A DNA stretch of 61,913 bases, counting the filler, from Hausera hauseri (taxonomy: Eukaryota): NCBI GenBank assembly GCA_046269625.1. It is 9 parts of 9 records of this genome, joined end to end, with 100 filler letters (N's around TTAATTAATTAA, not from the genome) between each part and the next. Parts side by side here need not be neighbours in the genome. Positions count along the whole stretch, not along the records: positions 1 to 17,282 come from JBJURY010222186.1; 8 more parts are not named here. One strand, written 5' to 3'. Positions 1-61,913 of this stretch are shown here, one piece after another. The notes under the pieces are model-generated. The model did no database searches. It saw only the letters and a program-made list of their open reading frames with translations, and was not told where the DNA came from. How positions within the stretch are numbered: position 1 is the stretch's first letter; every line of letters starts with the position of its first letter. Both the position numbers and the translations under genes were made by a program.

Positions 1-124
1 TGAATCTCTCCTTTTGCAAAAGCGTAAGATCTTCAAAATCTCACGAATTGTCTGGTTGGTCTGTTAATGTTGGTTAACGGGGATTGCTTGTGTTTAACTT
101 GAGCTTACAGAAAAATATCCAACA
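1..124 (+). repeat. 3' part (U5) of retroviral LTR; identical to contig end 17159-17282
   Basis: Ends ...ATCCAACA directly before the PBS; matches the last 124 nt of the LTR at 16698-17282. Confidence 0.95.
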
Positions 125-128
125 TTTC

Positions 129-147
129 TGGTGCCGCGACCCGGATT
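129..147 (+). promoter_or_regulatory. Primer binding site, tRNA-His type
   Basis: TGGTGCCGCGACCCGGATT, 4 nt after the LTR end; near-complement of the tRNA-His 3' end (TGGTGCCGTGACTCGGATT). Confidence 0.85.
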
Positions 148-330
148 GGACTTCATCCCACACTGACGGACGGACGGACGCGCCGCACCCAGTGCACGGG
201 CAGGCCCATTGGACCTGAAGGAAAGACTCGGAGGACTTCGTTTCTTCACGAGCCGGCGTTCTAGGTCCTCACTCCAACTGTCAGTGTCGGATTAGCTCCA
301 ATCCACACTTTGACAGACATCACAAGTCTG

Positions 331-336
331 GTGAGA
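331..336 (+). promoter_or_regulatory. Candidate major splice donor
   Basis: TG|GTGAGA; the equivalent position in unit B (~9948) is GTGAGT, and A/B leader similarity drops after it. Confidence 0.55.
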
Positions 337-951
337 TTATAATTACTTTCTTATGTTATGTATGAATGATCATTAAAGGGCAGAAAATTTTGATAAAAAC
401 ACTGTATAGAGGCAAATAAAACAAAGAAGAATATACAGGTTAAAGTCCTGTATTGTGTGGGTACCCAGTCCCGACACTAATTTAAATTAACAGGTTAAAG
501 TCCTGTTAAATTGTGTGGGTAATCAGTCCCGACACTGTGAAAAATAACAGGTTAGAGTCCTGTTTTATGTAACTGGTTAGAGTCCAGAAGTTATAGGTTT
601 AATATACAAACCTAGTCATCCTTATACTGTGTTGAAAATCTCGTGTTTGCCTGATAGTGAAGAGTGAATGTTTATGTATGATTGAGGGTGAAATAAATTA
701 TTGAGACAGATTGATGGTTCCTCCTGAAACCTAACGGTGTCAACATAAAGAGGGACTGTTTCTCTGACTACACCCTATTAAGGAAACAACTGGAACTTGT
801 CTGACCAACTTTAAGGAACTTCTCCTTGAACGGGTCACACAAACAGTTCCACATATATTAATAAAAATTGTATATTAAATTATCATAAAAAACGCAGAGT
901 ACTACCCATTACTAGAAGTCCATAATTAAAACCAAGTTTATATTGTTCACT

Positions 952-1219
952 CTGGATATACATATCCACCATAGTCTACCCCCATTTGACCCCTCCGATC
1001 CACATACTAGAGAATTATTATCTCTCATTACTCCTTATACAGTACTATTTAGTGTTACTAAATGAACGGCCTGATTTAAGACTAAGAATAAGAGTAAGGC
1101 CTTTAACTAATAGAGGCCCTTACAGAGGTTTAGGTGTAGTAAAAGTTGATTTAACTGACTCAAGACCCCGAGTTTTGCAACATTTTTCTTTTGTGTTCAG
1201 TCTATCAGGTTTAAACTAG
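952..1219 (+). pseudogene. Pre-gag accessory ORF, unit A copy, frameshifted by a 10-nt insertion (~1039-1048)
   Basis: Aligns at protein level with unit B 10507-10764; the length difference is exactly 10 nt. Confidence 0.75.
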
Positions 1220-1222
1220 AAA

Positions 1223-2689
1223 ATGGGAAAATCAGCAAGTAAGGTTGAAGGATTAGAAGGAGATGAAAAGTTTATGAATCAAAAACACCCTGGAAGTTGT
1301 ACTTTCAGGAATAAATGGTTAAAGGAAGGTATTAAACTTACACTAAAAGTAGAGACATGGCAAGGACAGGTCTCTAAGAAAGAAGCAGAAAAAGAGAAGG
1401 CAACAGGAAGTAAGAAAAAGAAGCTTGAAGAGGAAGTGCAGGCAGCGAGGCTGTGGTTAGACGAGTCTAAGAATAGAAGAGACCAAGTGAGAGCCTCTAA
1501 GGCTAGAAAGGATGAGGCGGCACTGATGGTCCGCCCTGAAGACAATGAAACACAGCTGAGGCACCGACAGACAGGTCTCCCTCAGAACAGCAAGACCCCT
1601 GTTACAGCTAGTGCCCCTAATGATACTGGACCCCCACCACCCCCCGGTAAAAAACATACAGATGATCCAACTCATGATTATAACACCCGCACCACTTCTA
1701 AAAAACTGACTGCCACCAGACAACTGGACATGACAGCCATGGTTGAACCACCCCCCTATGGACCAGAACCCTCTGAAAGACTATTTGGAAAAGGCGGATT
1801 GTACCCCCTGATTCAGGTGGCCAATCCCAACCCAAAAGAGGAGGACGGCCCTGGAGGGATGGTTCAATATGTGTTCAGACCTTGGACCTTAGCAGAAGCA
1901 CAGGCAGCAGTAGGAGGAGTTACCCCCCACAGAGAAGATGTAGAGAAGTGGGTAGAAGACATGACTCAGGTGCTCCACTCATACCGGTTAAATGGGTTCG
2001 AGGCAGGTCAAGCCTTGCAGTCCTCACTAGGGAAAGATTGGGCTAGGGTCAGAGGAGAATATACAGGAAGGGACAGAACGGGAACTCCCTTTGAGTATCG
2101 CACCACCCCAGATCCAAATGGAGCATTCTCACCTGATTATAGAGCTCAACTGATGGCCCTGTTCGATAGAGTAAGAGAAGCCTTCAAAAAGCGAGCTAAT
2201 TATGCTGAACTGCGCGCTGTGACACAGAAACCCAATGAACCAGTAGATGAATTCAGAGTCAGGTTTGAACAGGCTTTTAAATTACACAGCGGTATACAGT
2301 TTCAGGAAGACGATGACTCAGCATACCAACAGCAGCTCAAACAAGGCCTCTTAGATCAAGCAAAACCTAATCTAAGAACCTGGGTACAGACCCATTTTGT
2401 AAATTGGCCATCTGCAAGTGTTAGTCAGGCCATGGATTGGCTTAGACATGCAGAAAAGGTTAACCCTAAAGATGCAGGAACTTACTCTTTGAATCAATAC
2501 ACAGGAAGAGGACGAGGCAACAGGGGAGGTCCCAGAGGAAGGGGAAACATGGGATACAGGGGAGGCAGAGGAGGTAGAGGTTTTAAACCTAGAGGACAGC
2601 AGAACAATGAAGGCTGCTGGACGTGTGGCTCTCCAGACCACTGGTCCAGAGATTGCCCAAAAAACAACGGCCCCAAACAACAAGCATGA
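1223..2689 (+). CDS. gag: Gag polyprotein
   Basis: MGKSAS myristoylation signal, PPPY late domain, MHR-like QKPNEPVDEF, CCHC knuckle CWTCGSPDHWSRDC. Confidence 0.95.
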   Translation: MGKSASKVEGLEGDEKFMNQKHPGSCTFRNKWLKEGIKLTLKVETWQGQVSKKEAEKEKATGSKKKKLEEEVQAARLWLDESKNRRDQVRASKARKDEAALMVRPEDNETQLRHRQTGLPQNSKTPVTASAPNDTGPPPPPGKKHTDDPTHDYNTRTTSKKLTATRQLDMTAMVEPPPYGPEPSERLFGKGGLYPLIQVANPNPKEEDGPGGMVQYVFRPWTLAEAQAAVGGVTPHREDVEKWVEDMTQVLHSYRLNGFEAGQALQSSLGKDWARVRGEYTGRDRTGTPFEYRTTPDPNGAFSPDYRAQLMALFDRVREAFKKRANYAELRAVTQKPNEPVDEFRVRFEQAFKLHSGIQFQEDDDSAYQQQLKQGLLDQAKPNLRTWVQTHFVNWPSASVSQAMDWLRHAEKVNPKDAGTYSLNQYTGRGRGNRGGPRGRGNMGYRGGRGGRGFKPRGQQNNEGCWTCGSPDHWSRDCPKNNGPKQQA

Positions 2690-3625
2690 CTAGATCAGGA
2701 ACATGAAAACCCACCTACTAAACCAGATGTAGATGTTTATTCAGCATGGGCAGTTCTTAATGCTTTAAAGGAACAACCCTACATAGTTTTAAAGGTGGGT
2801 CAGACAAAGGTTGAATTCCTTTGTGACACAGGTGCATGCAGAACTGTGTTGAAAGACACAGTCCCAGAAATACAACTGTCTAAAAGCACCCTATGGGTCA
2901 GTTCAGCAAATGGACAAATGACTAAAGAATATTTGTCCAAACCCATATCAATTGTGGACCCAGAAACAAACATAACCAAATTTGCACCAATAATAGTCTC
3001 TCCTAAATGCCCCATAAATCTCCTAGGCAGAGACATGATGCAGAAATTAAAGCTTGCTATAGTGCCCACCCAACACGGTATGAGAGTCCACCGTGTAGAA
3101 TCAGTCTTTGTGCTAAATGATTCAGCCCCTACCATGTATGCTTCTCTAGATGTAGAAGCAAATAAGCAAACCAACCCTTTTGAGACGAGAGATCTGATAA
3201 ATGATGCAAAAAGCCAACTCTCCAACCCGCAGACAGAAATAGGTTACAACCATCTGCACGTGACCATGAAACTGTTGAATGACGCACAGGAAGCAAGCCT
3301 GTTTTCACAGTTGGCCCCAGTCACGATGGCAACAGATTATTTATACACAGACAGGTTCTCCTTTTCTGCTGCGAGTGTGCTGTTACCACAAATAATCAGT
3401 TCAGAATTTAACATGCAAAACTGCTCAGTTCCTCATCTCAGTCTGATGAAAGCTGACGATGCCAGCTGGAAAAACACAGGCCCCAGGTTAAAGACTGCAG
3501 CTACAGCCACAGACTGGGAACCAACACAAAATGAGTGGACATTCAGCCCCAGTTGTGGGCTGTGGCGCAAACCTCTGGTGCGAGTGCTTTATGCAGAGCC
3601 AAGGGTACACCCATTAAGTGACTGA
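2690..3625 (+). CDS. pro: Aspartic protease + 2H phosphoesterase-like domain (expressed by readthrough of the gag UGA)
   Basis: Open and in frame directly after the gag stop; FLCDTGA and NLLGRD protease motifs, then LHVTM and PHLSL (HxT/HxS) motifs. Confidence 0.9.
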   Translation, partial: LDQEHENPPTKPDVDVYSAWAVLNALKEQPYIVLKVGQTKVEFLCDTGACRTVLKDTVPEIQLSKSTLWVSSANGQMTKEYLSKPISIVDPETNITKFAPIIVSPKCPINLLGRDMMQKLKLAIVPTQHGMRVHRVESVFVLNDSAPTMYASLDVEANKQTNPFETRDLINDAKSQLSNPQTEIGYNHLHVTMKLLNDAQEASLFSQLAPVTMATDYLYTDRFSFSAASVLLPQIISSEFNMQNCSVPHLSLMKADDASWKNTGPRLKTAATATDWEPTQNEWTFSPSCGLWRKPLVRVLYAEPRVHPLSD

Positions 3626-6600
3626 CGGTGCGCAGCCCTACTATCTGATGAGGATGAGGAATTAATATCCAACTTACCTACATCCCTGTGGTCCCAAGGA
3701 CACTCAGATGTAGGGCTGTTGAACAGTATACCCCCCGTCAGGATCCAACCAAAAGGAACATTCAGACCAAGAATAAAACAATACCCATTAAAACCTGAGG
3801 CTGAAAATGGTGTTGCACCTGTCATACAAGATTTACTCAGAGCTGGAGTTATAAGACCATGTAACTCCTCTCCCTGCAACACACCCATTTTCCCAGTACA
3901 GAAAGCTGACAAACAATCATGGAGATTAGTGCAAGACTTAAGAGCAGTGAACCAAGCCATAATCTCCCGAGCCCCAAATGTGCCAGACCCACACACACTG
4001 TTGAACTCAGTACAAGCAGATTCACACTGGTTTACAGTTTTAGATCTGAGTAACGCTTTCTTTTCAGTTCCCATTCATCCAGACTCACAACACTGGTTTG
4101 CTTTCACTTTCAGAGGACAAAAATACACCTACACCAGATTGCCACAAGGCTTCACAGACAGCCCGACCATTTTTACAGAAGCAATAACTACATGTTTGCA
4201 AAATTTTACACCTAAACATAGCCAATTACTGGTCTACGTAGATGATCTTCTTCTCTGCTCAGACACAAAGGAACACTGCAGACAGGACTCTCTCTCTCTC
4301 TTAAAGTTTCTAGCAGAAACAGGAAACAAAGTAAGCAGGAAAAAGATGCAGTTTGTGCAGCCTGAGGTCATTTACTTAGGTCAAAGTATCTCAGCCTCGG
4401 GGAGGAAACTGCACACAGACAGACGAGAGAGCATTGCAAACGCTCCTAAACCTGAGACAAAGAAACAAATGATGCAATTTCTCGGTTTGTGCAATTATTG
4501 CAGAGCATGGGTGCCAGATTATGCAGGACACACACAGCCTTTGTTAGACATAATCTACTCTACACCCATGTCAATGAATCAAAAGATCATCTGGACTCCT
4601 GAAGCAGAAACAGCTTTCTGTAAAATAAAAGCCCTGCTGGTGCAAAGCACCTCACTGCTACTACCAGACTACTCAAAACCATTTGTGCAAATGGTAGATT
4701 GTAAAAACGGCTTTATGGTTTCAGTGCTAACACAGAAACATGGTGGGAAAAACAAGCCATTAGCATTCTACTCAAAACGCCTGGATCCAGTGGCAACGGC
4801 ACTGCCCCCTTGTGTCCAAGCAGTGTGCGCTGCAGCAATGGCAGTCCAGGCCTCGGCTGATGTGGTTCTGTTCCATGAAACAACACTGTTGGTTCCACAT
4901 GCTGTAGATGTTTTACTCTTACAAAGTAAATTGACAACCCTTTCTCCGGCCAGACAGATAACATACACTGCACTGTTGTTATCACAACCTCACATTACCA
5001 TCCAACGTTGCAATATTTTAAACCCTGCCACACTACTGCCGTGCCCAACTGATGGCAGCCCACACAATTGTGTGACAGAAGCAGACTCTTTGTCCCTGCC
5101 GAGACCTGATTTAAAAGATGTGCCGTTGTCATCAGGAAAAGTGTGGTTTGTTGATGGCTCATGTTCAAAAGCTCAGAATGGAAAAAACCTGTCAGGCTTT
5201 GCAGTAGTTGAACTGCCAAACACAGTAATCTATGCTGCTAAACTACCAGATCATTTCTCCGCCCAAGCAGCAGAAATCCAAGCTCTAACAAAAGCGTGTG
5301 AATTAGCTAAAGGGCAACAATTAACGGTGTATACTGACAGCCAGTATGCATTCTCAACCCTGTTCTATTTTGCAAAACAATGGGAGAGGCGTGGTATGAC
5401 CACATCCACAGGGAAACCTGTGACTCATGCGGCCCTATTAAAAGAGCTCTTAATGGCCATACATTTACCAGCTGCCCTAGCTGTGGTGAAGTGTGCAGCC
5501 CACCAAAAAGGTACAGATTTTGTAACCAGGGGCAACACCCTGGCTGACATAACTGCAAAGCAAGCAGCAGCAGGAGATTTCAACACGGACACACACCTCT
5601 CCTCCACCCAAGCCCCAGCCATTGATGATGACATTCTAAAAAATGCACAACTACTAGCGCCAAAACAGGAAATCCAATCATGGGTCAACAGAGGGGCGAC
5701 ACAGGCTGATGCCATATGGACACTAGATGGCAAACCCGTCCTTCCTAAGTCTCTTTTTAAAGCGGCTGCTGTGGCGACACATGGCCCTTGCCACGTGTCG
5801 ACAGGAGGGATGGTAGAAATAATAACCCAGTGGTTTACAACTATAGGGTTGGAAGGGTACCTTAAACAATTTTGTAAACAATGTGTGACGTGCATAAAAC
5901 ACAATCCACAGGGCAACATGAGACCAAAAAGAGGGGCCTTTCCAGCACCCTCATACCCTTTTCAAACCCTACACATGGACTTTATTGAACTAAATCAGAG
6001 TGGACCACACAGATACTGCTTGGTACTGATAGATGCATTTTCAAAATGGGTTGAAATAATACCCACAGCAAGACCAGATGCATTATCAGTAGCAAAAGCC
6101 ATTTGTAAAGACATTATCCCAGCTCACGGGATACCAGAAACCTTGTACTCAGACAATGGAACACACTTTGTAAATGAAATAGTACAAAATATGGCAGACC
6201 ATCTACAAATAAACTTGAAAAACCATTGTGCCTACCATCCACAAAGTGCTGGATTGGTAGAGAGAACAAATGGAACAATAAAAAGCCGTCTTAAAAAATG
6301 CATGGAAGAGACAGGGAGACCGTGGCCAGAATGTTTACCATTAGTAAAACTGTACATGAGGATCACACCATCTGCTGCAGGCCCAACACCTTTTGAAATA
6401 CTGTATGGAAGACCATACAGATTACCAGTGTTCGATTTAGACAGAGCACATGAAGAAAACACCCTGGCAGATTACATGATAAACACTTTTAAGCTAAAAG
6501 ATGTTCAGAATACAAATGTACTGCCCTCTGGTCCTTTGTCTCCACAGGAAACACCAGTAAAACCAGGAGACTGGGTGTTCATCAAAGTAATAAAAAAGAA

Positions 6601-6733
6601 ACACTGGAACAGCCCAAAGTGGGAGGGACCATATCAAGTGATCCTGACCACACCAACAGCAGTAAAAATCGCTGAAAGACCTTCATGGATACATCTCAGT
6701 CACTGTAAGTTGCAAAAAGTGCTCAGTCCATAG
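3626..6733 (+). CDS. pol: RT - RNase H - integrase (in frame after the second UGA)
   Basis: LPQG and YVDD (RT); WFVDGS and YTDSQY (RNase H); HHCC, D..D..E and GPY (IN); frame open from 3626. Confidence 0.95.
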   Translation, partial: RCAALLSDEDEELISNLPTSLWSQGHSDVGLLNSIPPVRIQPKGTFRPRIKQYPLKPEAENGVAPVIQDLLRAGVIRPCNSSPCNTPIFPVQKADKQSWRLVQDLRAVNQAIISRAPNVPDPHTLLNSVQADSHWFTVLDLSNAFFSVPIHPDSQHWFAFTFRGQKYTYTRLPQGFTDSPTIFTEAITTCLQNFTPKHSQLLVYVDDLLLCSDTKEHCRQDSLSLLKFLAETGNKVSRKKMQFVQPEVIYLGQSISASGRKLHTDRRESIANAPKPETKKQMMQFLGLCNYCRAWVPDYAGHTQPLLDIIYSTPMSMNQKIIWTPEAETAFCKIKALLVQSTSLLLPDYSKPFVQMVDCKNGFMVSVLTQKHGGKNKPLAFYSKRLDPVATALPPCVQAVCAAAMAVQASADVVLFHETTLLVPHAVDVLLLQSKLTTLSPARQITYTALLLSQPHITIQRCNILNPATLLPCPTDGSPHNCVTEADSLSLPRPDLKDVPLSSGKVWFVDGSCSKAQNGKNLSGFAVVELPNTVIYAAKLPDHFSAQAAEIQALTKACELAKGQQLTVYTDSQYAFSTLFYFAKQWERRGMTTSTGKPVTHAALLKELLMAIHLPAALAVVKCAAHQKGTDFVTRGNTLADITAKQAAAGDFNTDTHLSSTQAPAIDDDILKNAQLLAPKQEIQSWVNRGATQADAIWTLDGKPVLPKSLFKAAAVATHGPCHVSTGGMVEIITQWFTTIGLEGYLKQFCKQCVTCIKHNPQGNMRPKRGAFPAPSYPFQTLHMDFIELNQSGPHRYCLVLIDAFSKWVEIIPTARPDALSVAKAICKDIIPAHGIPETLYSDNGTHFVNEIVQNMADHLQINLKNHCAYHPQSAGLVERTNGTIKSRLKKCMEETGRPWPECLPLVKLYMRITPSAAGPTPFEILYGRPYRLPVFDLDRAHEENTLADYMINTFKLKDVQNTNVLPSGPLSPQETPVKPGDWVFIKVIKKKHWNSPKWEGPYQVILTTPTAVKIAERPSWIHLSHCKLQKVLSP
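6526..6548 (+). promoter_or_regulatory. Candidate env splice acceptor within IN
   Basis: Pyrimidine tract ...GTCCTTTGTCTCCACAG|G. Confidence 0.5.
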
Positions 6734-6910
6734 GAGAGGCTGTGGGGAAAGTCCTGGCTACAAAGGGGGGGTGAGCAATATAGAGGCACCTCGTCTCAAA
6801 CCAGGTGAACGTTCGATAGATCCCAGCCTCATTTTAGGCCTATGTGAGAGTGGTTTTGCAACTTAAGCAGTAATACCGAGCCTTTAAGGGGACGGCTTAT
6901 CTGTGTAGTG

Positions 6911-9124
6911 ATGGAGATTGCCATGGAAAGAATCATTGGACGGGCCCCTGTCCCACCACAGGACGAGGAGGACCCGGAACCAGAGGAAATGGTGCCAGAA
7001 ACCAGGCTCCAAAAATGGAGAAGAAGAACTGAACAATTCTTCTGGTTTGACGAGACCCCATGCTGGGTCTATTTGCTTTCATTTTTATTAAGTGCATGTT
7101 TGATGATTTTTCTAATGTTTAAGATTTTGTATCCTTTGATTGCAGGCCTTCCGATCCTCTCTCCTCCATGGACCACCCAGTCACATGACAGACCAAGGCG
7201 AACACTAGGGGTAGGAACACATAACTGGGCCATAGCAGGGAACAATCTGGTGAGACGCCACTTATGGAAAGCATCCTGTGTACGTCCTCAAACAAACATT
7301 ACAGTACAAGAAGGGACAACATCCACAGTTATGCTGGACCCGTGTCTTTATTTTCACTGTGATGACCCCAGGAAGTTAGGACATCCAGATATTTATGTAT
7401 GTGGAAAAAGGTTCTATGACAAACATGACTGCCCAAACTGTGATGCTTGGGACTACGCGTATTGGACCACATCACACAAAGATTGGGGGTATAAAATAGG
7501 TGAAGACAATAGCAACCTCAAAACCAGACTAACCATATGGAAAGTAAACTCTAGTTCACCTGCAGTAATGCTACAACTAAACAATGCTACTAAGAATGAC
7601 CAGGGTTTTTTCGTAGTCTGTGCCTATGTATCAGGAACCGACCCCTGCGCTCCTTTCTACTTGGAAGTTGTTAGCAAACCTGAAGAGGTAAAAAACCCCG
7701 TATATGTCCAACTAGGAGGTGGTGAGACTGAAACACATGTGCACCCGGAAGTAGACTCAGAACATCACTGGGCACACACCCCTATTTCTTTAAAAGGTAA
7801 CAAATGGTGGTCAGTACTGAGAAGCCTAACAGAGGCGGCAGGAGTTAATTCCTCTTGCTATGCCTGTACTCTATTTCCACATGACAATTTAGGAGCCATG
7901 CCAATAAGACCAGAACCCTTGCCTAAAAAACAGGTGGCCTGTACACTCCTAGCCTTGACCCCACCATTCCAATCCGCAGCAAATGGATGGAATGTGACCA
8001 GAAGTAACCTAACTGGGATATGTGCCAGTTTTGCAAACTTGACTGTAAGAACCAGTTCCAGTTTAAAGTTAAAAACCAAAGACATGCAGCTTTTTGCTCC
8101 CTTAGGATCTGTCCACCCCAAACACTTACAGATCACACACCCTGTTTGTTTTACCAGACCACTGACCAACAGAAGAGTTTTCATGGGACATGTTCAACAT
8201 TGTGAACAAATTTTTAATGCAACTTGTGGTGAGGCACCCTCAAACTTTTCAGATTGTTATGCAGGGACTCCTCAGGGCAAGGTTAATATCAGTACTCAGT
8301 TTAATCTTACACTCCCGGAAGCTGTAGCCATATGGCCCTCAGACTCTGGAGCTGGTAGCCTAAGGGGAAGTGTATGGTTGTGTGGGAACCACTATCATCA
8401 GGCTCTGCCTCCCATGTGGGCAGGGACCTGTGCTCTGGTGGAAATGAGACCCGCAGTGACATTAATGTCCTCTCTGGTGTACTCAACCCACCACTACCCC
8501 CACTACCGGATGCCTCCAAGCATGGACAGGAAAAAGAGGGATACTGTGGTCGTTTCGGGAGGAGCTAAATTCCTGTCAGGAATTTTGCCCTGGTGGGGAA
8601 CTGTAAACAACGCCCACCACATTGATAAATTGCACTTACAGTTAGAAAATTTGACTGCTTTAGTTGGTGATGGTTTCTCGGCTCTCACACCTTATCTGGC
8701 AGCCTCTAGGAACATGCTCACACAACACCAGATGGCTTTGGACATTTTGTTTGCCTCACAAGGAGGCTTATGTCACATCATAGGTGACTCATGCTGTACC
8801 TACTTACCCGACCCCACTGGAAATCTGACAGAGACTATTACACACTTAAACACCCTGCTTGCTACTATGAAGGAAGATGACGTACAGACGCCTGAGGGGT
8901 GGGACTGGTGGTCCTGGATGACGGGAGGTGGATGGAAAGCCTGGGCAGGCCGAATTGTGGTGCCTTTATTTTTCTTTCTACTATTAATTCTAATAATAGC
9001 TTGTTGTATTATTCCTGCTTTCAAGAAATGCATTGCTTCCATTTTTGTTCAGATGTTTTATCATCACATGCAACAGTATGCTCTTGTGGCTCAAGATGAG
9101 CCAGATGACAGCACTGCTGTTTAA
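6911..9124 (+). CDS. env: Envelope glycoprotein (gamma-type)
   Basis: N-terminal hydrophobic segment, CYAC (CXXC), RKKR furin site, fusion peptide, ISD-like QHQMALDILFASQGGLC, CX6CC, TM anchor; ATG at 6911. Confidence 0.95.
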   Translation: MEIAMERIIGRAPVPPQDEEDPEPEEMVPETRLQKWRRRTEQFFWFDETPCWVYLLSFLLSACLMIFLMFKILYPLIAGLPILSPPWTTQSHDRPRRTLGVGTHNWAIAGNNLVRRHLWKASCVRPQTNITVQEGTTSTVMLDPCLYFHCDDPRKLGHPDIYVCGKRFYDKHDCPNCDAWDYAYWTTSHKDWGYKIGEDNSNLKTRLTIWKVNSSSPAVMLQLNNATKNDQGFFVVCAYVSGTDPCAPFYLEVVSKPEEVKNPVYVQLGGGETETHVHPEVDSEHHWAHTPISLKGNKWWSVLRSLTEAAGVNSSCYACTLFPHDNLGAMPIRPEPLPKKQVACTLLALTPPFQSAANGWNVTRSNLTGICASFANLTVRTSSSLKLKTKDMQLFAPLGSVHPKHLQITHPVCFTRPLTNRRVFMGHVQHCEQIFNATCGEAPSNFSDCYAGTPQGKVNISTQFNLTLPEAVAIWPSDSGAGSLRGSVWLCGNHYHQALPPMWAGTCALVEMRPAVTLMSSLVYSTHHYPHYRMPPSMDRKKRDTVVVSGGAKFLSGILPWWGTVNNAHHIDKLHLQLENLTALVGDGFSALTPYLAASRNMLTQHQMALDILFASQGGLCHIIGDSCCTYLPDPTGNLTETITHLNTLLATMKEDDVQTPEGWDWWSWMTGGGWKAWAGRIVVPLFFFLLLILIIACCIIPAFKKCIASIFVQMFYHHMQQYALVAQDEPDDSTAV

Positions 9125-9143
9125 ACACCCTCTTTTACAGCTT

Positions 9144-9157
9144 AAACAGGAGGGATA
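9144..9157 (+). promoter_or_regulatory. Polypurine tract
   Basis: AAACAGGAGGGATA immediately before the LTR TG (again at 16684-16697). Confidence 0.85.
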
Positions 9158-9742
9158 TGTAAAGGATTTTCCTTTACATTATATTTTATTATTACTTGTT
9201 TATTCATTAAAGTATCTGTTTTTTAGTTAAGCTGTTTTACAGAGTGTGTGTGTGCTGTGAAAGGTCGTCTGCAGGTCGTCTGCAGTATCAAGCCAGCCAG
9301 TACTTCCTGTTAATCTTTTTTGAGATGCAGCTGTGAGCGGTTGCCGAACCTCGTACGAGATCGAGACATCAGACCACACTCTGCTCCAAAACATGTTTGT
9401 CATGCCCATATTTAGTCATGGAACGCGATGTATCTAAACGTTTCTTTGCATTCTATTAATATATATTTTGCTCATATATTATAACCACCACCCAGCAACA
9501 GTAAAAGTAACTTCTTTGCTGATTGGTGGTTTTTCACTTCCTGTTGTGAATAAAAACGATCACGCCGAGCCCCGAGGTCAGAGCTTCGATACATCAGCTG
9601 CCGTTAAGTTGAGTATTCTGAATCTCTCCTTTTGCAAAAGCGTAAGATCTTCAAAATCTCACGAATTGTCTGGTTGGTCTGTTAATGTTGGTTAATGGGG
9701 ATCGCTTGTGTTTAACTTGAGCTTACAGGAAAATATCCAACA
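9158..9742 (+). repeat. LTR (585 bp) shared between units A and B
   Basis: TGT...ACA termini, PPT before and PBS after; differs from the terminal LTR at 3 positions in U5. Confidence 0.95.
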
Positions 9743-9746
9743 TTTC

Positions 9747-9764
9747 TGGTGCCGTGACCCGGAT
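9747..9764 (+). promoter_or_regulatory. Primer binding site, tRNA-His type
   Basis: TGGTGCCGTGACCCGGAT after the LTR. Confidence 0.88.
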
Positions 9765-10506
9765 GGAATTCATCCTACACTGACGGGCAGACAGGACGCG
9801 CCGAACCCAGTGCACGGGCGGGTCCCCCGAACCTGAAAGAAAGCCTCGGAGGACTTCGTTTCTTCACGAGCCGGCGTTCTAGGTCCAAACTCCAACTGTC
9901 AGTGTCGGATGAACTTCCATCCACACTGTGACAGACGACAGACATTAGTGAGTATAAAATTGTGAACTTGTATGAATGATTTGAAAGAAAAGTGAAACAA
10001 GGGACAAGTATACACGGGGAAACAGAGAGTACAGGATAGGATCCTGGTACTGTGTGGGTTAAAGACCCGACACTTTAGAGTGGATCGAATTTTTAGTACG
10101 GAAAACTAGTTCGAGTCCAGGTCTAAAAATAAGAAAGTTTTTGAGTGGTTAATCCACAAGATAAAATTTTAAAAGTTAAACCCCGGTCCCGTTGTTAACA
10201 GAATTGTGCGTGTATGATTTGTACAAATGAGATGTGTATGAATGAGGGGAACTAAGAATTGGACTGGTGGTTCGTCCTGAAACCTGACGGTGTCAACATA
10301 CAGACGGACTACTTCTCCATTTCGGACCCTATTAAGGAGAATTTTAGGAGACTGAGACAGAATTTAATTCAAAATATTTGGATGAACCTGTCTATGTCTC
10401 ACATATATTAATAACATCACATATAAATTAATAAAACAACCAATAAATACGCAGAGTACTATTAAAGAATTACAATTTTAAATGATCACAGATTCCTAAA
10501 TTTATA

Positions 10507-10764
10507 CTGGAGTTACACGTCCATAGGCAACTTCCTCGTTTTGACCCACAAAACCCTCATACACGCGAATTACTTGATTTACTCCAACCCTATTTAGAGT
10601 TACTAAGAGAACGCCCTGAGTGTAAACTCTGTATTAAAATAAGACCTCTCACGCCTAGAGGTTTATACAGAGGATTAGGAGTTGTAAAAGTGGATTTAAT
10701 AGATCCAGTACAAGGAATTACGCAGCATTATTCTTTTGTATTTAGTTTAACAGGATTAAACTAG
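10507..10764 (+). CDS. Pre-gag accessory protein, 85 aa, putative CUG start (absent from ORF track)
   Basis: ATA-CTG-G start; LELHVHRQLPRFDPQNPHTRELLDLLQPYLELLRERPECKLCIKIRPLTPRGLYRGLGVVKVDLIDPVQGITQHYSFVFSLTGLN*; conserved with unit A through synonymous and conservative changes. Confidence 0.7.
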   Translation: MELHVHRQLPRFDPQNPHTRELLDLLQPYLELLRERPECKLCIKIRPLTPRGLYRGLGVVKVDLIDPVQGITQHYSFVFSLTGLN

Positions 10765-10767
10765 AAA

Positions 10768-12240
10768 ATGGGAAAATCGGCAAGTAAGGTTGAAGGATTA
10801 GAAGGAGATGAGAAGTTTATGAATCAAAAACACCCTGGAAGCTGTACTTTCAGAAACAAATGGTTGAAAGAAGGAATTAAACTTACCTTGAAAGTAGAGA
10901 CATGGCAGGGTCAGGTCTCTAAGAAAGAAGCAGAAAAAGAGAAGGCGACAGGAAGTAAGAAAAAGAAACTTGAGGAGGAAGTGCAGACAGCGAGGCTGTG
11001 GTTAGACGAGTCTAAAATTAGAAGAGACCAAGTGAGAGCCTCTAAGGCTAGAAAGGACGAGGCGGCCCTACTGGTTCGCCCTGAAGATAATGAAACACAA
11101 CTGAGACGCCGCCAGCCAGGCCCCCCACATGGCAGTAAGACCCCTGTTACAGCCAGTGCCCCTGAAGCCACTGACCCTCCTCCACCCCCTGATAAACAAC
11201 CAGATGACCCGTCCCATGATTACAACACCCGTACCACTTCCAAAAAATTGACTGCCACCCGACAACTGAACATGACAGCTATGATCGAACCACCCCCTTA
11301 CGGACCAGAGCCCTCTGAAACACCATTTGGGAAGGGTGGATTGTACCCCCTGATCCAGGTGGCCAATCCCAACCCAAAAGAGGAGGATGGGCCTGAGGGG
11401 ATGGTCCAATACGTATTTAGACCATGGACACTGGCAGAAGCACAAGCAGCAGTGGGAGGAGTGACTCCCCACAGGGAAGATACAGAGAAGTGGGTAGAAG
11501 ACATGACCCAGGTACTTCACTCATACCGGTTGAACGGGTTTGAGGCAGGTCAGGCTCTACAGTCCTCATTAGGGAAAGATTGGGCTAGGGTCAGAGGCGA
11601 TTATACAGGCAGGGACAGAGTAGGAACCCCTTTTGAGTACCGCACCACACCAGATCCAAATGGAGCATTCCCTCCTGACTATAAAGCTCAGTTGATGGCC
11701 CTGTTTGATAGGGTGAGAGAGGCTTTCAAAAAACGTGCAAATTATGCCGAACTACGGGCAGTAACACAAAGACCCAGTGAGCCAGTAGATGAGTATAGGG
11801 TTAGGTTTGAGCAGGCCTTTAAATTACACAGCGGCATACAATTTCAGGAAGGAGATGACTCAGCATACCAACAGCAGCTCAAACAAGGCCTCCTAGACCA
11901 AGCAAAACCTAATCTGAGAACTTGGGTTCAAACCCATTTTGTGAACTGGCCCTCTGCAAGTGTTAGTCAGGCCATGGACTGGCTTAGACATGCTGAAAAA
12001 GTTAACCCTAAGGATGCAGGTACTTACTCTCTAAACCAACCTCAATACACAGGGAGAGGAAGAGGTAACAGAAGAGGATTTAGAGGCAGAGGAGGCAGAG
12101 GATTTAAACCCACCAGGCCCCAAACAAACAGATTTAGAGGACCTCAAGGCAACAGCGACGGCTGCTGGACTTGTGGTTCTCCTGACCATTGGGCCAAGAA
12201 CTGTCCAAAAAATACAAGCAAAACTAATCCACAAGCATGA
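10768..12240 (+). CDS. gag: Gag polyprotein (diverged variant)
   Basis: Intact paralog of 1223-2689 with many synonymous differences. Confidence 0.95.
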   Translation: MGKSASKVEGLEGDEKFMNQKHPGSCTFRNKWLKEGIKLTLKVETWQGQVSKKEAEKEKATGSKKKKLEEEVQTARLWLDESKIRRDQVRASKARKDEAALLVRPEDNETQLRRRQPGPPHGSKTPVTASAPEATDPPPPPDKQPDDPSHDYNTRTTSKKLTATRQLNMTAMIEPPPYGPEPSETPFGKGGLYPLIQVANPNPKEEDGPEGMVQYVFRPWTLAEAQAAVGGVTPHREDTEKWVEDMTQVLHSYRLNGFEAGQALQSSLGKDWARVRGDYTGRDRVGTPFEYRTTPDPNGAFPPDYKAQLMALFDRVREAFKKRANYAELRAVTQRPSEPVDEYRVRFEQAFKLHSGIQFQEGDDSAYQQQLKQGLLDQAKPNLRTWVQTHFVNWPSASVSQAMDWLRHAEKVNPKDAGTYSLNQPQYTGRGRGNRRGFRGRGGRGFKPTRPQTNRFRGPQGNSDGCWTCGSPDHWAKNCPKNTSKTNPQA

Positions 12241-13170
12241 CTAGATCATGAAACCCCGCCCACCAAACCGGATGTGGATGTTTATTCAGCATGGACAGTC
12301 CTTAATGCTTTAAAAGAACAACCCTACATAGTTTTAAAGGTGGGCCAAACAAAAGTTGAGTTTCTTTGTGATACAGGTGCATGCAGAACTGTGTTAAAAG
12401 ACACAGTTCCAGAAATACAGTTGTCCAACAGCACCCTATGGGTCAGTTCTGCAAATGGACAAATGACCAAGGAATATCTGTCTAAACCTATATCAATTGT
12501 GGACCCGGAAACGAACATAACTAAAACCGCACCAATAATAGTCTCCCCCAAGTGTCCAATAAATCTACTGGGGCGAGACATGATGCAAAAACTAAAACTG
12601 GCCATAGTGCCCACCAAAAATGGAATGAGGGCCCACCGTGTAGAATCAGTTTTTGTACTTCACGATTCATCACCCACCATGTATGCATCTTTAGATGTAG
12701 AAGCAAATAAACAAGCTAATCCTTTTGAGACAAGAGATCTGATCAATGACGGAAAAAGACAACTCTCACACCCACAGACAGAAATAGGTTACAATCATCT
12801 GCACGTGACCATGAAACTGTTAAACGATGCACAGGAAGCAAGCCTGTTTTCACAGCTGGCCCCAGTCACGATGGCAACAGACTATTTATACACAGACAGG
12901 TTCTCCTTTTCGGCTGCGAGTGTGCTGTTACCACAAATAATCAGTTCAGAATTTAACATGCAGAACTGTTCAGTTCCCCACCTCAGTCTTATGAAACCTG
13001 AGGACTCCAGTTGGAAAAACACAGGCCCGAGATTAAAAACTGCAGCCGCTGCCACAGACTGGGAACAATCACAAAGTGAGTGGACATTCAGCCCCAGTTG
13101 TGGACTATGGCGGAAACCTCTAGTAAGAGTGCTTTATGCAGAACCAAAAGTACACCCATTAAGTGACTGA
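12241..13170 (+). CDS. pro: Protease + 2H phosphoesterase-like domain (readthrough)
   Basis: Same motifs as unit A; bounded by TGA-CTAG and TGA-CGG. Confidence 0.9.
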   Translation, partial: LDHETPPTKPDVDVYSAWTVLNALKEQPYIVLKVGQTKVEFLCDTGACRTVLKDTVPEIQLSNSTLWVSSANGQMTKEYLSKPISIVDPETNITKTAPIIVSPKCPINLLGRDMMQKLKLAIVPTKNGMRAHRVESVFVLHDSSPTMYASLDVEANKQANPFETRDLINDGKRQLSHPQTEIGYNHLHVTMKLLNDAQEASLFSQLAPVTMATDYLYTDRFSFSAASVLLPQIISSEFNMQNCSVPHLSLMKPEDSSWKNTGPRLKTAAAATDWEQSQSEWTFSPSCGLWRKPLVRVLYAEPKVHPLSD

Positions 13171-14273
13171 CGGTGCGCGGCCCTACTATCTGATGAGGAT
13201 GAGAAATTAATATCCAATCATGGGTCAACAGAGGGGCGACACAGGCTGATGCCATATGGACACTGGATGGCAAACCCGTCCTTCCTAAGTCTCTTTTTAA
13301 AGCGGCTGCTGTGGCGACACATGGCCCTTGCCACGTGTCGACAGGAGGGATGGTAGAAATAATAACCCAGTGGTTTACAACTATAGGGTTGGAAGGGTAC
13401 CTTAAACAATTTTGTAAACAATGTGTGACGTGCATAAAACACAATCCACAGGGCAACATGAGACCAAAAAGAGGGGCCTTTCCAGCACCCTCATACCCTT
13501 TTCAAACCCTACACATGGACTTTATTGAACTAAATCAGAGTGGACCACACAGATACTGCTTGGTACTGATAGATGCATTTTCAAAATGGGTTGAAATAAT
13601 ACCCACAGCAAGACCAGATGCATTATCAGTAGCAAAAGCCATTTGTAAAGACATTATCCCAGCTCACGGGATACCAGAAACCTTGTACTCAGACAATGGA
13701 ACACACTTTGTAAATGAAATAGTACAAAATATGGCAGACCATCTACAAATAAACTTGAAAAACCATTGTGCCTACCATCCACAAAGTGCTGGATTGGTAG
13801 AGAGAACAAATGGAACAATAAAAAGCCGTCTTAAAAAATGCATGGAAGAGACAGGGAGACCGTGGCCAGAATGTTTACCATTAGTAAAACTGTACATGAG
13901 GATCACACCATCTGCTGCAGGCCCAACACCTTTTGAAATACTGTATGGAAGACCATACAGATTACCAGTGTTCGATTTAGACAGAGCACATGAAGAAAAC
14001 ACCCTGGCAGATTACATGATAAACACTTTTAAGCTAAAAGATGTTCAGAATACAAATGTACTGCCCTCTGGTCCTTTGTCTCCACAGGAAACACCAGTAA
14101 AACCAGGAGACTGGGTGTTCATCAAAGTAATAAAAAAGAAACACTGGAACAGCCCAAAGTGGGAGGGACCATATCAAGTGATCCTGACCACACCAACAGC
14201 AGTAAAAATCGCTGAAAGACCTTCATGGATACATCTCAGTCACTGTAAGTTGCAAAAAGTGCTCAGTCCATAG
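13171..14273 (+). pseudogene. pol: pol remnant: RT/RNase H deleted, integrase out of frame
   Basis: Junction at ATCCAA (13212-13217) joins unit-A equivalents 3667-3672 and 5672-5677. Confidence 0.9.
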
Positions 14274-14450
14274 GAGAGGCTGTGGGGAAAGTCCTGGCTA
14301 CAAAGGGGGGGTGAGCAATATAGAGGCACCTCGTCTCAAACCAGGTGAACGTTCGATAGATCCCAGCCTCATTTTAGGCCTATGTGAGAGTGGTTTTGCA
14401 ACTTAAGCAGTAATACCGAGCCTTTAAGGGGACGGCTTATCTGTGTAGTG

Positions 14451-16664
14451 ATGGAGATTGCCATGGAAAGAATCATTGGACGGGCCCCTGTCCCACCACA
14501 GGACGAGGAGGACCCGGAACCAGAGGAAATGGTGCCAGAAACCAGGCTCCAAAAATGGAGAAGAAGAACTGAACAATTCTTCTGGTTTGACGAGACCCCA
14601 TGCTGGGTCTATTTGCTTTCATTTTTATTAAGTGCATGTTTGATGATTTTTCTAATGTTTAAGATTTTGTATCCTTTGATTGCAGGCCTTCCGATCCTCT
14701 CTCCTCCATGGACCACCCAGTCACATGACAGACCAAGGCGAACACTAGGGGTAGGAACACATAACTGGGCCATAGCAGGGAACAATCTGGTGAGACGCCA
14801 CTTATGGAAAGCATCCTGTGTACGTCCTCAAACAAACATTACAGTACAAGAAGGGACAACATCCACAGTTATGCTGGACCCGTGTCTTTATTTTCACTGT
14901 GATGACCCCAGGAAGTTAGGACATCCAGATATTTATGTATGTGGAAAAAGGTTCTATGACAAACATGACTGCCCAAACTGTGATGCTTGGGACTACGCGT
15001 ATTGGACCACATCACACAAAGATTGGGGGTATAAAATAGGTGAAGACAATAGCAACCTCAAAACCAGACTAACCATATGGAAAGTAAACTCTAGTTCACC
15101 TGCAGTAATGCTACAACTAAACAATGCTACTAAGAATGACCAGGGTTTTTTCGTAGTCTGTGCCTATGTATCAGGAACCGACCCCTGCGCTCCTTTCTAC
15201 TTGGAAGTTGTTAGCAAACCTGAAGAGGTAAAAAACCCCGTATATGTCCAACTAGGAGGTGGTGAGACTGAAACACATGTGCACCCGGAAGTAGACTCAG
15301 AACATCACTGGGCACACACCCCTATTTCTTTAAAAGGTAACAAATGGTGGTCAGTACTGAGAAGCCTAACAGAGGCGGCAGGAGTTAATTCCTCTTGCTA
15401 TGCCTGTACTCTATTTCCACATGACAATTTAGGAGCCATGCCAATAAGACCAGAACCCTTGCCTAAAAAACAGGTGGCCTGTACACTCCTAGCCTTGACC
15501 CCACCATTCCAATCCGCAGCAAATGGATGGAATGTGACCAGAAGTAACCTAACTGGGATATGTGCCAGTTTTGCAAACTTGACTGTAAGAACCAGTTCCA
15601 GTTTAAAGTTAAAAACCAAAGACATGCAGCTTTTTGCTCCCTTAGGATCTGTCCACCCCAAACACTTACAGATCACACACCCTGTTTGTTTTACCAGACC
15701 ACTGACCAACAGAAGAGTTTTCATGGGACATGTTCAACATTGTGAACAAATTTTTAATGCAACTTGTGGTGAGGCACCCTCAAACTTTTCAGATTGTTAT
15801 GCAGGGACTCCTCAGGGCAAGGTTAATATCAGTACTCAGTTTAATCTTACACTCCCGGAAGCTGTAGCCATATGGCCCTCAGACTCTGGAGCTGGTAGCC
15901 TAAGGGGAAGTGTATGGTTGTGTGGGAACCACTATCATCAGGCTCTGCCTCCCATGTGGGCAGGGACCTGTGCTCTGGTGGAAATGAGACCCGCAGTGAC
16001 ATTAATGTCCTCTCTGGTGTACTCAACCCACCACTACCCCCACTACCGGATGCCTCCAAGCATGGACAGGAAAAAGAGGGATACTGTGGTCGTTTCGGGA
16101 GGAGCTAAATTCCTGTCAGGAATTTTGCCCTGGTGGGGAACTGTAAACAACGCCCACCACATTGATAAATTGCACTTACAGTTAGAAAATTTGACTGCTT
16201 TAGTTGGTGATGGTTTCTCGGCTCTCACACCTTATCTGGCAGCCTCTAGGAACATGCTCACACAACACCAGATGGCTTTGGACATTTTGTTTGCCTCACA
16301 AGGAGGCTTATGTCACATCATAGGTGACTCATGCTGTACCTACTTACCCGACCCCACTGGAAATCTGACAGAGACTATTACACACTTAAACACCCTGCTT
16401 GCTACTATGAAGGAAGATGACGTACAGACGCCTGAGGGGTGGGACTGGTGGTCCTGGATGACGGGAGGTGGATGGAAAGCCTGGGCAGGCCGAATTGTGG
16501 TGCCTTTATTTTTCTTTCTACTATTAATTCTAATAATAGCTTGTTGTATTATTCCTGCTTTCAAGAAATGCATTGCTTCCATTTTTGTTCAGATGTTTTA
16601 TCATCACATGCAACAGTATGCTCTTGTGGCTCAAGATGAGCCAGATGACAGCACTGCTGTTTAA
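14451..16664 (+). CDS. env: Envelope glycoprotein, same protein as unit A
   Basis: Identical translation in the ORF track. Confidence 0.95.
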   Translation: MEIAMERIIGRAPVPPQDEEDPEPEEMVPETRLQKWRRRTEQFFWFDETPCWVYLLSFLLSACLMIFLMFKILYPLIAGLPILSPPWTTQSHDRPRRTLGVGTHNWAIAGNNLVRRHLWKASCVRPQTNITVQEGTTSTVMLDPCLYFHCDDPRKLGHPDIYVCGKRFYDKHDCPNCDAWDYAYWTTSHKDWGYKIGEDNSNLKTRLTIWKVNSSSPAVMLQLNNATKNDQGFFVVCAYVSGTDPCAPFYLEVVSKPEEVKNPVYVQLGGGETETHVHPEVDSEHHWAHTPISLKGNKWWSVLRSLTEAAGVNSSCYACTLFPHDNLGAMPIRPEPLPKKQVACTLLALTPPFQSAANGWNVTRSNLTGICASFANLTVRTSSSLKLKTKDMQLFAPLGSVHPKHLQITHPVCFTRPLTNRRVFMGHVQHCEQIFNATCGEAPSNFSDCYAGTPQGKVNISTQFNLTLPEAVAIWPSDSGAGSLRGSVWLCGNHYHQALPPMWAGTCALVEMRPAVTLMSSLVYSTHHYPHYRMPPSMDRKKRDTVVVSGGAKFLSGILPWWGTVNNAHHIDKLHLQLENLTALVGDGFSALTPYLAASRNMLTQHQMALDILFASQGGLCHIIGDSCCTYLPDPTGNLTETITHLNTLLATMKEDDVQTPEGWDWWSWMTGGGWKAWAGRIVVPLFFFLLLILIIACCIIPAFKKCIASIFVQMFYHHMQQYALVAQDEPDDSTAV

Positions 16665-16697
16665 ACACCCTCTTTTACAGCTTAAACAGGAGGGATA

Positions 16698-17282
16698 TGT
16701 AAAGGATTTTCCTTTACATTATATTTTATTATTACTTGTTTATTCATTAAAGTATCTGTTTTTTAGTTAAGCTGTTTTACAGAGTGTGTGTGTGCTGTGA
16801 AAGGTCGTCTGCAGGTCGTCTGCAGTATCAAGCCAGCCAGTACTTCCTGTTAATCTTTTTTGAGATGCAGCTGTGAGCGGTTGCCGAACCTCGTACGAGA
16901 TCGAGACATCAGACCACACTCTGCTCCAAAACATGTTTGTCATGCCCATATTTAGTCATGGAACGCGATGTATCTAAACGTTTCTTTGCATTCTATTAAT
17001 ATATATTTTGCTCATATATTATAACCACCACCCAGCAACAGTAAAAGTAACTTCTTTGCTGATTGGTGGTTTTTCACTTCCTGTTGTGAATAAAAACGAT
17101 CACGCCGAGCCCCGAGGTCAGAGCTTCGATACATCAGCTGCCGTTAAGTTGAGTATTCTGAATCTCTCCTTTTGCAAAAGCGTAAGATCTTCAAAATCTC
17201 ACGAATTGTCTGGTTGGTCTGTTAATGTTGGTTAACGGGGATTGCTTGTGTTTAACTTGAGCTTACAGAAAAATATCCAACA
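16698..17282 (+). repeat. LTR (585 bp)
   Basis: Copy of 9158-9742, preceded by the PPT. Confidence 0.95.
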
Positions 17283-17382
17283 NNNNNNNNNNNNNNNNNN
17301 NNNNNNNNNNNNNNNNNNNNNNNNNNTTAATTAATTAANNNNNNNNNNNNNNNNNNNNNNNNNNNNNNNNNNNNNNNNNNNN
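17283..17382. other. Artificial contig spacer (also 23780-23879, 29544-29643, 40235-40334, 44631-44730, 49507-49606, 53747-53846, 57841-57940)
   Basis: N44-TTAATTAATTAA-N44, giving stops in all six frames. Confidence 0.99.
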
Positions 17383-17767
17383 TCTTATGGACTTCCTTTG
17401 GTCGATTCCTGATTTGTTCATATTGATATTCTCCTTGGCAGTAAATACATCTGATCTGTCCTGTTATGGTTCTGAATAATCCGGTTTTAGCATATGCTTC
17501 TGCTAGTTCTTCCGAAACAGGTAAATTTGGATATTTCAAGAATGATGTTATTCTATTTTGTGCATCTCTCATGGAGTTGTCCAGCACTATGGCTCTAGAG
17601 TAGCTTATCAGTCTTTTAACAAATGATGCTGGTCCGAATTGTCTATTCTGATAATATAAGATATGCTGCGTGATATTAGATTGTACTGGCTTGGCATGTT
17701 CGTACTGTCCAGGTGTTTGAAGTTTGAATTCTTTTGTCCTTTGCATTTCAGCTAAAATATAACCCAA
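17383..17767 (-). CDS. BIR-domain (IAP-like) protein, truncated by contig end
   Basis: RITSF..P.....LAEAYAKTGLF.....IRCIYC.......P.EVH resembles the BIR consensus. Confidence 0.65.
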
Positions 17768-17788
17768 TCAAACAAGAACACTTTTTAT

Positions 17789-18082
17789 TCACAAATTTTT
17801 TATAGTATAATAGCTATGTTTGTATCGAAATAGTTTATTGTCAGCACGACATACTGGGCATGAAATTCCAATGGAGAACCATTCTTTTAAACATTTCCTG
17901 CAAAATTGATGCCTACAAGGGACCAACTCCACTGGGTCCACTGAATACCCATTCAAACAGATTGTGCATTGAGTTCCCACTGGGGTAAAAATTCCACATG
18001 GGTTATATGTAGTATAGGTACTTATGTCAGTAATCTGGCAAAATGTCGGGAACCCATGACTCAATATGGACGACGAATTCAC
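17789..18082 (-). CDS. Small C3HC4 RING-finger protein
   Basis: CTIC..PCRHQFCRKC...W...CPVCR. Confidence 0.85.
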   Translation of the reverse strand: MNSSSILSHGFPTFCQITDISTYTTYNPCGIFTPVGTQCTICLNGYSVDPVELVPCRHQFCRKCLKEWFSIGISCPVCRADNKLFRYKHSYYTIKNL

Positions 18083-18141
18083 AGTACGAAGTGGACCTTA
18101 AGGAAACAAAATAAACCATTTACAATAATTTTATTCAATAA

Positions 18142-18647
18142 TCAATTATCATAATTCAAAAACGTATAAGGCCGTGGGTTTCTCCATTCCTCCGGCCAAG
18201 TCCCGTCATCTTCGTCAATCACTAATGTCATAGTTGGTTGTTCAATAATGTTCAGATACACGATCACTCCTTCTATCATATAATACTCAATGTCTTCATA
18301 ACAATACGGGCATAATTGGTATGTTTCAACATGGCTTTTTATGCACTCCTTACAAAATGTGTGCTTGCAAGAAAGTTCCACTATGTCATCGGATACCAGT
18401 TGATAGCATAACCAGCACAAAACGTATTCTCTCCTACAGCACGGGCAAGTATTCTGTACCATCATCCAGGTATCGATGCAAGGGGTGCAGTACTGGTGTC
18501 TGCAAGGTAATATTGTTTTTTGGGCTGCTATTTCTTCTAAGCAAATAGGGCATTTTTCGATTTCCCTTCCGTTTTCGTTTCTGCTTCCATTTCCATTTCC
18601 GTTTCCTTAAATAGTAATAATTTACTCCGATTATGGTCTATATTCAT
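18142..18647 (-). pseudogene. Tandem double-RING protein with N-terminal frameshift
   Basis: CPIC..PCRHQYCTPCIDTW..CPCCR runs in frame into CWLC..SCKHTFCKEC..CPYC; the ATG at 18647 is out of frame via an A-run near 18555. Confidence 0.75.
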
Positions 18648-18719
18648 TTACAAATTATAATTTCTTCCAGTTAATAAAACAAATTTTTAAATGCTAAAGT
18701 TTATTAAACTTATAATTAT

Positions 18720-19010
18720 TCACAAGTCAGCAATTCCTGTCAATCTTCTAATTTCTTGCATGTCGTCACCTGTCAGAGCACATATAGGACATGACAGAAA
18801 ACACTCATCGCCCATGGTCATTATGTCCAAATTCACATCTTGTCTGCAATAGGCGCATGTGAATGTTTCTTCTAACTGATCCAATTTCCTGACAAGGTCA
18901 CATAACGGGCATTGAGTCCATTCGTTTTGATCTTCATTGATCTTCTGTCACACGATACACCCTTAATATATCCCATATTAGTGCCATAAACTCTAATCTT
19001 CATCAATCAA
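18720..19010 (-). pseudogene. Decayed CxxC-rich zinc-binding protein
   Basis: CIV*...CPLC...CAYC...CPIC read by hand. Confidence 0.5.
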
Positions 19011-19063
19011 ATGTCCCTCGATCAAGTTGAAGACAACTTTTATATTAAAGTTTATTATAATTA

Positions 19064-19350
19064 TCAGATGGGCATATAAACCAGCCCGTTAGGTCCATAT
19101 ACGTACAAGTCGTGCTGATCGCCTTCTATTGAATCCTCCTCTTCTTCGCCGTCATAAATTACTACCATAGTGGTTCCTCTGGATTGATAGGAACTGGTCT
19201 TTCTTCGACAGAAGGGACACGTTTGGCTTTTTGATAACCATCTATCTGCACATTTGACACACATGATGTGCGTGCATCGCAGCAATGCATAATTTCTTCC
19301 GAGCAGTCCACAGCATATTTCACATCGTAGTGGTGCATATCTGTCATCAT
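19064..19350 (-). pseudogene. RING-finger protein, frameshifted
   Basis: RCTHIMCVKCADRW...CPFCR with the N-terminal part in another frame. Confidence 0.7.
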
Positions 19351-19849
19351 CTGAATTCCAAATTTAAGTAAGGATTTTACCTTGAAATTATTAATTGTTT
19401 TAGTAATATGGTGTCCTCACTCGGGGCACCAGTTTATATGTTACTATTTCCCAGACAAAGATAGAATTACATTTAGATGAATACCTCATTATGTAATTTA
19501 TCGTAACATATAAAAGAAATTTTTCCTTATAAAACCTGAAGGGCGAGTTCGCGGGCGGTTCGGTATGTAAAATACCTGCGCCTTTGATTATTGGACGTAT
19601 AACAATAGGTTACGTAATCCTCATAGTTAGACATGTCAATGTTACGTACCTGCTCTATATTTTCCTTCATCAAATGTATAATAATTTCAAAACAATGTAT
19701 GGTATTTAGTTCAATTCCAACCAGAGATATATACTCACAATGTATGGCAATCATTTCAATTCCAACCAAGGACATGCGTCGATATGTATTCTGAAAGTTT
19801 AGGCACTCAACCTTTCCTTTCTTGTAACCATATGACGGTACTGTGTTCA

Positions 19850-20000
19850 TAATTTAACAAATAGGTTCATTGTTCAGGCATAACGTTGATTATTTAACGA
19901 ATATGTTCATTGTATTTATAGTTTTATGAATATGTTCATTGTGTTTATAATTTCACAAATAAGTTCATGGTGTTTATAATTTCACGAATATGTTCACTTC
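19850..20000. repeat. Degenerate ~30-bp tandem repeat
   Basis: Recurrent AATATGTTCATTGTGTTTATAATTTCAC-like units. Confidence 0.7.
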
Positions 20001-22295
20001 TCAGGCATAAGCCATAACAAAATTAAATTTTTTGTTTTACTACGCTTACTTATCCAATGGTCGTAATCATCTAATTCTTCAACTTGTAGTATAACCAAAT
20101 GAGAATCATCACTTAAACTCATCCTGATACCCATTGAGCTTATACCGTGCAACGTTCAAAGACTTAATATCGTCCGAAAATAACAAAGACTCAGTCTCGT
20201 ATTTCTTGGTTGTTATAGCCAACAATGAACAATATATACACATGCCAGGATGAGCACAGATGACACAGATTAAATGCAAAATCCACAACCTTCTCCAAGG
20301 ATCGTACTCAATGTTCTCATGTTTCTTCTTCCATTGTCCCTTCCTTTACCACCCTCTGTACCTTTTAGAAACTTCATCTCGCATACGCAGAAATACACCG
20401 GTCGTGAATAAATTATATAATTATATAAATGAAATAAGTAAACAAATCATACACGGTTAATATATATTACTCTCATATTATATTATAATCACAAATAAAA
20501 CCTTTATCATTATTATATATTAGACAAAATAAAAAGATAAATTATTCAAAGATTATACTTTATATCATGTTGAAGGGATTATGATTAATGATGCTTATTC
20601 CCAAGCAATGCGTATTCATGTGCATTTCAATCACAAACCCTTTCAAGTGCAGCCCAGATCACCGTCAGATTTTCAACATAACCCCGACGTTCCAATATAT
20701 GTCCCAAATAAAATACCGGAATTTATCATGATCCCCTCTGTACTCTTATATATTAATTAATGTAATATTCATTCACGCATCCCGTATCTTTCCGAGACGA
20801 ATACTCAGACCTCGTAAATCGGTCTACCATCGGGGTCTTATTGTATTATATACATGAATAATAAATTTAAATTATATCACCGAAAATTTACAAAAGGTTT
20901 TAAATTAAATATATGACCACAAAGTCCATCATGAGGTCGGTAATGTCAGCATATACATTCAATGATCGCTCACTAGCTAGTCGTTCGTTAAGCCTTTTAA
21001 TCATGACAGCCTTTCAATTGTGTGCTTGGCTCATTTTTGGAAAGGCAAATCTTTGCCAACGATAATCATCGAATGTCTTGTAAATAATCAATTAAAACCA
21101 ACTATGGTGCAGAACAACATGCAAAAGAAGAGTCCCTTTTGGTAAGCAATCGATTTCATAAATCATACACACCCTTTTTCTTGTTAACCCTTTCTAGCGA
21201 ATTAATATTATTATCGGATTCGATCATTAGGTCCTGACAGTACTTTTCCATCAATTTTCATTCCATTCGGAGAGTTTATATGTTTCATCAGTTGGACAAC
21301 ATCGAGTTATCGGGTTATCCTTCGTCTGAAGTATATGACCATTACTTCCTTTCAACCGAAAGATGGATTTTCCTCTCTAAAATTCATCAAATTCACCATG
21401 CGCAAACTTACTGAGTAACCAAACATCGATATTTAATATGAAATAAACTTTATTGTATAACAAATTTTTACAACAATAAAACTAAGTTATGGCGACATTT
21501 ATACAATCATTTATAACAAAGACAAATATCTAGAAATTTTCTCACCTAATCCTTCGCTCATATCATCTACACGGGATTCGGCCATTATATGATGTGTATA
21601 TGTTTCTCGTTTATCCAAGGAGTACCAATTACAATCGTCCAAAGGCAAAGGTTTCTGTCAATCGAAGTTTCGGATAATACAGACGCTTGTTCTTTTATTG
21701 CTAAGACATCAACGAAATAATCACTAAACCTAATACTTAACAACTTACTCAAGTAAGTTCGATAATTTCGTAAGCACTCAAAGCTAATCGTAATCGTAAT
21801 TTCGAAAATTTTGTGTGTGTGTTCTTCTTACGAATAGTTTCGTTTATTTATACCCGGAGTTTAATGCAGGTGGTTAATTCCAAATTTAATTATCAAAATT
21901 CATATCAAAATTCATATATCGTTGAGTTATGCAAATGGTGTTTTTTGATTCCAATTATCAAAACCCGTACGCCGTCAATCCACACAGACGGTGCTTTCCG
22001 AATTCAATTATTGAAATTTGCCTATCATCGCTTAATGCAGATTGTAATTTCTGAAATTCTATGCGATTAATGCAGATGGTAATTTCTGAATTTATGATTC
22101 GCCAAAACAACATAATTTGCACTTTTAAAATTTTAAAACCTTTCAACACATGATTTGCATTTTGCATTCAACATTTATTGGTGGGTTCATAAATAACTCA
22201 TAACTAATCAGAAAATAAAAACGCTCATCACGGGGCCTTAACATTTGTATTGAAGCAAGAGTTTGTTAAAGTTATCATTAAAATGTCTCAAGATC

Positions 22296-22447
22296 AAAGT
22301 GTCAATTACAGTGTCAAAGTGATTTCAATTAAAGTGTCAATTAAAGTGTCAAAGTGATTTCAATTAAAGTGTCAATTAAAGTGTCAAAGTGATTTCAATT
22401 AAAGTGTCAATTAAAGTGATTTCAATTAAAGTGTAAATTAAAGTGTC
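22296..22447. repeat. Minisatellite (TCAATTAAAGTG / TCAAAGTGATT units)
   Basis: Directly visible tandem array. Confidence 0.9.
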
Positions 22448-22453
22448 TCAACA

Positions 22454-23779
22454 GTGGCGACAGAACGAGTACCAATTAGACTAGTGAATAATGCACCAAC
22501 TCCCGTAAGGTTGCATGCCAATTCTACATTGGGCCATACTTATAAGATGTCAGCGATAACAATCGAAGAAAAACCATACAAATGTGCTGAATTTCCACCT
22601 CACGTCGAAACTAAATTTTCACCAGAAGTATATTGACAGTTTTATTAACTATTATGCAAATACCAGTCGGTTATTGCCCAAAATGAAGAAGATATAGGCA
22701 GAGCAAAAGCCCTAAGGCTAACAATCCCACTAAAAAAGAAACTTGGCTCCAATGACTAAATCGATTTGGAAGGGCAAAAGGTGCCCAAATGGTACCCACC
22801 ACCTCATTCATTGATGTCCGAAATAACTAAAGAGATAGAACGCATGTTCAAAGCCAACATAATACGACCAAGCTACCTATCTTGGTATTCACAAATACTC
22901 ATGGTTAAAAAGAAAAATACCACTAAACATAGATTCTGTATAGATTACCGAGCTCTAAACACTCTTATGATGAAGGACTCATTTCCACTACCGTCAGTAA
23001 AGGAAGCATTAGATAGATTATCAGGAGAAAAATGGTTTACCACACTGGACTTACAATCCGGATACTGGCAAGTAGAAATTGAAGAAGACGATTGTTACAA
23101 AACAGCGTTTAAGACGCACGACGGAGTTTACGAATTTAACGTCATTCCGTTCGGTATAAACACCGACCCAGCTATCTTCACCAGAATGATGAATAAAATG
23201 CTAATGGGACTCGATCGTGCATTTGCATACTTAGGCGATATAATGATAGCATCAAGAACAGAAGAAGAACACCTAAAGGACATCGAAGACACTCTCATGC
23301 GGTTGGAACAAGCAGAATTAAAACTGAACCCAAAGAAATGTAAATGGGCACAAAATACTGTATAATATCTCGGACATATAGTTGGAGAAGGAGGGTCAAA
23401 ACCAGATAAATCTTTACTAAACAAAATATCGGATTGTATAGAACCCCAGAACCAAAAAGAATTAAAACATTGGTTAGGCTTATGTGGATATTATGCAACT
23501 TATGTGCCAGACAATTCAAAAATAAATGCGCCGTTATATGGGCTATTGAAAAAAGGTATCAAATGGAAATGGACCGATGTCGAACAGAAAGCTTTCGACG
23601 AAATGAAAAAAATTCTAACAAATGAACCGGTGTTGAGATACCCAAATTTTAATTTACCATTTATAATTAAAACAGACTCAAGTAAAGAATGAATTGGTTA
23701 CGAGTTAGTTCAGAAAAGAGAAGACGAAGAAGTGGAACACTCAATTGCATACAGAGGACGATTGCTGAAGAAAGCCGAA
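22454..23779 (+). pseudogene. Ty3/Gypsy pol fragment (RT, start of RNase H)
   Basis: RFCIDYRALN, LDLQSGYWQV, AYLGD (decayed YLDD), FIIKTD; internal stops and frameshifts. Confidence 0.9.
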
Positions 23780-23879
23780 NNNNNNNNNNNNNNNNNNNNN
23801 NNNNNNNNNNNNNNNNNNNNNNNTTAATTAATTAANNNNNNNNNNNNNNNNNNNNNNNNNNNNNNNNNNNNNNNNNNNN

Positions 23880-24431
23880 TAACACCAAGCAGTAGGTATT
23901 TTGGCTGATCGTATAAGTCAAAGTACAGCGGTCCACACTTGATAAGTGCATTTGATTCTGCCACCCATGCCTTACAATTTGACGCTGTGGCATTGTATCC
24001 GATGGTTTTTGTCAAATGAGTCCTTTTCGTGTCTGCGCTGTAATTTAGAGCCGTTTCAATGGGTGCTTTGACACTGTATAGACTGGTGTTGCCTTCGATT
24101 TTGACGCTGTTCAGAGTCAGTGAAACCTCCCGGAACAGTGTGGGGGAAAAGTAATGGGCCGGTGTGACAGTGTCCGTTGCAGCACGAACAGCTGACGAAT
24201 TTTTCTTAACAATGACTTTTGCATAGATTAGCGTATCGCTCAAATCCAGATATTCACTATCCGATGCCATAATGTTGAATTGAATATCAATGTTATCATT
24301 CGTTGAAACAGAATCAACGGGGTAGATTTCTTCAAATGCTGCATTGTCAATAACAACTTTGGTGCCGCTTTGTCAAATATACACAGTTCGGATTTTGCAG
24401 ATGTTATTTGTCTGTCAATCGAAAATCGCAC
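23880..24431 (-). pseudogene. Polinton major capsid protein N-terminus
   Basis: KSELCIF and EYLDLSDTLIY motifs; frameshifted and cut by contig end. Confidence 0.75.
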
Positions 24432-24790
24432 GACTACGACGACTTTTGTTTATAGTTGGTGAGCTTGATAATGCTTTACGTTTTTGTTTTCTCAAGCCAC
24501 TGCCAGTGAATTGTTTTTTTGACTGATTCAACGACCCCCGGTGCAGCACTTTTTATTTCAGACAAGGTGTGTTCGTTCAATTATGGAAAAATCGATTTGT
24601 TTTCACATAGTACATCCTGTGATGTTTTTGCTGCCACTGCTCCAATACGTTTCAACACGGGATATGCTAATCGCGCCAATGTACGCCATCATCCAGAGCC
24701 ATACGGTTTACCAACGAAATACGGCAATTCACTGCCCTGCTGAGGTTTACTGTAAGTGGAAAAGACTCCAGAATCAATCATGTTGGTTTC
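24410..24790 (-). pseudogene. Small basic virion core protein (GSG cleavage-like motifs)
   Basis: Read by hand: QQGSE..YGSG..RTLARLAYPVLKRIG..TGSGLRKQKRK..RAIFD; typical position just upstream of MCP. Confidence 0.5.
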
Positions 24791-24805
24791 GACGAAAATG
24801 AAAAG

Positions 24806-25770
24806 TTAGAGAGGTTGTGGTACCGTACGGAAATTCAATAAGGTAGCCCGCGTTACATCGATATTCACGTCAGCATTGTTTGTAGATGTAGTTGCCACAT
24901 GTAGGTACATTAAATTATCGAGCTTAACAGTGACATTGTCGACAGCCGTATACTTGCTGCTTTCCGGAAAAATTGCACGCAGTAGCGGTGCACGTACTCC
25001 ACCGACCAAAAGCGGTTCGGTGACATTAATGTAAATGTACATTTGACTTAGTCTCGTTTTCAGTTTGGGTTTGAGTGTTGCAACGTGTACCGCCGCCGTC
25101 GTCCATGCCTCAAACCGCTTTTTTTTCAAAACCCAATATCATGGCCAAAGCTTTGTCCAATGAAATGGTGACGATATCCTTAGCCAGTTCAAATTTAATC
25201 AACCCATTTGCATGGGACTCTAAATTTTATACATCTCCTTGTACTTTTAGTTTGAAGAAGAAGAAAACTATTGTCAGAAATTTGCCAAGGATTCGTAATA
25301 GACATTGTCTCCAATCGATACGTATGACCTTGACACCCTTTTTGTTGTATGGGTAAATTTTACCGTTGTCTGGTAATATACGGGACGTAATCTAGGAGCA
25401 ACTACATATTCACTTTTAATATATTGACCTTTATACTCTGCGTTTTTGAATCACCTATAATAAGAACACCGATCGTACCGTAATTTGTTCCGGTTATGAT
25501 AATGCCCGATTTTCCAACTGTTATTTTATTGTTAGTAAGTGTCAGAGGACAAGAATGTGTTTTGATTTCAGCAACAGTCTTGTTGTACGTTATTTTTATA
25601 CTACGTTTCAATATCACCGGTGCATAAGGAAAGTTAAATACCATCGGTGCAACCTCCCATTGTTTAGATAAATCCAAAGGATTGTTCCAGTCTACAACGT
25701 ATTCACTGGCTGAACTGTTCGGACGAGTTGTCGGACATCTGTTTCTAGGCAACACCATGTAAATACTCAT
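24806..25770 (-). pseudogene. Polinton minor capsid protein (penton)
   Basis: N-terminal IYMVLP.N...Y.V....PLDL..QWEVA and C-terminal MYIY....EP.LVGG..APLLR. Confidence 0.7.
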
Positions 25771-25776
25771 GATCTC

Positions 25777-25782
25777 GATGAC

Positions 25783-25832
<50 letters not shown>
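25777..25832. repeat. (GAT)n microsatellite
   Basis: Visible. Confidence 0.95.
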
Positions 25833-25837
<5 letters not shown>

Positions 25838-25869
25838 ATGACGCAGTTTGTTTATTATCGACGTTGACG

Positions 25870-26855
25870 ACGTCAAAAATATAACGTCAAATGTATCGTT
25901 TATCCAACCAAAAATTTAATGGGTTCTCAAAATTCATCAAGCATACACACGGAAATACTGTGCAAAATATTGTGAGACAATTATTAGTATATGGGTCTAA
26001 GAATACTAAGGGGAACAGTTTCACCCGATGTTTTGTATGTCAGAATCCAGTTCGATAGAAGCCAGCAGTTATCCGGTAAAATTTTGATTCTGTGAAATGA
26101 TCCATAGAGTTGTGGTTTGTATTTGGCAAAAATAGATCGTTTAGCAATGTTTTGATAGAATTCGCGTTTTGAAAAACCCAGATTCCCAGCCAATAATTTA
26201 TCAAAAGCAAAATGTGTAACATTGTCATGTAGTGTAATCGGAATATGACCATCTGCGTTTACTTCGCATGTCTTTACGCTAAGGCACCTGTTTTCTTGAC
26301 GTGTTCGCACAATTCCAGTTCCATTTCCATTAGTAAATCATGTGATTTAATACATGAGAGGAAGACTGATTTTGACTTAGTCCACTTTATTATAATATCC
26401 GATTCCGCATCAGATGAAAGGTCAAATTTTTCACCAATTATAACATGTCCAGCTAGCTATTAACGTTTTGAGTGTACACTGACTTATTGAAAACCCCATG
26501 CCTGAGCATCAGCTATAGAATTAAACTGCATTTTCATTGAATTTCGATGCTTTAGTTTCATACGGTAGTTTGAATAATAAGCATAAACCGAGAAATTTTC
26601 TAGCGAATAATTGCGAACCGGTTATTTTGTCAGATTGTCCGTAAACAACTTAAAATCGGGTATGTTTCTTGTCAAGTAAAGTAAATACCACAGACCTGAC
26701 GTATTTTTATTGGTGAAAATGTAAATATGAATTCCGTCAAAGCCACTTCCCAGGCTCCGTGACGCAAAAATGCACCGGTTGGTCCAAGTGCATGGTAAAC
26801 CGTTTAGTGATATTGTCATTGTTGTAATGTTGTGATAATCATCAGTTACTATCAA
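25870..26855 (-). pseudogene. Second penton-like ORF, decayed
   Basis: LAGNLGF and a C-terminal PIY..L....L.SISV...DE...PIKF pattern resembling Polinton penton ends. Confidence 0.4.
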
Positions 26856-26885
26856 GTACCAAGTAAATGCTGCTGCTGCTACTGC

Positions 26886-27920
26886 TCACTCAATCTGTGA
26901 TGCAAATATCCAACTCGGTGTAGTGTATCCATGATACTTGACGAGATATTGTTTATTCGAACCTTTGCCATGTGGACGTAGAATTTTCTGAATACGATAT
27001 AACTCGGGTTTCTCGGGCAGTACCTGCAGTTCCTGTTCATAGAATTTATCGCGTATTTCCTTACGGGTTTCATCCTCTAAAACGTATATGACAGGAGTTT
27101 GTTTTGTTTTGATTGCGGAAATGCGGAAAACCTCGTCACTCCAATTCTGATTGAAATTCTTAATGAATGGTGTGGTACTGATTTTTGGAATACGTACATA
27201 ATCACCGATTTTATACTTGGGACGATGTCTTGTTGGCCGTTGTCGATTTTGATAAAGCCACATGTCCAAATTATCGATTACGCCAACCGACCGTAATTTG
27301 TTGATGCTACGATGTGTCGAGTGATTGTATGCATGAATAATATCCTGCAGTACATCTATTCAGAGTTCATTGCCTTGCTTCATAAAGAATTTGTTTAGGC
27401 GACCGCGCAATGTTCGATTAAATCGTTCAACGAGCGCAGCCTTATATTGGGCAAACACTGAGTTGTGGTTTACGCCAAACCGTTTCAGGACCTCTGCAAC
27501 GTAAGCGTTGTAGAATTCCGTGCCAAAATCCGTTTTTAATTGCTTCGGTTGTTGTTGTTGTGGTTGTTGTTGTTGCAATAGTGCCTGAACAGCGTCGGCA
27601 ATCTCTTTACCGAATTTAGATTTTACGTCAACTGCACGTGCAAAACGACTAAACACATCAACGCATGTTAGCATGTGCCCATCGTTGATACTGGCGTACG
27701 GAATCATTTACACCAGATCCACTTGCCATACATTATTTACACGGGTAGCACGGTATGCACGAGTTGGAAACCGCCTTTTTATCGGTTTGTTCAGGCTGTA
27801 TGCTAAATATTTCCCGAGCCAACGTTGGGTCTTATGTCAAGTCTGTTTGACAGTCTTTGCCAGTTTATTGACGCCAGTATACCCGACAGTATGACGCGGT
27901 TTAAACGAAACGTCGCTCAT
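26886..27920 (-). pseudogene. Polinton rve integrase with C-terminal chromo-like domain
   Basis: LTCVDVFSR, TDFGTEFYN, VERFNRTL, YKIGDYVRI, YRIQKIL...YLVKY.GY....WI. Confidence 0.9.
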
Positions 27921-28069
27921 TGGTGTTATCGTCGATGGTGCCCGTTTTTCTTGCATTACAACAATTAGAACGAAACGTAAATGAAATATTAAGTAAACTG
28001 GGACAGAAAGATGAAAACCATGAACCCATATCGCCGAATCATCATATGCTTACCGTCATTGTCTATACT

Positions 28070-28400
28070 AAAATGTTCCACCAATGAGTCCACCCAGTAA
28101 TGACGTAACAATCGGTAGAATTGCATCAAGGAATCCACCTCGTTTCAGGAATGATCTCTCGTTTTAGTTATTTACTACGGGCATTGACAAGGCCACTGAG
28201 TCGATTTCGATACTTTAGTAAATTCCGCTTTCCACTATTAATGTCAACGTGACCCACAATGATATTGTATAAAATTTCCATTAAATCGTCTACTATAAAT
28301 TGCAGGAATGATCTTAGCATGTTTCACTTATGTCTCGTACGTGCCTGCAGTAAAGCAATAAAGTACGCCTGACCACGTTTGAATCACATTTTGGACGTAT
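28070..28400 (-). pseudogene. Polinton 'GGFL' membrane-active core protein
   Basis: Minus-strand KRGGFLDAILPIVTSLLGGL preceded by EILYNIIVGHV. Confidence 0.55.
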
Positions 28401-28794
28401 TGTTGCTGCGACGTAGTTTTTTATAACCGTTTCCACTGTGACGGTAATTTGCACCTAGCTGCTGCTTTTGTTTTTCGATAAAGCATAGAATTGATTAATC
28501 CCTTGACTGTAGCGGCGACTGTTCATTTTGATACACGTTTCATGCAGCCGGACACCCGCTTGGTAGGTTTACGCTTAACAATCATTTTTCGGAAATTCTT
28601 CATTTTTATCATAATAATGTCGTCGATTTTCGAATTTGTTTATAGACACATACACTTTTCTGATTGAAAATGTCTGTTCGTACACGCATGTCATCGGGAC
28701 ACTGTTGCGTATAGTCAGTAAACAAATATCCGTGTGGCTCGGTCGTAGCATCATGATATGCATCTATCAAGTAGGCTAGGTTGTGAGGATATGC

Positions 28795-29271
28795 TTATTG
28801 TGCAACACAATCAATGATAGTCTGATCACAAGGATTTTTGAACAACACCAAATAATGTGCGTTTAGATTTCTTGTTTGATGCCGTCCGTCCTGATGGAAC
28901 ATGTTTTGCGTAATGAAAATCACCGTTATACCACGGTGTCGTGCAATCTTCGTGAAGAGGTTGTTGAAGTCCCATTGTGCCGCGGCTTTCTGAAATAAAT
29001 CGTAAATGATAATAACGTCACCGTTACGTAATCTCTCTGACCAGTTCTCATCATACCCATCAATTACCGTTATCGATTTCAGTTTACAAAATTTTCGTTG
29101 TGTAAAACCGGACTCACCATCATCACCAACACCTTGATGCCAGTATATGTGATTGTACCGCGGTGAATGGAACACATCAAGGTAGTTTTTCAGTAGTTTA
29201 CACACAAAGTACATTTTGCCACTTCCACGCGGGCCTACAATCTGGAAATTTGCATCGTTCTGCAGATTCAT
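28795..29271 (-). pseudogene. A32/FtsK-like packaging ATPase
   Basis: Walker A GPRGSGK, Walker B IIIYD (decayed), ARHRGITVIFITQN; premature stop. Confidence 0.85.
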
Positions 29272-29454
29272 CTAAATAATAATAATAATAACAAAACAAA
29301 CTTTCCTCACCACATTATTTGTTTATAATCGTGTTACACGCACATATTAATAGCTATATTATAAACACTGTTTTTATAATGTTAGCTTAATGATGGTGAT
29401 AACACAGTAGTTGTTGTTACTTCTTGGTATAAAAAATATTGATGTCGCATATGA

Positions 29455-29466
29455 ATGATGATGATA

Positions 29467-29543
<77 letters not shown>
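29455..29543. repeat. (GAT)n microsatellite at contig end
   Basis: Visible. Confidence 0.95.
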
Positions 29544-29643
29544 NNNNNNNNNNNNNNNNNNNNNNNNNNNNNNNNNNNNNNNNNNNNTTAATTAATTAAN
29601 NNNNNNNNNNNNNNNNNNNNNNNNNNNNNNNNNNNNNNNNNNN

Positions 29644-31992
29644 GCATGACACAGGACTTTATCTCCACTCTGCATAGTTTTCACTTTGTTCAACATGTTA
29701 CGGACCCCACTCATGAGCGCGGCCACATGTTGGACCTGGTTTTTTCCATGGGCTTGGCTGTAAACAATGTGTGTGTCGAGGACTTGCTAATCAGTGATCA
29801 TAGTGGCGTCTTTTTTGATGTAAACACTGTCCTAGAGCCCCTCCCCCCCAGAGAGCGGGCCCAGAGAAGGATTCTGAAACCAGATGCAGCTGGAATTTTC
29901 TCTTCTTCATTTGATTCATCTGTCTTGGTTGATGCTGTACATCCAGATAGCTTTACTCAGCTCTTAGATCACCATTGCTCTGAGGTTTTTAATGAATGTT
30001 CTGCTGTCACTACAAAAAACACTGTTGTCAGATCATCTGCTCCCTGGATGAATGAAACCATTCGCTCTGCTAGGCGCAGCTGTAGACAGGCGGAGCGCTT
30101 GTGGAAGTCGTCACACCTAGAGGTTCATAGACTTCACCTTAAAGACCTAAGACTCTCGCTACAAACAATGTTAAAAACTGCTAGGTCTCAATACTTTGCC
30201 CAGCTGGTCTCTCGCTACAAGAAAAACCCCAGAGTACTATTTAGTACCATTGACTCATTAGTCTCCCCAGCTGCCTCTTCCCCCACTGCTTCTTCACCAG
30301 CCTGCAGTAACACGTTTCTGGCTCACTTTGTGGACAAAATTGACAACATACGTGCCACCATCTTAGCACAGCCCCTCCATGCCCCCCCAGCCTTGTCCTC
30401 CTGTGCTGAACCCCCTCCTGTTAACTCTTGGTCTTCTTTCAAGTTGGTATCTGTCAATAGTCTGAGAAACATCATACAGAAAATGAAACCATCGTCCTCC
30501 CCCCTTGACATCCTGCCAGCTTCATTTTTAAAATCTGTTTATGACGTGATGGGTCCTTCCCTCGTCAAGCTGGTAAACTTATCACTTTCATCCGGGTGTT
30601 TTCCAACCCATCCTAAAAAAGCAGTCTCTGGTCCCATCTGATCTGAATAACTACAGACCCATTTCCAAGCTTCCTTTTATGTCTAAGGTCCTGGAAAAAG
30701 TCGTCTCGGAACAACTTAGTAGTTACTTGGAAGAAAACAATCTCTACGACCAATTTCAATCAGGTTTTCGCAAGCACCACTCATCTGAGACTGCACTCCT
30801 CCGAGTATCCAACGACCTGCTAATGTCAGCTGATAGGGGCATGTATTCCGTTCTGCTCCTATTGGACCTATCCTCGGCTTTTGACACAGTAGATCATGGC
30901 ATTTTGCTAAAAAGACTGAGTGATCTAGGTCTTCATGGAGTGGTGTTAGACTGGTTCAGTTCTTATCTCTCTGACCGCTCGTTTTCAGTCTTAGTCGATC
31001 AGGTCTACTCCGACGTGGCCCCTCTTGCATGTGGAGTTCCGCAGGGTTCTGTTCTCGGTCCAATTTTATTTTTATTGTACATCCGCCCTCTGTCTCAGAT
31101 AATCAGCCAATTTACTGATGTCTCCCACCACCTGTATGCAGACGATTTGCAGCTGTACTGCTCTTTTAATGACTCGACCCCGCACAAGTTAACCTCTCTT
31201 ATGGATTGCGTCACAGAAGTAAAAAACTGGCTGACAGAAAACTTGCTCCTACTTAACCTCGACAAGACAGAGGCTCTGATTCTGGCCCCCGAACACAAGA
31301 TCCCTGCAGTAAAAGGGCAGCTGGGCTCCTTGAGCCCAGCTGTCCATCAGACTGTCCGAAACCTGGGAGTTATATTCGACTCTGACCTGTCCCTGGAAAA
31401 ACATGTCAATAACCTAGTGGCAACGTGTTTCTTCCAGCTACGTAACATCTCAAAACTCCGGTCTATACTGTCTGCCTCAGACTTGGAAATGGTCATTCAT
31501 GCCTTCGTCTCGAGCCGCCTGGACTACTGTAACTCTTTGTTCTTCTGCTTAAACCAAAAACAGATTCGACGCCTCCAACTCGTACAAAACTCTGCAGCCA
31601 GGCTGTTAACCCGAACACCAAAACTTACCCACATCACCCCAATCCTATCAGACCTTCACTGGCTTCCTGTTCATTTTAGGATCCGCTTCAAAATCCTGGT
31701 CCTGGCATTCAGAGCCCTAAATGGTCAGGCACCCGACTATGTTCGAGACATGCTCAGTCCACACAATCCTGCCCGCTGCCTACGTTCTCAGGATCGAAAT
31801 CTCCTGGCTGTTCCTCGAACACGTTTCAGGACTCGTGGCGACCGGGCTTTTGCTTTCACAGCTCCTACCCTCTGGAACGCCCTGCCCCTCTCTTTACGCT
31901 CCGCCACTGATGCAGAATCTTTTAAGAAGGGTTTAAAAACATTCTTTTTCAAGCAAGCTTTCGGCGAACAAAACACAACTACACCCATATGA
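29644..31992 (+). mobile_element. LINE (L2 clade, fish-type) ORF2: APE C-terminus + RT, broken by a small deletion/frameshift near 30625-30645
   Basis: PTH.RGH.LDLV, SDH, LDLSSAFDTVDH, GVPQGSVLGP, YADD, LHWLP, RGDRAF. Confidence 0.9.
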
Positions 31993-34479
31993 ACCTAGTG
32001 CCCGCCTACTGATTGTATTTTCCATGACTTTGTTGTTAGGTTGGAACTAACTATTACTAAACCTGACAAATATGTACATTATAGGGTCTGTGTGTATTTC
32101 AGCCTAAATAGATCTTTCGAATGCTTTTCAGAAACCGAGACACACTACACACAGTCCTCATAATGACCTTATCTGACAGGAAGAAACATTGTGGGGACTG
32201 TGTCTACATCTTTAACAATCATTGGTCCAACAACACGTCTAGGGAAGTACTACAAACACAACAACTCTAAGGATCTACTAACCTGAGTGTCATCATGTGG
32301 TACCATCGATGCAGAGGCTTCATCGTGTCTGGGCGACATACTGGGAGCACAAATCTTTGAAAAACAAACAAAACAAGACTATAAAATCATTTAGAAAGTT
32401 ACCAGATAGCAGAATACAACCACACTCAAGAGCAAAAGTTTAACACTCCTCCTATAAGGCATAATTTCACATTTCTGTAGTGCTAAATATTCATGGAAAC
32501 TCTGTATGTCTGTCTTTGAGCAAAGTATCCCATGAACCGTTGAAAGGGATAAATATAACTTTAGAAAGTAAACTTTAAATGCATATCTAAAACTGACTAA
32601 CTTCTGGAGTCAGATTTACTTAGGCTGCTCCCTTATGAAGCTAATTTTGACAACACAAAAATCAATAACTGCTATTTTTTATAGAGAAAAAAAACTTAAT
32701 GGAATATAACTGATAACTGTCAGCATTCCCTAAGATATACTACCATAGGGAAACATCTTCCAACAGGCAAAATCAACTAGAAATGTCACTTTTTATAGTC
32801 ACAGTGCAGAAGTTAAGTCTTGGCTGTTGTCTGCAGCTGATGCTGTAAGGCTAATCTAATAATCAAATTACAATTTGATTAAATAAATATAAAAACAAAA
32901 TTGGATAAATTATTGCCGGCATTGCATTGACTTCAAACGTTTGTCTGTTTAAAACATCTGACTGACCAGGCATTTAAAGGGCTTGTATCATCCAACCATA
33001 TTAAGCTAGCTAACTAGCTTAGCTCATATTAGCTAGTCACCTCATGATCAGGACAGGTTGCAAGTAGAAAAAAGTTTCTAATATCATATGTATCTGTGAA
33101 AATGAATTCTGGACAACATAAAAAACATGAAAGCCTTACCTCTTTAGATGTCTCCTTTCTGTAGACAGTTGACAACAAGGCCAGGCTGTGATCCAACACC
33201 AGGAAGACTGTAACATGCAGTTAGCATAACAGGAAGGAGAGTGAGGGGAAGGGGGCGTGGCCTAACCTTTAAACTCTTCTCACTTAATTTCCTGGGGGAG
33301 TATAAATTAATATTTTTCATTGTTTAACTACAATAATTTCTAAGAATATTCTACAATACAAAATATAGTTGTGTTTACTTTATAAGTAAAGAGGGTCCCT
33401 TAAAATTCATACTAAATTTATATTAAAAGTTAGAGTTGAGCCTGTGTGGCTTGTATTTTCACGTTTTGATATTTGTGGTCAGGTTTTTACTTTTACTTTT
33501 TATTTTTTATGGCCACAAAGTCTATTTGTTTATTGGCAAAGTAATTTATCAGCTGTATGGGCAGTTTGAGCAGAGCTTTTAACCCACAGCAGTATTGGAA
33601 GGACTTTAAAAGGTTGCTTTGGTCACATAGAAGTTTAACTATAAAAACTGCATATAACTAATTAAATTAATCATTATCTAGAACATGAAAGGTTAGCAGA
33701 AATGGATAAACACTGACTAAAATATTCTTTTTCATATGTAAAGTGAGGGCTAGGTAATGGTACTTTTTAATTTAAAAAAAGTAAAATATCTCTTGAGGCA
33801 GTGAACATAATTAAAATTAAAGTCTCAAAGGAAAATGGATATCTAAAAATTATTGACCATTAGAATCTGGAGAACAAAAACAAACAGGCATGTTACATCA
33901 TCAATGGTTCTGAATCGCTCTTTGTCTGACCCCTCCCCAAGGCCTGTTTGCTATGGGAGACCCAACCGGGGGCTAATGTTTGAGACCGCATAGCCCTCAT
34001 GATCACAGGGGTACTCAAACTGCTCCACATTGGAGCAATCCAATGCCTTTGATACCACATTGGTCTAGCACAAAGAGTAAAATACTGTGGTCATATCTAT
34101 CAAGTCCTCTGTCAGACCTGAAAAACCAGCAGAGTCTCCAGAATCTGTAGCAATTAAAGTATAATTAAAAACATTAAACCTTGTCAGGCAAAAACGCAAA
34201 TCGGTCCTAAGTGAGGGATCAGACAAAATGCAGCCCAAAAACCACTTATAGTTAAGTGCCCAGATGCGGGTCACTGCCTGGAACCCTGATCTGGAGCCAG
34301 GAGTTGAAGGAAACACACTTCTTTTCCAACACAGAACAGCTGTTTTTCTCTTTAAGGGAATCACAGCGTTTGGCTGTAAGATCTAACCTATAAGCCAAAG
34401 AGTAGGTATAACGGGCAGGACATGATAATATAAGTCGTGGGCCTACAACAGCTTTTAAAGGCTTCACCAAGATTTACTT

Positions 34480-35326
34480 TTCCTCTTCCCTGGATGTGCT
34501 TTTATTGAGTGGGGATAATTTTTGCCCGCCATCTTGGTGCCTGTATGGTGGGATTCACCCCGGTAAATGATGGCCTCTCTCTGCCATGTTGGGAGACAGG
34601 TCCTGATTGTTGTTTATGTCCATGCATCTATCAGCAGTTCAGATTACCCACCCTTTATGGAGTACTTGAAGGGGGTGCTGGAGAGTTCTCCTCCTGGGGA
34701 CTTCCCGATTCTGCTGGGGGACTTCAATGCTCACGTGGACAATGACAGTGAGACCTGAAGGGGTGTAGTTGGGACCGGACCTGGACCCAAGCAGAGTTTT
34801 ATTTTTGGACTTCTGTGTTTCTCAATGATTCTCCATAACAAACACCATGTTCAAGCACAAAGGTGTCCATACGTGCTCTTGGCTCCAGGACATCCTAGGT
34901 GGCAGTTCAATAATCGACTTTGTTGTATTTTCATCTGATCTGGACCCGCATGTTTTGGACACTCGGGTAAAGGGAGCGGCGGGGCTGTCAATTGACAACT
35001 ACCTGATAGTGAGTTGGCCCTGATGGTGTGGGAGGATGCAAGTCGGATCTGGCAGACCCAAACGTATAGTGAGGGTCTGCTGGGAATGTTTGGCAGAGAC
35101 TTCCGTCAGACTGAGCTTTAATTCACACCTCTGGGAGAACTTTGAACATGTTTCAGGGGAGGTTGGAAATATTAAGTCAGAGTGGGCCATGTTCCGTCCC
35201 TCCATTGTTGACGCAGTTTAGCAGAGCTGTGGGCGCAAGATTGTTGGTGCCTGTCATGGCAGCAACTCTCAAACCCTCTGGTGGACACCAGCAGTGAGTA
35301 ATACTGTCAGCCTGAAGAAGGAGGCC
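34480..35326 (+). mobile_element. RTE-clade LINE (Rex3-like) endonuclease fragment, decayed
   Basis: LLGDFNAHVDNDSET and RPKRIVRVCWE. Confidence 0.75.
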
Positions 35327-35958
35327 TCATCCATCCATCCATCAATCTATCCATCCATTTTCTGCCACTTATCCGGGGTGAGAGCTCGGTCATCCGGGAT
35401 GACCGAGTTTCTCACCCTATCTCTAAGGGAGAGCCAAGACACCCTGCAAAGGAAACTCATTTCAGCTACTTGTATCCACAATCTCTTTCTTTCGGTCACT
35501 ACCCAAAGCTCGTGACCATAGATGAGGATAGGAACGTAGACTGACTGGTAAATTGAGAGCTTCGCCTTCTGGCTCAGCTCTTAGTTCACCACAACGGACC
35601 GGTACAGCGCCCGCATCACTGCAGATGTACCACCAGTCAATTTCCTACTCCATTCTTCCCTCATTCTTGAACAAGACCCAGAGAGACTTAAATTCCTCCA
35701 GTTGGGGCAGGAGCTCATCCTCGACCCGGAAAAGGCAACCTACCCTTTTCCAGCTCAAGACCATGGTCTCGAATTTGGAGGCACTGATTCTCATCCCGGC
35801 CGCTTCACACTCAGCTGTGAACCATTCCACCGAGAGCTGGAGATTACGATCTGATGAAGCCAATAGGACCACATCATCTGCAAAAAGCAGAGAGATCCCC
35901 TTGGGCCGAAAATTCTCTCCATGAAAGTTATGAACAGAATTGGTGACAAGGGGGAACC
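35327..35958 (-). mobile_element. RTE-clade LINE 3' RT fragment with (GGAT)n tail
   Basis: PLSPILF, LLFADDVVLLAS, CEAAGMRIS; CATC repeats at 35328-35357. Confidence 0.8.
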
Positions 35959-38900
35959 TAAGGGATAAGGCGTACATTGCCCATACGCTCCATGGTACCT
36001 GGCTCCTTCGCGTGTTATGGGCGCTCCCCATATATGAGTGCGATGTACATGCACCGGGTCTTAGACGTACGCCCTTCGACATCGGACGTACCGGGTCAAT
36101 GCAGACGTAGGGGTCGCGTACGCTCGCCCGATACTCCCTCGGTATTGCAGTCCAGGGGTCGTCCGGAGACCACCGAAGTTTCGGGGTTTGACCTCTGACC
36201 TCTGGGCGTACACGGAACGACACCGTGTGGGCGTGGGCAATACATCCCTATGGGGGTTTTCGGGGTACCTCCCCTTGACCCCTGGAGCTCCGCCCACGTA
36301 CGCGGATCGGACCAGAGGGGCATTGCCTACGTACACGGGTCGGACCAGAGGAGCGCGGGCGTTGTACACGGAATGAACCAAGGGGGCACCGCCCATACGA
36401 CCCTATAGGTGTTTTCCGGACTCCTCCCCCTTTTCCCCCCCCGGACCCCCGCGCACGTACACGGATTGAACCGGAGGGGCGTGGGCGACGTACACGGAAT
36501 GAACCGAGGGGGCACCGCCCATACAACTCTATGGGTGTTTTCCGGACCCCTCCCCCTTTTCCACCTTTGACCCCCCCTGGACCCTCCCCCAGGTACACGG
36601 ATTGAACCAGAGGGGCATGACCATTACATCTCTATGGGTTTTTTTTGACCCCTCCCATCTTTTGCTGTTTTGACCATCGGGACCCCCATAACTCCCCAAA
36701 TCCCACCCCCCAGGGCTCTAGAGCGCCCCCTAGGGGTCAAAATGGTATTGCACCAAATTTTGGTAAAGTGCTCATTTCTGGCCCTGGAGCGGGTAGCTGG
36801 GTCTCCTCGGGGGTTCGAAGACCCCCGTCACATTTTCGGGGCCCTAGAAGTTTTTTGGTCACCACGCCCTGTAGAAAGGTCGTTCAAGCCTGTTGGAGGT
36901 ATCCTTGCGATCGGGGAGGCCCCCCGGACAACATATGTCAAGGTCAAAGGTCAAGGTCATCGGGAAATTTCGGATCCCCTCGGATCGTCACCAAATTTTG
37001 CAGGCTTGTTTGGCTCTGCGTCCTGACCGTCTCACCCAAATTTGGGGTCTCTAGGTGGTTCGGGGTCCGAACGGGCACCGAGACCCCTCCTGGGCCAGAG
37101 GACGGTGAAGCCCTCTGAGAAAGAAATTCAGAAAGAGAAAAATTTCATCCGTGCCCCTCTGGTGTCAATCCGTGCCCCCTAAGGGGAGACGACGTACATA
37201 GAGCGACACCGTGAGAGCACTGAAGTGCGTTTGACCCCTGAACTCGGTGTAGAAAGGTTGAATTCCAGCAAACCTGGTCTGTCCTCAAAGGGTAGTTATA
37301 GGGCTTCAAAAGTACCCCCTCTTTAAATATATATTCACCCCAGGACCCCCCAGAAACCCAGAAAACTGTCCCAGAGGTCGCCAGGTCAAGGGGCATAGAA
37401 TGGCACCAGGGGAGCATGAGCTGGTATTTGAATGGAGAGCGGCCTCGTTAACTGCCTCGTTGACTGCGTTTAGGGTCAGAGATTCGCGAAGGAACGTTCA
37501 ATCTGGGCAAGCTTGGTACCGTTGGAAAGGTCTTTTTGAGACGAAAAGAATGAGCCCAAGCTTACCTGAATAGGACCTTCCTTGGCGCCACAATTAACCC
37601 GCAAAGTTGGAGCTGTAGGCCCCATACACATCCATTGTATACACATCCATTGTATACTCTGCCATCACGGCTAACAGGAAAGGGCCAGAGCCACCAAACT
37701 ATAGGGACAGGTAGAAGAGGTCCTTATGAATAAACCCTGTCAAGATGGGGGTCCTAGGACAAAGTTAAAGCACCAAAATTAACTTGCAATCAAGTGGAGG
37801 CCCGGGGGCCTTTTCCGCCTGCTTTTTTACACCTTCCGTGGGTCGTAACTGCCCGTAGGAAGCACGAAACTGGACCAAACTTGCTGGGGTGGTAGATGGG
37901 TAAGGGGGCGAGCTACCCTGAAAATTTGGCCGTCCTAGGTGCACGTTAAGGCCGCCAAACGGCCCAGCAAAGGCCCGGCGGGTGTATTTAATGCCAAAAA
38001 CGTGGCGGGAGGAAAAAAAATCATAACTCGGCCCCCGAAGGACCTAGAAACACCAAATTTTAATCACGTGTACGTGGACTAAGGGGGGTGATACTGTAAC
38101 AGTTTCGTGCACGTACGTGCACGTTTAGGGGTTCAAATTAACAAAATATGTTCAGAAAATGCATTTTTTCAGGGCCATAACTGTTTAAGTTCCTATCTCG
38201 GGCCCGGAAGGGGCTAGGGGCCCCAGATTTGAGGGGTCCCCATTTGGTCGAGGCTAGAACCCAGCCATGGGGTCAGTTTTTACATAACCCTTTTAGAAAA
38301 ATTTGACCCTTTTTCAAAAGCCACTGCATATGGTGTATGGGTCGTCGTTGGGAAGACTGTTTGACTGTTCAACCTGGAGCCATTTTTGACAAAGTTGTGC
38401 TAGGTGGCTGATTTTTGAGTATGTTGTTTCTGGGCTCAGGCTGAACACGCCTGACTTGGTCCCGCAGTCCTGGGCCCCTGCGTTCCCCCGTGTGGGCCCC
38501 GCAATGTCTGGAAAACCTCAAAATCTCTGAGTGCTGTATTTTTGGAACCGTAAGTCCGATCCGCATCAAACTTGGATGGATGTTCACATCTCAGGGCCCT
38601 CTTCTACATATATCAGAGCCAGGGACCCAAAGCCATTCAGGGGCCAACTTTTTTCAGGGGCCCCGCAGAGCCGTGGCACTAAGACGGTTGGATTTTTGGT
38701 GTGAAAGTATGCCTAGTAGTCAGTTTTGATGTTTTTTGGGGTCTCATGAGCGGAGCACTAAGTGTGAGCTCAGTTTGCAGCAGTTTTCCCCCCCAATTAG
38801 CAAGTTAGCTTTGAGCTACAAGGCTGATATTTGGAGAGTACTTTCAGACAAATAAACTCTAAGTGCCCTGAAGACCTCAGCCCTGTAGCACCTTCCTAGT

Positions 38901-39874
38901 CAAAGTTTGCCCCTGAAAACTATAGCATTTCAGCCTCCAACACTAAGTGTGAGGTCAGTTTGCAGCAGTTTTCCCCCCCAATTAGCAAGTTAGCTTTGAG
39001 CTAGAAGGTGACGTACATAGAGTGACACCAGAGGGGCACGGCAACACATAGAAAAACAGACTGAGAACAGTTTCGACCGTGCCCCCCTGGTGTCAATCCG
39101 TGCCCCCTGTCATGGAAGGCGACGTACATGGAGCGACACCAGAGGGGCGCGGTTTACGCCTCCCCCCCCCCAAAATGGCCGCCGACGCTAAGTAATGACC
39201 GCACCCCTCTGGTGTCAATCCGTGCCCCCTCTCAGGTAAGGCGACGTACATAGAGCGACACCAGAGGGGCACGTGCCATATACAGCTGGTTGAGATTTCG
39301 CATGTCTGCAGCATATGTGATGCAAGAGTGCGAAATCTCACTCGCTGTTGTGATTAGTATGCAGGAAGCTAAGTGACGACCGCGCCCCTCTGGTGTCAAT
39401 CCGTGCCCCAACATGGCCGCCCGCGCCCCTCTGGTGTCAATTCGTGCCCCAAAATGGCCGCCCACGCAAAGTAAGGGCCGCGCCGCTCCAGTGTCAATCC
39501 GTGCCCCAATATGGCCGCCGACGCCAAGTACGCGGAGCGACACCAGAGGGGCGTGACCCCGGCGCCTCTGACGGCGCCCCTCTCGTGTCGATCCTCGTAC
39601 GACGTCACTGCTCCACCTGGTGTCCGTGTCGGCATGGCAAAAACCTTTACCCAATTCCTGCGCGGGGGTGAAGCGCACCAGACGCGCGGGACCACGACGA
39701 GGTGGGAGAGGGGGGCCGGTCCGGACGCATGGACGCCCGCCTTGCGTCTCTGCGACGTGCGGGGGCCGAACTGCAGGCGAAGAGCTTGCTCCAGACGAGT
39801 CTATGCCATTGACTTGTCATTATCGCGCTCCATTGCCGGTACGGGAAACTTCGCTCTGGGCCTAGCGGCCTAAG
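35957..39874. repeat. GC-rich non-coding module with nested subrepeats; possible non-autonomous DNA element
   Basis: Subrepeats GTACACGGA(T/A)TGAACC (36200-36620), CCCCTCTGGTGTCAATCCGTGCCCC (37150; 39080-39510) and a 38755/38941 duplication; CCTAAG at both ends. Confidence 0.6.
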
Positions 39875-40234
39875 AGATGGGCGAACGCCGTTCGGAAGCG
39901 CGGGGCGATGCCCTTGGTCGCCCCCGGCCGATCGAAAGGGAGTCGGGTTCAGATCCCCGAGTCTGGAGTGGCGGAGACGGATGCCGTGAGGCGTTGCAGT
40001 GCAAACGATCCCGGAGAAGCTGGCAGGAGCCCCGGGGAGAGTTCTCTTTTCTTCGTAAAGGGCAGGGCGCCCTGGAATGGGTTCGCCCCGAGAGAGGGGC
40101 CGGTGCCCTGGAAAGTGTTGTGCTTTTATGCGGCGTCCGGTGAGCTCTCGCTGGCCCTTGAAAATCTGGGGGAGAAGGTGTAAATCTCGCGCCAGGCTGT
40201 ACCCATATCCGCAGCAGGTCTCCAAGGTGAACAG
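39869..40234 (+). rRNA. 28S rRNA internal fragment (diverged, pseudogenic)
   Basis: CCTAAGAGATGGGCG...GATCGAAAGGGAGTCGGGTTCAGATCCCCGA...GTACCCATATCCGCAGCAGGTCTCCAAGGTGAACAG, conserved vertebrate LSU core. Confidence 0.9.
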
Positions 40235-40716
40235 NNNNNNNNNNNNNNNNNNNNNNNNNNNNNNNNNNNNNNNNNNNNTTAATTAATTAANNNNNNNNNN
40301 NNNNNNNNNNNNNNNNNNNNNNNNNNNNNNNNNNTTTTAAAAAAATTTTTTGCGCCCCTAAGAAGTTTGCCCACGGAACGACAGCCGCATCTCAATACTC
40401 CATCTCCATGGTACGCCACTCGTAAAAAGTATTTTTATTTTTTTGTAGATGTGCTTAACCTCTGATTTTCAAACCAATGATATGTTTTTAACCCACTTTA
40501 GGATTACAGAGCAGATGTCTCTGCAGGCTGAAATATCTAAAACTGTTTTGTGTCCTGACAAAAACTCGAGAGCAGCAGCAAACTCACCTGAGAGGAACAC
40601 CGGGGGCTTGATATACTACGCGTTCACACCATTTGAAGGTTATTTTTAGACACACTGCATGAAAATCTTCACATATAAGCACACATTGAATGCCTTTACT
40701 TCAAATTTACACGTAC

Positions 40717-41058
40717 CCATTCATTCTTCTTGAAATGCTCGTCCACGGTCCCATTCGTGGTGGGTTCTGGGTTCGACTGATCCTTCTCGTTCTTCTGTTT
40801 TCCAGCATCATCTTTGACCGACGTCTTTCCTCCTTCTCCAGGCAGGGCTACCTCACCCACTCCCAGTGCGTCCTCCTTGAAGCTTGTCACAAACTGAGCC
40901 ATGGCTTTGACTTCAGCCTCCGACATGTTGTGGCACTTGGACGGGTCATGATCATAGTCAGGGAGCTGCCTCGTCAGCTGCCTGCGCCGATACGAAGCCC
41001 CATCGGTGCCTGCGACGGGCTGCATTTCCTCTGGGAGAAGCTCAATGTATTGCATACA
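40717..41058 (-). CDS. lmcd1: Exon encoding the PET domain of LIM and cysteine-rich domains protein 1 (testin family)
   Basis: QYIELLP...[24 protein letters not shown]...[11 protein letters not shown]; donor GTACGT at 40716-40711. Confidence 0.75.
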
Positions 41059-41065
41059 TGCATTC

Positions 41066-41097
<32 letters not shown>

Positions 41098-41140
41098 TTT
41101 GTAGGCTTTGTTTTCTTAACCTGTCGTATTTTCTTTCAAG

Positions 41141-41585
41141 TGAGCATGCAGAGCGGAATGAAGACGCTGTTCTACATCCTGCCCATTGCCACTATCTGCG
41201 TCCGCTGGAACAAACGTTTGATCCAAAGAAAGTCGTAGCGACAACCAAAGAAGGACAAACCATCCTCTGTCACTGCGAGGACGCAGTATACAACGAACCA
41301 AGTCAAAACGAGGTCAAAAACACGCCTTGTAGGGACAAGTGTCAAGACGACGTCGTAGAAAGCAGAGGCAATAAGAGATACATAGCTAGAACCTACAGAG
41401 CATACGGGGTTTCCAGTACCTCTAGTGTAGCGTTACCTGGGTATTGTGACTGGAAAACAGAGATTAGAACCCACCAGTTGAATCAGTTACCAGAGTGGGA
41501 AAAGAGTATCACTAATTATTTCTGTAAGGTCACCAGAAGCAAGGGCCGGGTCACAATCTACAAGTTTAAAAAGTTAGAACTCTAG
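41141..41585 (+). CDS. Orphan Cys/His-containing ORF, possibly a spliced accessory exon of an LTR element
   Basis: Open frame following the acceptor TTTTCTTTCAAG|; lies upstream of the second ORF and the LTR. Confidence 0.35.
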
Positions 41586-41640
41586 GAAAGGCTGACGCTA
41601 GTTGCCTAGATATAGGATACTAGTTCCCAAGATTAACACC

Positions 41641-42855
41641 ATGCAAAAAGAACAGAATAAAACACCATTAGCAGCGGAACCTTCCGTAATCTGCTGCTAT
41701 TGTCACCAAGGGTTAGAAGACGCCCAATACTTATGGGCTGTTGGATTATCCTGGTGGTGCCAGCAGTGTCGGGTTGGCTTGGTGGCAGCAACGGCGGTAC
41801 TCGGCATCTTGATCCCGGGCGAACGGAACCACGTCCCCCAAGCATCCGCCGAGGCCTGCTGGGAAATGGAACACACCTGTAAGGTTGTCTGGAGCTCAGC
41901 CTGGGAGTCTGAACCCCGCTTCCCTTCCGTGCGAATCCCGGAGCAAACTGTGTATGCTCCGATCATCATGAAGCTCTGGGAAGACTTTGCAGGTGACACC
42001 AGGTTGGTGACCTTTCAACTGCTCTCGGGGCAGCTAGTATACCTAAGCCCTTCACTTAAAATCGGGCAGGAATCTCTGGAAATCCTACCCCCTCAGTGGC
42101 TGGAATCTCTAGGCAAGGATCTCACTGCCACATCTTCAATGAATTCAGCACTAGCCATTACCGCCCTTAGAGGCCGTAGGGCCAGCACTAATGTCCTTGA
42201 GGCACCAGCCGTCCCGATTGCAAACCATCCCCAGGGTGCAGCGTCCAGCACACCCAACCATTCACCAGCAGCATCCCCACCTGACGCCGAGCCCATGGAA
42301 CTAGGGGTGGCCACGCCAAAACCACCCGAACTGCCCTTAGAGAATCCTGACCTAGGCTTGTTAGAGCGTTATCTTGAAGAAATCATAAATAATGAAGCGG
42401 CCAGTTCCGAAGGTACAATCCCCTCTGACCCTGTTACCCCAGCTGACGCAGGACCCCCGATCCTTACACCAGAGAGGCCATATGATCAGGGTTTTGAACC
42501 CATTACCCCAGTGGCGTCTCCCAGGAATGAAGGTGTCCCAACGCAGTATGCCATTGAGTCTGCTGAACAGCCACCTCAGCCTACTATCAAGCCTCGACAG
42601 GTCCGGACGCCCCAGAAGCTGATGGCCTCGGAGGGGGCCCAAATGGAAGAGTTCCCCCCGGACACCGACCTGAACGACATGACGGTGGTGGACTCTTGGG
42701 AGGACGATCAGGGTTTTGGGGACGGTGACGTCAAAGATCCCCAGTCCTACCCTGACCATGCGATCAAGCCTCATCGAGCTGGAGGGGGTCAACAGAAGAA
42801 CACAGTCAAAAGTAAAGACTGGGGTAGGCCTCATATGGAAAAGAGCAAGTTCTGA
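41641..42855 (+). CDS. Orphan accessory-like ORF (CxxC pairs; Pro/acidic C-terminal half)
   Basis: ATG at 41641, about 404 codons open, ends 14 nt before the LTR. Confidence 0.55.
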   Translation: MQKEQNKTPLAAEPSVICCYCHQGLEDAQYLWAVGLSWWCQQCRVGLVAATAVLGILIPGERNHVPQASAEACWEMEHTCKVVWSSAWESEPRFPSVRIPEQTVYAPIIMKLWEDFAGDTRLVTFQLLSGQLVYLSPSLKIGQESLEILPPQWLESLGKDLTATSSMNSALAITALRGRRASTNVLEAPAVPIANHPQGAASSTPNHSPAASPPDAEPMELGVATPKPPELPLENPDLGLLERYLEEIINNEAASSEGTIPSDPVTPADAGPPILTPERPYDQGFEPITPVASPRNEGVPTQYAIESAEQPPQPTIKPRQVRTPQKLMASEGAQMEEFPPDTDLNDMTVVDSWEDDQGFGDGDVKDPQSYPDHAIKPHRAGGGQQKNTVKSKDWGRPHMEKSKF

Positions 42856-42869
42856 TTCCAAGAAGGGGG

Positions 42870-44579
42870 TGTTGGAAAACCGGCCCCCAGGTGGTGTTAA
42901 GACGGCGGCCAGTTTTAATTAGGTAGAATCAGACCTTGTCTATCTCCACTGCTGATGAGATAATGGCTGAAGACTCCAGCATAATGATGTTTCATCTGCT
43001 AAACCAGCTATTTGCATAAACAATGTAATCATTCTGTAATGAAGGACAAATAAGTGTGTAACCAAAGAAATGATTAACAAGCGGTTGTTGGAAATGTATT
43101 AATCATGACAAAATGCCCTTATTCTCTGATTTTCTATGACATACTTGTGAGAGTGTATTAATCATGATGATGTTTCACTTCTGATAATCTTATATGAGTT
43201 ACTTATCAGGAGAGGAGGTGAGGAGCCCAGATGAAAGGAAATACAGCAAGCCTGAACTCAAGAAGGCCTAAAGCATGCAGAGTAAACAGAGAAAGATCAT
43301 GTCCCAAGCTGAAGTGAGGTGTAAGGAGTTACAGCAAATGATATGAAGTTAAGTTCTGACAGTATGTAATGCTTTGAGGTTACTCTGTGATGGTATATGA
43401 GAGTTGAACAAGTGAAGTCAAGTCAAGTGAGGTCAAGTGATGCAATATTGTGCAACAACCTGAGCAGAAAGTACCAGAAGAACCACTCCAAAACAACTCC
43501 AAATATGGGAAGCCCTAATTGAAAACAGATGGTGCAGAAAGTACCAGAAGAATCAAGAAAGAAGTAAACAGGCATCATGTGATGATGATGTCATTTCCAA
43601 GAACACCCACCCAAAAGGGAGGGAACTGCAGTAAACATGATCACATGTTTTAAAGATAAAAGTATGATTGGTCAAACAACCATGAGGTGACAAACAAAGC
43701 CCACCTCTAAAGAGAACAAGTGGCTATAAAAACCCACTGATCTGATAGAAAAGTACCAAGTGTCTCCGGGTGTTGCCACGAGTGGACCAGCCACAGCCAG
43801 GGCAGCGAGCCTGGTCAGAGCAGACAGGACTTCGAGCGGCAGTTGTTGGAGTCTGAGGAACCCTAATAAGAAGATCGGCTCATAGCTGAAGCCCGAGATG
43901 AGATTGGATTCTAACTCTTTTCTCGTCGAGCCGGGACTGGAGCTGTTCCTTCTTTCAACTTGGTCAGGGTGGAGTCCAAAGCCTCAGACGTCCAGATTGG
44001 ATAACTGTTAGCTACTGGAAAAGGCCTATACCTCCCTTCCGGAGGGTAGGAGATTTGTCTCTTGCCTGACAAGAATCCTTTATGGAGTACTATTTGCTGA
44101 TGGTAAGAGGACTTTTCCATCCGTCTGCTCTAAACAAAATATTCAGTAAAATTAGAACAACAGCTTATAGATTAATACTAAGGAAATTAAACTGGGTGTT
44201 AGTGAGTTCTGCTCAGGGATGTTTCAGGATGATGAGGTTGTTGACGAGATACATCTATTGGCTTGAGCTGTGAAGAGGTCAGGGCGGCTGCTGTGACCAC
44301 GGAGCCCTAAGGGAGCTTAGGGACCCATCTCCTCACCTCGTTTTTAAAAGTGTTTCCTATGTAATCCAAATATTGTAACCAGTGTAAAAGATTTGCTTAA
44401 AGCTGTTCCCCTGCAAAATTATCGATTAAAGCAAGACAAAACGTATAAATCTGGACTATTATTTCCTCTTATGAAGCGCACATGGTGAAGCTTGGTTCAA
44501 TCTTAACAGCGAATAAAATAGGAGGTTTTTAAAGGTTTCCTAGCTTTAAGAGTGTACAACAACACCCCTGAGTCCAACA
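42870..44579 (+). repeat. Long 3' LTR (1710 bp)
   Basis: PPT AAGAAGGGGG, then TGTTGGA...TCCAACA 7-bp inverted termini; TATAAAA near 43725; no PBS after it. Confidence 0.7.
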
Positions 44580-45232
44580 CCTGGACTCTAAAGATAGCCA
44601 GATCGAGTACCAATTGCAATGCTAGACAAGNNNNNNNNNNNNNNNNNNNNNNNNNNNNNNNNNNNNNNNNNNNNTTAATTAATTAANNNNNNNNNNNNNN
44701 NNNNNNNNNNNNNNNNNNNNNNNNNNNNNNTTGATTTTAGCACACAAGCAAGTGAAAACCGGAAAATGTAAAAGCGTACACATATAGAATCTAACATGTT
44801 CTGTATCCGAATATGACGTCAGATATTCGAAAAGAGCCTTAAATAAAAAAACCGATTTTTCAATCGAATATTCAAATAGTAACATCGGATTTCCCATGTC
44901 CGAAAACCTTTGCAAACCAAAAATAGGGTGTGCAAAGTGTTTGGAACAGTCTCGAAATGAATAAGACATTGAAAAATTCGATAATATTCGGTCAAGAATA
45001 CATTATTGGAAAAATCTGATCACTCCATTCGATTGCCCATGCATGAAAACCTATTTGGCGCCCAAGTGCAATTAATTTATTTGATGCATTAAAATAAAGT
45101 GTTCTAGAATGTTCGAAAATTTAAAAAATCCATAAATGAGGTAGTATGCGTTGATATGGCTATATGTTTCGTTATTTCCAAAATCACGTCCACGAATGGT
45201 GAGATTTTTATTTGTGCTCCTGAAATAATTGG

Positions 45233-48200
45233 TTGAATTTTAGATGTGCCAACAATAAACAGTGCTTGGCTCAAATCCACGAGCTTGAAAATTGCCACAG
45301 TATTATGCAGAAATACTTCAGCCATCTACACAACAGGGCTGAGTATTATATATGCCCTACATGTGAGGTATTGTGCCAGACCAAATATGAAGATTTTTGC
45401 AATGCCCATAAGCAACATCTGATTTCCTTCACCAAGTCGAAAAAAAAATTCAATACCACTATGCCAATAATGTCATCCATGTCTAAGCAAAATCAAAGAT
45501 GCAGTTCATACGTGTATTGTACATGTTCAATACACAATCCTCAGGACTGTCATAATACTATGAGGAGCTATTATGGATACAAATTTAGTAGGATCCTCTA
45601 TTATATTGGCCGAGGATGTGACGCTGTATGTGATGGAGAATACATGCAGTTTTACGAAGATAATTTTGCCCATTTGACAGACTTCAAGCCAAAGTCCAAG
45701 AAGGTCATATTTGACGAGCAGCATCCTGCTTTGGAAGCACAGACTGCTTTGGCAGCACAGCCAGTTGGCCAGCCTGCTTCGACATTAAGGCCCGATGCAG
45801 GAATAAAACGCATAGCAGCAGCAGACGATGCTCCATCAAAAAGCCAAAGACAGCGGCCAGTTGATGCGGCAGCATTAAAGAGAAAATGCCGCAGATATGT
45901 TATTGATGCAACTGGTCAAAAAACCCTCTAAGACTTCCTCTTATACACAAAGGACGAGACAGAGGGAATTCTTCAGGACAACATGGTTGAGCTCAAAGCC
46001 CTTAATGTCAGTATGAAACTGGAGGCCACATACATCAATGCTGATGGCGATGAATCCAATAGGGCTTTCAAGACCAAAAATAAGCCCATTTATGAAGCCA
46101 CCAATATAGTAAAATGGCTGCAGGAAGAGTATGCGAAGCTGATCCGTGAAGCCGGAGAGAGCCAGCTAAGAAGAGCGAATGGACTCTGGAAACCATCAAG
46201 AGATTGCTTGTGTATGTTCACAGGTACTCTCCAATGCGAAGCTGTTCATATGTTTAGCTTCCGGAATGGATTGCTAATAAAAAAGCATGCACCAATGTCT
46301 TTAATGATGACAACATGTGTTTCATATATGCCATTTTATGTAAACTCGTACGGGATAAAAACATGCAGCAGATCGAATTGTGTGCAGCATAACTATGACT
46401 TCCAATGTTTTAAGTTTGCGCCATCCATAGATGAAGTCAAGAACTTCAGTCGAATCAACAATATATCCATTAGCATCACTGGATTGGATGATGAAGATAA
46501 ATTCTATCCCCTGCAGATATGCGATGTTGAAATGGAAGATCATAGGGATCTGCTTTCATTAGAGGATGGAGAAAAGAAACTCTATGTATGGATAAAGAAT
46601 TTTGAATGTCTAGTAAGATGCGAAATTACGATTAATCATGGGAAAAATGTAAGCGATGCCTGTCTCATTTTAGCGCTGATACTGCAATAGACAGGCTTGC
46701 AGAGCACAAGATTTACTGCAACAAAAATTACTGTATCAAGCCAGAATTTCCCAAGGAGGACTCTATTGAATTCAATGAGTTTGAGGAGAACTCAAGGTCC
46801 TAATTGTCGTCTATTGCGACTTTGAAGCTGTTTTCAGACCAGTTCAGAGTTGCAGTCCCAGTCCTCAACATAGCAGCACAACGGCATACCAATATCATGA
46901 ACTCTCATCATATTGCATGTATGCCAAAGAACTGGACAGTGAACCATTTTTATTTAGGGGTCCAGGCGCAGCAGCACATTTCATGAAACGACGTGAAGAT
47001 ATGACTCAAAAGCTTAAAAACATGCTTCAGCAGTATAAGGATAATATGAGCATGTCGTGGAAACAAGCAGATGAATGGCGCAGGTCAACATGTTACTTGT
47101 GCTCCAATTCATTCACCAAGGAAAATCATAAAGTCAAGGATCATTGCCATTTTACAGTCACATCGGGGCGTAGCACGCAACAACTGCAATCTACGCTGAA
47201 AAATATGCACATATGTGCCTGTAGTGTTCCACAATCTCAGTGGCTATGATTCCCACTTGATTGTTTGGGAACTGGGTAATATTGAGGGGAACATTGATGT
47301 CATTCCCAATAGTGAGGAAAAATGCATCACTTTCACCAAGCATGTGAGTCGCATTACACTTCACTCCATAGACAGCTTCCGCTTTATGAGCTAGTCACTG
47401 GATAGTTTAGTGAAGAACCTGCATGCAGAAGAACTCAAGGAGACGAAGCGGTTTTTCCCCACTGCATTTCACCTAATCAAGAGGAAATGGGTGTTTCCTT
47501 ATGACTATATAACCTCATGGGAAACACCGGATTAGACCTCATTGTCTGAAAAGAAGGGCGTTTACAGTATCCTCTCTGATTGCGATATCAGTGATGCGGA
47601 TTACCAGCATGCCTAGAATGTCTGGCATGCATTCCAATGCCGAACATTAGGGGAATACAGTGATATATCTCATCACAGATGTGCTACTGCTGACAGATGT
47701 CTTTCACAGTTTCAGGGATGTTACAATGAAGAGCCATGCTTTAGATCCGGCTCATTTCTTTACGGCTCCAGGGATGAGTTGGGCAGCAATGCTGCGCTAT
47801 ACTGGTATTAGGCTGCAGATCATCAAGGATTACAACATGATCCTTATGATATAGCGAGGCATTAGAGACAGAATGTGCCAAGCCATTCATCGGTATAGTG
47901 AGGCCAACAACAAGTGTATGGCCCAGTATGATCCATCCGAGGAACCCTCATATATATTATACCTGGATACCAACAACTTGTATGGATGGGTAATGAACGC
48001 CCCATTGTCATGTGATAACTTCAAATGGATCGAGAATCCTGAAAACATCCCTATATTGGATCTGGATCCCACTGGAGATACGGGATACATACTGCATGTA
48101 GATATGAAATATCCGGCTTCCATCCACGTAAGACATCAACAGTTGCCTTTCTTCCCTGAGAGCAGGCCTCCGCTTCATGAAAAGCATAGAAAGCTGCTCT

Positions 48201-49158
48201 GTCATTTGGGTAATAGGAAGAGGTATTCAGTCCATTACATCAATCTCCAGCAGGCAATTAGACATGGACTTTGTATTACCAAGATCTATACAGCCCTCCA
48301 GTTTAGCCAGTTCATGTGGCTGCAGCCCTACATAGATATTAATATCAAGCTGCGGACAAATGCTAAGAACGATTTTGAGAATGACCAGTTCAAGCTTTAC
48401 AACAAATCGGTCTTTGGCAAGACCACGGAGAATATCCCAAACAGGATCAACATCGAACTGGTATGCGACTGGAAGCGAGCAAAGAAGCTTATTTCCAAGC
48501 CTAACTTCCACAGCAGCATCATATATGCTGAGAACGTGGTCAGCATCCATATGCTGAAAATATCGTTTAAGTTCAACAAGCCCATATATGTGGGTATGAC
48601 AATACTGGATCCGTCAAAGACTTTGATGTACAAATTCTGCTATGACATCATGGTCCCTACATTCAAGTCCATACAGCTGATGTATATGGATGCTGATAGT
48701 TTCATCCATCAGATCCATACAGAGGACATTTGTGAGAACTTTTCTAAGTTGGCTCAGCATATGGATACGTTTGACTATCGGAAGAATCATCCCAACTATT
48801 CAATTACTAACAAAACAGGCCTTGGGAAATTCAAAGACGAAGTGAATGGGGCAATAATCGCGTGATGTGTGGCTCTTAAATCGAAAACGTATGCTCTTGA
48901 TGTATGCGGTCAAGCAAAGAAGCGGGCTAAAGGGTTCAAAGGGCGACTTTAGCCAAGAAGATTGTCTTCAATGACAATGTGAGTGTTCTTCATGAGCAGA
49001 CTCATATCATATCAGAGATGTGAAGGATCCAGTCTATGGCTCATAACATTGAGACAGTAACATTGCAGAAGAAAAGCCTAGATTGGATGGACGATAAGAG
49101 AGAGATCCTGGGTGATGAAATAAGCACATTACCTTACGGGCATGTTGCATTAATGTAA
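45233..49158 (+). pseudogene. Polinton protein-primed family-B DNA polymerase
   Basis: Endo VII-like C..C...VKDHCH, FHNLSGYDSH (exonuclease), YLDTNNLYG, K...N.VFGK, YMDADS; many stops and frameshifts. Confidence 0.9.
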
Positions 49159-49753
49159 ATATCTTTGTGTTTTATTTTTTGTATTAATAAAACTTATAAA
49201 AAATATCGTGTTGTATTCTTGATCAAGTAATGTGGGATATAGTATAAGGCCAACTAATTTCATAACACTTTTATTTCGCAACAACATAACTTTTACATAA
49301 CGCTAAACACTTTTTATAAGCACAATATAAACCATGTTCACAATAAATACATGTAATGTTCTTTGGTATAGATAACAATTTGCCGCATTCATATGTACAT
49401 ATTCGTAAATCTAAAAATGTGCTATTAAATATCTTCTTCTTCCGCCCATCAGCATGATCTTTGACATAGAATATGGATGCATGTATATTACATATATTCT
49501 CAATATNNNNNNNNNNNNNNNNNNNNNNNNNNNNNNNNNNNNNNNNNNNNTTAATTAATTAANNNNNNNNNNNNNNNNNNNNNNNNNNNNNNNNNNNNNN
49601 NNNNNNAAAAATAAAATTTTACGAATTGTCCAGATTCACCGGACAAATTGGCAATATTGGATTTAGCGTTTTTTTTGTTTAAAACGTTAAATTAAAAGTG
49701 GAAGGAGTTTTTTAATTACAATTTGTTTCCTAATTAAGCTTTTTTTTACGAGA

Positions 49754-50203
49754 ATGAAAATCAGTTTATTAGGAATGCCGATCATGAGCAAGAAAGAACA
49801 ATTTTTCACACTTATTCTGACGTTCTATCTGACCTTTCAAGATGAATTATTTGATTATGCGAACGATATTTTAATTGAAAATGCCGATACATTTGTGCAT
49901 TTCGATGAAATAAAAGATGCCATTGAAGATATTTTTAAAATTCTAAATATCGAAGACAAGCATGTTAAACAGCCGATTCTACTGAGCAATCCAGTTCCTA
50001 TTGGTTATTTAGTCGATCAAACAAAGTCGATGATCTTTACGGCCTTTTCCAAAGATGACTATTATCTGAGGAATGCCAGAACAACGTTGATTACAGACGA
50101 AATCCTTAAACAGAATTTAGCTAAAGAAACAAGTACTAAAAGTAAAGCAGAAATTCGAGAGTTGCTCCTCAATCCCCAGTCGGAAGAATCCTCCGACTTC
50201 TGA
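49754..50203 (+). CDS. Hypothetical protein (3' end overlaps the H2A remnant)
   Basis: 149-aa ATG-started ORF with no recognised motif. Confidence 0.25.
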
Positions 50204-50376
50204 GTAAAGGAAACTACACTGAACTAGTTGGACCCGGTGCACCAGTTTACTTAGCTGCCGTTCTTAAATACTTATCTGCTGAAGTTTTGGAATTGGTTGA
50301 AAACACTGCACGCCGTAACAAAAAATCGAGAATCATTCCAGGACACTAGCAGTTTGTCAACAAAAATAACGAAAAA
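50158..50376 (+). pseudogene. Histone H2A pseudogene
   Basis: [59 protein letters not shown], read by hand. Confidence 0.9.
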
Positions 50377-52089
50377 CCAGATTCCAAGCTCCCTGAAGTC
50401 TGCGACCGAAAACCATGTACTAACCAAAATAAAACTTATAAATGGTGTTTGGAGCAAAGTACGTAATTTTTTTCTACTTTTGTTGTGGATTCTCTTTTAA
50501 TTTTAATTCTAAAAACGATTTAAATTCTCTGATTAATAGTTATTTTACAAAACACGATATAACGCCAATAAAGCATTATTTCCTGCGAGATTTGTTACGT
50601 CGATTAATGATGCCTATTAACAATAGTAGTAATCCTGTTACCATTCTACCGATTAATATTAGTATGTTGGGTCGTTGTTCTAGCCGTGATAGTATTCAGG
50701 AAATTACCAATGTTTGCTTTGAACCAGTAAATCAAACGTTTTGCGTTCCGTTGACCGTTCCCCACTGGGTTCAGGAATCTGGTCGGTTTTCGCGCGTTTC
50801 TACAACTCAGCCTGTATTGGCGGTGAGAGACCACCCACCTTATTCCCTATAATGTATATTTTTCATTTTCGATTCCGTAATAATTTTTTATATTAAACGA
50901 TAAAATAACATAACGCATGCGCATTTAATTAAAATAATAAAAACTGTACTTTCATGACTTCCACGTATAAATCTGACCATTCGACATTCTTCAACCCTTA
51001 TATACGACACTTTAACTAATGCATCCAATATTTTCAAATCTGGAGAACCAGTAGGATTAGAAATTTCAGTCGGTTTAAGACGTGGTTCACCAACAGGAAA
51101 TCCCCACGAAGAAATTAAACAGTCACCACCACCCTCGAAAAGTTTTCCGTGTCCTCCATTCTTCAAAGTCAATGGTCCGCCACTTAATGAATTGGTTTAC
51201 ACAGACAATAGATGTCAGATACCAGTTTTGTCAACATGAAAACGCAAGCATATTCCCTTCTTTCTCAATTACAGAATTTCACGAAAAAATTTCGGAAATA
51301 CCGGCGTTGCTCCCTTCGAAGAGCCTTACGACGCTTTATGTAAAGCCATTATAAAAATGTCAGAAACGCCTGTACTGGAACTGATAAAAAGATACATAGT
51401 GTAACTGTTATACACCGTTAGAAGCGCGCCGATGAGCTTAGCTCGATTTCGACGAGAAAACTATAAAATCTTTTGGGGTTTCCGTGCAATTCCCAAGAAA
51501 CCACTTTTTCTTTAATGTCGATTGCAAAATCTCCTGAGCATATTTCCGAATTTTTTAAATTGTCACGTACTGCGCAACTTCCGCAGCAATAATGCATAAA
51601 AGTCACGTGCGACGTGTCCAAAATTGCGTAAATTTGTCGGAAGTTACGCAAAATTGCGCACGCTATCACATGACCGGTCGTAAGGGAGGAGCATGGCTCA
51701 GAACATACATTTTACCCTACTATAATAATAATACTTAACTCTTCGCATATATGTTATGTAATTAATTAATGATTATGCAAGTTCATTTGTTGAAAATATG
51801 AAAAACAAAAAATGTCAAATATTGGAATTGTGAGGATATAATTGAGAACGGAAGTTCTAAATTTAAATCAGAAACATTTTTAAATTTAAATTAAGATTCC
51901 AATTGGGAATTGGTTAAAAAATTTAACTAAAATTAATTAATTAAATTTTTAAAGTAATATTAAAAATCTAATTTAAATTTGGAAAATTTGTACCAAAATA
52001 AATAATTTGGATTATAATAAAAATTTCTGCTGATGCTTACTTTTCAATGAGTAATCTCAAACGATCAAATTCTGATTTAGCAGACATAC

Positions 52090-53746
52090 CAGAAGGAGGG
52101 TATTTTAAAACCCTACCCCGGCTGGGCGATGAAGTGGACGGTGTGGATACGCACGCAGCCAACAGTACTTGTTTTTGTTTTAAGCCTCGATAAAGCATCT
52201 GCGTCTACATGTTTACTTCCGGGTTTATATTGGAATTCGATATTGTATCGCGAAATTTTTTTGGTCCACCGATTTAATCTACATGTCGGGTTATTTGCCC
52301 ATTTTTTAACGTTGTAACAGCTTTGTGATCGGTAACCATAATAATTTTCTGTCCGTAGACATAAACATTAAAAAGTTTTAAGGCTTTCTTTACGGCTAGT
52401 GTCTCTAGTTCGGTTACTGAATAATTCTTGTCGGTGTTTTTAATTGACCGTCCTTCAAATGCGATTGGATGTTCCAATTCTTGGCCTTCTTTTTCTGGGC
52501 CAGTGTGTAACCAATTCCTTCTTTACTTGCGTCTGTTTTGATTATAAATGGTAAGTTAAAATCGGGATATCTTACTACCGGTTCGCTTGTTAAAATTTTC
52601 TTCATTGAGTTGAACGCTTTCTGTTCAACATCAGTCCATTTCCATTTGATGCCTTTTTTAATAACCGATATAATGGTGCATTTATTTTCGAGTTAATTGG
52701 TACGTAGGTGGCATGATATCCGCATTGGCTTAACCAATGTCTTAATTCTTTTTGATTCTGGGGTTCCATACAGTCTGATATTTTGTTTAAAAAGGATTTA
52801 TCTGGCTTCGATCCTCTTTCTCCAATTATATATCCAAGGTAAGATACAGCATTTTGTGCCCATTTACATTTCTTTGGGTTCAGTTTTAATCCGGCCTGTT
52901 CTAGTCGCATAAGAGTATTCTCAATGTAGTTTAGATGTTCGTCTTCTGTTTTTGATGCTATCATTACATCGTCCAAATATGCGAACGCGATATCTAGTCC
53001 TATTAACATCCTATTTATTATTCTTGTGAAAATAGCTGGGCCGGTTGTTATACCGAACGGCATTACGTTAAATTTATATACTTTCGTGTGTCTTGAACGC
53101 TGTTTTATAACGATCATCTTCAATTTCCACTTGCCAATATCCTGATTGTAAATCCAACGTATTAAACCATTTTGCTCCTTATAATCTGTCTAGGGCTTCT
53201 TTTACTGATGGAAGAGTAAATGAATCCTTCATCATAAGCGTATTTAGGGCTCTGTAATCTATACAGAATCGGTGTTTAGTGGTACCTTTTTTCTTAACCA
53301 TGAGTATTGGTGAATACCAAGATTGATAGCTTAGTCGTATTATGTCATCTTTTAACATACTTTCTACTTCTTTTGTTATTTCAGGTCTTAACGAATGCGG
53401 CAGTGGGTATTATTTTGGCATCTTTTGCTCTTCCAAATCAATTTCATCATTGGAGCCAGGTTTCTTTTTTAATGGAATGGATAATCTTAAGGTTTTTGCT
53501 CTACCTATATCTTCTTCGTTTTGGGCAATAATTGACTTATATTTGCATAGTAGTTCGTAAAATTGACAATATGCTTCCGGCGAAAACTTAGTTTTGACAT
53601 GAGGTGGAAATTTAGCATATTTATATGGTTTTTCGTCGATTGTTATTGCTGGAACCTTATAGGTATGACCCAATGTAGTATTAGCATACAACTTTACGGG
53701 AATTGGTGCATTATTTACTAATCTGATTGGTACTCTTCCTGTCGTT
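52090..53746 (-). pseudogene. Ty3/Gypsy pol (RT-RNase H), same family as 22454-23779
   Basis: AYLDD, KTDASKEGIG, NYSVTELE, TDHKA; collinear with the contig 2 copy. Confidence 0.9.
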
Positions 53747-53846
53747 NNNNNNNNNNNNNNNNNNNNNNNNNNNNNNNNNNNNNNNNNNNNTTAATTAATT
53801 AANNNNNNNNNNNNNNNNNNNNNNNNNNNNNNNNNNNNNNNNNNNN

Positions 53847-55610
53847 TTTGCTGCATGTCAACGGCGTGCTAAAAGTGGTCCGAGTTTTTGCCTGATGGTT
53901 TAGGATTTTCGGTGATGATGTGATGGAACGTTGCGCTGTCTGGTCGAAATGCTGGATCTTTTTAATCGTATTAGAACAAGACTTGGTGAGGTATTGCTGT
54001 AGTTCCTGGTTTAGCGAAGAAACGGCTGTTGTTGATAAAGGGGTTCATTGATTGGATGTAGTGCAAGAAGCGACAGAAAAGGAACTGTTTAAATGGTCCT
54101 TGTAAATGCCTTTTATTTTTATACATTCAAAATGTGACGAAAACGTAAAATTATTTGAGTTGGTATTAATAAAAGTTTGATTTATATTAACTGATGGCTT
54201 TTTAATATTTATTTGACAGGCGAGACAGACTGTGCAACCGATGAGGGCTATTTGTAGAAGTTGAATTATTTTTAACAGCCCAACGTTGCCTGCAATCTAC
54301 CAGTAGATTATAGAAAGATAAGAAATCTGACCCCAGTATGGGTGATTGGGTACCAGCTACGATGAAAGTCCATGTAAAAGTTTCAGGAAAAGAGTGTGAT
54401 TTGAAAGAGATTGTTGAAATGCCTAATACACGACCTTGCAGATCTGGAATTGTGTGACGAAGCACGATTACGATCAGCTGCGAAACGATCTTGTCACGGC
54501 ATAGACAGGACGTTTAGTTTAGATGTCAGAGCTGAAACTGCCTGGTGTATTGCGACATTTTCAGAGCGCAGAGTTTATTTGGTTGTTTAACGATAAAATT
54601 TCTGTATTAGGTTATGTTGTAGATGATTGTAATGTGGCAGCAACAACTGTCCTAGTGTGTATGTAATATCATGTGACTTTTGTAGCCTAGTTGTGTTAGC
54701 TTTTCTAATGTTAATGTACTGCTACAACAATTAGTAGAGCGATTATTTCCTTCGGTAATGACTGCAGGAAATATTTTCGCCACATGTAGGCATTATTTGT
54801 TTGATTTACACCTACCGTATTTAGTTGGAACAAAGACGTTTGCAAGAGTTCGGAAGGCTTTTCGGTGCCTATCGTATTGCCGTTGAAGTATTTTTGGACA
54901 ATTCTATCCTAAGAAGGTTAAGATCGTTTTAAAACGACATTAAAGGGTGTTTCATACGCGTCTGCGGTTTGAAAAATTTCAGAAATGTTTGGAAGTAGTG
55001 ATTTAAGACTAGGTGTTAAGAGCATTAATAGGCTATTTGTCTTTAAGAAAGCGTAAGTGATGTTGTTTGATTTCAGCCATTAAGCGTGGAAATCCAAGCT
55101 ATTCTCGGATGGAATGTTGCTTGTCGGTGAAGTAGTCGATGCATGGGAAATTGACTGAAGACGAAGAATGCGGGTAGATGGAATATCAATGAGTTACAGT
55201 GAATTATTTTGTGAGGAATTTGGATCGGTACCGCGGAGTAAGCGATGACATAAAGTAAGGATTAACGGTGAAGAAAACGACGAACGAAAAGACGAAGCAA
55301 GATTGGAAGAGTGCAAAGGGTAACCATTGGTGCATAATCTACAGTTTTTTAAATTAGTCTGGTTATTCAGCTCACCAGACAAATCCTCAACCGTTGCCGT
55401 AACATGCGCATTGTGTATATGTATTTTTCTATTTAGAAAAAAACGTTTATCAAGAAAAAGGTGCCTGATTTGTTGGAGCATAGTGTGTCGCCCGGCACGC
55501 GGGCGCATTAAGACTGCTGGTGCGGAAACACTTGGGCCACGTAACCGGGGGACAGACACTGCGGTCTCCACCCGACGACTCTTGCTCGGTGGCAGTGTAG
55601 TGTATTCATC
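53847..55610 (-). mobile_element. Decayed Gypsy gag-protease region
   Basis: WTFIVA....PILGSDFL....LLVD (protease C-terminus); IGTEKPSELL (gag-like) near 54850. Confidence 0.6.
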
Positions 55611-56519
55611 TGCAGATTTAATGTAGAAATATTACAGCGTCACGTTACTTTTCATCAAAAATTTATTGACCTTTATTTAGAATCCACTTGTCGGCTCGAG
55701 GTCGATGCTTATTTCGTTATGAAAAGAAATTTCCAAAACCACATGAGGATATGAATCATTTTAAGAAGCGATTTGGACTCTTCTAATAATCGTTCTGATC
55801 TGTTAACCTGTAAACGTGCTCTATTTATTTTTAAAATTGATGAATCGAATAACGTATCAGGGTCTTGGCTTGAAACACCTTCTAAGTACAGCAGTGTTCT
55901 TGCTCGATTGACATTAAATAAGTAGAAGTTCTGTCTTGTGCTAATGCTTGAAATATGTGAAAAATAGGTGAAAGTTTGGAATTGAACTAATTGTGATCGA
56001 TTGTGGTTTTCAGACAGTCAAGACTTAATAAAGAATTATGTGGAAGAGGACTAAGGAAGGTCATAAAATTTAGACTCGCAATACTGTCAGAATTGAAAGA
56101 TTTTAATCTGCCATGAAACATGACGGTATGACGATAAATATTCGTAGCTGGTCGGTAATACAAATTATGTAACGATCTCCAAATCAGTTGATTCGTTGTT
56201 TCTTCTAATTCTTCATCCGTTTTCTTGCCATTAAAATGTGTCATAAATTTTATAACTGGTGTACTAAAACGTCGTAAAGCCCGGTAAAAAGTCATATCTG
56301 ATGGAAGCATAATGACACCAATAAAAGTCCGAATTTTTGCTAAAGGTGTTTTTGTGGGATGGGCAATCATATTTAGTAGTCAGAAAATATGTTAAGCATT
56401 ACCTCGGGGGTGGGTGGGGGGGTAATCGGGAAATCAAATTTGCAAATGTGCCAATCGATAGTGCGCATGGTGCTCTATCGATCCGTAGAGTCTTAGGCGA
56501 CCGTGCCGCTAGGCACCGT

Positions 56520-57160
56520 TGCTAAGGGCACTTTTGCACTTTTGACAAATAGATCGCTGCACAATGCAGTATTGATTGAATCGATCGGGTCAACGTGCTA
56601 ATCGATAGTGCACATCGATTGGTGCACAGTACAGTTGTGCAGCACATGTGCAAGTGTGCAAAAATCAATAATATCGGATTTCCGATATTCCCTATATTCA
56701 TTATTGGGGAAAGGCTCCGAGTGCAATCGAAAGCACATATGATGGACTGTGTGCATGTGCGGTTAAAATTTAAGTCGATTGATTGATTTACGAATAATTC
56801 CAATTGGTGTAGAACCGCCGCAGGCCTTTCCGGTATAAATTTTAAATCAATAAAATCAATATGGCACATATACTGGTGTGTACAGTAGACGATGTACTTT
56901 CCATCAGTGCACTAATCGAGTACGGTGTGCACTTGGATACGGTTGCCAGGGCACTTTTTCATTTTTCACATTTTGGTCACTGGGCAGCATAGGATTGATG
57001 AAATTTATTGGGATCAAGTGCTAGTGGATAGAGCACATCGAGATGCACTTTAATATATGGTTTGCAGTGCAAAAACATGTGTGCAAGTGTAAAAAAATCA
57101 ATAATATCGAATTTCCGATATTTCCAATATGGATGATTGTGACATGTGACCGGGTTCAAT
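56520..57160. repeat. Diverged internal duplication (~420-bp offset), non-coding
   Basis: GGGCACTTTT at ~56526 and ~56950; GCAAGTG..AAAAATCAATAATATCG.ATTTCCGATATT at ~56650 and ~57083. Confidence 0.6.
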
Positions 57161-57967
57161 CGAAAGGAAACATGGTGTAGTATAGGAATTTGCAGTTAGA
57201 ATTTAAATTTATTTATTAGATATTGATGAATATCGATCCAAAGTGCAAATGGGCCGAAATTTCAATCGGTTTTTATGCCCTAGGGAAGCAAAATTCGATA
57301 TAACATTGAGCGGGGACAGATAGGAAATCTACTATGGCGAAATCGAATCTCGAGTCAGATATTCGAAATTCGAATATTTTCGAGCTCGAATATAGACGTT
57401 CGAACTATTCGAAAAATCTAACGGCGGGAATTGATTTTTCGTATATGAAATCCCCTTTGTGCATAAAAAATATTCCGTGAAAATGTACTATATAGGCACA
57501 AAATCAATATTTCAAAATAAGCAAAATGTGCATTTGCCGTCCAGTGAAGCGGTAATCGATAAATCTAATAGCGGGACGGGATAGGAAGTTATGTATGCGG
57601 AATGGGAATATGATGTTATATGAAAACCTATTTGAATATGGCGCAGCCACAGATTTAAATCATCTGATACATTAAAACAAACGCATGATATTGGCAAGCA
57701 ATACAATGGCGTTTGTTTTAATGCATCAAATAATTTAAATATGTGGCGGCGCCATATCGGAATAGGTTTTCATATATGCTGAATCGATTAAATCTATTTG
57801 ATTCTTCGAATAATGCATGTTTGACCGAGTTATCGAGTTTNNNNNNNNNNNNNNNNNNNNNNNNNNNNNNNNNNNNNNNNNNNNTTAATTAATTAANNNN
57901 NNNNNNNNNNNNNNNNNNNNNNNNNNNNNNNNNNNNNNNNCAAACGACAAAAACACCTGATCCATGG

Positions 57968-60719
57968 ATGAGAACCTTCCCTTCAAATAAAACCCTAGAA
58001 AATAATCTGATAAAAAGCATTGATCATAAAATAACGTATACACGGAAAGGCCAAAAATGTATAAGGTTTATGATATTTGAAAGATTACCCAACTGGTATA
58101 TGATAGGAATTCAGGCGATTCATGAGCATGATTACGAAAGAAACCCAAAACAACGAAAATATGATTGTGGACTGACTTATGGGAAGAACACGACAGACTA
58201 TATAGTTATTGACTCTGGCAATTATCTTATATATTATACTCTGATCAAGAGGCATAAGAATCGTTATCAATGGCAATATACTACGTGCCGAAGTATAATA
58301 CAGGTTCCTACTAGACGAACAATGAATGCAACCAAACTAGATAAAATAATAATAACTCAATTCATTGTTAAATCGATAGCATTTAAAAGTGGACGAAGCT
58401 GTATTGAAATTAGGACAATGGTGGAGTTAGAAGAAGACAGAACAATAAGCATAATACTTACAGACATTCAAGAAAAGCAAAGGATATCAATAATATGCCA
58501 TTTAATCAACGGGCATTTACGAGTTTGTTGTAGCGCCCTTCGAGGAAGAACCTACGACGTGGAGTTTAAATTAGTACGAAAGGATTTAAAGACGGTCAAA
58601 ATACTAACTCACCAAGGACCCAGAACATATGTTCAACACAAAAACATCACTGAATATGACGACCAACAATCAAGTGTAACGATATCTCTTGTGAATTCAT
58701 TGCCAACCAATAAAACAAAAATAAATGTCGGAGAAACAACCGTTCTCATTCGACCCCATACCTTATTTTATCGTCACAAACGTTCGGTTTTAGAAAATTT
58801 CACTATATCTCCAACGTACATGTCTTTAGTTGTAGCTACCCAACCTGATTCAAACTTTTATAAAATTAAACTCATTTCCAAATTAGATCAAAAGATTATA
58901 ACAAAAGGCATAATTACGCCGGACGATACATAGTGCCATGTGCCGGCCTAAATCCAAATACTAAATATACGGTTACACTACAATTATACTATAACGATAA
59001 CACGATAATTGCTACTAAATAATTGACAGTTACGACAAAAGCCAAAATACAACAAAAGTAGAAAATAAAAAAAGGATTACAAACACTAGTAAAAATCCAC
59101 AACTACCAAAAGCAAGTTACACCTATTTCCGTATAGAATTAATGATAATATGTACGATCATCCCTATAGCCTAATTATAATATTGATATTAGCAATAAAG
59201 GTGACTGTTTATTTACAAGAACATCGCAGATAGAGTTGGGCTAGAATAGACTTGCGACGGATTCAAAATGATTTGGATATACCGAATACAAGCTGACGGT
59301 GGTGGAACCGGATTGCCGTTAAAGCAATCCGAATTATGACGGTAACTGAATGTCTTAGTTACCCTACTACTTCTGTTACATAAAAATACAACTATAACTG
59401 ATACCATAAATGAATGGTTGATAACTGTTGTTATTGTTAAGTAAAATGCGTACCTTATTGACTATATTTTCTATAGACCCTATGTCAATCCCAACTCTGC
59501 AAAGAAGTAAAAATTGGTTCGAGAATGCTAAAAACCATCTGATGAACGCCAGTGCCTCTAATCCATATTATATAATACTGAATTACAATTCTTTTAGCTT
59601 TAACTATTCGGCAGTCCAGCAGATCCTAAATAATTTGAAAGGTTACTCGCAAAGTAACAGATCGTTAGCTCTGATACAAATGACTAAAGCCACGTCATTT
59701 TTAATAACTGACATATTCACCCTCCCTGATAAATATCACAGTCGCAATGTCTATAACAAAATTGGGAAATTCCAATTGAAAACTAAAGAAAGGAAATCTC
59801 AGTAACAATGTGATTTGATTAATCTTGACCCAAATCACGCGATATCGTTGGAATATAAATTTCTAAAAAAGACAATGTTATCAAAATCAAATCCCTAACT
59901 AATAGAATCAGTTTCGCTCTAGAAGTCATCAGATCAGAATCCTTCTGGACAACCCCAGTACAAGGTAAAACATTCAATTTGGCAGAGCCTGATTATCTTA
60001 AATATGCAACAATTCCATACCGACGCCTATCCACTATTACAAACGAAGATATTGCAATCGCCGCAGTCAATTTAGCTTACGATCAATTTAATCAATTCAC
60101 TCCTCTAGAGTGTTCAATTATCAGCTTACGAGCAGACTCATTGTTCTATGCAATAGTCACTCCCAGACAGAGAATCAATAATTTCGATACTCACATTACC
60201 GGATTATCAGAGACTAGTGTTACCAACCAGATGGATGCTAATACTTTCAATCAAAAAGTATCGGAAATATTAAACGATAAACTCGTAGCGGGAGCTGCTG
60301 TTTACGAGATGTTAACCAAACATCTTAAAGTCCCGCTCAGAAGGATCATAGGAATTCGTGATATTCTCCATCATGAAGAAGAGATCCAAAAGTGCAAACT
60401 CAATAGCCCCAATTACAAGGAATTAGCGAAAGGTTTTTATGAGATGCGTGCCATGCCCTTACGCAGTATAGTCCTAGTTCAATGCTATCATGTAATTTAT
60501 AACAATTTACATTGGAGTGATGAAATAATCAACGAGAATACATCGGCTGACAAACTTCTCAAGAAACCATCAACCTCCTCAAGAAAACGACAAATAAAAA
60601 TCGATGAAGAAATCCCACTTGATGGAGAAACTACGCTACAAAATATCTTCCAGCAAAACAATCTTCCAACCGTTAAAACACTAAATTCGGGACAATTTAC
60701 TTTGACCCCCATCGAATGA
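57968..60719 (+). pseudogene. Long interrupted ORF with FN3-like repeats, upstream of a Gypsy LTR/gag
   Basis: Successive plus-strand ORFs broken by single stops; SALRGRTYDVEF and NPNTKYTVTL resemble FN3 strands E-F. Confidence 0.4.
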
Positions 60720-61463
60720 TAAATATGAAATCTTCCAATCCATTCATCTAACATTTTATTCATCTAATGTTTTATTTATTTGACTTTACCAATTCACTTA
60801 TCTAATATTTTATTCATCTTTCCATTGTTAGTGTTGGACAGTGTTATTGTTTCATTTACTGTGTGATACGATTTATCTTTGATTCATTATTAAGACGGCA
60901 CAAGACATACATTTGATGTATCCATGATTTATTTATTGGGTATCATAAATTATTTCAACAAAAAGGTACAATCAATCAAGTATAAATACTTGATGTTTTC
61001 GTGAGCAAAGACACCAAAAAAATACATTAAAGTTGTTACCCTGATACGTATATTTGTTTCAAAATTGTAAGTTTATGAAATTATCATTTGTACCAAATAT
61101 CGTATTTTATTTTATTATATTTTGTTTTCGCTACTTATTTTTTCATTTCTAATTAAGTAAATAATTTAAGTAACTCTAAGTAAAAGAATTGGAACCTATA
61201 GCCGTCCAGGTCTAACGCTACTTGACGGCAGCCTGTATAATTGTCAGTAAAGAGTCAAATATAGCCTTAGTGAATAAAGTAATTACAGGCCCACAGCCTA
61301 CCTGACCCCTACACACGGAGATAAGATAGCGTTAAGTAATGTCCTTGTATCTGTTACACCCCCACGGATTACAAATATTTAAAGTTTATTGTTCACCCAT
61401 TAATTCATTGAAAGTCATAGATTAAACTCTCTGCCAACTTAAAATTCGTGGTCATTGAACAAC

Positions 61464-61480
61464 TGGTGCTGTGACCCGGG
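61464..61480 (+). promoter_or_regulatory. Primer binding site, tRNA-His-like
   Basis: ...GAACA-AC-TGGTGCTGTGACCCGGG upstream of gag. Confidence 0.7.
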
Positions 61481-61532
61481 AAAATATCAAGAAACCTTTA
61501 GACAGAAAGTAAATAAAGATTACGACTAGAAA

Positions 61533-61913
61533 ATGGACTCCGTATAAGGTAGATTTGGACGATAATTTGCCATTTGGTTTAGAATTTATAGATAACCTAA
61601 GTGAAGAAGAAGACAAAATGGCTCGAAATGAACATAATGTAGAACAAGTAATACAATCGAAGGCGGATTTTACGTTACCTATGAAGAAGTTTTCCGGAAA
61701 GGAAGATGTACAATATTTCCTTATGGAATATGAGGTATATTCAAAAAGTTTTTGTTGGAACGACCAACAAAGAATGGAGAGATTACCCCTCCATTTTAAA
61801 GGAAGTGCATTAACGATTTACATCCAGATGCCTGAAGAAGATAAGAAAGATTGGAAAACTGTCAAAGATAAATTGCCTTAGAAGTTCTTAGTTGATCCTT
61901 CCGGTAAAGGGGG
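61533..61913 (+). pseudogene. gag: Ty3/Gypsy Gag N-terminus
   Basis: KFSGKEDV..FL..YE......W......L...FKGSA...Y......W..VK..L; in-frame stops. Confidence 0.8.

Follow-up and report, generated by a model that had tools for sequence, protein, structure and literature searches.

The endogenous retrovirus analysed in our study carries gag, pro and pol in one common reading frame that is interrupted solely by two UGA stop codons, and it is probable that two successive readthrough events yield three products in the order Gag >> Gag-Pro-2H >> Gag-Pro-2H-Pol. The window, i.e. the whole stretch of DNA analysed, comprises 61,913 nt of Hausera hauseri (assembly GCA_046269625.1), with positions 1-17,282 taken from JBJURY010222186.1. 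An earlier note on this DNA had described a single frame split by two TGA codons, one at 2687-2689 preceding CTAG and the other at 3623-3625 preceding CGG. ORF analysis agreed with this description, as the stop-to-stop ORFs of unit A are contiguous and in the same frame (1220-2689, 2690-3625 and 3626-6733). Since one frame is split by two stops, the pol product is most likely obtained only via readthrough of both. The common frame, the two stops with their contexts and conservation, and the folds of the domains are established here, whereas readthrough of either stop, a function of the stem, the proportions of the products and the reason for having tiers are inferred.

Organization of the two units

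All features are located on the plus strand. Unit A starts with the 3' end of its 5' LTR, which is truncated by the window start (1-124, identical to 17159-17282), followed by the primer-binding site (129-146). This site differs by one base from that of unit B (9747-9764), which is identical to the site of the retroviral locus L057; we take it to be a tRNA-His site, and no tRNA genes were found in the window. ORF and domain searches identified gag with a CCHC zinc knuckle (1223-2689, 488 codons), a middle ORF with a retroviral aspartic protease (2768-3061; PF00077, E 4.6e-13; fold match to the XMRV protease, Z 13.5) and a CNPase-like 2H phosphoesterase domain (3110-3616), and a third ORF, pol, encoding RT, tether, RNase H and integrase (3626-6733, 1035 codons). 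The presumed RT start lies four codons downstream of stop 2. The env ORF encodes a gamma-type coat (6848-9124, PF00429), and the LTR at 9158-9742 is common to both units according to the repeat comparison. Accessory ORFs of at least 100 codons were found on the plus strand neither in the leader nor between env and the LTR. In four of 22 sequencing runs examined, one of which yielded no contigs, and with differences compared up to position 3074, two contigs spanned stop 2 and no gap was nearby.

Unit B comprises gag (10768-12240) and pro-2H (12241-13170) followed by a junction (13206-13217) with 6-nt microhomology, at which RT and RNase H are absent and, from the counterpart of position 5672 of unit A, the sequence continues in a different frame. 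Its integrase, env and 3' LTR (13212-17282) show four differences from unit A in 4071 nt and terminate at an assembly gap. Unit B is therefore not a second complete virus. As its 3' 4071 nt are nearly those of unit A and RT and RNase H are missing, it supports the stops and the 41 nt after stop 2 only, not the stem.

Stop codons and their contexts

Stop 1 (UGA-CUAG, 2687-2693) lies within a 16-nt island that is identical between the units, and stop 2 (UGA-CGG) is located at 3623-3628. Among the 168 TGA trinucleotides on the plus strand of unit A, CTAG follows only one, the gag stop, while CTA and CGG each follow three. In the whole window TGACTAG accounts for two of 1197 TGA, and both are the gag stops of units A and B. 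Excerpts of a 2026 review (PMC13517186) define UGACUA and UGACGG as type II readthrough hexamers, with the UGACGG cases requiring a 3' stem. Both stops of both units are such hexamers, in line with the leaky contexts proposed before.

The retention of both stops in unit B (12238-12240 and 13168-13170), with the same contexts, had been taken as evidence against decay mutations, and the divergence of the units bears this out. They are 85% identical across leader-gag-pro, with dS of 0.70 in gag and 0.59 in pro-2H and a dN/dS of only 0.065 and 0.053, respectively. Because of these values, the 5' part of unit B represents a long-diverged lineage under selection. In the comparison across stop 2, a single synonymous difference lies within the final 21 codons, versus 82 in 321 codons overall. 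In unit A, the earliest in-frame AUG of pol is codon 241, and pro has no usable AUG before codon 77, which is itself downstream of the catalytic DTG.

Occurrence in related elements

A profile search was performed for distant Pro-2H homologues, drawn from clusters of less than 50% identity. Of those reaching the end of the 2H domain, 68 of 77 terminate between -8 and +12 residues from stop 2. These homologues are protein records, so that stop codon, context and pol frame are not readable from them, and a pol in frame behind stop 2 is seen at the DNA level in three sequences (units A and B and L028). According to the earlier note, sense codons at the second site in close homologues would speak against the proposal. 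Close as well as distant homologues end at this site, and sense forms are found on other branches, which marks stop 2 as a feature of the family.

L028 is a metagenome locus of a distant relative lacking the 2H domain (identity to unit A 23% in Gag, 40% in Pro and 55% in Pol). Both UGAs are in frame in this locus and the first one is UGA-CUAG; the second stop reads UGA-CAA-ACA, which falls outside the type II hexamers, and a C directly follows the UGA here as in units A and B. From the second UGA to the first conserved RT tryptophan there are 21 codons in L028 versus 22 in unit A, and seven of the eight proteins in the L028 cluster extend to the second-stop position.

One-stop relatives with protease-2H continuous into RT exist on other branches of the protease-2H and RT trees, both of which are quick trees. 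In L001, whose RT falls on another branch, a single stop is followed by one ORF of 1387 codons encoding protease, 2H, RT, RNase H and integrase, with the 2H domain between protease and RT. Such fused longer homologues were found by profile search; that an earlier search missed them carries no weight. Seven of 38 metagenome loci were real relatives (L005, L010, L014, L016, L021, L028 and L031). Of these, L010, L021 and L031 were too decayed or short for scoring both junctions, and in L016, likewise decayed, the 2H/RT junction is free of stops. The Pro-2H protein query returned no loci in viral contigs, and a six-row Pro-2H alignment query returned none in metagenomes. A pattern scan of prokaryote genomes yielded 15 loci, none with a retroviral match beyond the pattern itself. 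Dipeptides that a -1 slippery site would have to encode were not enriched in the homologue tails (20 of 65 compared to 272 of 713 background windows). Two proteins, P0023 and P0029, had been considered as gag-pro fusions without stop 1; they are eukaryotic gene models lacking a zinc knuckle or catalytic motif at the join, and the support that they gave to a layout with stop 2 only was dropped.

Predicted RNA structures behind the stops

RNA folding predicted a stem-loop 3' of stop 2 in unit A (3633-3718) with a 7-nt spacer and 15 bp, arranged as 9 bp, a 1-nt 5' bulge and 6 bp, over a 93-nt span. Pair probabilities were 0.96-1.0, and the minimum folding energy among 45 windows along gag-pro-pol was found here. 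The z-scores alone are modest, since eight of the 45 windows reach -1.9 or lower. Similar elements were described for VEEV, with a spacer of 8-9 nt, a stem of 11-12 bp and a 1-nt 5' bulge, and for furoviruses, where the spacer measures 7 nt and the span 96 nt (excerpts of PMC3159437). Accordingly, the predicted stop-2 stem resembles those of alphaviruses. It is firmly predicted in unit A only, as its 3' arm is absent from unit B. In L028 all eight pairs in the register of unit A are formable, which only 2% of synonymous draws match, yet the ensemble probability is about zero; with the register shifted by 6 nt seven of eight pairs are formable.

Behind stop 1, a long stem-loop is tentatively predicted (2709-2800), and unit B folds similarly. 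Its z-score is -1.9 to -2.5 in unit A and -1.8 in unit B at 120 nt and about zero at 100 nt. The stem begins 18-20 nt past the stop in the two units (20 nt in unit A), compared to 7-12 nt in known type II cases.

Proposed expression and alternative explanations

Translation of the unspliced RNA would start at the gag AUG, and the majority of ribosomes would terminate at UGA-CUAG to give Gag. A few percent would insert an amino acid at this codon and produce Gag-Pro-2H, for the most part terminating at UGA-CGG. Of the ribosomes that reach UGA-CGG, a few percent would pass it as well, possibly aided by the stem-loop starting at nt 8, to give Gag-Pro-2H-Pol, and all products would enter the particle on Gag. 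With such a three-tier output, more protease and CNPase-like enzyme would be made than RT and integrase. The positions at which the homologues end, the two UGAs of L028, the contexts and the predicted stem argue for the double readthrough put forward in the earlier note.

The Pol yield of two leaky stops would be low, by our estimate roughly 0.1-1% of Gag at 3-10% readthrough each. This cost would be avoided if only stop 1 were read through and Pol came from a spliced mRNA in which an upstream AUG exon is joined to the RT start, bypassing stop 2. Foamy viruses express Pol from a spliced RNA, and a purine-AG with 63% pyrimidines upstream is present 26-27 nt past stop 2 in both units. The sole nearby CAG of unit A (9-10 nt past the stop, with 42% upstream pyrimidines) is absent in unit B, however, and splicing would leave pol needlessly in the pro frame and give no account of the C after UGA in units A and B and L028 or of the stem 8 nt past the stop. 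We therefore regard a spliced pol mRNA as unlikely, and a new Pol start just downstream of a terminating stop 2, by reinitiation or internal initiation, as distinctly less likely again. The annotation of several close Pol homologues opens with a methionine just past the position of the stop, in one case with the very first codon, and six of 12 protease-less Pol homologues start with a methionine 17-21 residues before the first conserved RT tryptophan, one further starting 13 residues before it. Such starts are selected for, because database proteins must open at methionine or an alternative start; the remaining five of the 12 begin further downstream, and no AUG is found at this place in unit A, unit B or L028. 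Besides, orthoretroviruses package Pol via its Gag handle, which a free Pol would lack.

Recoding of the stops by A-to-I editing or as selenocysteine instead of near-cognate readthrough might be considered, as both codons are UGA and near predicted structure. The firm stem starts 3' of stop 2 with the codon outside, neither SECIS nor any other RNA family was found in the element at Rfam thresholds, and the contexts are readthrough contexts, which makes this marginally less probable than a new start. The lowest probability is assigned to stop 2 being a decay mutation of a dead provirus or the mark of a non-autonomous lineage without expressed pol. Unit B is indeed defective and one-stop relatives exist; nevertheless, stop 2 is common to both units over a dS of 0.6 and to 68 of the 77 homologues, and pol of unit A is open for 1035 codons. 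Together with the two UGAs of L028, this largely refutes decay.

Comparison with known retroviruses and readthrough systems

The order LTR-PBS-gag-pro-pol-env-PPT-LTR, the retroviral enzymes and the gamma-type env assign the element to the class I (gamma/epsilon-like) ERVs. In a quick RT tree unit A falls into a 12-row clade (SH-aLRT 99) separate from the clade of L055-L057 (99). L057 (12,708 nt) is presumably WDSV-like, judging from size and layout. Its primer-binding site has one mismatch to that of unit A. The genus Epsilonretrovirus (WDSV, WEHV) is characterized by a single termination suppression and by accessory genes besides gag-pol and env, and unit A has two in-frame stops versus one in L057 and no accessory ORF of at least 100 codons in the regions named above.

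In WDSV (Epsilonretrovirus) and Moloney MLV (Gammaretrovirus), gag and pro-pol also share one frame and are connected by stop readthrough (excerpts of PMC13517186). These viruses differ in having one UAG, a protease leading directly into RT and no 2H domain, and MLV uses a readthrough pseudoknot (excerpt of PMC3159437) where a stem-loop is predicted in unit A. For fish and amphibian epsilon-like retroviruses, the excerpts of PMC13517186 list a gag/pro UGA in UGAAGA, UGACGA and UGAAGU contexts; the gag stop of L001, UGA-AGA, corresponds to the context given for SSSV, while ZFERV and the toad retroviruses were compared by description only. Alphaviruses (VEEV, Sindbis), coltiviruses and furoviruses possess type II sites with UGA-CGG or UGA-CUA and a stem 7-12 nt 3', similar to the arrangement predicted at stop 2 of unit A (excerpts of PMC13517186 and PMC3159437). 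These unrelated viruses use one readthrough per polyprotein, and the second site of furoviruses lies in a different gene (excerpt of PMC3159437), whereas both candidate sites are in one polyprotein here. In betaretroviruses and deltaretroviruses (MMTV, MPMV, HTLV), three frames are connected by two -1 frameshifts at slippery heptamers, in contrast to one frame with stops at the junctions. Unit A would thus resemble their double recoding in output only, as a readthrough counterpart of two frameshifts. Betaretroviruses carry a dUTPase in pro (excerpt of PMC8278194), in the place of which a 2H enzyme is found here.

In the reviews consulted, including the excerpts of PMC13517186, orthoretroviral Gag-Pro-Pol is made either by a single readthrough or by frameshifting, once or twice; the excerpts of PMC13517186 call readthrough unverified for any epsilonretrovirus. 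Our literature search, with key original fish-retrovirus papers outside it, returned no description of the two-stop gag/pro/pol layout. The suggestion that double readthrough is undescribed hence stands for the second stop, of which no account was found, but not for the gag/pro UGA, which is already reported (excerpt of PMC13517186). As this UGA is known in fish and frog retroviruses, the second stop alone is the new part.

With less assurance than for the scheme in unit A itself, we favour the view that fish retroviruses include a large radiation, so far overlooked, that uses double readthrough as a further basic scheme beside single readthrough, one or two frameshifts and a spliced pol. In these viruses, stop 2 would keep the protease above the polymerase, and with it a CNPase-like phosphodiesterase that would have been captured and whose targets may be nucleotide signals of the host or the ends of RNAs. 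Sister lineages would differ by gain or loss of this stop. If true, this would fill a missing cell in the table of expression strategies, and the three-tier ratio of beta- and deltaretroviruses would have arisen a second time, independently and through a different mechanism. The dozens of diverged signals provided by nature would also offer material on how readthrough efficiency depends on context and 3' structure. Several gene models seemingly splice around the stops. Because a second in-frame stop mimics a dead element and models splice around it, coding-competent fish ERVs may be undercounted.

The CNPase-like 2H domain

The domain between protease and RT has a vertebrate CNPase-like fold of the 2H superfamily, with predicted phosphodiesterase activity. 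In a wide structure search its model (pLDDT 91.9) matched mouse CNPase with Z 14.6 and an rmsd of 4.5 over 158 aligned residues, which justifies the 2H label used in the earlier note. Among the matches listed, both Foldseek and a sequence search of solved structures returned only proteases. A CNPase-like domain is already known in fish retroviruses: epsilon-like teleost ERVs carrying a CNPase reading frame were reported by Basta et al. 2009, as cited in PMC4977317, the excerpt of which is silent on stops and expression. Both HxT/S motifs are intact in unit A (ORF H190 and H249), and in 65 aligned rows the motif residues were conserved at H190 in 61, T192 in 57, H249 in 60 and S251 in 58.

Two tandem retroviral units

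The first 17.3 kb of the window holds two tandem retroviral units that have the middle LTR (9158-9742) in common. In the fuller copy, unit A, gag (1223-2689), an ORF for a protease and a second domain (pro-2H, 2690-3625) and pol (3626-6733) adjoin in a single frame and are parted only by two UGA codons, stop 1 at 2687 (UGA-CUAG) between gag and pro-2H and stop 2 at 3623 (UGA-CGG) between pro-2H and pol; env lies at 6848-9124. Such a shared frame broken by these two stops had been described in the earlier note and was borne out in unit A. The N-terminal part of env (6848-7260) is long before the hydrophobic segment and contains an acidic, proline-rich stretch. Since the named close homologues of the element are fish proteins, we took the host to be a teleost. 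Half or more of the words of the element (1200-6800) occurred in 5 of the 22 listed sequencing runs, each with a different organism code, so that near-identical copies are present in several organisms.

Unit B (9158-17282) has a mosaic structure. Over leader, gag and pro it shares 85% identity with unit A; RT and RNase H are absent, with the loss sitting at a 6-nt microhomology, and its final 4071 nt differ from unit A at 4 positions and terminate at an assembly gap. Recombination or chimeric assembly may account for unit B. In either case the 5' part of unit B represents a genuine diverged lineage, because contigs from two other runs carry many of the same substitutions among the differences listed.

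Both stops are retained

Despite the divergence of units A and B in gag (dS 0.70, dN/dS 0.065) and pro-2H (dS 0.59, dN/dS 0.053), both stops and their contexts are identical in the two copies. Stop 1 lies inside 16 nt that are identical in both copies, flanked on the 5' side by a poorly aligned stretch and on the 3' side by a 6-nt indel. Across stop 2, the last 21 codons compared hold 1 synonymous difference, against 82/321 overall. Judged by this comparison, stops 1 and 2 are not decay, which the earlier note had considered unlikely, and decay of stop 2 is the least probable of the explanations considered. Moreover, only 1 of the 168 TGA trinucleotides in unit A is followed by CTAG, 3 by CTA and 3 by CGG, so that two type II readthrough contexts would arise by chance in about 0.1% of cases.

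A ten-sequence Pro-2H profile, searched against 50%-identity cluster representatives, matched 727 proteins at E 0.001 or better, and the best 150 of these 727 plus earlier matches gave a set of 154. In half of the set (77/154) the match extends as far as the 2H domain's end. Among these 77, 68 proteins, known here as protein sequences alone, end -8 to +12 residues from stop 2, 7 continue into RT, and the remaining 2 finish at +18 and +76. The other half of the set consists of decayed copies, fragments and proteins lacking 2H, apart from three further RT-fused proteins. A quick tree of 71 rows, excluding 9 proteins with short N-termini and the two that finish at +18 and +76, placed all ten RT-fused proteins in one 12-row clade (SH-aLRT 98). 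Every one of the 59 rows outside this clade, units A and B included, ends at the stop-2 position; as rows were picked as stop-2-ending or RT-fused, the tree shows the placement of both kinds, not their frequency. By these protein ends the second stop is a family trait, and the double-stop layout is apparently spread over a broad fish clade. The proteins P0009, P0023, P0029, P0175 and P0177 are eukaryotic gene models in which pieces of gag, pro or RT have been joined and the stretch around a stop left out; gene annotation appears to splice around these stops.

The second stop and the pro/RT boundary

L028, a metagenome contig, carries a distant relative without 2H (identity to unit A 23% in Gag, 40% in Pro, 55% in Pol). 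Its gag, pro and pol form a single frame in which gag ends at UGA-CUAG and protease is divided from RT by UGA-CAA-ACA. The latter lies 21 codons before the first conserved RT Trp (22 in unit A), and 7 of the 8 proteins of its cluster extend to this second stop. Conservation among homologues, to which the earlier note had looked, held for the stop-2 position in the proteins and for both UGAs in L028, but not for the stop-2 context there. Both in-frame UGAs occur without 2H in L028 (832-1332), and 2H occurs with one stop in the loci L001 and L014; thus, 2H domain and second stop vary independently. On the layout of L028, the second stop goes with the pro/RT boundary rather than with the 2H insertion.

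Among one-stop loci, the gag stop is UGA-GGA in L014 and L005, UGA-AGA in L001, which is that given for SSSV, and UAG in L059 and in L057, which we take to be WDSV-like. Two further loci, L055 and L056, have no stop between protease and RT. In an RT tree of 37 rows, unit A falls in a 12-row clade (SH-aLRT 99) with 10 database proteins without protease and one gene model; L028 and the one-stop L014 clade meet this clade at an unresolved fork (SH-aLRT 91). The second stop may have a single origin followed by loss in the L014 clade, or two separate origins. Two protease-less Pol proteins lie near L001, so that absence of the protease is a weak label. In the close Pol homologue P0168 the initial Met falls roughly on the codon just past the stop-2 position, and several other Pol homologues start a few codons past it.

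Expression of pro and pol

Neither independent AUG initiation nor frameshifting accounts for expression, since pro has no AUG ahead of its catalytic motif, pol has none before codon 241 and the frame is unchanged from gag to pol. Slippery-heptamer dipeptides were not enriched in the homologue tails (20/65 vs 272/713 background windows), which gives no sign of a -1 frameshift at the stop-2 junction. Readthrough at both stops is the probable route, and the double readthrough proposed in the earlier note is well supported by the comparison. A spliced pol mRNA is unlikely: a GAG 26-27 nt downstream of stop 2 is common to units A and B, but the only CAG near stop 2 in unit A is missing from unit B and has no clear pyrimidine tract ahead. 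Production of pol by reinitiation has very little probability, editing or selenocysteine at the stops less, and routes beyond those named less again.

Readthrough at stop 2 would be aided by a predicted stem of 9 bp, a 1-nt 5' bulge and 6 bp, which in unit A follows a 7-nt spacer and spans +8 to +93; its first nine pairs have probabilities of 0.96-1.0. The window from this stop has the lowest folding energy among 45 windows along gag-pro-pol, and 8/8 pairs appeared in only 0.7% of synonymous codon draws. The predicted element is closely like those of VEEV (UGA-CGG, 8-9 nt spacer, 11-12 bp, 1-nt 5' bulge, 10- to 14-fold stimulation) and furovirus (7-nt spacer, 96-nt span), as described in the consulted part of PMC3159437. 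In L028, 8/8 pairs are possible in the codon register of unit A, four of them changed on both sides; these same-register pairs have a probability of about 0 in the predicted ensemble, and a slid register gives 7/8. A full partner for the same stem arm was found in 0/4 one-stop or decayed loci tested. These pairings are only a hint that L028 shares the stop-2 stem.

Downstream of stop 1, a similar long stem that starts at +18 to +20 is predicted for units A and B, with z of -1.8 to -2.5 at a length of 120 nt and near 0 at 100 nt; for L028 the prediction is a different hairpin at +7 (z -1.7). In the background, 8/45 windows reach z -1.9. In human genes UGACUAG is credited with readthrough of about 1.3% or more (PMC13517186, consulted in part). 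Low folding z-scores were also seen in the integrase-coding windows 6023-6142 (-5.2) and 6383-6502 (-3.5), with 30 shuffles each, and possibly reflect cis-acting RNA structure upstream of env.

Relation to described elements

In the sections consulted, a 2026 review of readthrough in animal viruses describes gamma- and epsilonretroviruses as having a single stop, placed between gag and pro; it names SSSV, ZFERV and a toad ERV as cases with UGA at that junction and makes no mention of double readthrough or a second stop (PMC13517186). The consulted sections of a 2025 retrovirus review give double recoding only as two frameshifts (PMC12789967). A second stop was likewise not found in the available portions of PMC3835772, PMC8672886, PMC2684134, PMC8278194, PMC9016899, PMC4616055 and PMC4977317, nor in the first 300,000 characters of PMC5009743. 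We found no literature description; the stop may be mentioned in the first reports of SSSV, ZFERV, the toad ERV and the CNPase-carrying ERVs, in the supplements of PMC13517186 or in Repbase. The proposed use of ordinary type II readthrough signals at both junctions of a single retroviral polyprotein is well supported at the level of sequence.

In the structure model of the 311-residue middle ORF (pLDDT 91.9), the first half corresponds to XMRV protease (Z 13.5) and the second half to mouse CNPase (Z 14.6, rmsd 4.5, 158 aligned), with other 2H enzymes next at Z 6-8. Both HxT/S motifs are present in about 9/10 of the aligned rows. CNPase-like frames in fish ERVs were known already (PMC4977317, in the part consulted). 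Because viral 2H enzymes stand in the same match list, our guess is that the domain might act against host nucleotide signals.

Other features of the window

Two AT-rich ORFs of 346 and 286 codons lie at 57893-60719, the latter without a Pfam match. Several ORFs of 224-417 codons lie at 40911-48865; three that were scanned had no Pfam match at E 0.01, and those at 45932-48865 presumably resemble pieces of a Polinton-type DNA polymerase. An inverted fragment pair (22458-23750 and 52459-53744) is 82% identical, and its first member overlaps an ORF with a reverse transcriptase match, which we take to be Gypsy-like. A LINE-type reverse transcriptase divided between two frames (PF00078) lies at 29592-31992, and a eukaryotic large-subunit rRNA fragment at 39838-40237.

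What the first reader, a model, noticed from the sequence alone, without database searches (positions are those of the whole stretch)
3623..3719. Long-range stem 7 nt downstream of the second UGA
Seen: CAGCCCTAC(TA)TCTGA (3633-3648) is complementary to TCAGA(T)GTAGGGCTG (3704-3718). Known: this geometry (short spacer after the stop, stem closing a large loop) matches 3' readthrough-stimulating structures of alphaviruses. Unit B's A>G change in the 5' arm would still allow a G-U pair, although its 3' arm is lost in the deletion. A weaker pairing exists after the first UGA (ACCCACCT 2709-2716 with AGGTGGGT 2793-2800).
Basis: partly seen in the sequence, partly recalled or inferred. Interest (0 to 1): 0.7.

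Follow-up and report, generated by a model that had tools for sequence, protein, structure and literature searches.

The report
Fish retrovirus with two leaky stops
A retrovirus sitting in a fish genome has two stop signals inside one long gene and probably reads past both to make its enzymes, a layout shared by many relatives; the RNA stem behind the second stop is real and looks like a known read-through helper, but distant relatives do without it.

Summary
The stem is real: 3632-3648 pairs with 3704-3719 (16 pairs, one bulged U), 6-7 nt after UGA 3623-3625, and beats every control (z -3.4 to -4.2; 2 of 1000 synonymous recodings). It lies in a fish epsilon-like endogenous retrovirus whose gag, protease-2H(CNPase-like) and pol share one frame split by two UGAs: UGA-CUAG and UGA-CGG. 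Both stops are a lineage trait, not decay: four relatives at 56-57% Pol identity carry both in frame, 69 of 78 homologous protease-2H proteins end there, and 25 split Pols sit on one side of a strongly supported branch with no fused form. The stem itself is not lineage-wide: it is kept (one G-U change, no two-sided change) in ~94%-identical relatives but absent from the four distant ones, which also lack CGG. Best reading: two successive readthroughs give Gag, Gag-Pro-2H and Gag-Pro-2H-Pol, and this sub-lineage uses a VEEV-like UGA-CGG plus stem at the second stop. Readthrough and the stem's role are inferred, not measured. I found no account of a double-readthrough retrovirus in the papers I could search, but could not read Basta 2009.

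The parts
1..124 (+). 3' end of the 5' LTR of provirus A
   Evidence: 124/124 identical to the end of the third LTR, 121/124 to the middle one
129..146 (+). primer-binding site (tRNA-His type, assignment recalled, not from a call)
1223..2686 (+). gag, one CCHC zinc knuckle
2687..2693 (+). stop 1, A-UGA-CUAG; same heptamer in unit B and L001-L004
2709..2800 (+). weaker extended stem-loop after stop 1 (19-nt spacer); kept in unit B by a shifted 5' arm and a G-U change
2690..3622 (+). protease followed by a 2H phosphoesterase domain (HVT ... HLS), 311 codons
   Evidence: Pfam RVP; model of residues 136-311 matches CNPase, E 3e-5, TM 0.5-0.6
3623..3628 (+). stop 2, UGA-CGG, in frame with gag, pro and pol
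   Evidence: unchanged in four other organisms; UGA at the same place in L001-L004
3632..3648 (+). 5' arm of the stem (U3642 bulged)
3649..3703 (+). 55-nt loop with two inner hairpins
3704..3719 (+). 3' arm of the stem (codons of the conserved RT motif S-D-V-G-L)
3626..6733 (+). pol: RT, RNase H, integrase; first in-frame AUG only at codon 241, after YVDD
6848..9124 (+). env frame (TLV_coat)
9158..9742 (+). middle LTR shared by units A and B
   Evidence: 582/585 identical to 16698-17282
10768..13170 (+). unit B gag (stop 12238-12240, UGA-CUAG) and pro-2H (stop 13168-13170, UGA-CGG); 85% and 88% identical to A, changes mostly synonymous
13177..13217 (+). unit B 5' arm (A>G at 13179) and deletion joint at a shared ATCCAA; 3' arm, RT and RNase H missing

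Best explanation
The provirus expresses its enzymes by two successive stop-codon readthroughs on the genomic RNA. Most ribosomes stop at UGA-CUAG and make Gag; a fraction read on and stop at UGA-CGG, making Gag-Pro-2H; a fraction of those read on again and make Gag-Pro-2H-Pol, from which the protease frees RT at the hydrophobic pair a few codons after the stop. In this sub-lineage the 16-pair stem, sitting at the ribosome's mRNA entry when the second UGA is in the A site, raises the second readthrough, as in VEEV. Shown here: one frame, two UGAs, their conservation, the stem's stability. Inferred: readthrough itself, its levels, the stem's role, the cleavage site. My odds: about 0.78 for double readthrough, about 0.7 that the stem helps if so.
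For: All three genes in one frame. Both stops have type II contexts although only 4 of 142 UGA triplets in the provirus are followed by CUA or CGG. Both stops kept in unit B under purifying selection (gag 132 synonymous against 42 non-synonymous codon changes, pro 81 against 21) and stop 2 in four of four other organisms laid. L001-L004 (56-57% Pol identity; three lineages) all read gag-UGA-CUAG-pro-UGA-pol in one frame; L003 is open over the whole Pol; L004 keeps both stops without the 2H domain. 69 of 78 protease-2H homologues that reach the domain's end stop within 15 residues of it; 69 of 154 end within 18 profile positions against 50 spread over the previous 155. Of 32 Pol homologues at 48% identity or more, 1 carries an upstream pro/2H part, against 47 of 61 below 48%; 25 of 27 split rows and none of 49 fused rows lie on one side of a branch with SH-aLRT 100. 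No in-frame AUG before the RT active site in A, none before codon 30 in L001 or 101 in L004; no conserved YAG acceptor with a pyrimidine tract. Stem statistics (1 of 221 positions as good). UGA-CGG sites of VEEV and CTFV need such a stem (PMC13517186, passage); VEEV's has the same 5' bulge (PMC3159437). The stem occurs in the one lineage that has UGA-CGG.
Against: No two-sided change in any relative; 1 of 33 arm positions varies, but so do only 4 of 141 in the RT sequence downstream, and 1 of 10 arm codons changed has P 0.14. The stem is absent in L001-L004, with no long-range substitute within 400 nt (12-35% of null positions as good) and no synonymous-site suppression after stop 2 between L001 and L002. 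Their second stops have the contexts GAC, GAG and CAA, of which UGA-G is normally a firm terminator (established knowledge), so how they are bypassed is unexplained. Amino acids alone cap the same register at 4-8 of 10 pairs in 12 of 12 split Pols tested. Several relatives have an AUG 2-5 codons after the stop (L002/L003, P0157, P0168). The 3' arm lies in a motif fixed at protein level. No expression data.
Confidence: 0.56

Rival explanations
1. Double readthrough happens, but the stem is incidental or serves something else (genome folding, packaging); the true stimulator of stop 2 is another signal, local or very long-range, shared by the whole clade.
For: Stem missing in four distant relatives that keep the stop; no covariation; an even stronger duplex lies at ~3500 with no stop before it.
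Against: It is the most stable window of 109, starts at the textbook spacer and follows a rare UGA-CGG; no shared alternative signal was found near stop 2.
Confidence: 0.24
2. Pol is made separately, from a spliced pol message (as foamy viruses do; recalled) or by reinitiation just after stop 2, so stop 2 is a true terminator and the stem is irrelevant to decoding.
For: AUG 2-5 codons after the stop in several relatives; firm-looking UGA-G contexts in L001-L003; the annotated Poecilia and Oryzias proteins start there.
Against: Unit A has no in-frame AUG until codon 241, L004 until 101, L001 until 30; 13 of 26 fused relatives also carry Met at this place (expected 23%), which points to an old protease site; the only CAG acceptor after the stop in A (3633-3635) is lost in B and all four laid relatives; strict frame-keeping in every DNA example is not needed under this model.
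Confidence: 0.14
3. The UGAs are decoded as selenocysteine, the stem being a Sec-redefinition element as in SEPN1.
For: SEPN1 has a 16-pair stem 6 nt after its UGA (PMC3159437, passage).
Against: No Rfam match, SECIS families included, in 1-17300 at E up to 1; the stops lie in linkers, not at a catalytic Cys; SEPN1's loop is 5 nt, not 55.
Confidence: 0.03
4. Stop 2 is a nonsense mutation in dead copies and the stem a coincidence.
For: L001, L002 and L004 carry further stops elsewhere.
Against: Same position in lineages at about 30% protease identity, in 69 protein clusters and on one branch of the tree; purifying selection on both sides; near-identical LTRs.
Confidence: 0.01

Closest known systems
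Alphavirus-type (Beier-Grimm type II) readthrough element: VEEV nsP3/nsP4, coltivirus VP9, furovirus CP (PMC3159437)
   Same: UGA-CGG, 7-nt spacer (furovirus CP: 7 nt, 96-nt span; here 7 nt, 94-nt span), long stem with a 1-nt bulge in the 5' arm, large loop
   Different: In a retrovirus, at a pro/pol boundary; no covariation or synonymous-site peaks could be shown; absent in distant relatives
Epsilon and epsilon-like fish retroviruses (WDSV, SSSV, ZFERV, SnRV)
   Same: One frame for gag-pro-pol, a stop after the zinc knuckle, UGA in SSSV and ZFERV (PMC13517186 section 4.1.2); 2H/CNPase domain known from fish retroviruses (PMC9503650, PMC4977317, passages)
   Different: Those are described with one stop, at gag-pro; here a second conserved in-frame UGA separates pro-2H from RT, and stop 1 is a fixed UGA-CUAG
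Beta- and deltaretroviruses (MMTV, HTLV-1) with two -1 frameshifts
   Same: Three-tier output Gag, Gag-Pro, Gag-Pro-Pol from two recoding sites (HTLV-1: PMC7075266, abstract start in listing)
   Different: In-frame UGA readthrough at both sites instead of frameshifts; unrelated lineage
Gammaretroviral gag-pro readthrough (MoMLV)
   Same: Structure a few nucleotides after a stop stimulates retroviral readthrough
   Different: UAG-G and a compact pseudoknot there; UGA-C and an extended stem here
Mammalian UGA-CUAG readthrough motif (OPRL1, MDH1)
   Same: Stop 1 matches it in A, B and L001-L004
   Different: Viral, and followed by a second stop

Membership tests
Type II (alphavirus-like) readthrough element | UGA followed by CGG or CUA | tested here: met
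   UGA-CGG in A, B and four laid relatives; not in L001-L004
Type II (alphavirus-like) readthrough element | Long in-frame ORF behind the stop with no start of its own | tested here: met
   1035 codons, first AUG at codon 241
Type II (alphavirus-like) readthrough element | Stem of 10 or more pairs 7-12 nt after the stop, closing a large loop | tested here: met
   16 pairs, 6-7 nt spacer, 55-nt loop
Type II (alphavirus-like) readthrough element | Twin peaks of synonymous-site conservation at the arms | tested here: inconclusive
   Close relatives too alike here (P 0.14); no suppression after stop 2 in L001 against L002, which lack the stem
Type II (alphavirus-like) readthrough element | Compensatory changes; stem conserved with the stop | tested here: not met
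   One one-sided G-U change only; 4-8 of 16 pairs in L001-L004. No DNA between about 60% and 90% identity was available
Type II (alphavirus-like) readthrough element | Measured stimulation of readthrough | not testable with these tools
   Needs reporters or ribosome profiling
Epsilon-like (class I) fish endogenous retrovirus | LTR-PBS-gag-pro-RT-RNaseH-IN-env(TLV_coat)-LTR, MLV-type integrase end, teleost relatives | tested here: met
Epsilon-like (class I) fish endogenous retrovirus | gag and pro in one frame, split by a stop after the zinc knuckle | tested here: met
Epsilon-like (class I) fish endogenous retrovirus | pro and pol continuous (single readthrough) | tested here: not met
   Second in-frame UGA; L013 shows the single-stop form
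Genus Epsilonretrovirus proper (WDSV) | Placement with WDSV, accessory ORFs | not tested
   No reference virus was in the tree
Gammaretroviral readthrough pseudoknot | UAG-G stop and H-type pseudoknot | tested here: not met
   UGA-C; no Rfam match; pseudoknots were not folded separately
Selenocysteine recoding | SECIS element in the RNA | tested here: not met
   0 Rfam matches in 1-17300 at E up to 1; divergent SECIS could be missed
2H phosphoesterase (CNPase-like) | Two Hx(T/S) motifs and 2H fold | tested here: met
   H190-V-T192 and H249-L-S251 nearly invariant; Foldseek top hits CNPase; activity not tested

The most novel reading that the evidence does not exclude
A widespread clade of teleost retroviruses uses two successive UGA readthroughs, the readthrough counterpart of the double frameshift of beta- and deltaretroviruses, to set Gag, protease-2H and Pol at three levels. 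The second stop was gained once and then kept while its helper signal turned over: an alphavirus-like UGA-CGG plus stem arose convergently in this sub-lineage, and the other sub-lineages pass UGA-G or UGA-CAA stops with no local structure, by a signal not yet described.
Probability: 0.6. Interest if true: 0.8.

Novelty: new variant of a known kind. Interest (0 to 1): 0.64.

Why it matters
Retroviruses are described as making Pol by one readthrough, one or two frameshifts, or a spliced message. Two readthroughs in series would be a further strategy. A 2026 review says readthrough in epsilonretroviruses is not experimentally verified and its cis signals are unclear (PMC13517186, section 4.1.2); this gives concrete, short, testable signals. 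It also suggests selection to package more protease and 2H phosphoesterase than RT, and it warns annotators: these stops make intact elements look like pseudogenes, and gene callers start Pol at a false methionine. The stem alone would be a modest new example; the two-stop layout is the larger result.

Tried and rejected
No whole genome is held for this window, so other copies in the host could not be collected. Locus scans that found nothing: viral contigs, metagenome contigs with the protease alignment, genome contigs (one search gave three unrelated integrases), phages by tblastn. L005-L012 were too distant or did not cover the site and were not used; L009 was read but lacks the region. The search for longer, fused protease forms found none at E 1e-8, a weak blank that overturned for distant relatives. 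Sequencing runs: no RNA holder listed; 4 of 22 runs were laid, on 3480-3900 only. Rfam: nothing. Foldseek of the whole pro-2H model returned only proteases; the 2H part was folded separately. The careful tree did not finish; the quick tree is reported, midpoint-rooted, with no one-clade test. Earlier findings of the scan: none. Same-register stem in distant relatives, a long-range substitute within 400 nt, a conserved splice acceptor and a conserved AUG were each looked for and not found. Basta et al. 2009 (PMC2748043) is not held.

Full report
Setting. Bases 1-17282 hold two endogenous retrovirus units in tandem that share a middle LTR. Unit A has gag (zinc knuckle), protease, RT, RNase H, integrase and env by Pfam. 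The named Pol relatives at 50-68% identity are from teleost fishes such as Syngnathus, Oryzias, Oreochromis, Poecilia, Gymnodraco and Takifugu, so the host is inferred to be a teleost. gag (1223-2686), pro (2690-3622) and pol (3626-6730) are in one frame, split by UGA 2687-2689 (then CUAG) and UGA 3623-3625 (then CGG). The second half of pro is a 2H phosphoesterase: two Hx(T/S) motifs nearly invariant in 11 aligned rows, and a model (pLDDT 81) whose best solved matches are CNPase. Such domains are known from fish retroviruses (PMC4977317 and PMC9503650, passages).

The observation. The pairing is there and is a little longer than stated: 15 Watson-Crick pairs with one bulged U in the 5' arm, plus a terminal G-U, with probabilities 0.85-1.0 in 275- and 400-nt contexts. 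It beats dinucleotide shuffles (z -3.2 to -4.0), synonymous recoding (2 of 1000), the other 108 windows of gag-pro-pol, and all but 7 of 8900 arm positions. One stronger local duplex lies at about 3500. The pairing after stop 1 is ordinary in A (1039 of 8900 positions as good; 29 of 1000 recodings), but B keeps it with a shifted 5' arm and a G-U change (z -2.9 and 0 of 200 recodings in a 108-nt window, not significant in a 150-nt one).

Is the second stop real? Yes. B differs from A by 15% in gag and 12% in pro, mostly at synonymous sites, and keeps both stops and contexts. Four of 22 listed runs, from four other organisms, were laid on 3480-3900; all four keep UGA-CGG. Of 154 protease-2H homologues held (10, the rest; nine were also in the seed alignment), 78 reach the end of the domain, and 69 of these end within 15 residues while 9 go on, 7 of them into RT. 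Some ends will be contig ends or decay, but 69 of 154 fall within 18 profile positions against 50 over the preceding 155. From the other side, of 120 listed Pol homologues 93 match from the first 60 residues: 1 of 32 at 48% identity or more carries an upstream pro/2H part, against 47 of 61 below that. In a quick tree of 88 RT rows (hits covering less than 230 residues or starting after residue 30 were left out), 25 of 27 split rows, one unclear row and none of 49 fused rows lie on one side of a branch with SH-aLRT 100; the root is midpoint only and no one-clade test was run. Proteins show only that the ORF ends; DNA shows how. Of 12 loci from the metagenome scan, four are close enough (56-57% identity), and all four read gag-UGA-CUAG-pro-UGA-pol in one frame; L003 is open over all of Pol, L004 has both stops but no 2H domain, and the more distant L013 has a single UAG with pro-2H-RT fused.

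Is the stem conserved? Only among close relatives, and uninformatively. In the four laid organisms and B the only arm change is A3634>G, which leaves a G-U pair; no two-sided change was seen. 1 of 33 arm positions varies against 17 of 108 upstream, but also only 3 of 55 in the loop and 4 of 141 downstream, so the arms do not stand out (differences near contig ends are not listed by the tool). In L001-L004 the stem is absent: 4, 8, 8 and 7 of 16 pairs in register, z between -0.6 and +0.6, no better duplex within 400 nt than 12-35% of control positions, and no synonymous-site suppression after stop 2 between L001 and L002. Their second stops are followed by GAC, GAG, GAG and CAA. In 12 of 12 other split Pols the amino acids alone allow at most 4-8 of 10 pairs in A's register. 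I had no DNA between about 60% and 90% identity, which is where covariation would show.

How it most likely works. Pol has no in-frame AUG before codon 241 in A, beyond the YVDD active site, none before 30 in L001 and 101 in L004; the only CAG acceptor after the stop in A is lost in five relatives. That leaves readthrough as the simplest route (inference). Only 4 of 142 UGA triplets in A are followed by CUA or CGG, and both in-frame stops are among them. UGA-CUAG has basal readthrough activity by itself, whereas UGA-CGG in VEEV and Colorado tick fever virus falls below 1% without its stem (PMC13517186, passage). That fits the pattern here: a fixed UGA-CUAG at stop 1 with weak, variable structure, and a strong stem in the one lineage with UGA-CGG at stop 2. 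The geometry matches VEEV (11-12 pairs, 1-nt bulge in the middle of the 5' arm, 8-9 nt spacer) and the furovirus CP site (7-nt spacer, 96-nt span) (PMC3159437, passages). The products would be Gag, Gag-Pro-2H and Gag-Pro-2H-Pol in falling amounts. Against this, several relatives have an AUG 2-5 codons after stop 2, which keeps separate initiation alive for them; but 13 of 26 fused relatives have Met at the same place (23% expected), which reads as an old protease site. How the UGA-G relatives pass their second stop is unexplained.

What is known. A 2026 review describes retroviral readthrough only at gag-pro, lists UGA stops for SSSV, ZFERV and a toad element, and says that readthrough in epsilonretroviruses is unverified and its signals unclear (PMC13517186: section 4.1.2 read whole, other passages). 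PMC3835772 found no pseudoknot after the WDSV and snakehead stops (passage). PMC12789967 gives readthrough at the gag end only (passages). PMC8672886, PMC2684134 and bioRxiv 2024.07.05.601823 did not mention it in the passages returned. Ten library searches gave no account of a retrovirus with two readthroughs. I could not read Basta et al. 2009, which described these CNPase-bearing fish elements (known only through its citation), nor Repbase entries or any supplements, and the second stop may be noted there.

Verdict. The stem is real and works like a type II readthrough stem by geometry and context, but it fails the conservation test beyond its sub-lineage, so membership is not shown. The larger result is the conserved two-UGA layout of a whole clade of fish retroviruses. 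New variant of a known kind; interest 0.64.

Noticed in passing
window 3681-3894: About 210 nt of RT differ from four other organisms at only 0-3 listed places, while 3515-3622 differs at 12-14 and divergence resumes after 3894 (3 of 30): a recombination patch or an extended constraint behind the stem.
   Followed up: partly
window 3500-3570: The strongest local duplex in provirus A (-32 kcal/mol) lies 55-120 nt upstream of stop 2; its core is kept in unit B.
   Followed up: no
window 3622-3628 and 3735-3741: CUGACGG, which includes stop 2, is complementary to CCGUCAG just beyond the stem, so the folded RNA may bury the stop.
   Followed up: no
window 9743-17282: Unit B is a chimera: leader 75%, gag 85% and pro 88% identical to A, then 4065 of 4069 identical after a 2005-nt out-of-frame deletion at a shared ATCCAA. 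Template switching, DNA-level duplication or an assembly artefact.
   Followed up: partly
window 1-124, 9158-9742, 16698-17282: First and third LTR ends are identical, while the middle LTR differs from both at 3 places.
   Followed up: no
L001 and L002, codons 20-34 after stop 1: No synonymous change in 14 codons (P 0.002 before correction for many windows), at the 3' side of a predicted stem after stop 1: a candidate helper for the first readthrough.
   Followed up: partly
L004 832-1332: Both stops are kept although the 2H domain is missing, so stop 2 does not depend on that domain.
   Followed up: partly
L001-L003, pro frame: The 2H motifs are altered in L002/L003 (QVT and NIL where L001 has HVT and HIS), suggesting loss of the phosphoesterase activity in some copies.
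   Followed up: no
proteins P0023 and P0028: Gag and pro-2H are fused and the protein ends after the 2H domain: possibly elements with the second stop only.
   Followed up: no
window 22458-23717 and 52491-53744; 29592-31992: Two inverted copies (81-83%) of an RT-bearing element, and a separate RT frame.
   Followed up: no
window 41602-42855, 45224-46690, 47855-48865, 57893-58933, 59859-60719: Long open frames with no Pfam match at E 0.01.
   Followed up: no
L013: A fish-retrovirus contig is included in a bacterial genome bin labelled Brevinema, evidently host contamination.
   Followed up: no

Follow-up and report, generated by a model that had tools for sequence, protein, structure and literature searches.

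Between the protease and the reverse transcriptase (RT) of an endogenous retrovirus from Hausera hauseri lies a domain with two histidine motifs that ends at a stop codon of its own, which raises the question of what this domain is and how the RT encoded behind the stop is made. The window, by which we mean the whole 61,913-nucleotide stretch of DNA analysed here (assembly GCA_046269625.1), is filled over its first 17.3 kb by this retrovirus, which consists of two tandem units with a common long terminal repeat (LTR; Table 1). In unit 1, gag, protease–2H and RT–RNase H–integrase form a single reading frame that is parted only by TGA 2687 (stop 1) and TGA 3623 (stop 2), giving the order gag–UGA–protease–2H–UGA–RT/RNase H/integrase. 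Unit 2 has the same layout, with a protease–2H frame (12241–13167) bounded by TGA 12238 and TGA 13168. Gag and the middle frame are ~85% identical in nucleotides between the units, and gag differs by 117 synonymous and 30 non-synonymous codons in 425; the integrase–env–LTR halves, by contrast, are 99.9% identical (13212–17282 versus 5672–9742). The halves may differ in this way because two related proviruses recently underwent recombination or duplication, or because the assembly was collapsed.

We also observed other features in the window. Primer-binding sites are present at 129–146 and 9747–9764, and we take both for tRNA-His sites. Walleye retroviruses are primed by tRNA-His (PMC3185748). 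Upstream of gag is a coding-like conserved stretch (10486–10764 in unit 2, ~946–1219 in unit 1), which terminates at a TAG three bases ahead of the start codon of gag. This stretch is open for 92 codons without an AUG in unit 2, is divided between two frames in unit 1, shows 59–68% amino-acid identity between the units and had no match in Pfam or the Atlas; WDSV has orf C at the matching position (PMC3185748). In unit 1, several short direct repeats (435–585) lie in the long 5′ leader and resemble the repeat region of ZFERV (PMC3382231). The remainder of the window (17383–61913) is composed of unrelated scaffolds with 100-base N/TTAATTAATTAA linkers between them, and includes a degraded gypsy-like RT (22760–23719), a LINE-like element (29592–31992), 28S rRNA (39838–40237), AT-rich frames without assignment (57893–60719) and a DNA-polymerase-B-like frame with neighbouring frames (45224–48865), the family of which was assigned by eye. 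These last frames are presumably arranged as in Polinton elements.

Table 1. Coordinates of the retroviral features, counted along the whole window
Feature	Coordinates	Strand	Basis and remarks
gag, unit 1, C-terminal CCHC zinc knuckle	1223..2686	+	Open frame, Pfam
Stop 1, UGA-CUAG, type II readthrough context	2687..2693	+	Motif as in PMC13517186, PMC4132726
Extended stem-loop predicted past stop 1, weakly supported	2709..2800	+	Shuffling z -2.16
Retroviral aspartyl protease and linker	2690..3109	+	Pfam RVP, E 4.6e-13
2H phosphoesterase domain, CNPase-like	3110..3622	+	Motifs (HVT 3257-3265, HLS 3434-3442), predicted fold
Stop 2, UGA-CGG, type II readthrough context	3623..3628	+	Same sequence in unit 2; boundary kept throughout the clade
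Predicted extended stem-loop, 6 nt past stop 2	3632..3719	+	z -3.58, 0/200 shuffles (window picked after a first look)
RT–RNase H–integrase frame	3626..6733	+	First Met is codon 241, beyond YVDD (204)
env (TLV_coat)	6911..9124	+	Pfam; 2H domain not detected in env
LTR common to both tandem units	9158..9742	+	
gag, unit 2, terminating in UGA-CUAG	10768..12240	+	88% amino-acid identity to unit 1
Protease–2H frame, unit 2, terminating in UGA-CGG	12241..13170	+	RT and RNase H deleted shortly downstream

The middle frame of unit 1 comprises 311 codons (2690–3622), and its Pfam RVP match covers residues 27–124. We counted ~170 further residues past the protease, where an earlier, sequence-only reading of this DNA had given ~165. 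Both of the 2H motifs that this reading described, HVT and HLS, were found at the positions it gave in unit 1, and both are intact in unit 2 (12802–12810 and 12979–12987), as it had said. Its boundaries for the domain, 3130 to 3622, were right at the end but not at the start: position 3130 is out of frame, and the modelled domain spans ~3110–3622. Comparison of the two units gave a dS of 0.51, a dN of 0.036 and an omega of 0.07 for the 2H region, and a dS of 0.76 and an omega of 0.03 for the protease region. The 2H domain is under purifying selection, and an omega of 0.07 at this divergence indicates that the motifs are not there by chance. The reading had also staked its assignment on conservation of the histidines among homologs, and we found HxT in 21/21 and HxS in 20/21 members of the window's protease–2H clade. 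In the 37 relatives in which the domain is fused to RT, motif 2 is HxT/S in 34 and motif 1 is HCT, which we take to be the CNPase motif, in 27. The suspicion that the domain itself might not be new was borne out, with 2H domains of fish retroviruses, including WDSV, listed by PMC9503650 (which cites Mazumder et al. 2002) and CNPase frames of teleost epsilon-like endogenous retroviruses described in PMC4977317 (which cites Basta et al. 2009).

An AlphaFold2 model of the domain, built on a 27-sequence alignment, had a pLDDT of 93.3 and a pTM of 0.87, and each motif histidine opens a β-strand in the model. The AlphaFold and Foldseek check that had been proposed for the 2H fold thus came out in its favour, with 2H proteins as the structural matches. 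Foldseek against the PDB returned goldfish RICH and mammalian CNPase as the top rows (E 8e-6 to 8e-4), and in VIA-align all of ranks 1–16 were occupied by 2H proteins. The best VIA-align match was mouse CNPase (2xmi; Z 14.8, rmsd 3.9, 159 aligned), followed by Acb1 (Z 8.1), a bacterial cyclic phosphodiesterase (8.1) and LigT-type proteins (7.3–7.5), with MHV NS2 (6.9), AKAP18 (6.6), rotavirus VP3 (6.0) and a poxvirus cGAMP phosphodiesterase (5.2) among the other 2H proteins. The viral 2′,5′-phosphodiesterase group (NS2, VP3 and AKAP7-like) therefore matches at Z 6.0–6.9 only, far under CNPase. The best three matches among the predicted viral structures of BFVD were Q2VF30 (unnamed) and envelope polyprotein entries of WDSV and WEHV1 (E 2e-9 to 3e-7). 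Look-alikes of the domain in the Atlas were tRNA-ligase cyclic phosphodiesterase and 2H clusters, at a recognition of 2118, below its 2300 mark.

Sequence searches did not assign the domain to a family. No 2H or CNPase model of Pfam matched in scans of 8, 25 and 14 proteins, and PDB sequence searches returned a chance match, yeast Usb1 at E 1.4 and proteases. Vertebrate CNPase and goldfish RICH have the catalytic domains that are nearest in structure, but the window's version is embedded in a viral polyprotein, is ~45 residues shorter and shares only 10–16% sequence identity with them. CNPase has an N-terminal kinase-like domain, whereas the domain upstream here is a retroviral protease. The C-terminal prenylation box that CNPase carries (PMC10761555) is absent from the end of the middle frame, where we looked for a CaaX motif. 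As judged from the predicted structure, the domain is a 2H enzyme that is CNPase-like by fold and not a filed CNPase by sequence; we use 'CNPase-like' because neither a CNPase nor any other 2H model of Pfam matched.

We then considered the stops on either side of the protease–2H frame. Stop 1 (UGA-CUAG) and stop 2 (UGA-CGG) are the same in both units despite the divergence of the flanking protease (dS 0.76) and 2H (dS 0.51) regions. In PMC13517186, UGA-CUA and UGA-CGG define type II (Beier–Grimm) readthrough, and UGA-CUAG is reported to permit up to ~31% readthrough in a mammalian gene (PMC4132726). Type II contexts occur at 6/176 TGA triplets in unit 1, both stops counted, and at 16/871 in the remainder of the window; the pol and env stops lack such a context. 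Endogenous retroviruses often carry nonsense mutations, and stop 2 could be an inactivating mutation of a dead provirus; it could also be an assembly error, as short scaffolds are strung together in the window and the 99.9% identity of the units' 3′ halves makes a local misassembly possible. Both explanations are largely refuted, and we give them very little credence: two divergent units have the same stop in the same context, the RT–RNase H–integrase frame of 1035 codons behind stop 2 is open, and a break at this site is common to relatives down to ~35% identity and to RT relatives of several fishes, as described below.

RNA folding differed between the two sites. The stem-loop past stop 2, which no shuffled sequence matched in a window picked after a first look, ranked 2/216 in an unbiased scan of gag–pol, and its signal depends on window length (75 nt gives a z of +0.5). 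Past stop 1, 5/200 shuffles were as good as the native fold in unit 1, and unit 2 gave a z of -2.21 with 6/200. Between unit 1 and unit 2, 24 pairs of the stop 1 fold are unchanged, 2 are changed on one side and 2 are broken; no compensatory pairs were found in it between the two units, and the stop 2 stem-loop likewise showed no evidence of covariation. The strongest local RNA fold of gag–pol lies in RNase H coding sequence (5323–5422; z -5.7, rank 1/216). We also considered selenocysteine recoding of the UGA codons and rejected it, as no SECIS family was found at Rfam gathering thresholds.

We next asked whether the break between 2H and RT extends beyond this element. A search of 1.84 billion cluster representatives for 2H homologs yielded 27 remote relatives. 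In 19/27, the protein stops 61–71 residues past the second histidine (63 in the window); four of the others end earlier, three end somewhat later and one continues into RT. A protease–2H tree of 55 rows, from which 11 short rows were left out, separated 21 non-fused rows, including the window's, from 32 RT-fused rows with a branch support of 100/98, and identity to the window within the non-fused clade falls to 33–36%. Two further rows, P0029, which ends at the junction, and P0027, which is truncated, sit on the fused side. The 91 RT relatives were collected over a length range that lets fused proteins in. In the RT tree, the window and 28 relatives form a 29-row clade (support 100/100), and a 2H domain is present in the same chain in 0/28 relatives within this clade versus 37/63 outside it. 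Within the clade, 27/28 begin at or past the junction, 12 of them within 5 residues; the 28th (P0041), in which Gag is joined to RT and RNase H to Env, seems to be a chimeric gene model. Outside it, 3/63 also begin at RT, which, together with P0029 and P0027, indicates that broken copies can mimic the pattern. RT begins 59–85 residues past the second histidine in the fused relatives and 64 residues past it in the window, with the stop counted, so the two frames abut. In both trees, the split clade adjoins the same fused group (P0030, P0056, P0060 and kin).

Among the named RT relatives, nearly all come from teleosts, and those that share the break are annotated in fishes ranging from Brienomyrus to Oryzias, Oreochromis, Poecilia, Syngnathus and Gymnodraco. 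We defined the clades from the trees themselves, and the support values describe the branch and are not an independent test; a Fisher p value for the clade counts leaves relatedness out of account, and we place no weight on it. The homolog evidence consists of predicted protein ends from separate, unpairable records, and the DNA evidence consists of the window's two units; no DNA of the relatives was found in two bacterial and archaeal genome scans or in a plasmid search. A search for longer 2H homologs came back blank, which we discounted because fused forms exist. Judged from these protein ends, the clade-wide break at the 2H/RT junction is a trait of the lineage, and it is fairly likely that what interrupts the frame there in the relatives is a stop and not a frameshift. 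We also noted an epsilon-like clade (P0120, P0109, P0121 and P0122) with a different insert of ~170 residues between protease and RT, which matched neither the 2H profile nor Pfam. The sequence-only reading had described the 2H domain as gated by its own stop codon. The stop is real and conserved, but the idea that it exists for the sake of the 2H domain was not supported: the dose of protease would rise equally, and 37/63 of the RT relatives outside the clade are fused.

How RT could be made behind stop 2 is constrained by its reading frame. The RT frame of unit 1 contains no AUG before codon 241, which lies past the YVDD motif (204), and its first 20 codons contain no AUG, CUG or GUG. The lack of an AUG ahead of codon 241 rules out simple independent initiation in this element. 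Foamy viruses offer the model for another route, in which stop 2 would not be read through and RT and integrase would come from spliced RNA or by re-initiation. Such a route would fit the 12/28 clade relatives that are annotated with a start 1–5 residues past the junction, as well as the gene model P0041 with its direct joining of Gag to RT. However, that model looks chimeric, given that it also joins RNase H to Env, and in 15/28 relatives the first start lies 12–100 residues inside RT, which argues that there is no conserved initiator. Splicing or re-initiation also runs up against the missing start codons described above and leaves the UGA-CGG context and the stem-loop unexplained, and we consider it quite unlikely. 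Readthrough of stop 2 in this element is, by comparison, probable.

We therefore propose that the element belongs to the endogenous retroviruses of fishes, in class I (epsilon-like, unclassified), and would produce its enzymes from genomic RNA through two readthroughs. Most ribosomes would halt after Gag, and a minority would pass UGA-CUAG to make Gag–PR–2H; a minority of these would in turn pass UGA-CGG, aided by the 3′ stem-loop, to make Gag–PR–2H–RT–RNase H–IN. The products would fall into the tiers Gag > Gag–PR–2H > Gag–PR–2H–Pol, with protease and 2H in excess of RT and integrase. The precursors would be packaged through Gag, and the protease would then free the 2H domain; by analogy, packaging and cleavage of this kind are likely. 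The earlier proposal that the position of the domain gives it a higher dose than RT follows if stop 2 is read through, but the protease shares the same tier and 2H is not singled out. Readthrough in MLV and alphaviruses is listed at 2–12% (PMC13517186); two readthroughs at such rates would hold Pol to at most ~1% of Gag, which would require one site or both to be efficient. Taken as a whole, enzyme expression through readthrough of two UGA codons in succession, as the habit of a lineage, is the interpretation that we favour, with somewhat less assurance than the readthrough of stop 2 in this element.

Each part of this design has counterparts elsewhere. WDSV, WEHV1 and teleost epsilon-like endogenous retroviruses share the 2H fold, and 37 relatives share the PR–2H–RT order; in the window's element, unlike in these fused fish relatives, a stop parts 2H from RT. 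In the pol protein of WEHV1 (P0114), protease and RT have no 2H domain between them, and the WDSV and WEHV1 matches are to envelope polyprotein entries, whereas we detected no 2H domain in the env of the window's element. The WDSV and WEHV accessory genes lie between env and the 3′ LTR, but here env ends at 9124 and the LTR begins at 9158. The epsilonretroviruses as a genus have one readthrough and a continuous pro-pol, in contrast to the second in-frame stop found here, and WEHV1 pol falls outside the window's RT clade. Gammaretroviruses and epsilonretroviruses (MoMLV, WDSV, SSSV and ZFERV) have the same in-frame stop between the zinc knuckle and the DTGA protease motif, and a UGA at the gag–pro site is known in SSSV, ZFERV and a toad endogenous retrovirus (PMC13517186). 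In MoMLV, WDSV, SSSV and ZFERV this is the one readthrough site, whereas the window's lineage has a second between pro–2H and pol; both stops of the window's element, unlike theirs, are in alphavirus-like type II contexts.

Betaretroviruses and deltaretroviruses (MMTV, MPMV and HTLV) have three product tiers, as proposed here, with Pol made after two recoding events. In betaretroviruses the pro tier also holds an accessory enzyme, dUTPase. The recoding events of MMTV, MPMV and HTLV are two frameshifts, with pro as its own frame (PMC12789967). These viruses use shifted frames and -1 frameshifts, whereas the window's element uses one frame and stops and belongs to an unrelated class I lineage, not to theirs; its double readthrough would be a convergent counterpart of their double frameshift. 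The type II readthrough of alphaviruses and coltiviruses involves the same hexanucleotides and an extended 3′ stem-loop a few bases downstream and gates the polymerase (PMC13517186); the window's element has these hexanucleotides twice in series on a retroviral RNA, with a stem-loop prediction that is strong at stop 2 and weak at stop 1. A 2026 review assigns one readthrough site (gag–pro) to gammaretroviruses, epsilonretroviruses and the unclassified retroviruses of fishes and amphibians (PMC13517186), ZFERV is described with one stop (PMC3382231), and a second site is not mentioned in passages of PMC8672886, PMC2684134, PMC3185748 and PMC12789967. In a literature search that covered mainly open-access main texts we found no description of a second retroviral readthrough site, and an earlier notice of it may exist in subscription papers, supplements or repeat-database annotations. 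What looks new is thus the second stop, or the double leaky-stop design; the 2H domain itself was already known.

The model of the domain bears on what the enzyme might do. We consider it very probable that the 2H domain is an active enzyme. A CNPase-like phosphodiesterase would act on 2′,3′-cNMPs or on RNA ends left by metal-independent RNases, generating a 2′-phosphate and a free 3′-OH. Going by the modelled fold, such 2′,3′-cyclic phosphates, whether free cNMPs or RNA ends, are by a narrow margin the substrate we would expect; cyclic RNA end processing has been suggested for some RNA-virus 2H domains (PMC9503650). Messengers of the cGAMP type are an improbable substrate, and 2-5A, which the sequence-only reading had placed among the candidates, is the least likely of all, because the fold is far nearer to CNPase (Z 14.8) than to NS2, VP3 or AKAP7 and loss of OAS1 has been reported for teleosts (10.1101/326454). 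In PMC6307210, 'fish' are listed as having OAS, but no detail is given.

That reading had further proposed that the stop serves an innate-immune antagonist, with stop 2 favoured in evolution because it increased the amount of an enzyme that is carried in the virion and degrades 2-5A or cGAMP. Such messengers are destroyed by other viral 2H proteins, which appear among our matches (Acb1, NS2, VP3 and the poxvirus cGAMP phosphodiesterase), and the WDSV and WEHV1 envelope polyprotein matches in BFVD suggest that the domain is kept elsewhere, as one would expect if its role were accessory. The host's own CNP is stimulated by interferon and inhibits HIV-1 assembly through contact with Gag (PMC10761555), so the family of the domain touches immunity. 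However, CNPase is ahead of all the antagonists by more than 6 Z units, teleosts have reportedly lost OAS1 (10.1101/326454), 37 relatives keep 2H at 1:1 with RT, and stop 2 is unable to separate the dose of 2H from that of protease. We find this origin of stop 2 doubtful. Under the CNPase-like chemistry, 2H present in virions above the level of RT might clear 2′,3′-cyclic nucleotides or restore a 3′-OH on RNase-cut RNA. Only tentatively would we extend this to an old and widespread teleost lineage that combines serial readthrough with a captured CNPase-like enzyme in virions countering an RNase or cyclic-nucleotide defence, in hosts without a 2-5A pathway.

The fold gives a long-known and apparently uncharacterised domain an order of candidate chemistries: CNPase-type, then cGAMP, then 2-5A. 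The strategy of pol expression classifies retroviral genera, with one readthrough in gamma- and epsilonretroviruses and frameshifts in others (PMC13517186), and according to the same 2026 review readthrough has been verified for no epsilonretrovirus. With the two stop cassettes, readthrough signals of type II, the alphavirus kind, would become available for assay from a retrovirus for the first time. Elements of this kind look nonsense-disrupted to annotation and may be scored as dead though intact. The double readthrough, if true, would give orthoretroviruses a third strategy of expression, in which two readthroughs follow one another under alphavirus-type signals.

Follow-up and report, generated by a model that had tools for sequence, protein, structure and literature searches.

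A leader frame under purifying selection upstream of gag in a fish endogenous retrovirus likely encodes a small CUG-started accessory protein

Epsilon-like endogenous retroviruses (ERV) with a plain gag-pro-pol-env layout are annotated without accessory genes, and in surveys they have, as described in PMC12690878, often been measured from gag to env, with the leaders left out. The window analyzed here, a stretch of 61,913 nucleotides from Hausera hauseri, raises the question whether the leader of such an element encodes a protein of its own. An original prediction proposed that an 85-codon ORF immediately upstream of gag, starting at a CTG, encodes an unannotated accessory protein, possibly coupled to gag by reinitiation or by a third readthrough. 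The ORF lies in a tandem ERV that takes up the window's first 17.3 kb with the arrangement LTR-internal-LTR-internal-LTR, in which two units have the middle LTR in common. Its main features are as follows.

129..146, + strand: primer-binding site (PBS) of unit 1
1223..2689, + strand: gag of unit 1
9157..9742, + strand: middle LTR, the 3' LTR of unit 1 and the 5' LTR of unit 2
9747..9764, + strand: PBS of unit 2
10768..12240, + strand: gag of unit 2, with a strong-context ATG and a Met-Gly start 3 nt past the ORF stop, ending in UGA-CUAG

The middle LTR differs from the last LTR at three of 586 nt. Two in-frame UGA stops separate gag, pro plus an extra domain, pol, and env, which follow in this order in unit 1. 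RT and RNase H are absent from unit 2. The gag-pro regions of the two units are 85% alike and 5672-9742 is 99.9% alike to 13212-17282, an uneven likeness that marks the tandem array as a recombinant or an assembly chimera. Closest to Pol among PDB sequences are MLV-type RT p80 (E 6e-140), then foamy virus and HIV. A Pfam search found MLVIN_C (the integrase C terminus) and TLV_coat (gamma-type Env), and the named Gag relatives come from the genomes of killifish, poeciliids, pipefish, fugu, and seabream. With its MLV-like RT/RNase H, MLV-type integrase tail, gamma-type Env, and in-frame UGA stops, all of them class I (gamma/epsilon-like) features, the element is by sequence a class I, epsilon-like fish ERV. 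Its PBS is putatively of the tRNA-His type; the window contains no tRNA gene. WDSV is likewise described as a fish class I virus with a His-tRNA primer (PMC3185748). The walleye viruses of the genus Epsilonretrovirus carry orf A (rv-cyclin) and orf B between env and the 3' LTR, whereas the element here is without both, the gap between the env stop (9124) and the LTR (~9157) being ~30 nt.

The two UGA stops follow each other between gag, pro plus the extra domain, and RT (2687-2692, 3623-3628, 12238-12243, and 13168-13173). Their contexts are UGA-CUA-G and UGA-CGG, followed by a predicted stem (z −1.95, −2.20, and −3.92 at the three sites tested). Because the stops stand in series, Pol would need double readthrough; for fish retroviruses, only single gag-pol readthrough sites are tabulated in the review PMC13517186. 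The extra domain 3' of the protease (3060-3625 and 12600-13170) has two His-x-Thr/Ser motifs and is left unnamed by Pfam. Going by these motifs, it is likely a 2H phosphodiesterase. CNPase ORFs in fish ERVs are reported in PMC4977317, and UGA gag-pol readthrough in ZFERV/SSSV-like teleost ERVs in PMC13517186. These ERVs resemble the element here in their UGA readthrough and in having extra enzyme domains such as CNPase, but the accessible text of the two papers (PMC13517186, PMC4977317) mentions no CUG-started leader ORF in them. Our search, mostly of open-access literature, found no description of a CUG-started pre-gag ORF in fish ERVs, and an earlier mention is possible.

The ORF and its counterpart in the other unit are placed as follows.

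952..1219, + strand: unit-1 counterpart of the ORF, with the frame broken near 1039-1048
10507..10764, + strand: 85-codon ORF of unit 2, from a putative CTG start to a TAG stop

In unit 2, the CTG (10507-10509) has an A at −3 and a G at +4, the frame 5' of it stays open for just seven more codons, and the TAG (10762-10764) is followed by AAA and the gag ATG at 10768. Unit 1 has a CTG in the same context (952) and the same TAG-AAA-ATG ending, so that both ends of the ORF, and its being in frame with gag, are as predicted. A related peptide had been seen in both units, and its quoted motifs are indeed present, the unit-1 pieces having 62 and 66% identity to the unit-2 protein, but unit 1 has no single ORF here: reading from its CTG reaches a stop after 37 codons, and the motifs of the C-terminal part are in a different frame. 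The leaders, thought to be poorly alignable elsewhere, are only partly so, with the first 200 nt after the PBS 85-90% alike and a conserved hairpin island at ~10257-10322. Frames of at least 85 codons occurred in 4.3% of 2000 leader shuffles, a proportion that alone makes the length weak evidence.

Further copies came from a search for near-identical sequence across runs, which gave 19 runs, each from a different organism and none on record as RNA; seven (X4, X6, X12, X13, X14, X15, and X16) were aligned to the two ORF stretches. On the unit-2 stretch, X4 has a copy that is identical across the ORF (one difference in 480 nt), and X6 has a variant with at least 21 differences in the ORF, among the 22 of 27 differences listed, and no indel. 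On the unit-1 stretch, X4 and X12 have one further type, which is intact at the unit-1 break site and has no other ORF indel; codon changes among the differences listed for it (40 of 75) reach codon 24. X15 (unit-2 stretch) and X14 (unit-1 stretch) reach the 3' end of the ORF only, and nothing aligned in X13 and X16. There are four ORF sequence types in all, at least ~67% alike, and the ORF is in frame with gag, with the TAG between them, in every copy seen. Frequent frame disruption was named beforehand as a sign against a gene; a break by indel affects the unit-1 copy but neither X6 nor X4/X12. Near-identical words from 9740-11200 are present in all 19 listed runs (shares 0.09-0.91), and this near-identity, with seven runs aligned, is a hint of recent between-host spread. 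Both a unit-2 copy and one like unit 1 are present in X4; in X6, a single uniform contig reaches a depth of ~1600, a depth that gives no copy number. The viral contigs and metagenome contigs searched contained no ORF locus.

Codon comparisons were made at three levels of divergence between these copies. Between units 1 and 2, the 85 codon pairs, split into two pieces for comparison, gave a pS of 0.59 and a pN of 0.25 (dN/dS 0.27, Fisher p 3e-6), with both halves significant (p 1e-4 for the N-terminal piece and 1e-3 for the C-terminal piece). This dN/dS is well below the 0.84 and 1.42 of the remaining sense frames, each with 14 stop-bearing pairs out of 83; the antisense frames gave 1.29, 1.58, and, in the shadow frame, 0.40 with four stop-bearing pairs out of 83. 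Among the differences listed between X6 and unit 2, 13 are synonymous and eight non-synonymous, with no stop (pN/pS 0.18, binomial p 1e-4), and between X4/X12 and unit 1, over 952-1023, the numbers are nine and three (0.10, binomial p 2e-4). The three comparisons have branches in common and their p-values were not multiplied. As judged from these substitution patterns, the comparisons show that the leader frame is under protein-level purifying selection. Indels place the 5' edge of this selection at the CTG, where conservation had been said to set in: X4/X12 and unit 1 differ by ten indels in the 161 nt before it (791-951), the last at 944, and by none in 952-1234 (283 nt) except the break of unit 1 itself (p 4e-5, or 3e-4 with the break counted), with selection detectable from about codon 4-6. 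The first 100 codons of gag have a dN/dS of 0.02, so that the ORF changes ~10 times faster than the start of Gag. The leader ORF is very probably a real gene.

Where translation of this gene would start is suggested by the CTG itself. With its A−3 and G+4, it is unchanged in three of the four sequence types (the X6 type ends too near the CTG to show it), even though 80% of the synonymous sites in the N-terminal piece differ, and among in-frame near-cognate codons it alone has both A−3 and G+4, in either unit. The absence of an in-frame ATG, as originally claimed, extends in unit 2 to all frames between the CTG and the gag ATG, with 0 ATG versus 4.4 expected (base shuffle p 0.009; codon resampling p 0.025). 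X6 differences create no ATG in the ORF, and the broken unit-1 copy has one between CTG and gag, out of frame (1062). Upstream, between PBS and CTG, the two leaders have 9 and 12 AUGs, which would make plain scanning inefficient. None is in strong context, and the uORFs are all of 18 codons or fewer. Most of these AUGs have a pyrimidine at −3 (8/9, binomial p 0.014, and 11/12, p 0.0009), compared with 6/15, 27/47, and 23/39 of the out-of-frame ATGs of gag, pol, and env, but several derive from one repeated motif and the counts are not independent. No hairpin is predicted just downstream of the CUG (z −0.05 and −0.30). We infer that the CUG context, the absence of ATG, and the weak upstream AUGs fit scanning with a leaky CUG start, and the CUG is quite probably where the ORF starts.

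Some 55 nt upstream of the CTG, within AT-rich sequence, is a short conserved block with the palindrome AGTACT (893-905 and 10450-10462). It could be a dimerization loop. A role of the AT-rich sequence as an internal promoter or poly(A) site was dropped by eye, the spacing differing between units.

The leader also has candidate splicing signals.

9948..9953, + strand: donor-like GT, the sole one of the unit-2 leader, found as a simple consensus match; the unit-1 site is at 331
10724..10745, + strand: acceptor-like pyrimidine tract and AG, overlapping the last codons of the ORF; the unit-1 copy is at 1179-1200

The acceptor-like AG (10745/1200) lies 22 nt upstream of the gag ATG. Of the 58 and 59 AGs in the two leaders, it shares first rank, on an ad hoc score devised after the site was noticed. 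Joined to the donor at 9948/331, it would give a gag mRNA rid of most upstream AUGs, and the ORF, downstream of the donor-like GT, lies inside the predicted intron. The conserved donor and the many upstream AUGs could also serve a gene with a different start, reached by non-canonical splicing or a frameshift to an upstream AUG, or located at another near-cognate codon, and an alignment of units 1 and 2 that offsets the first few codons can be made as well. Such a start is nevertheless unlikely. The indels at 932 and 944 in X4/X12 shift the upstream frame, so that no upstream frame is common to the copies, and no uORF reaches the ORF. A canonical acceptor between 944 and the first selected codons is ruled out in unit 1, which has no AG there; no conserved acceptor was found before the CTG, and the invariance of the CTG amid its diverged synonymous sites is a further point against another start.

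A protein started at this CUG would have ~9.9 kDa and a pI of 8.8, with no hydrophobic span (best 19-residue mean 0.75) and a predicted amphipathic helix. AlphaFold, given a three-row alignment, predicted a compact fold of one helix and a three-strand sheet (pLDDT 71.8, pTM 0.55), whereas a control built alike from one antisense frame of gag reached a pLDDT of 39.7 and a pTM of 0.24. The predicted secondary structure is as follows.

residues 17-35: helix
residues 40-47, 57-66, and 70-80: strands

This contrast in fold and the codon statistics both support the proposal of an unannotated accessory protein under purifying selection. Searches for relatives were largely empty. Pfam gave 0 families for the protein; a word search found no candidate among near-length proteins, with 0 of 8000 longer ones scored; and the best hits were 0.86 in the ESM Atlas, a lead only, and E 0.49 among PDB sequences. 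HMMER, run against 1.84 billion representatives, gave one match, rejected because it is a repeat protein whose eight stretches sum up. Absence from sequence libraries is weak evidence, as these hold called genes, in which families of ATG-less ORFs are under-represented. Fold searches found nothing at E ≤0.001 in PDB and BFVD, and the best VIA match (Z 5.3) stood among unrelated clamps and nucleases. Likeness to T7 gp1.2-type dGTPase inhibitors (TM 0.44-0.55, 6-10% identity) was taken as that of a generic helix plus meander. Given libraries of called genes and the low scores of small folds, the missing relatives do not prove a new fold. Conserved ExxxLL/I and YRGL strings, which resemble sorting motifs, were set aside, as chance alone would produce them and the predicted helix buries part of them.

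Among retroviral leader products, glyco-Gag of M-MuLV initiates at a CUG placed 88 codons upstream of the gag AUG; the product continues into Gag and is a type II membrane protein (PMC3423011). The ORF here is like glyco-Gag (gPr80) in its upstream in-frame CUG, 87 codons (261 nt) before the gag ATG and presumably used as a start, and in its expected origin from unspliced RNA. A counterpart of glyco-Gag, with an ORF-Gag fusion made by readthrough of the UAG as the main product, would suit this spacing, the frame kept with gag in every copy, and the two other readthrough sites of the element. It is very unlikely all the same, and the third readthrough that had been suggested is unlikely. An in-frame state has a prior of one in three, the junction being without indel, and the open frame is not continuous with gag: a TAG stands in every copy, and the UAG, with A next and no stem-loop downstream (z +1.27 and −0.60), is unlike both UGA-C sites with their stems. 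In place of a membrane anchor or a signal-anchor (type II) segment, the sequence predicts a soluble alpha/beta domain, a helix and three strands, that would fold alone. All nine Gag relatives with a matching N terminus, among 14 listed, start Met-Gly without an upstream extension; the ORF had no match among 16 Gag relatives (best E ~1 in this 16-sequence set); and a weak search found no longer fused protein. Coupling to gag by reinitiation, the other route originally suggested, is not needed, since a gag RNA spliced in the leader, or ribosomes that leak past the CUG, would suffice. Gag would be made either by a leak past the CUG to the strong AUG or from leader-spliced RNA, and under both routes the ORF would be read only from unspliced RNA.

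RNA structure, the alternative source of conservation that the prediction had named, alone does not explain the conservation of the ORF. The RNA of the unit-2 ORF folds better than its shuffles (z −3.25), but that of unit 1 folds differently (z −1.44), with 38 of the 80 predicted unit-2 pairs broken in unit 1. Paired sites are less often identical than unpaired ones (100/156 versus 71/99), and of the 12 X6 changes that fall in stems, 8 break pairs. It is much the same for a regulatory uORF or RNA element that tunes Gag output through a peptide doing little itself, to which we give little credence: the fold of unit 2, the overlap of the last codons with the acceptor-like tract, and a stop 3 nt before the gag AUG are what such an element would look like, but pairs are kept neither between units nor in X6, and amino acids are constrained in both halves of the ORF. 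One structure of the leader is conserved outside the ORF.

10257..10322, + strand: conserved leader hairpin, from an alignment of two sequences only; the unit-1 copy is at ~704-769

It has 26 predicted pairs, five of which have changes on both sides and none of which is broken, in these two sequences, and, ~190-240 nt before the CUG, it is possibly a packaging or translation element. Finally, a fading relic of a gene once AUG-started, its translation lost, would agree with the missing ATG and with one broken copy out of the window's two but is hardly credible, as close variants are still under selection (X6 versus unit 2, at least 21 differences in 255 nt, pN/pS 0.18), all copies lack an in-frame ATG where visible, and the break affects one integrated copy among those examined.

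The CUG-started, separate protein that we prefer also invites comparison with Orf C of WDSV, which has ~120 residues and starts at an AUG. With 85 residues and no ATG, the ORF here is unlike Orf C. As described in PMC3185748, orf C stops 7 bp short of gag, its translation is presumed to be from genomic RNA, and Orf C is mitochondrial and induces apoptosis. The two loci are alike in being separate small ORFs directly 5' of gag (7 bp versus a 3-nt gap), here also downstream of the donor-like site, and an amphipathic helix is predicted in both proteins. Orf C (WDSV/WEHV) was not among the sequence or fold matches of the ORF, in libraries that may not include Orf C. The ORF is Orf C-like in layout and glyco-Gag-like in start, and it is not a member of the glyco-Gag group, two of whose defining features it lacks. 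Two short CUG ORFs in the XMRV leader, for which PMC3423011 reports no activity and does not show selection, call for caution with the leader CUG ORF here. The primate class I ERVs HERV-T and HERV-W have a coding or conserved pre-gag region after the 5' LTR (PMC5388530, PMC5775608), alike in position, and no sequence link between these regions and the ORF was found.

Taken together, it is rather likely that the selected 85-codon frame of the leader gives a small, separately folded accessory protein, started at the CUG on unspliced RNA and not fused to Gag. Ribosomes would scan through the short weak-context upstream AUGs or reinitiate after them, and a minority would start at the CUG and make the ORF protein, while the rest would go on to the strong gag AUG, unless Gag comes from leader-spliced RNA without the ORF. 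A weak CUG start would keep the amount of ORF protein low relative to that of Gag, and the protein would be confined to cells making genomic RNA. As for its role, we tentatively propose, by analogy, a low-level, soluble, late-phase adaptor that may bind a host protein of the producer cell, e.g. a restriction or cell-death factor. This host-facing role is suggested by a pre-gag position like that of the walleye virus Orf C and by the dN/dS of 0.27 versus 0.02; faster change than at the start of Gag would be expected of a host-facing accessory protein. A wider reading is rather unlikely: a new, independently folded accessory protein whose CUG at the glyco-Gag position would make it a split state linking gammaretroviral glyco-Gag and epsilonretroviral Orf C, translated from the unspliced genome, with Gag made from leader-spliced mRNA, a reading that also takes in a retrovirus family recently spreading in fish and a gag acceptor in the last codons of the ORF.

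Ordinary annotation would miss a selected leader gene with no ATG, and leaders of this kind merit a search for near-cognate starts. The ORF offers a testable small protein without known relative, a handle on the origin of pre-gag accessory genes (glyco-Gag, Orf C), and another on the translation of Gag downstream of a 1-kb leader with its many AUGs.

Elsewhere in the window, inspection by eye found broken LINE-type endonuclease/RT ORFs (29592-31992) and Polinton/Maverick-like fragments of a protein-primed family B DNA polymerase (45224-48865). Further ORFs, without explanation, lie at 40911-42855 and 57893-60719, and 22458-23750 and 52459-53744 are inverted 1.3-kb copies with 82% identity.
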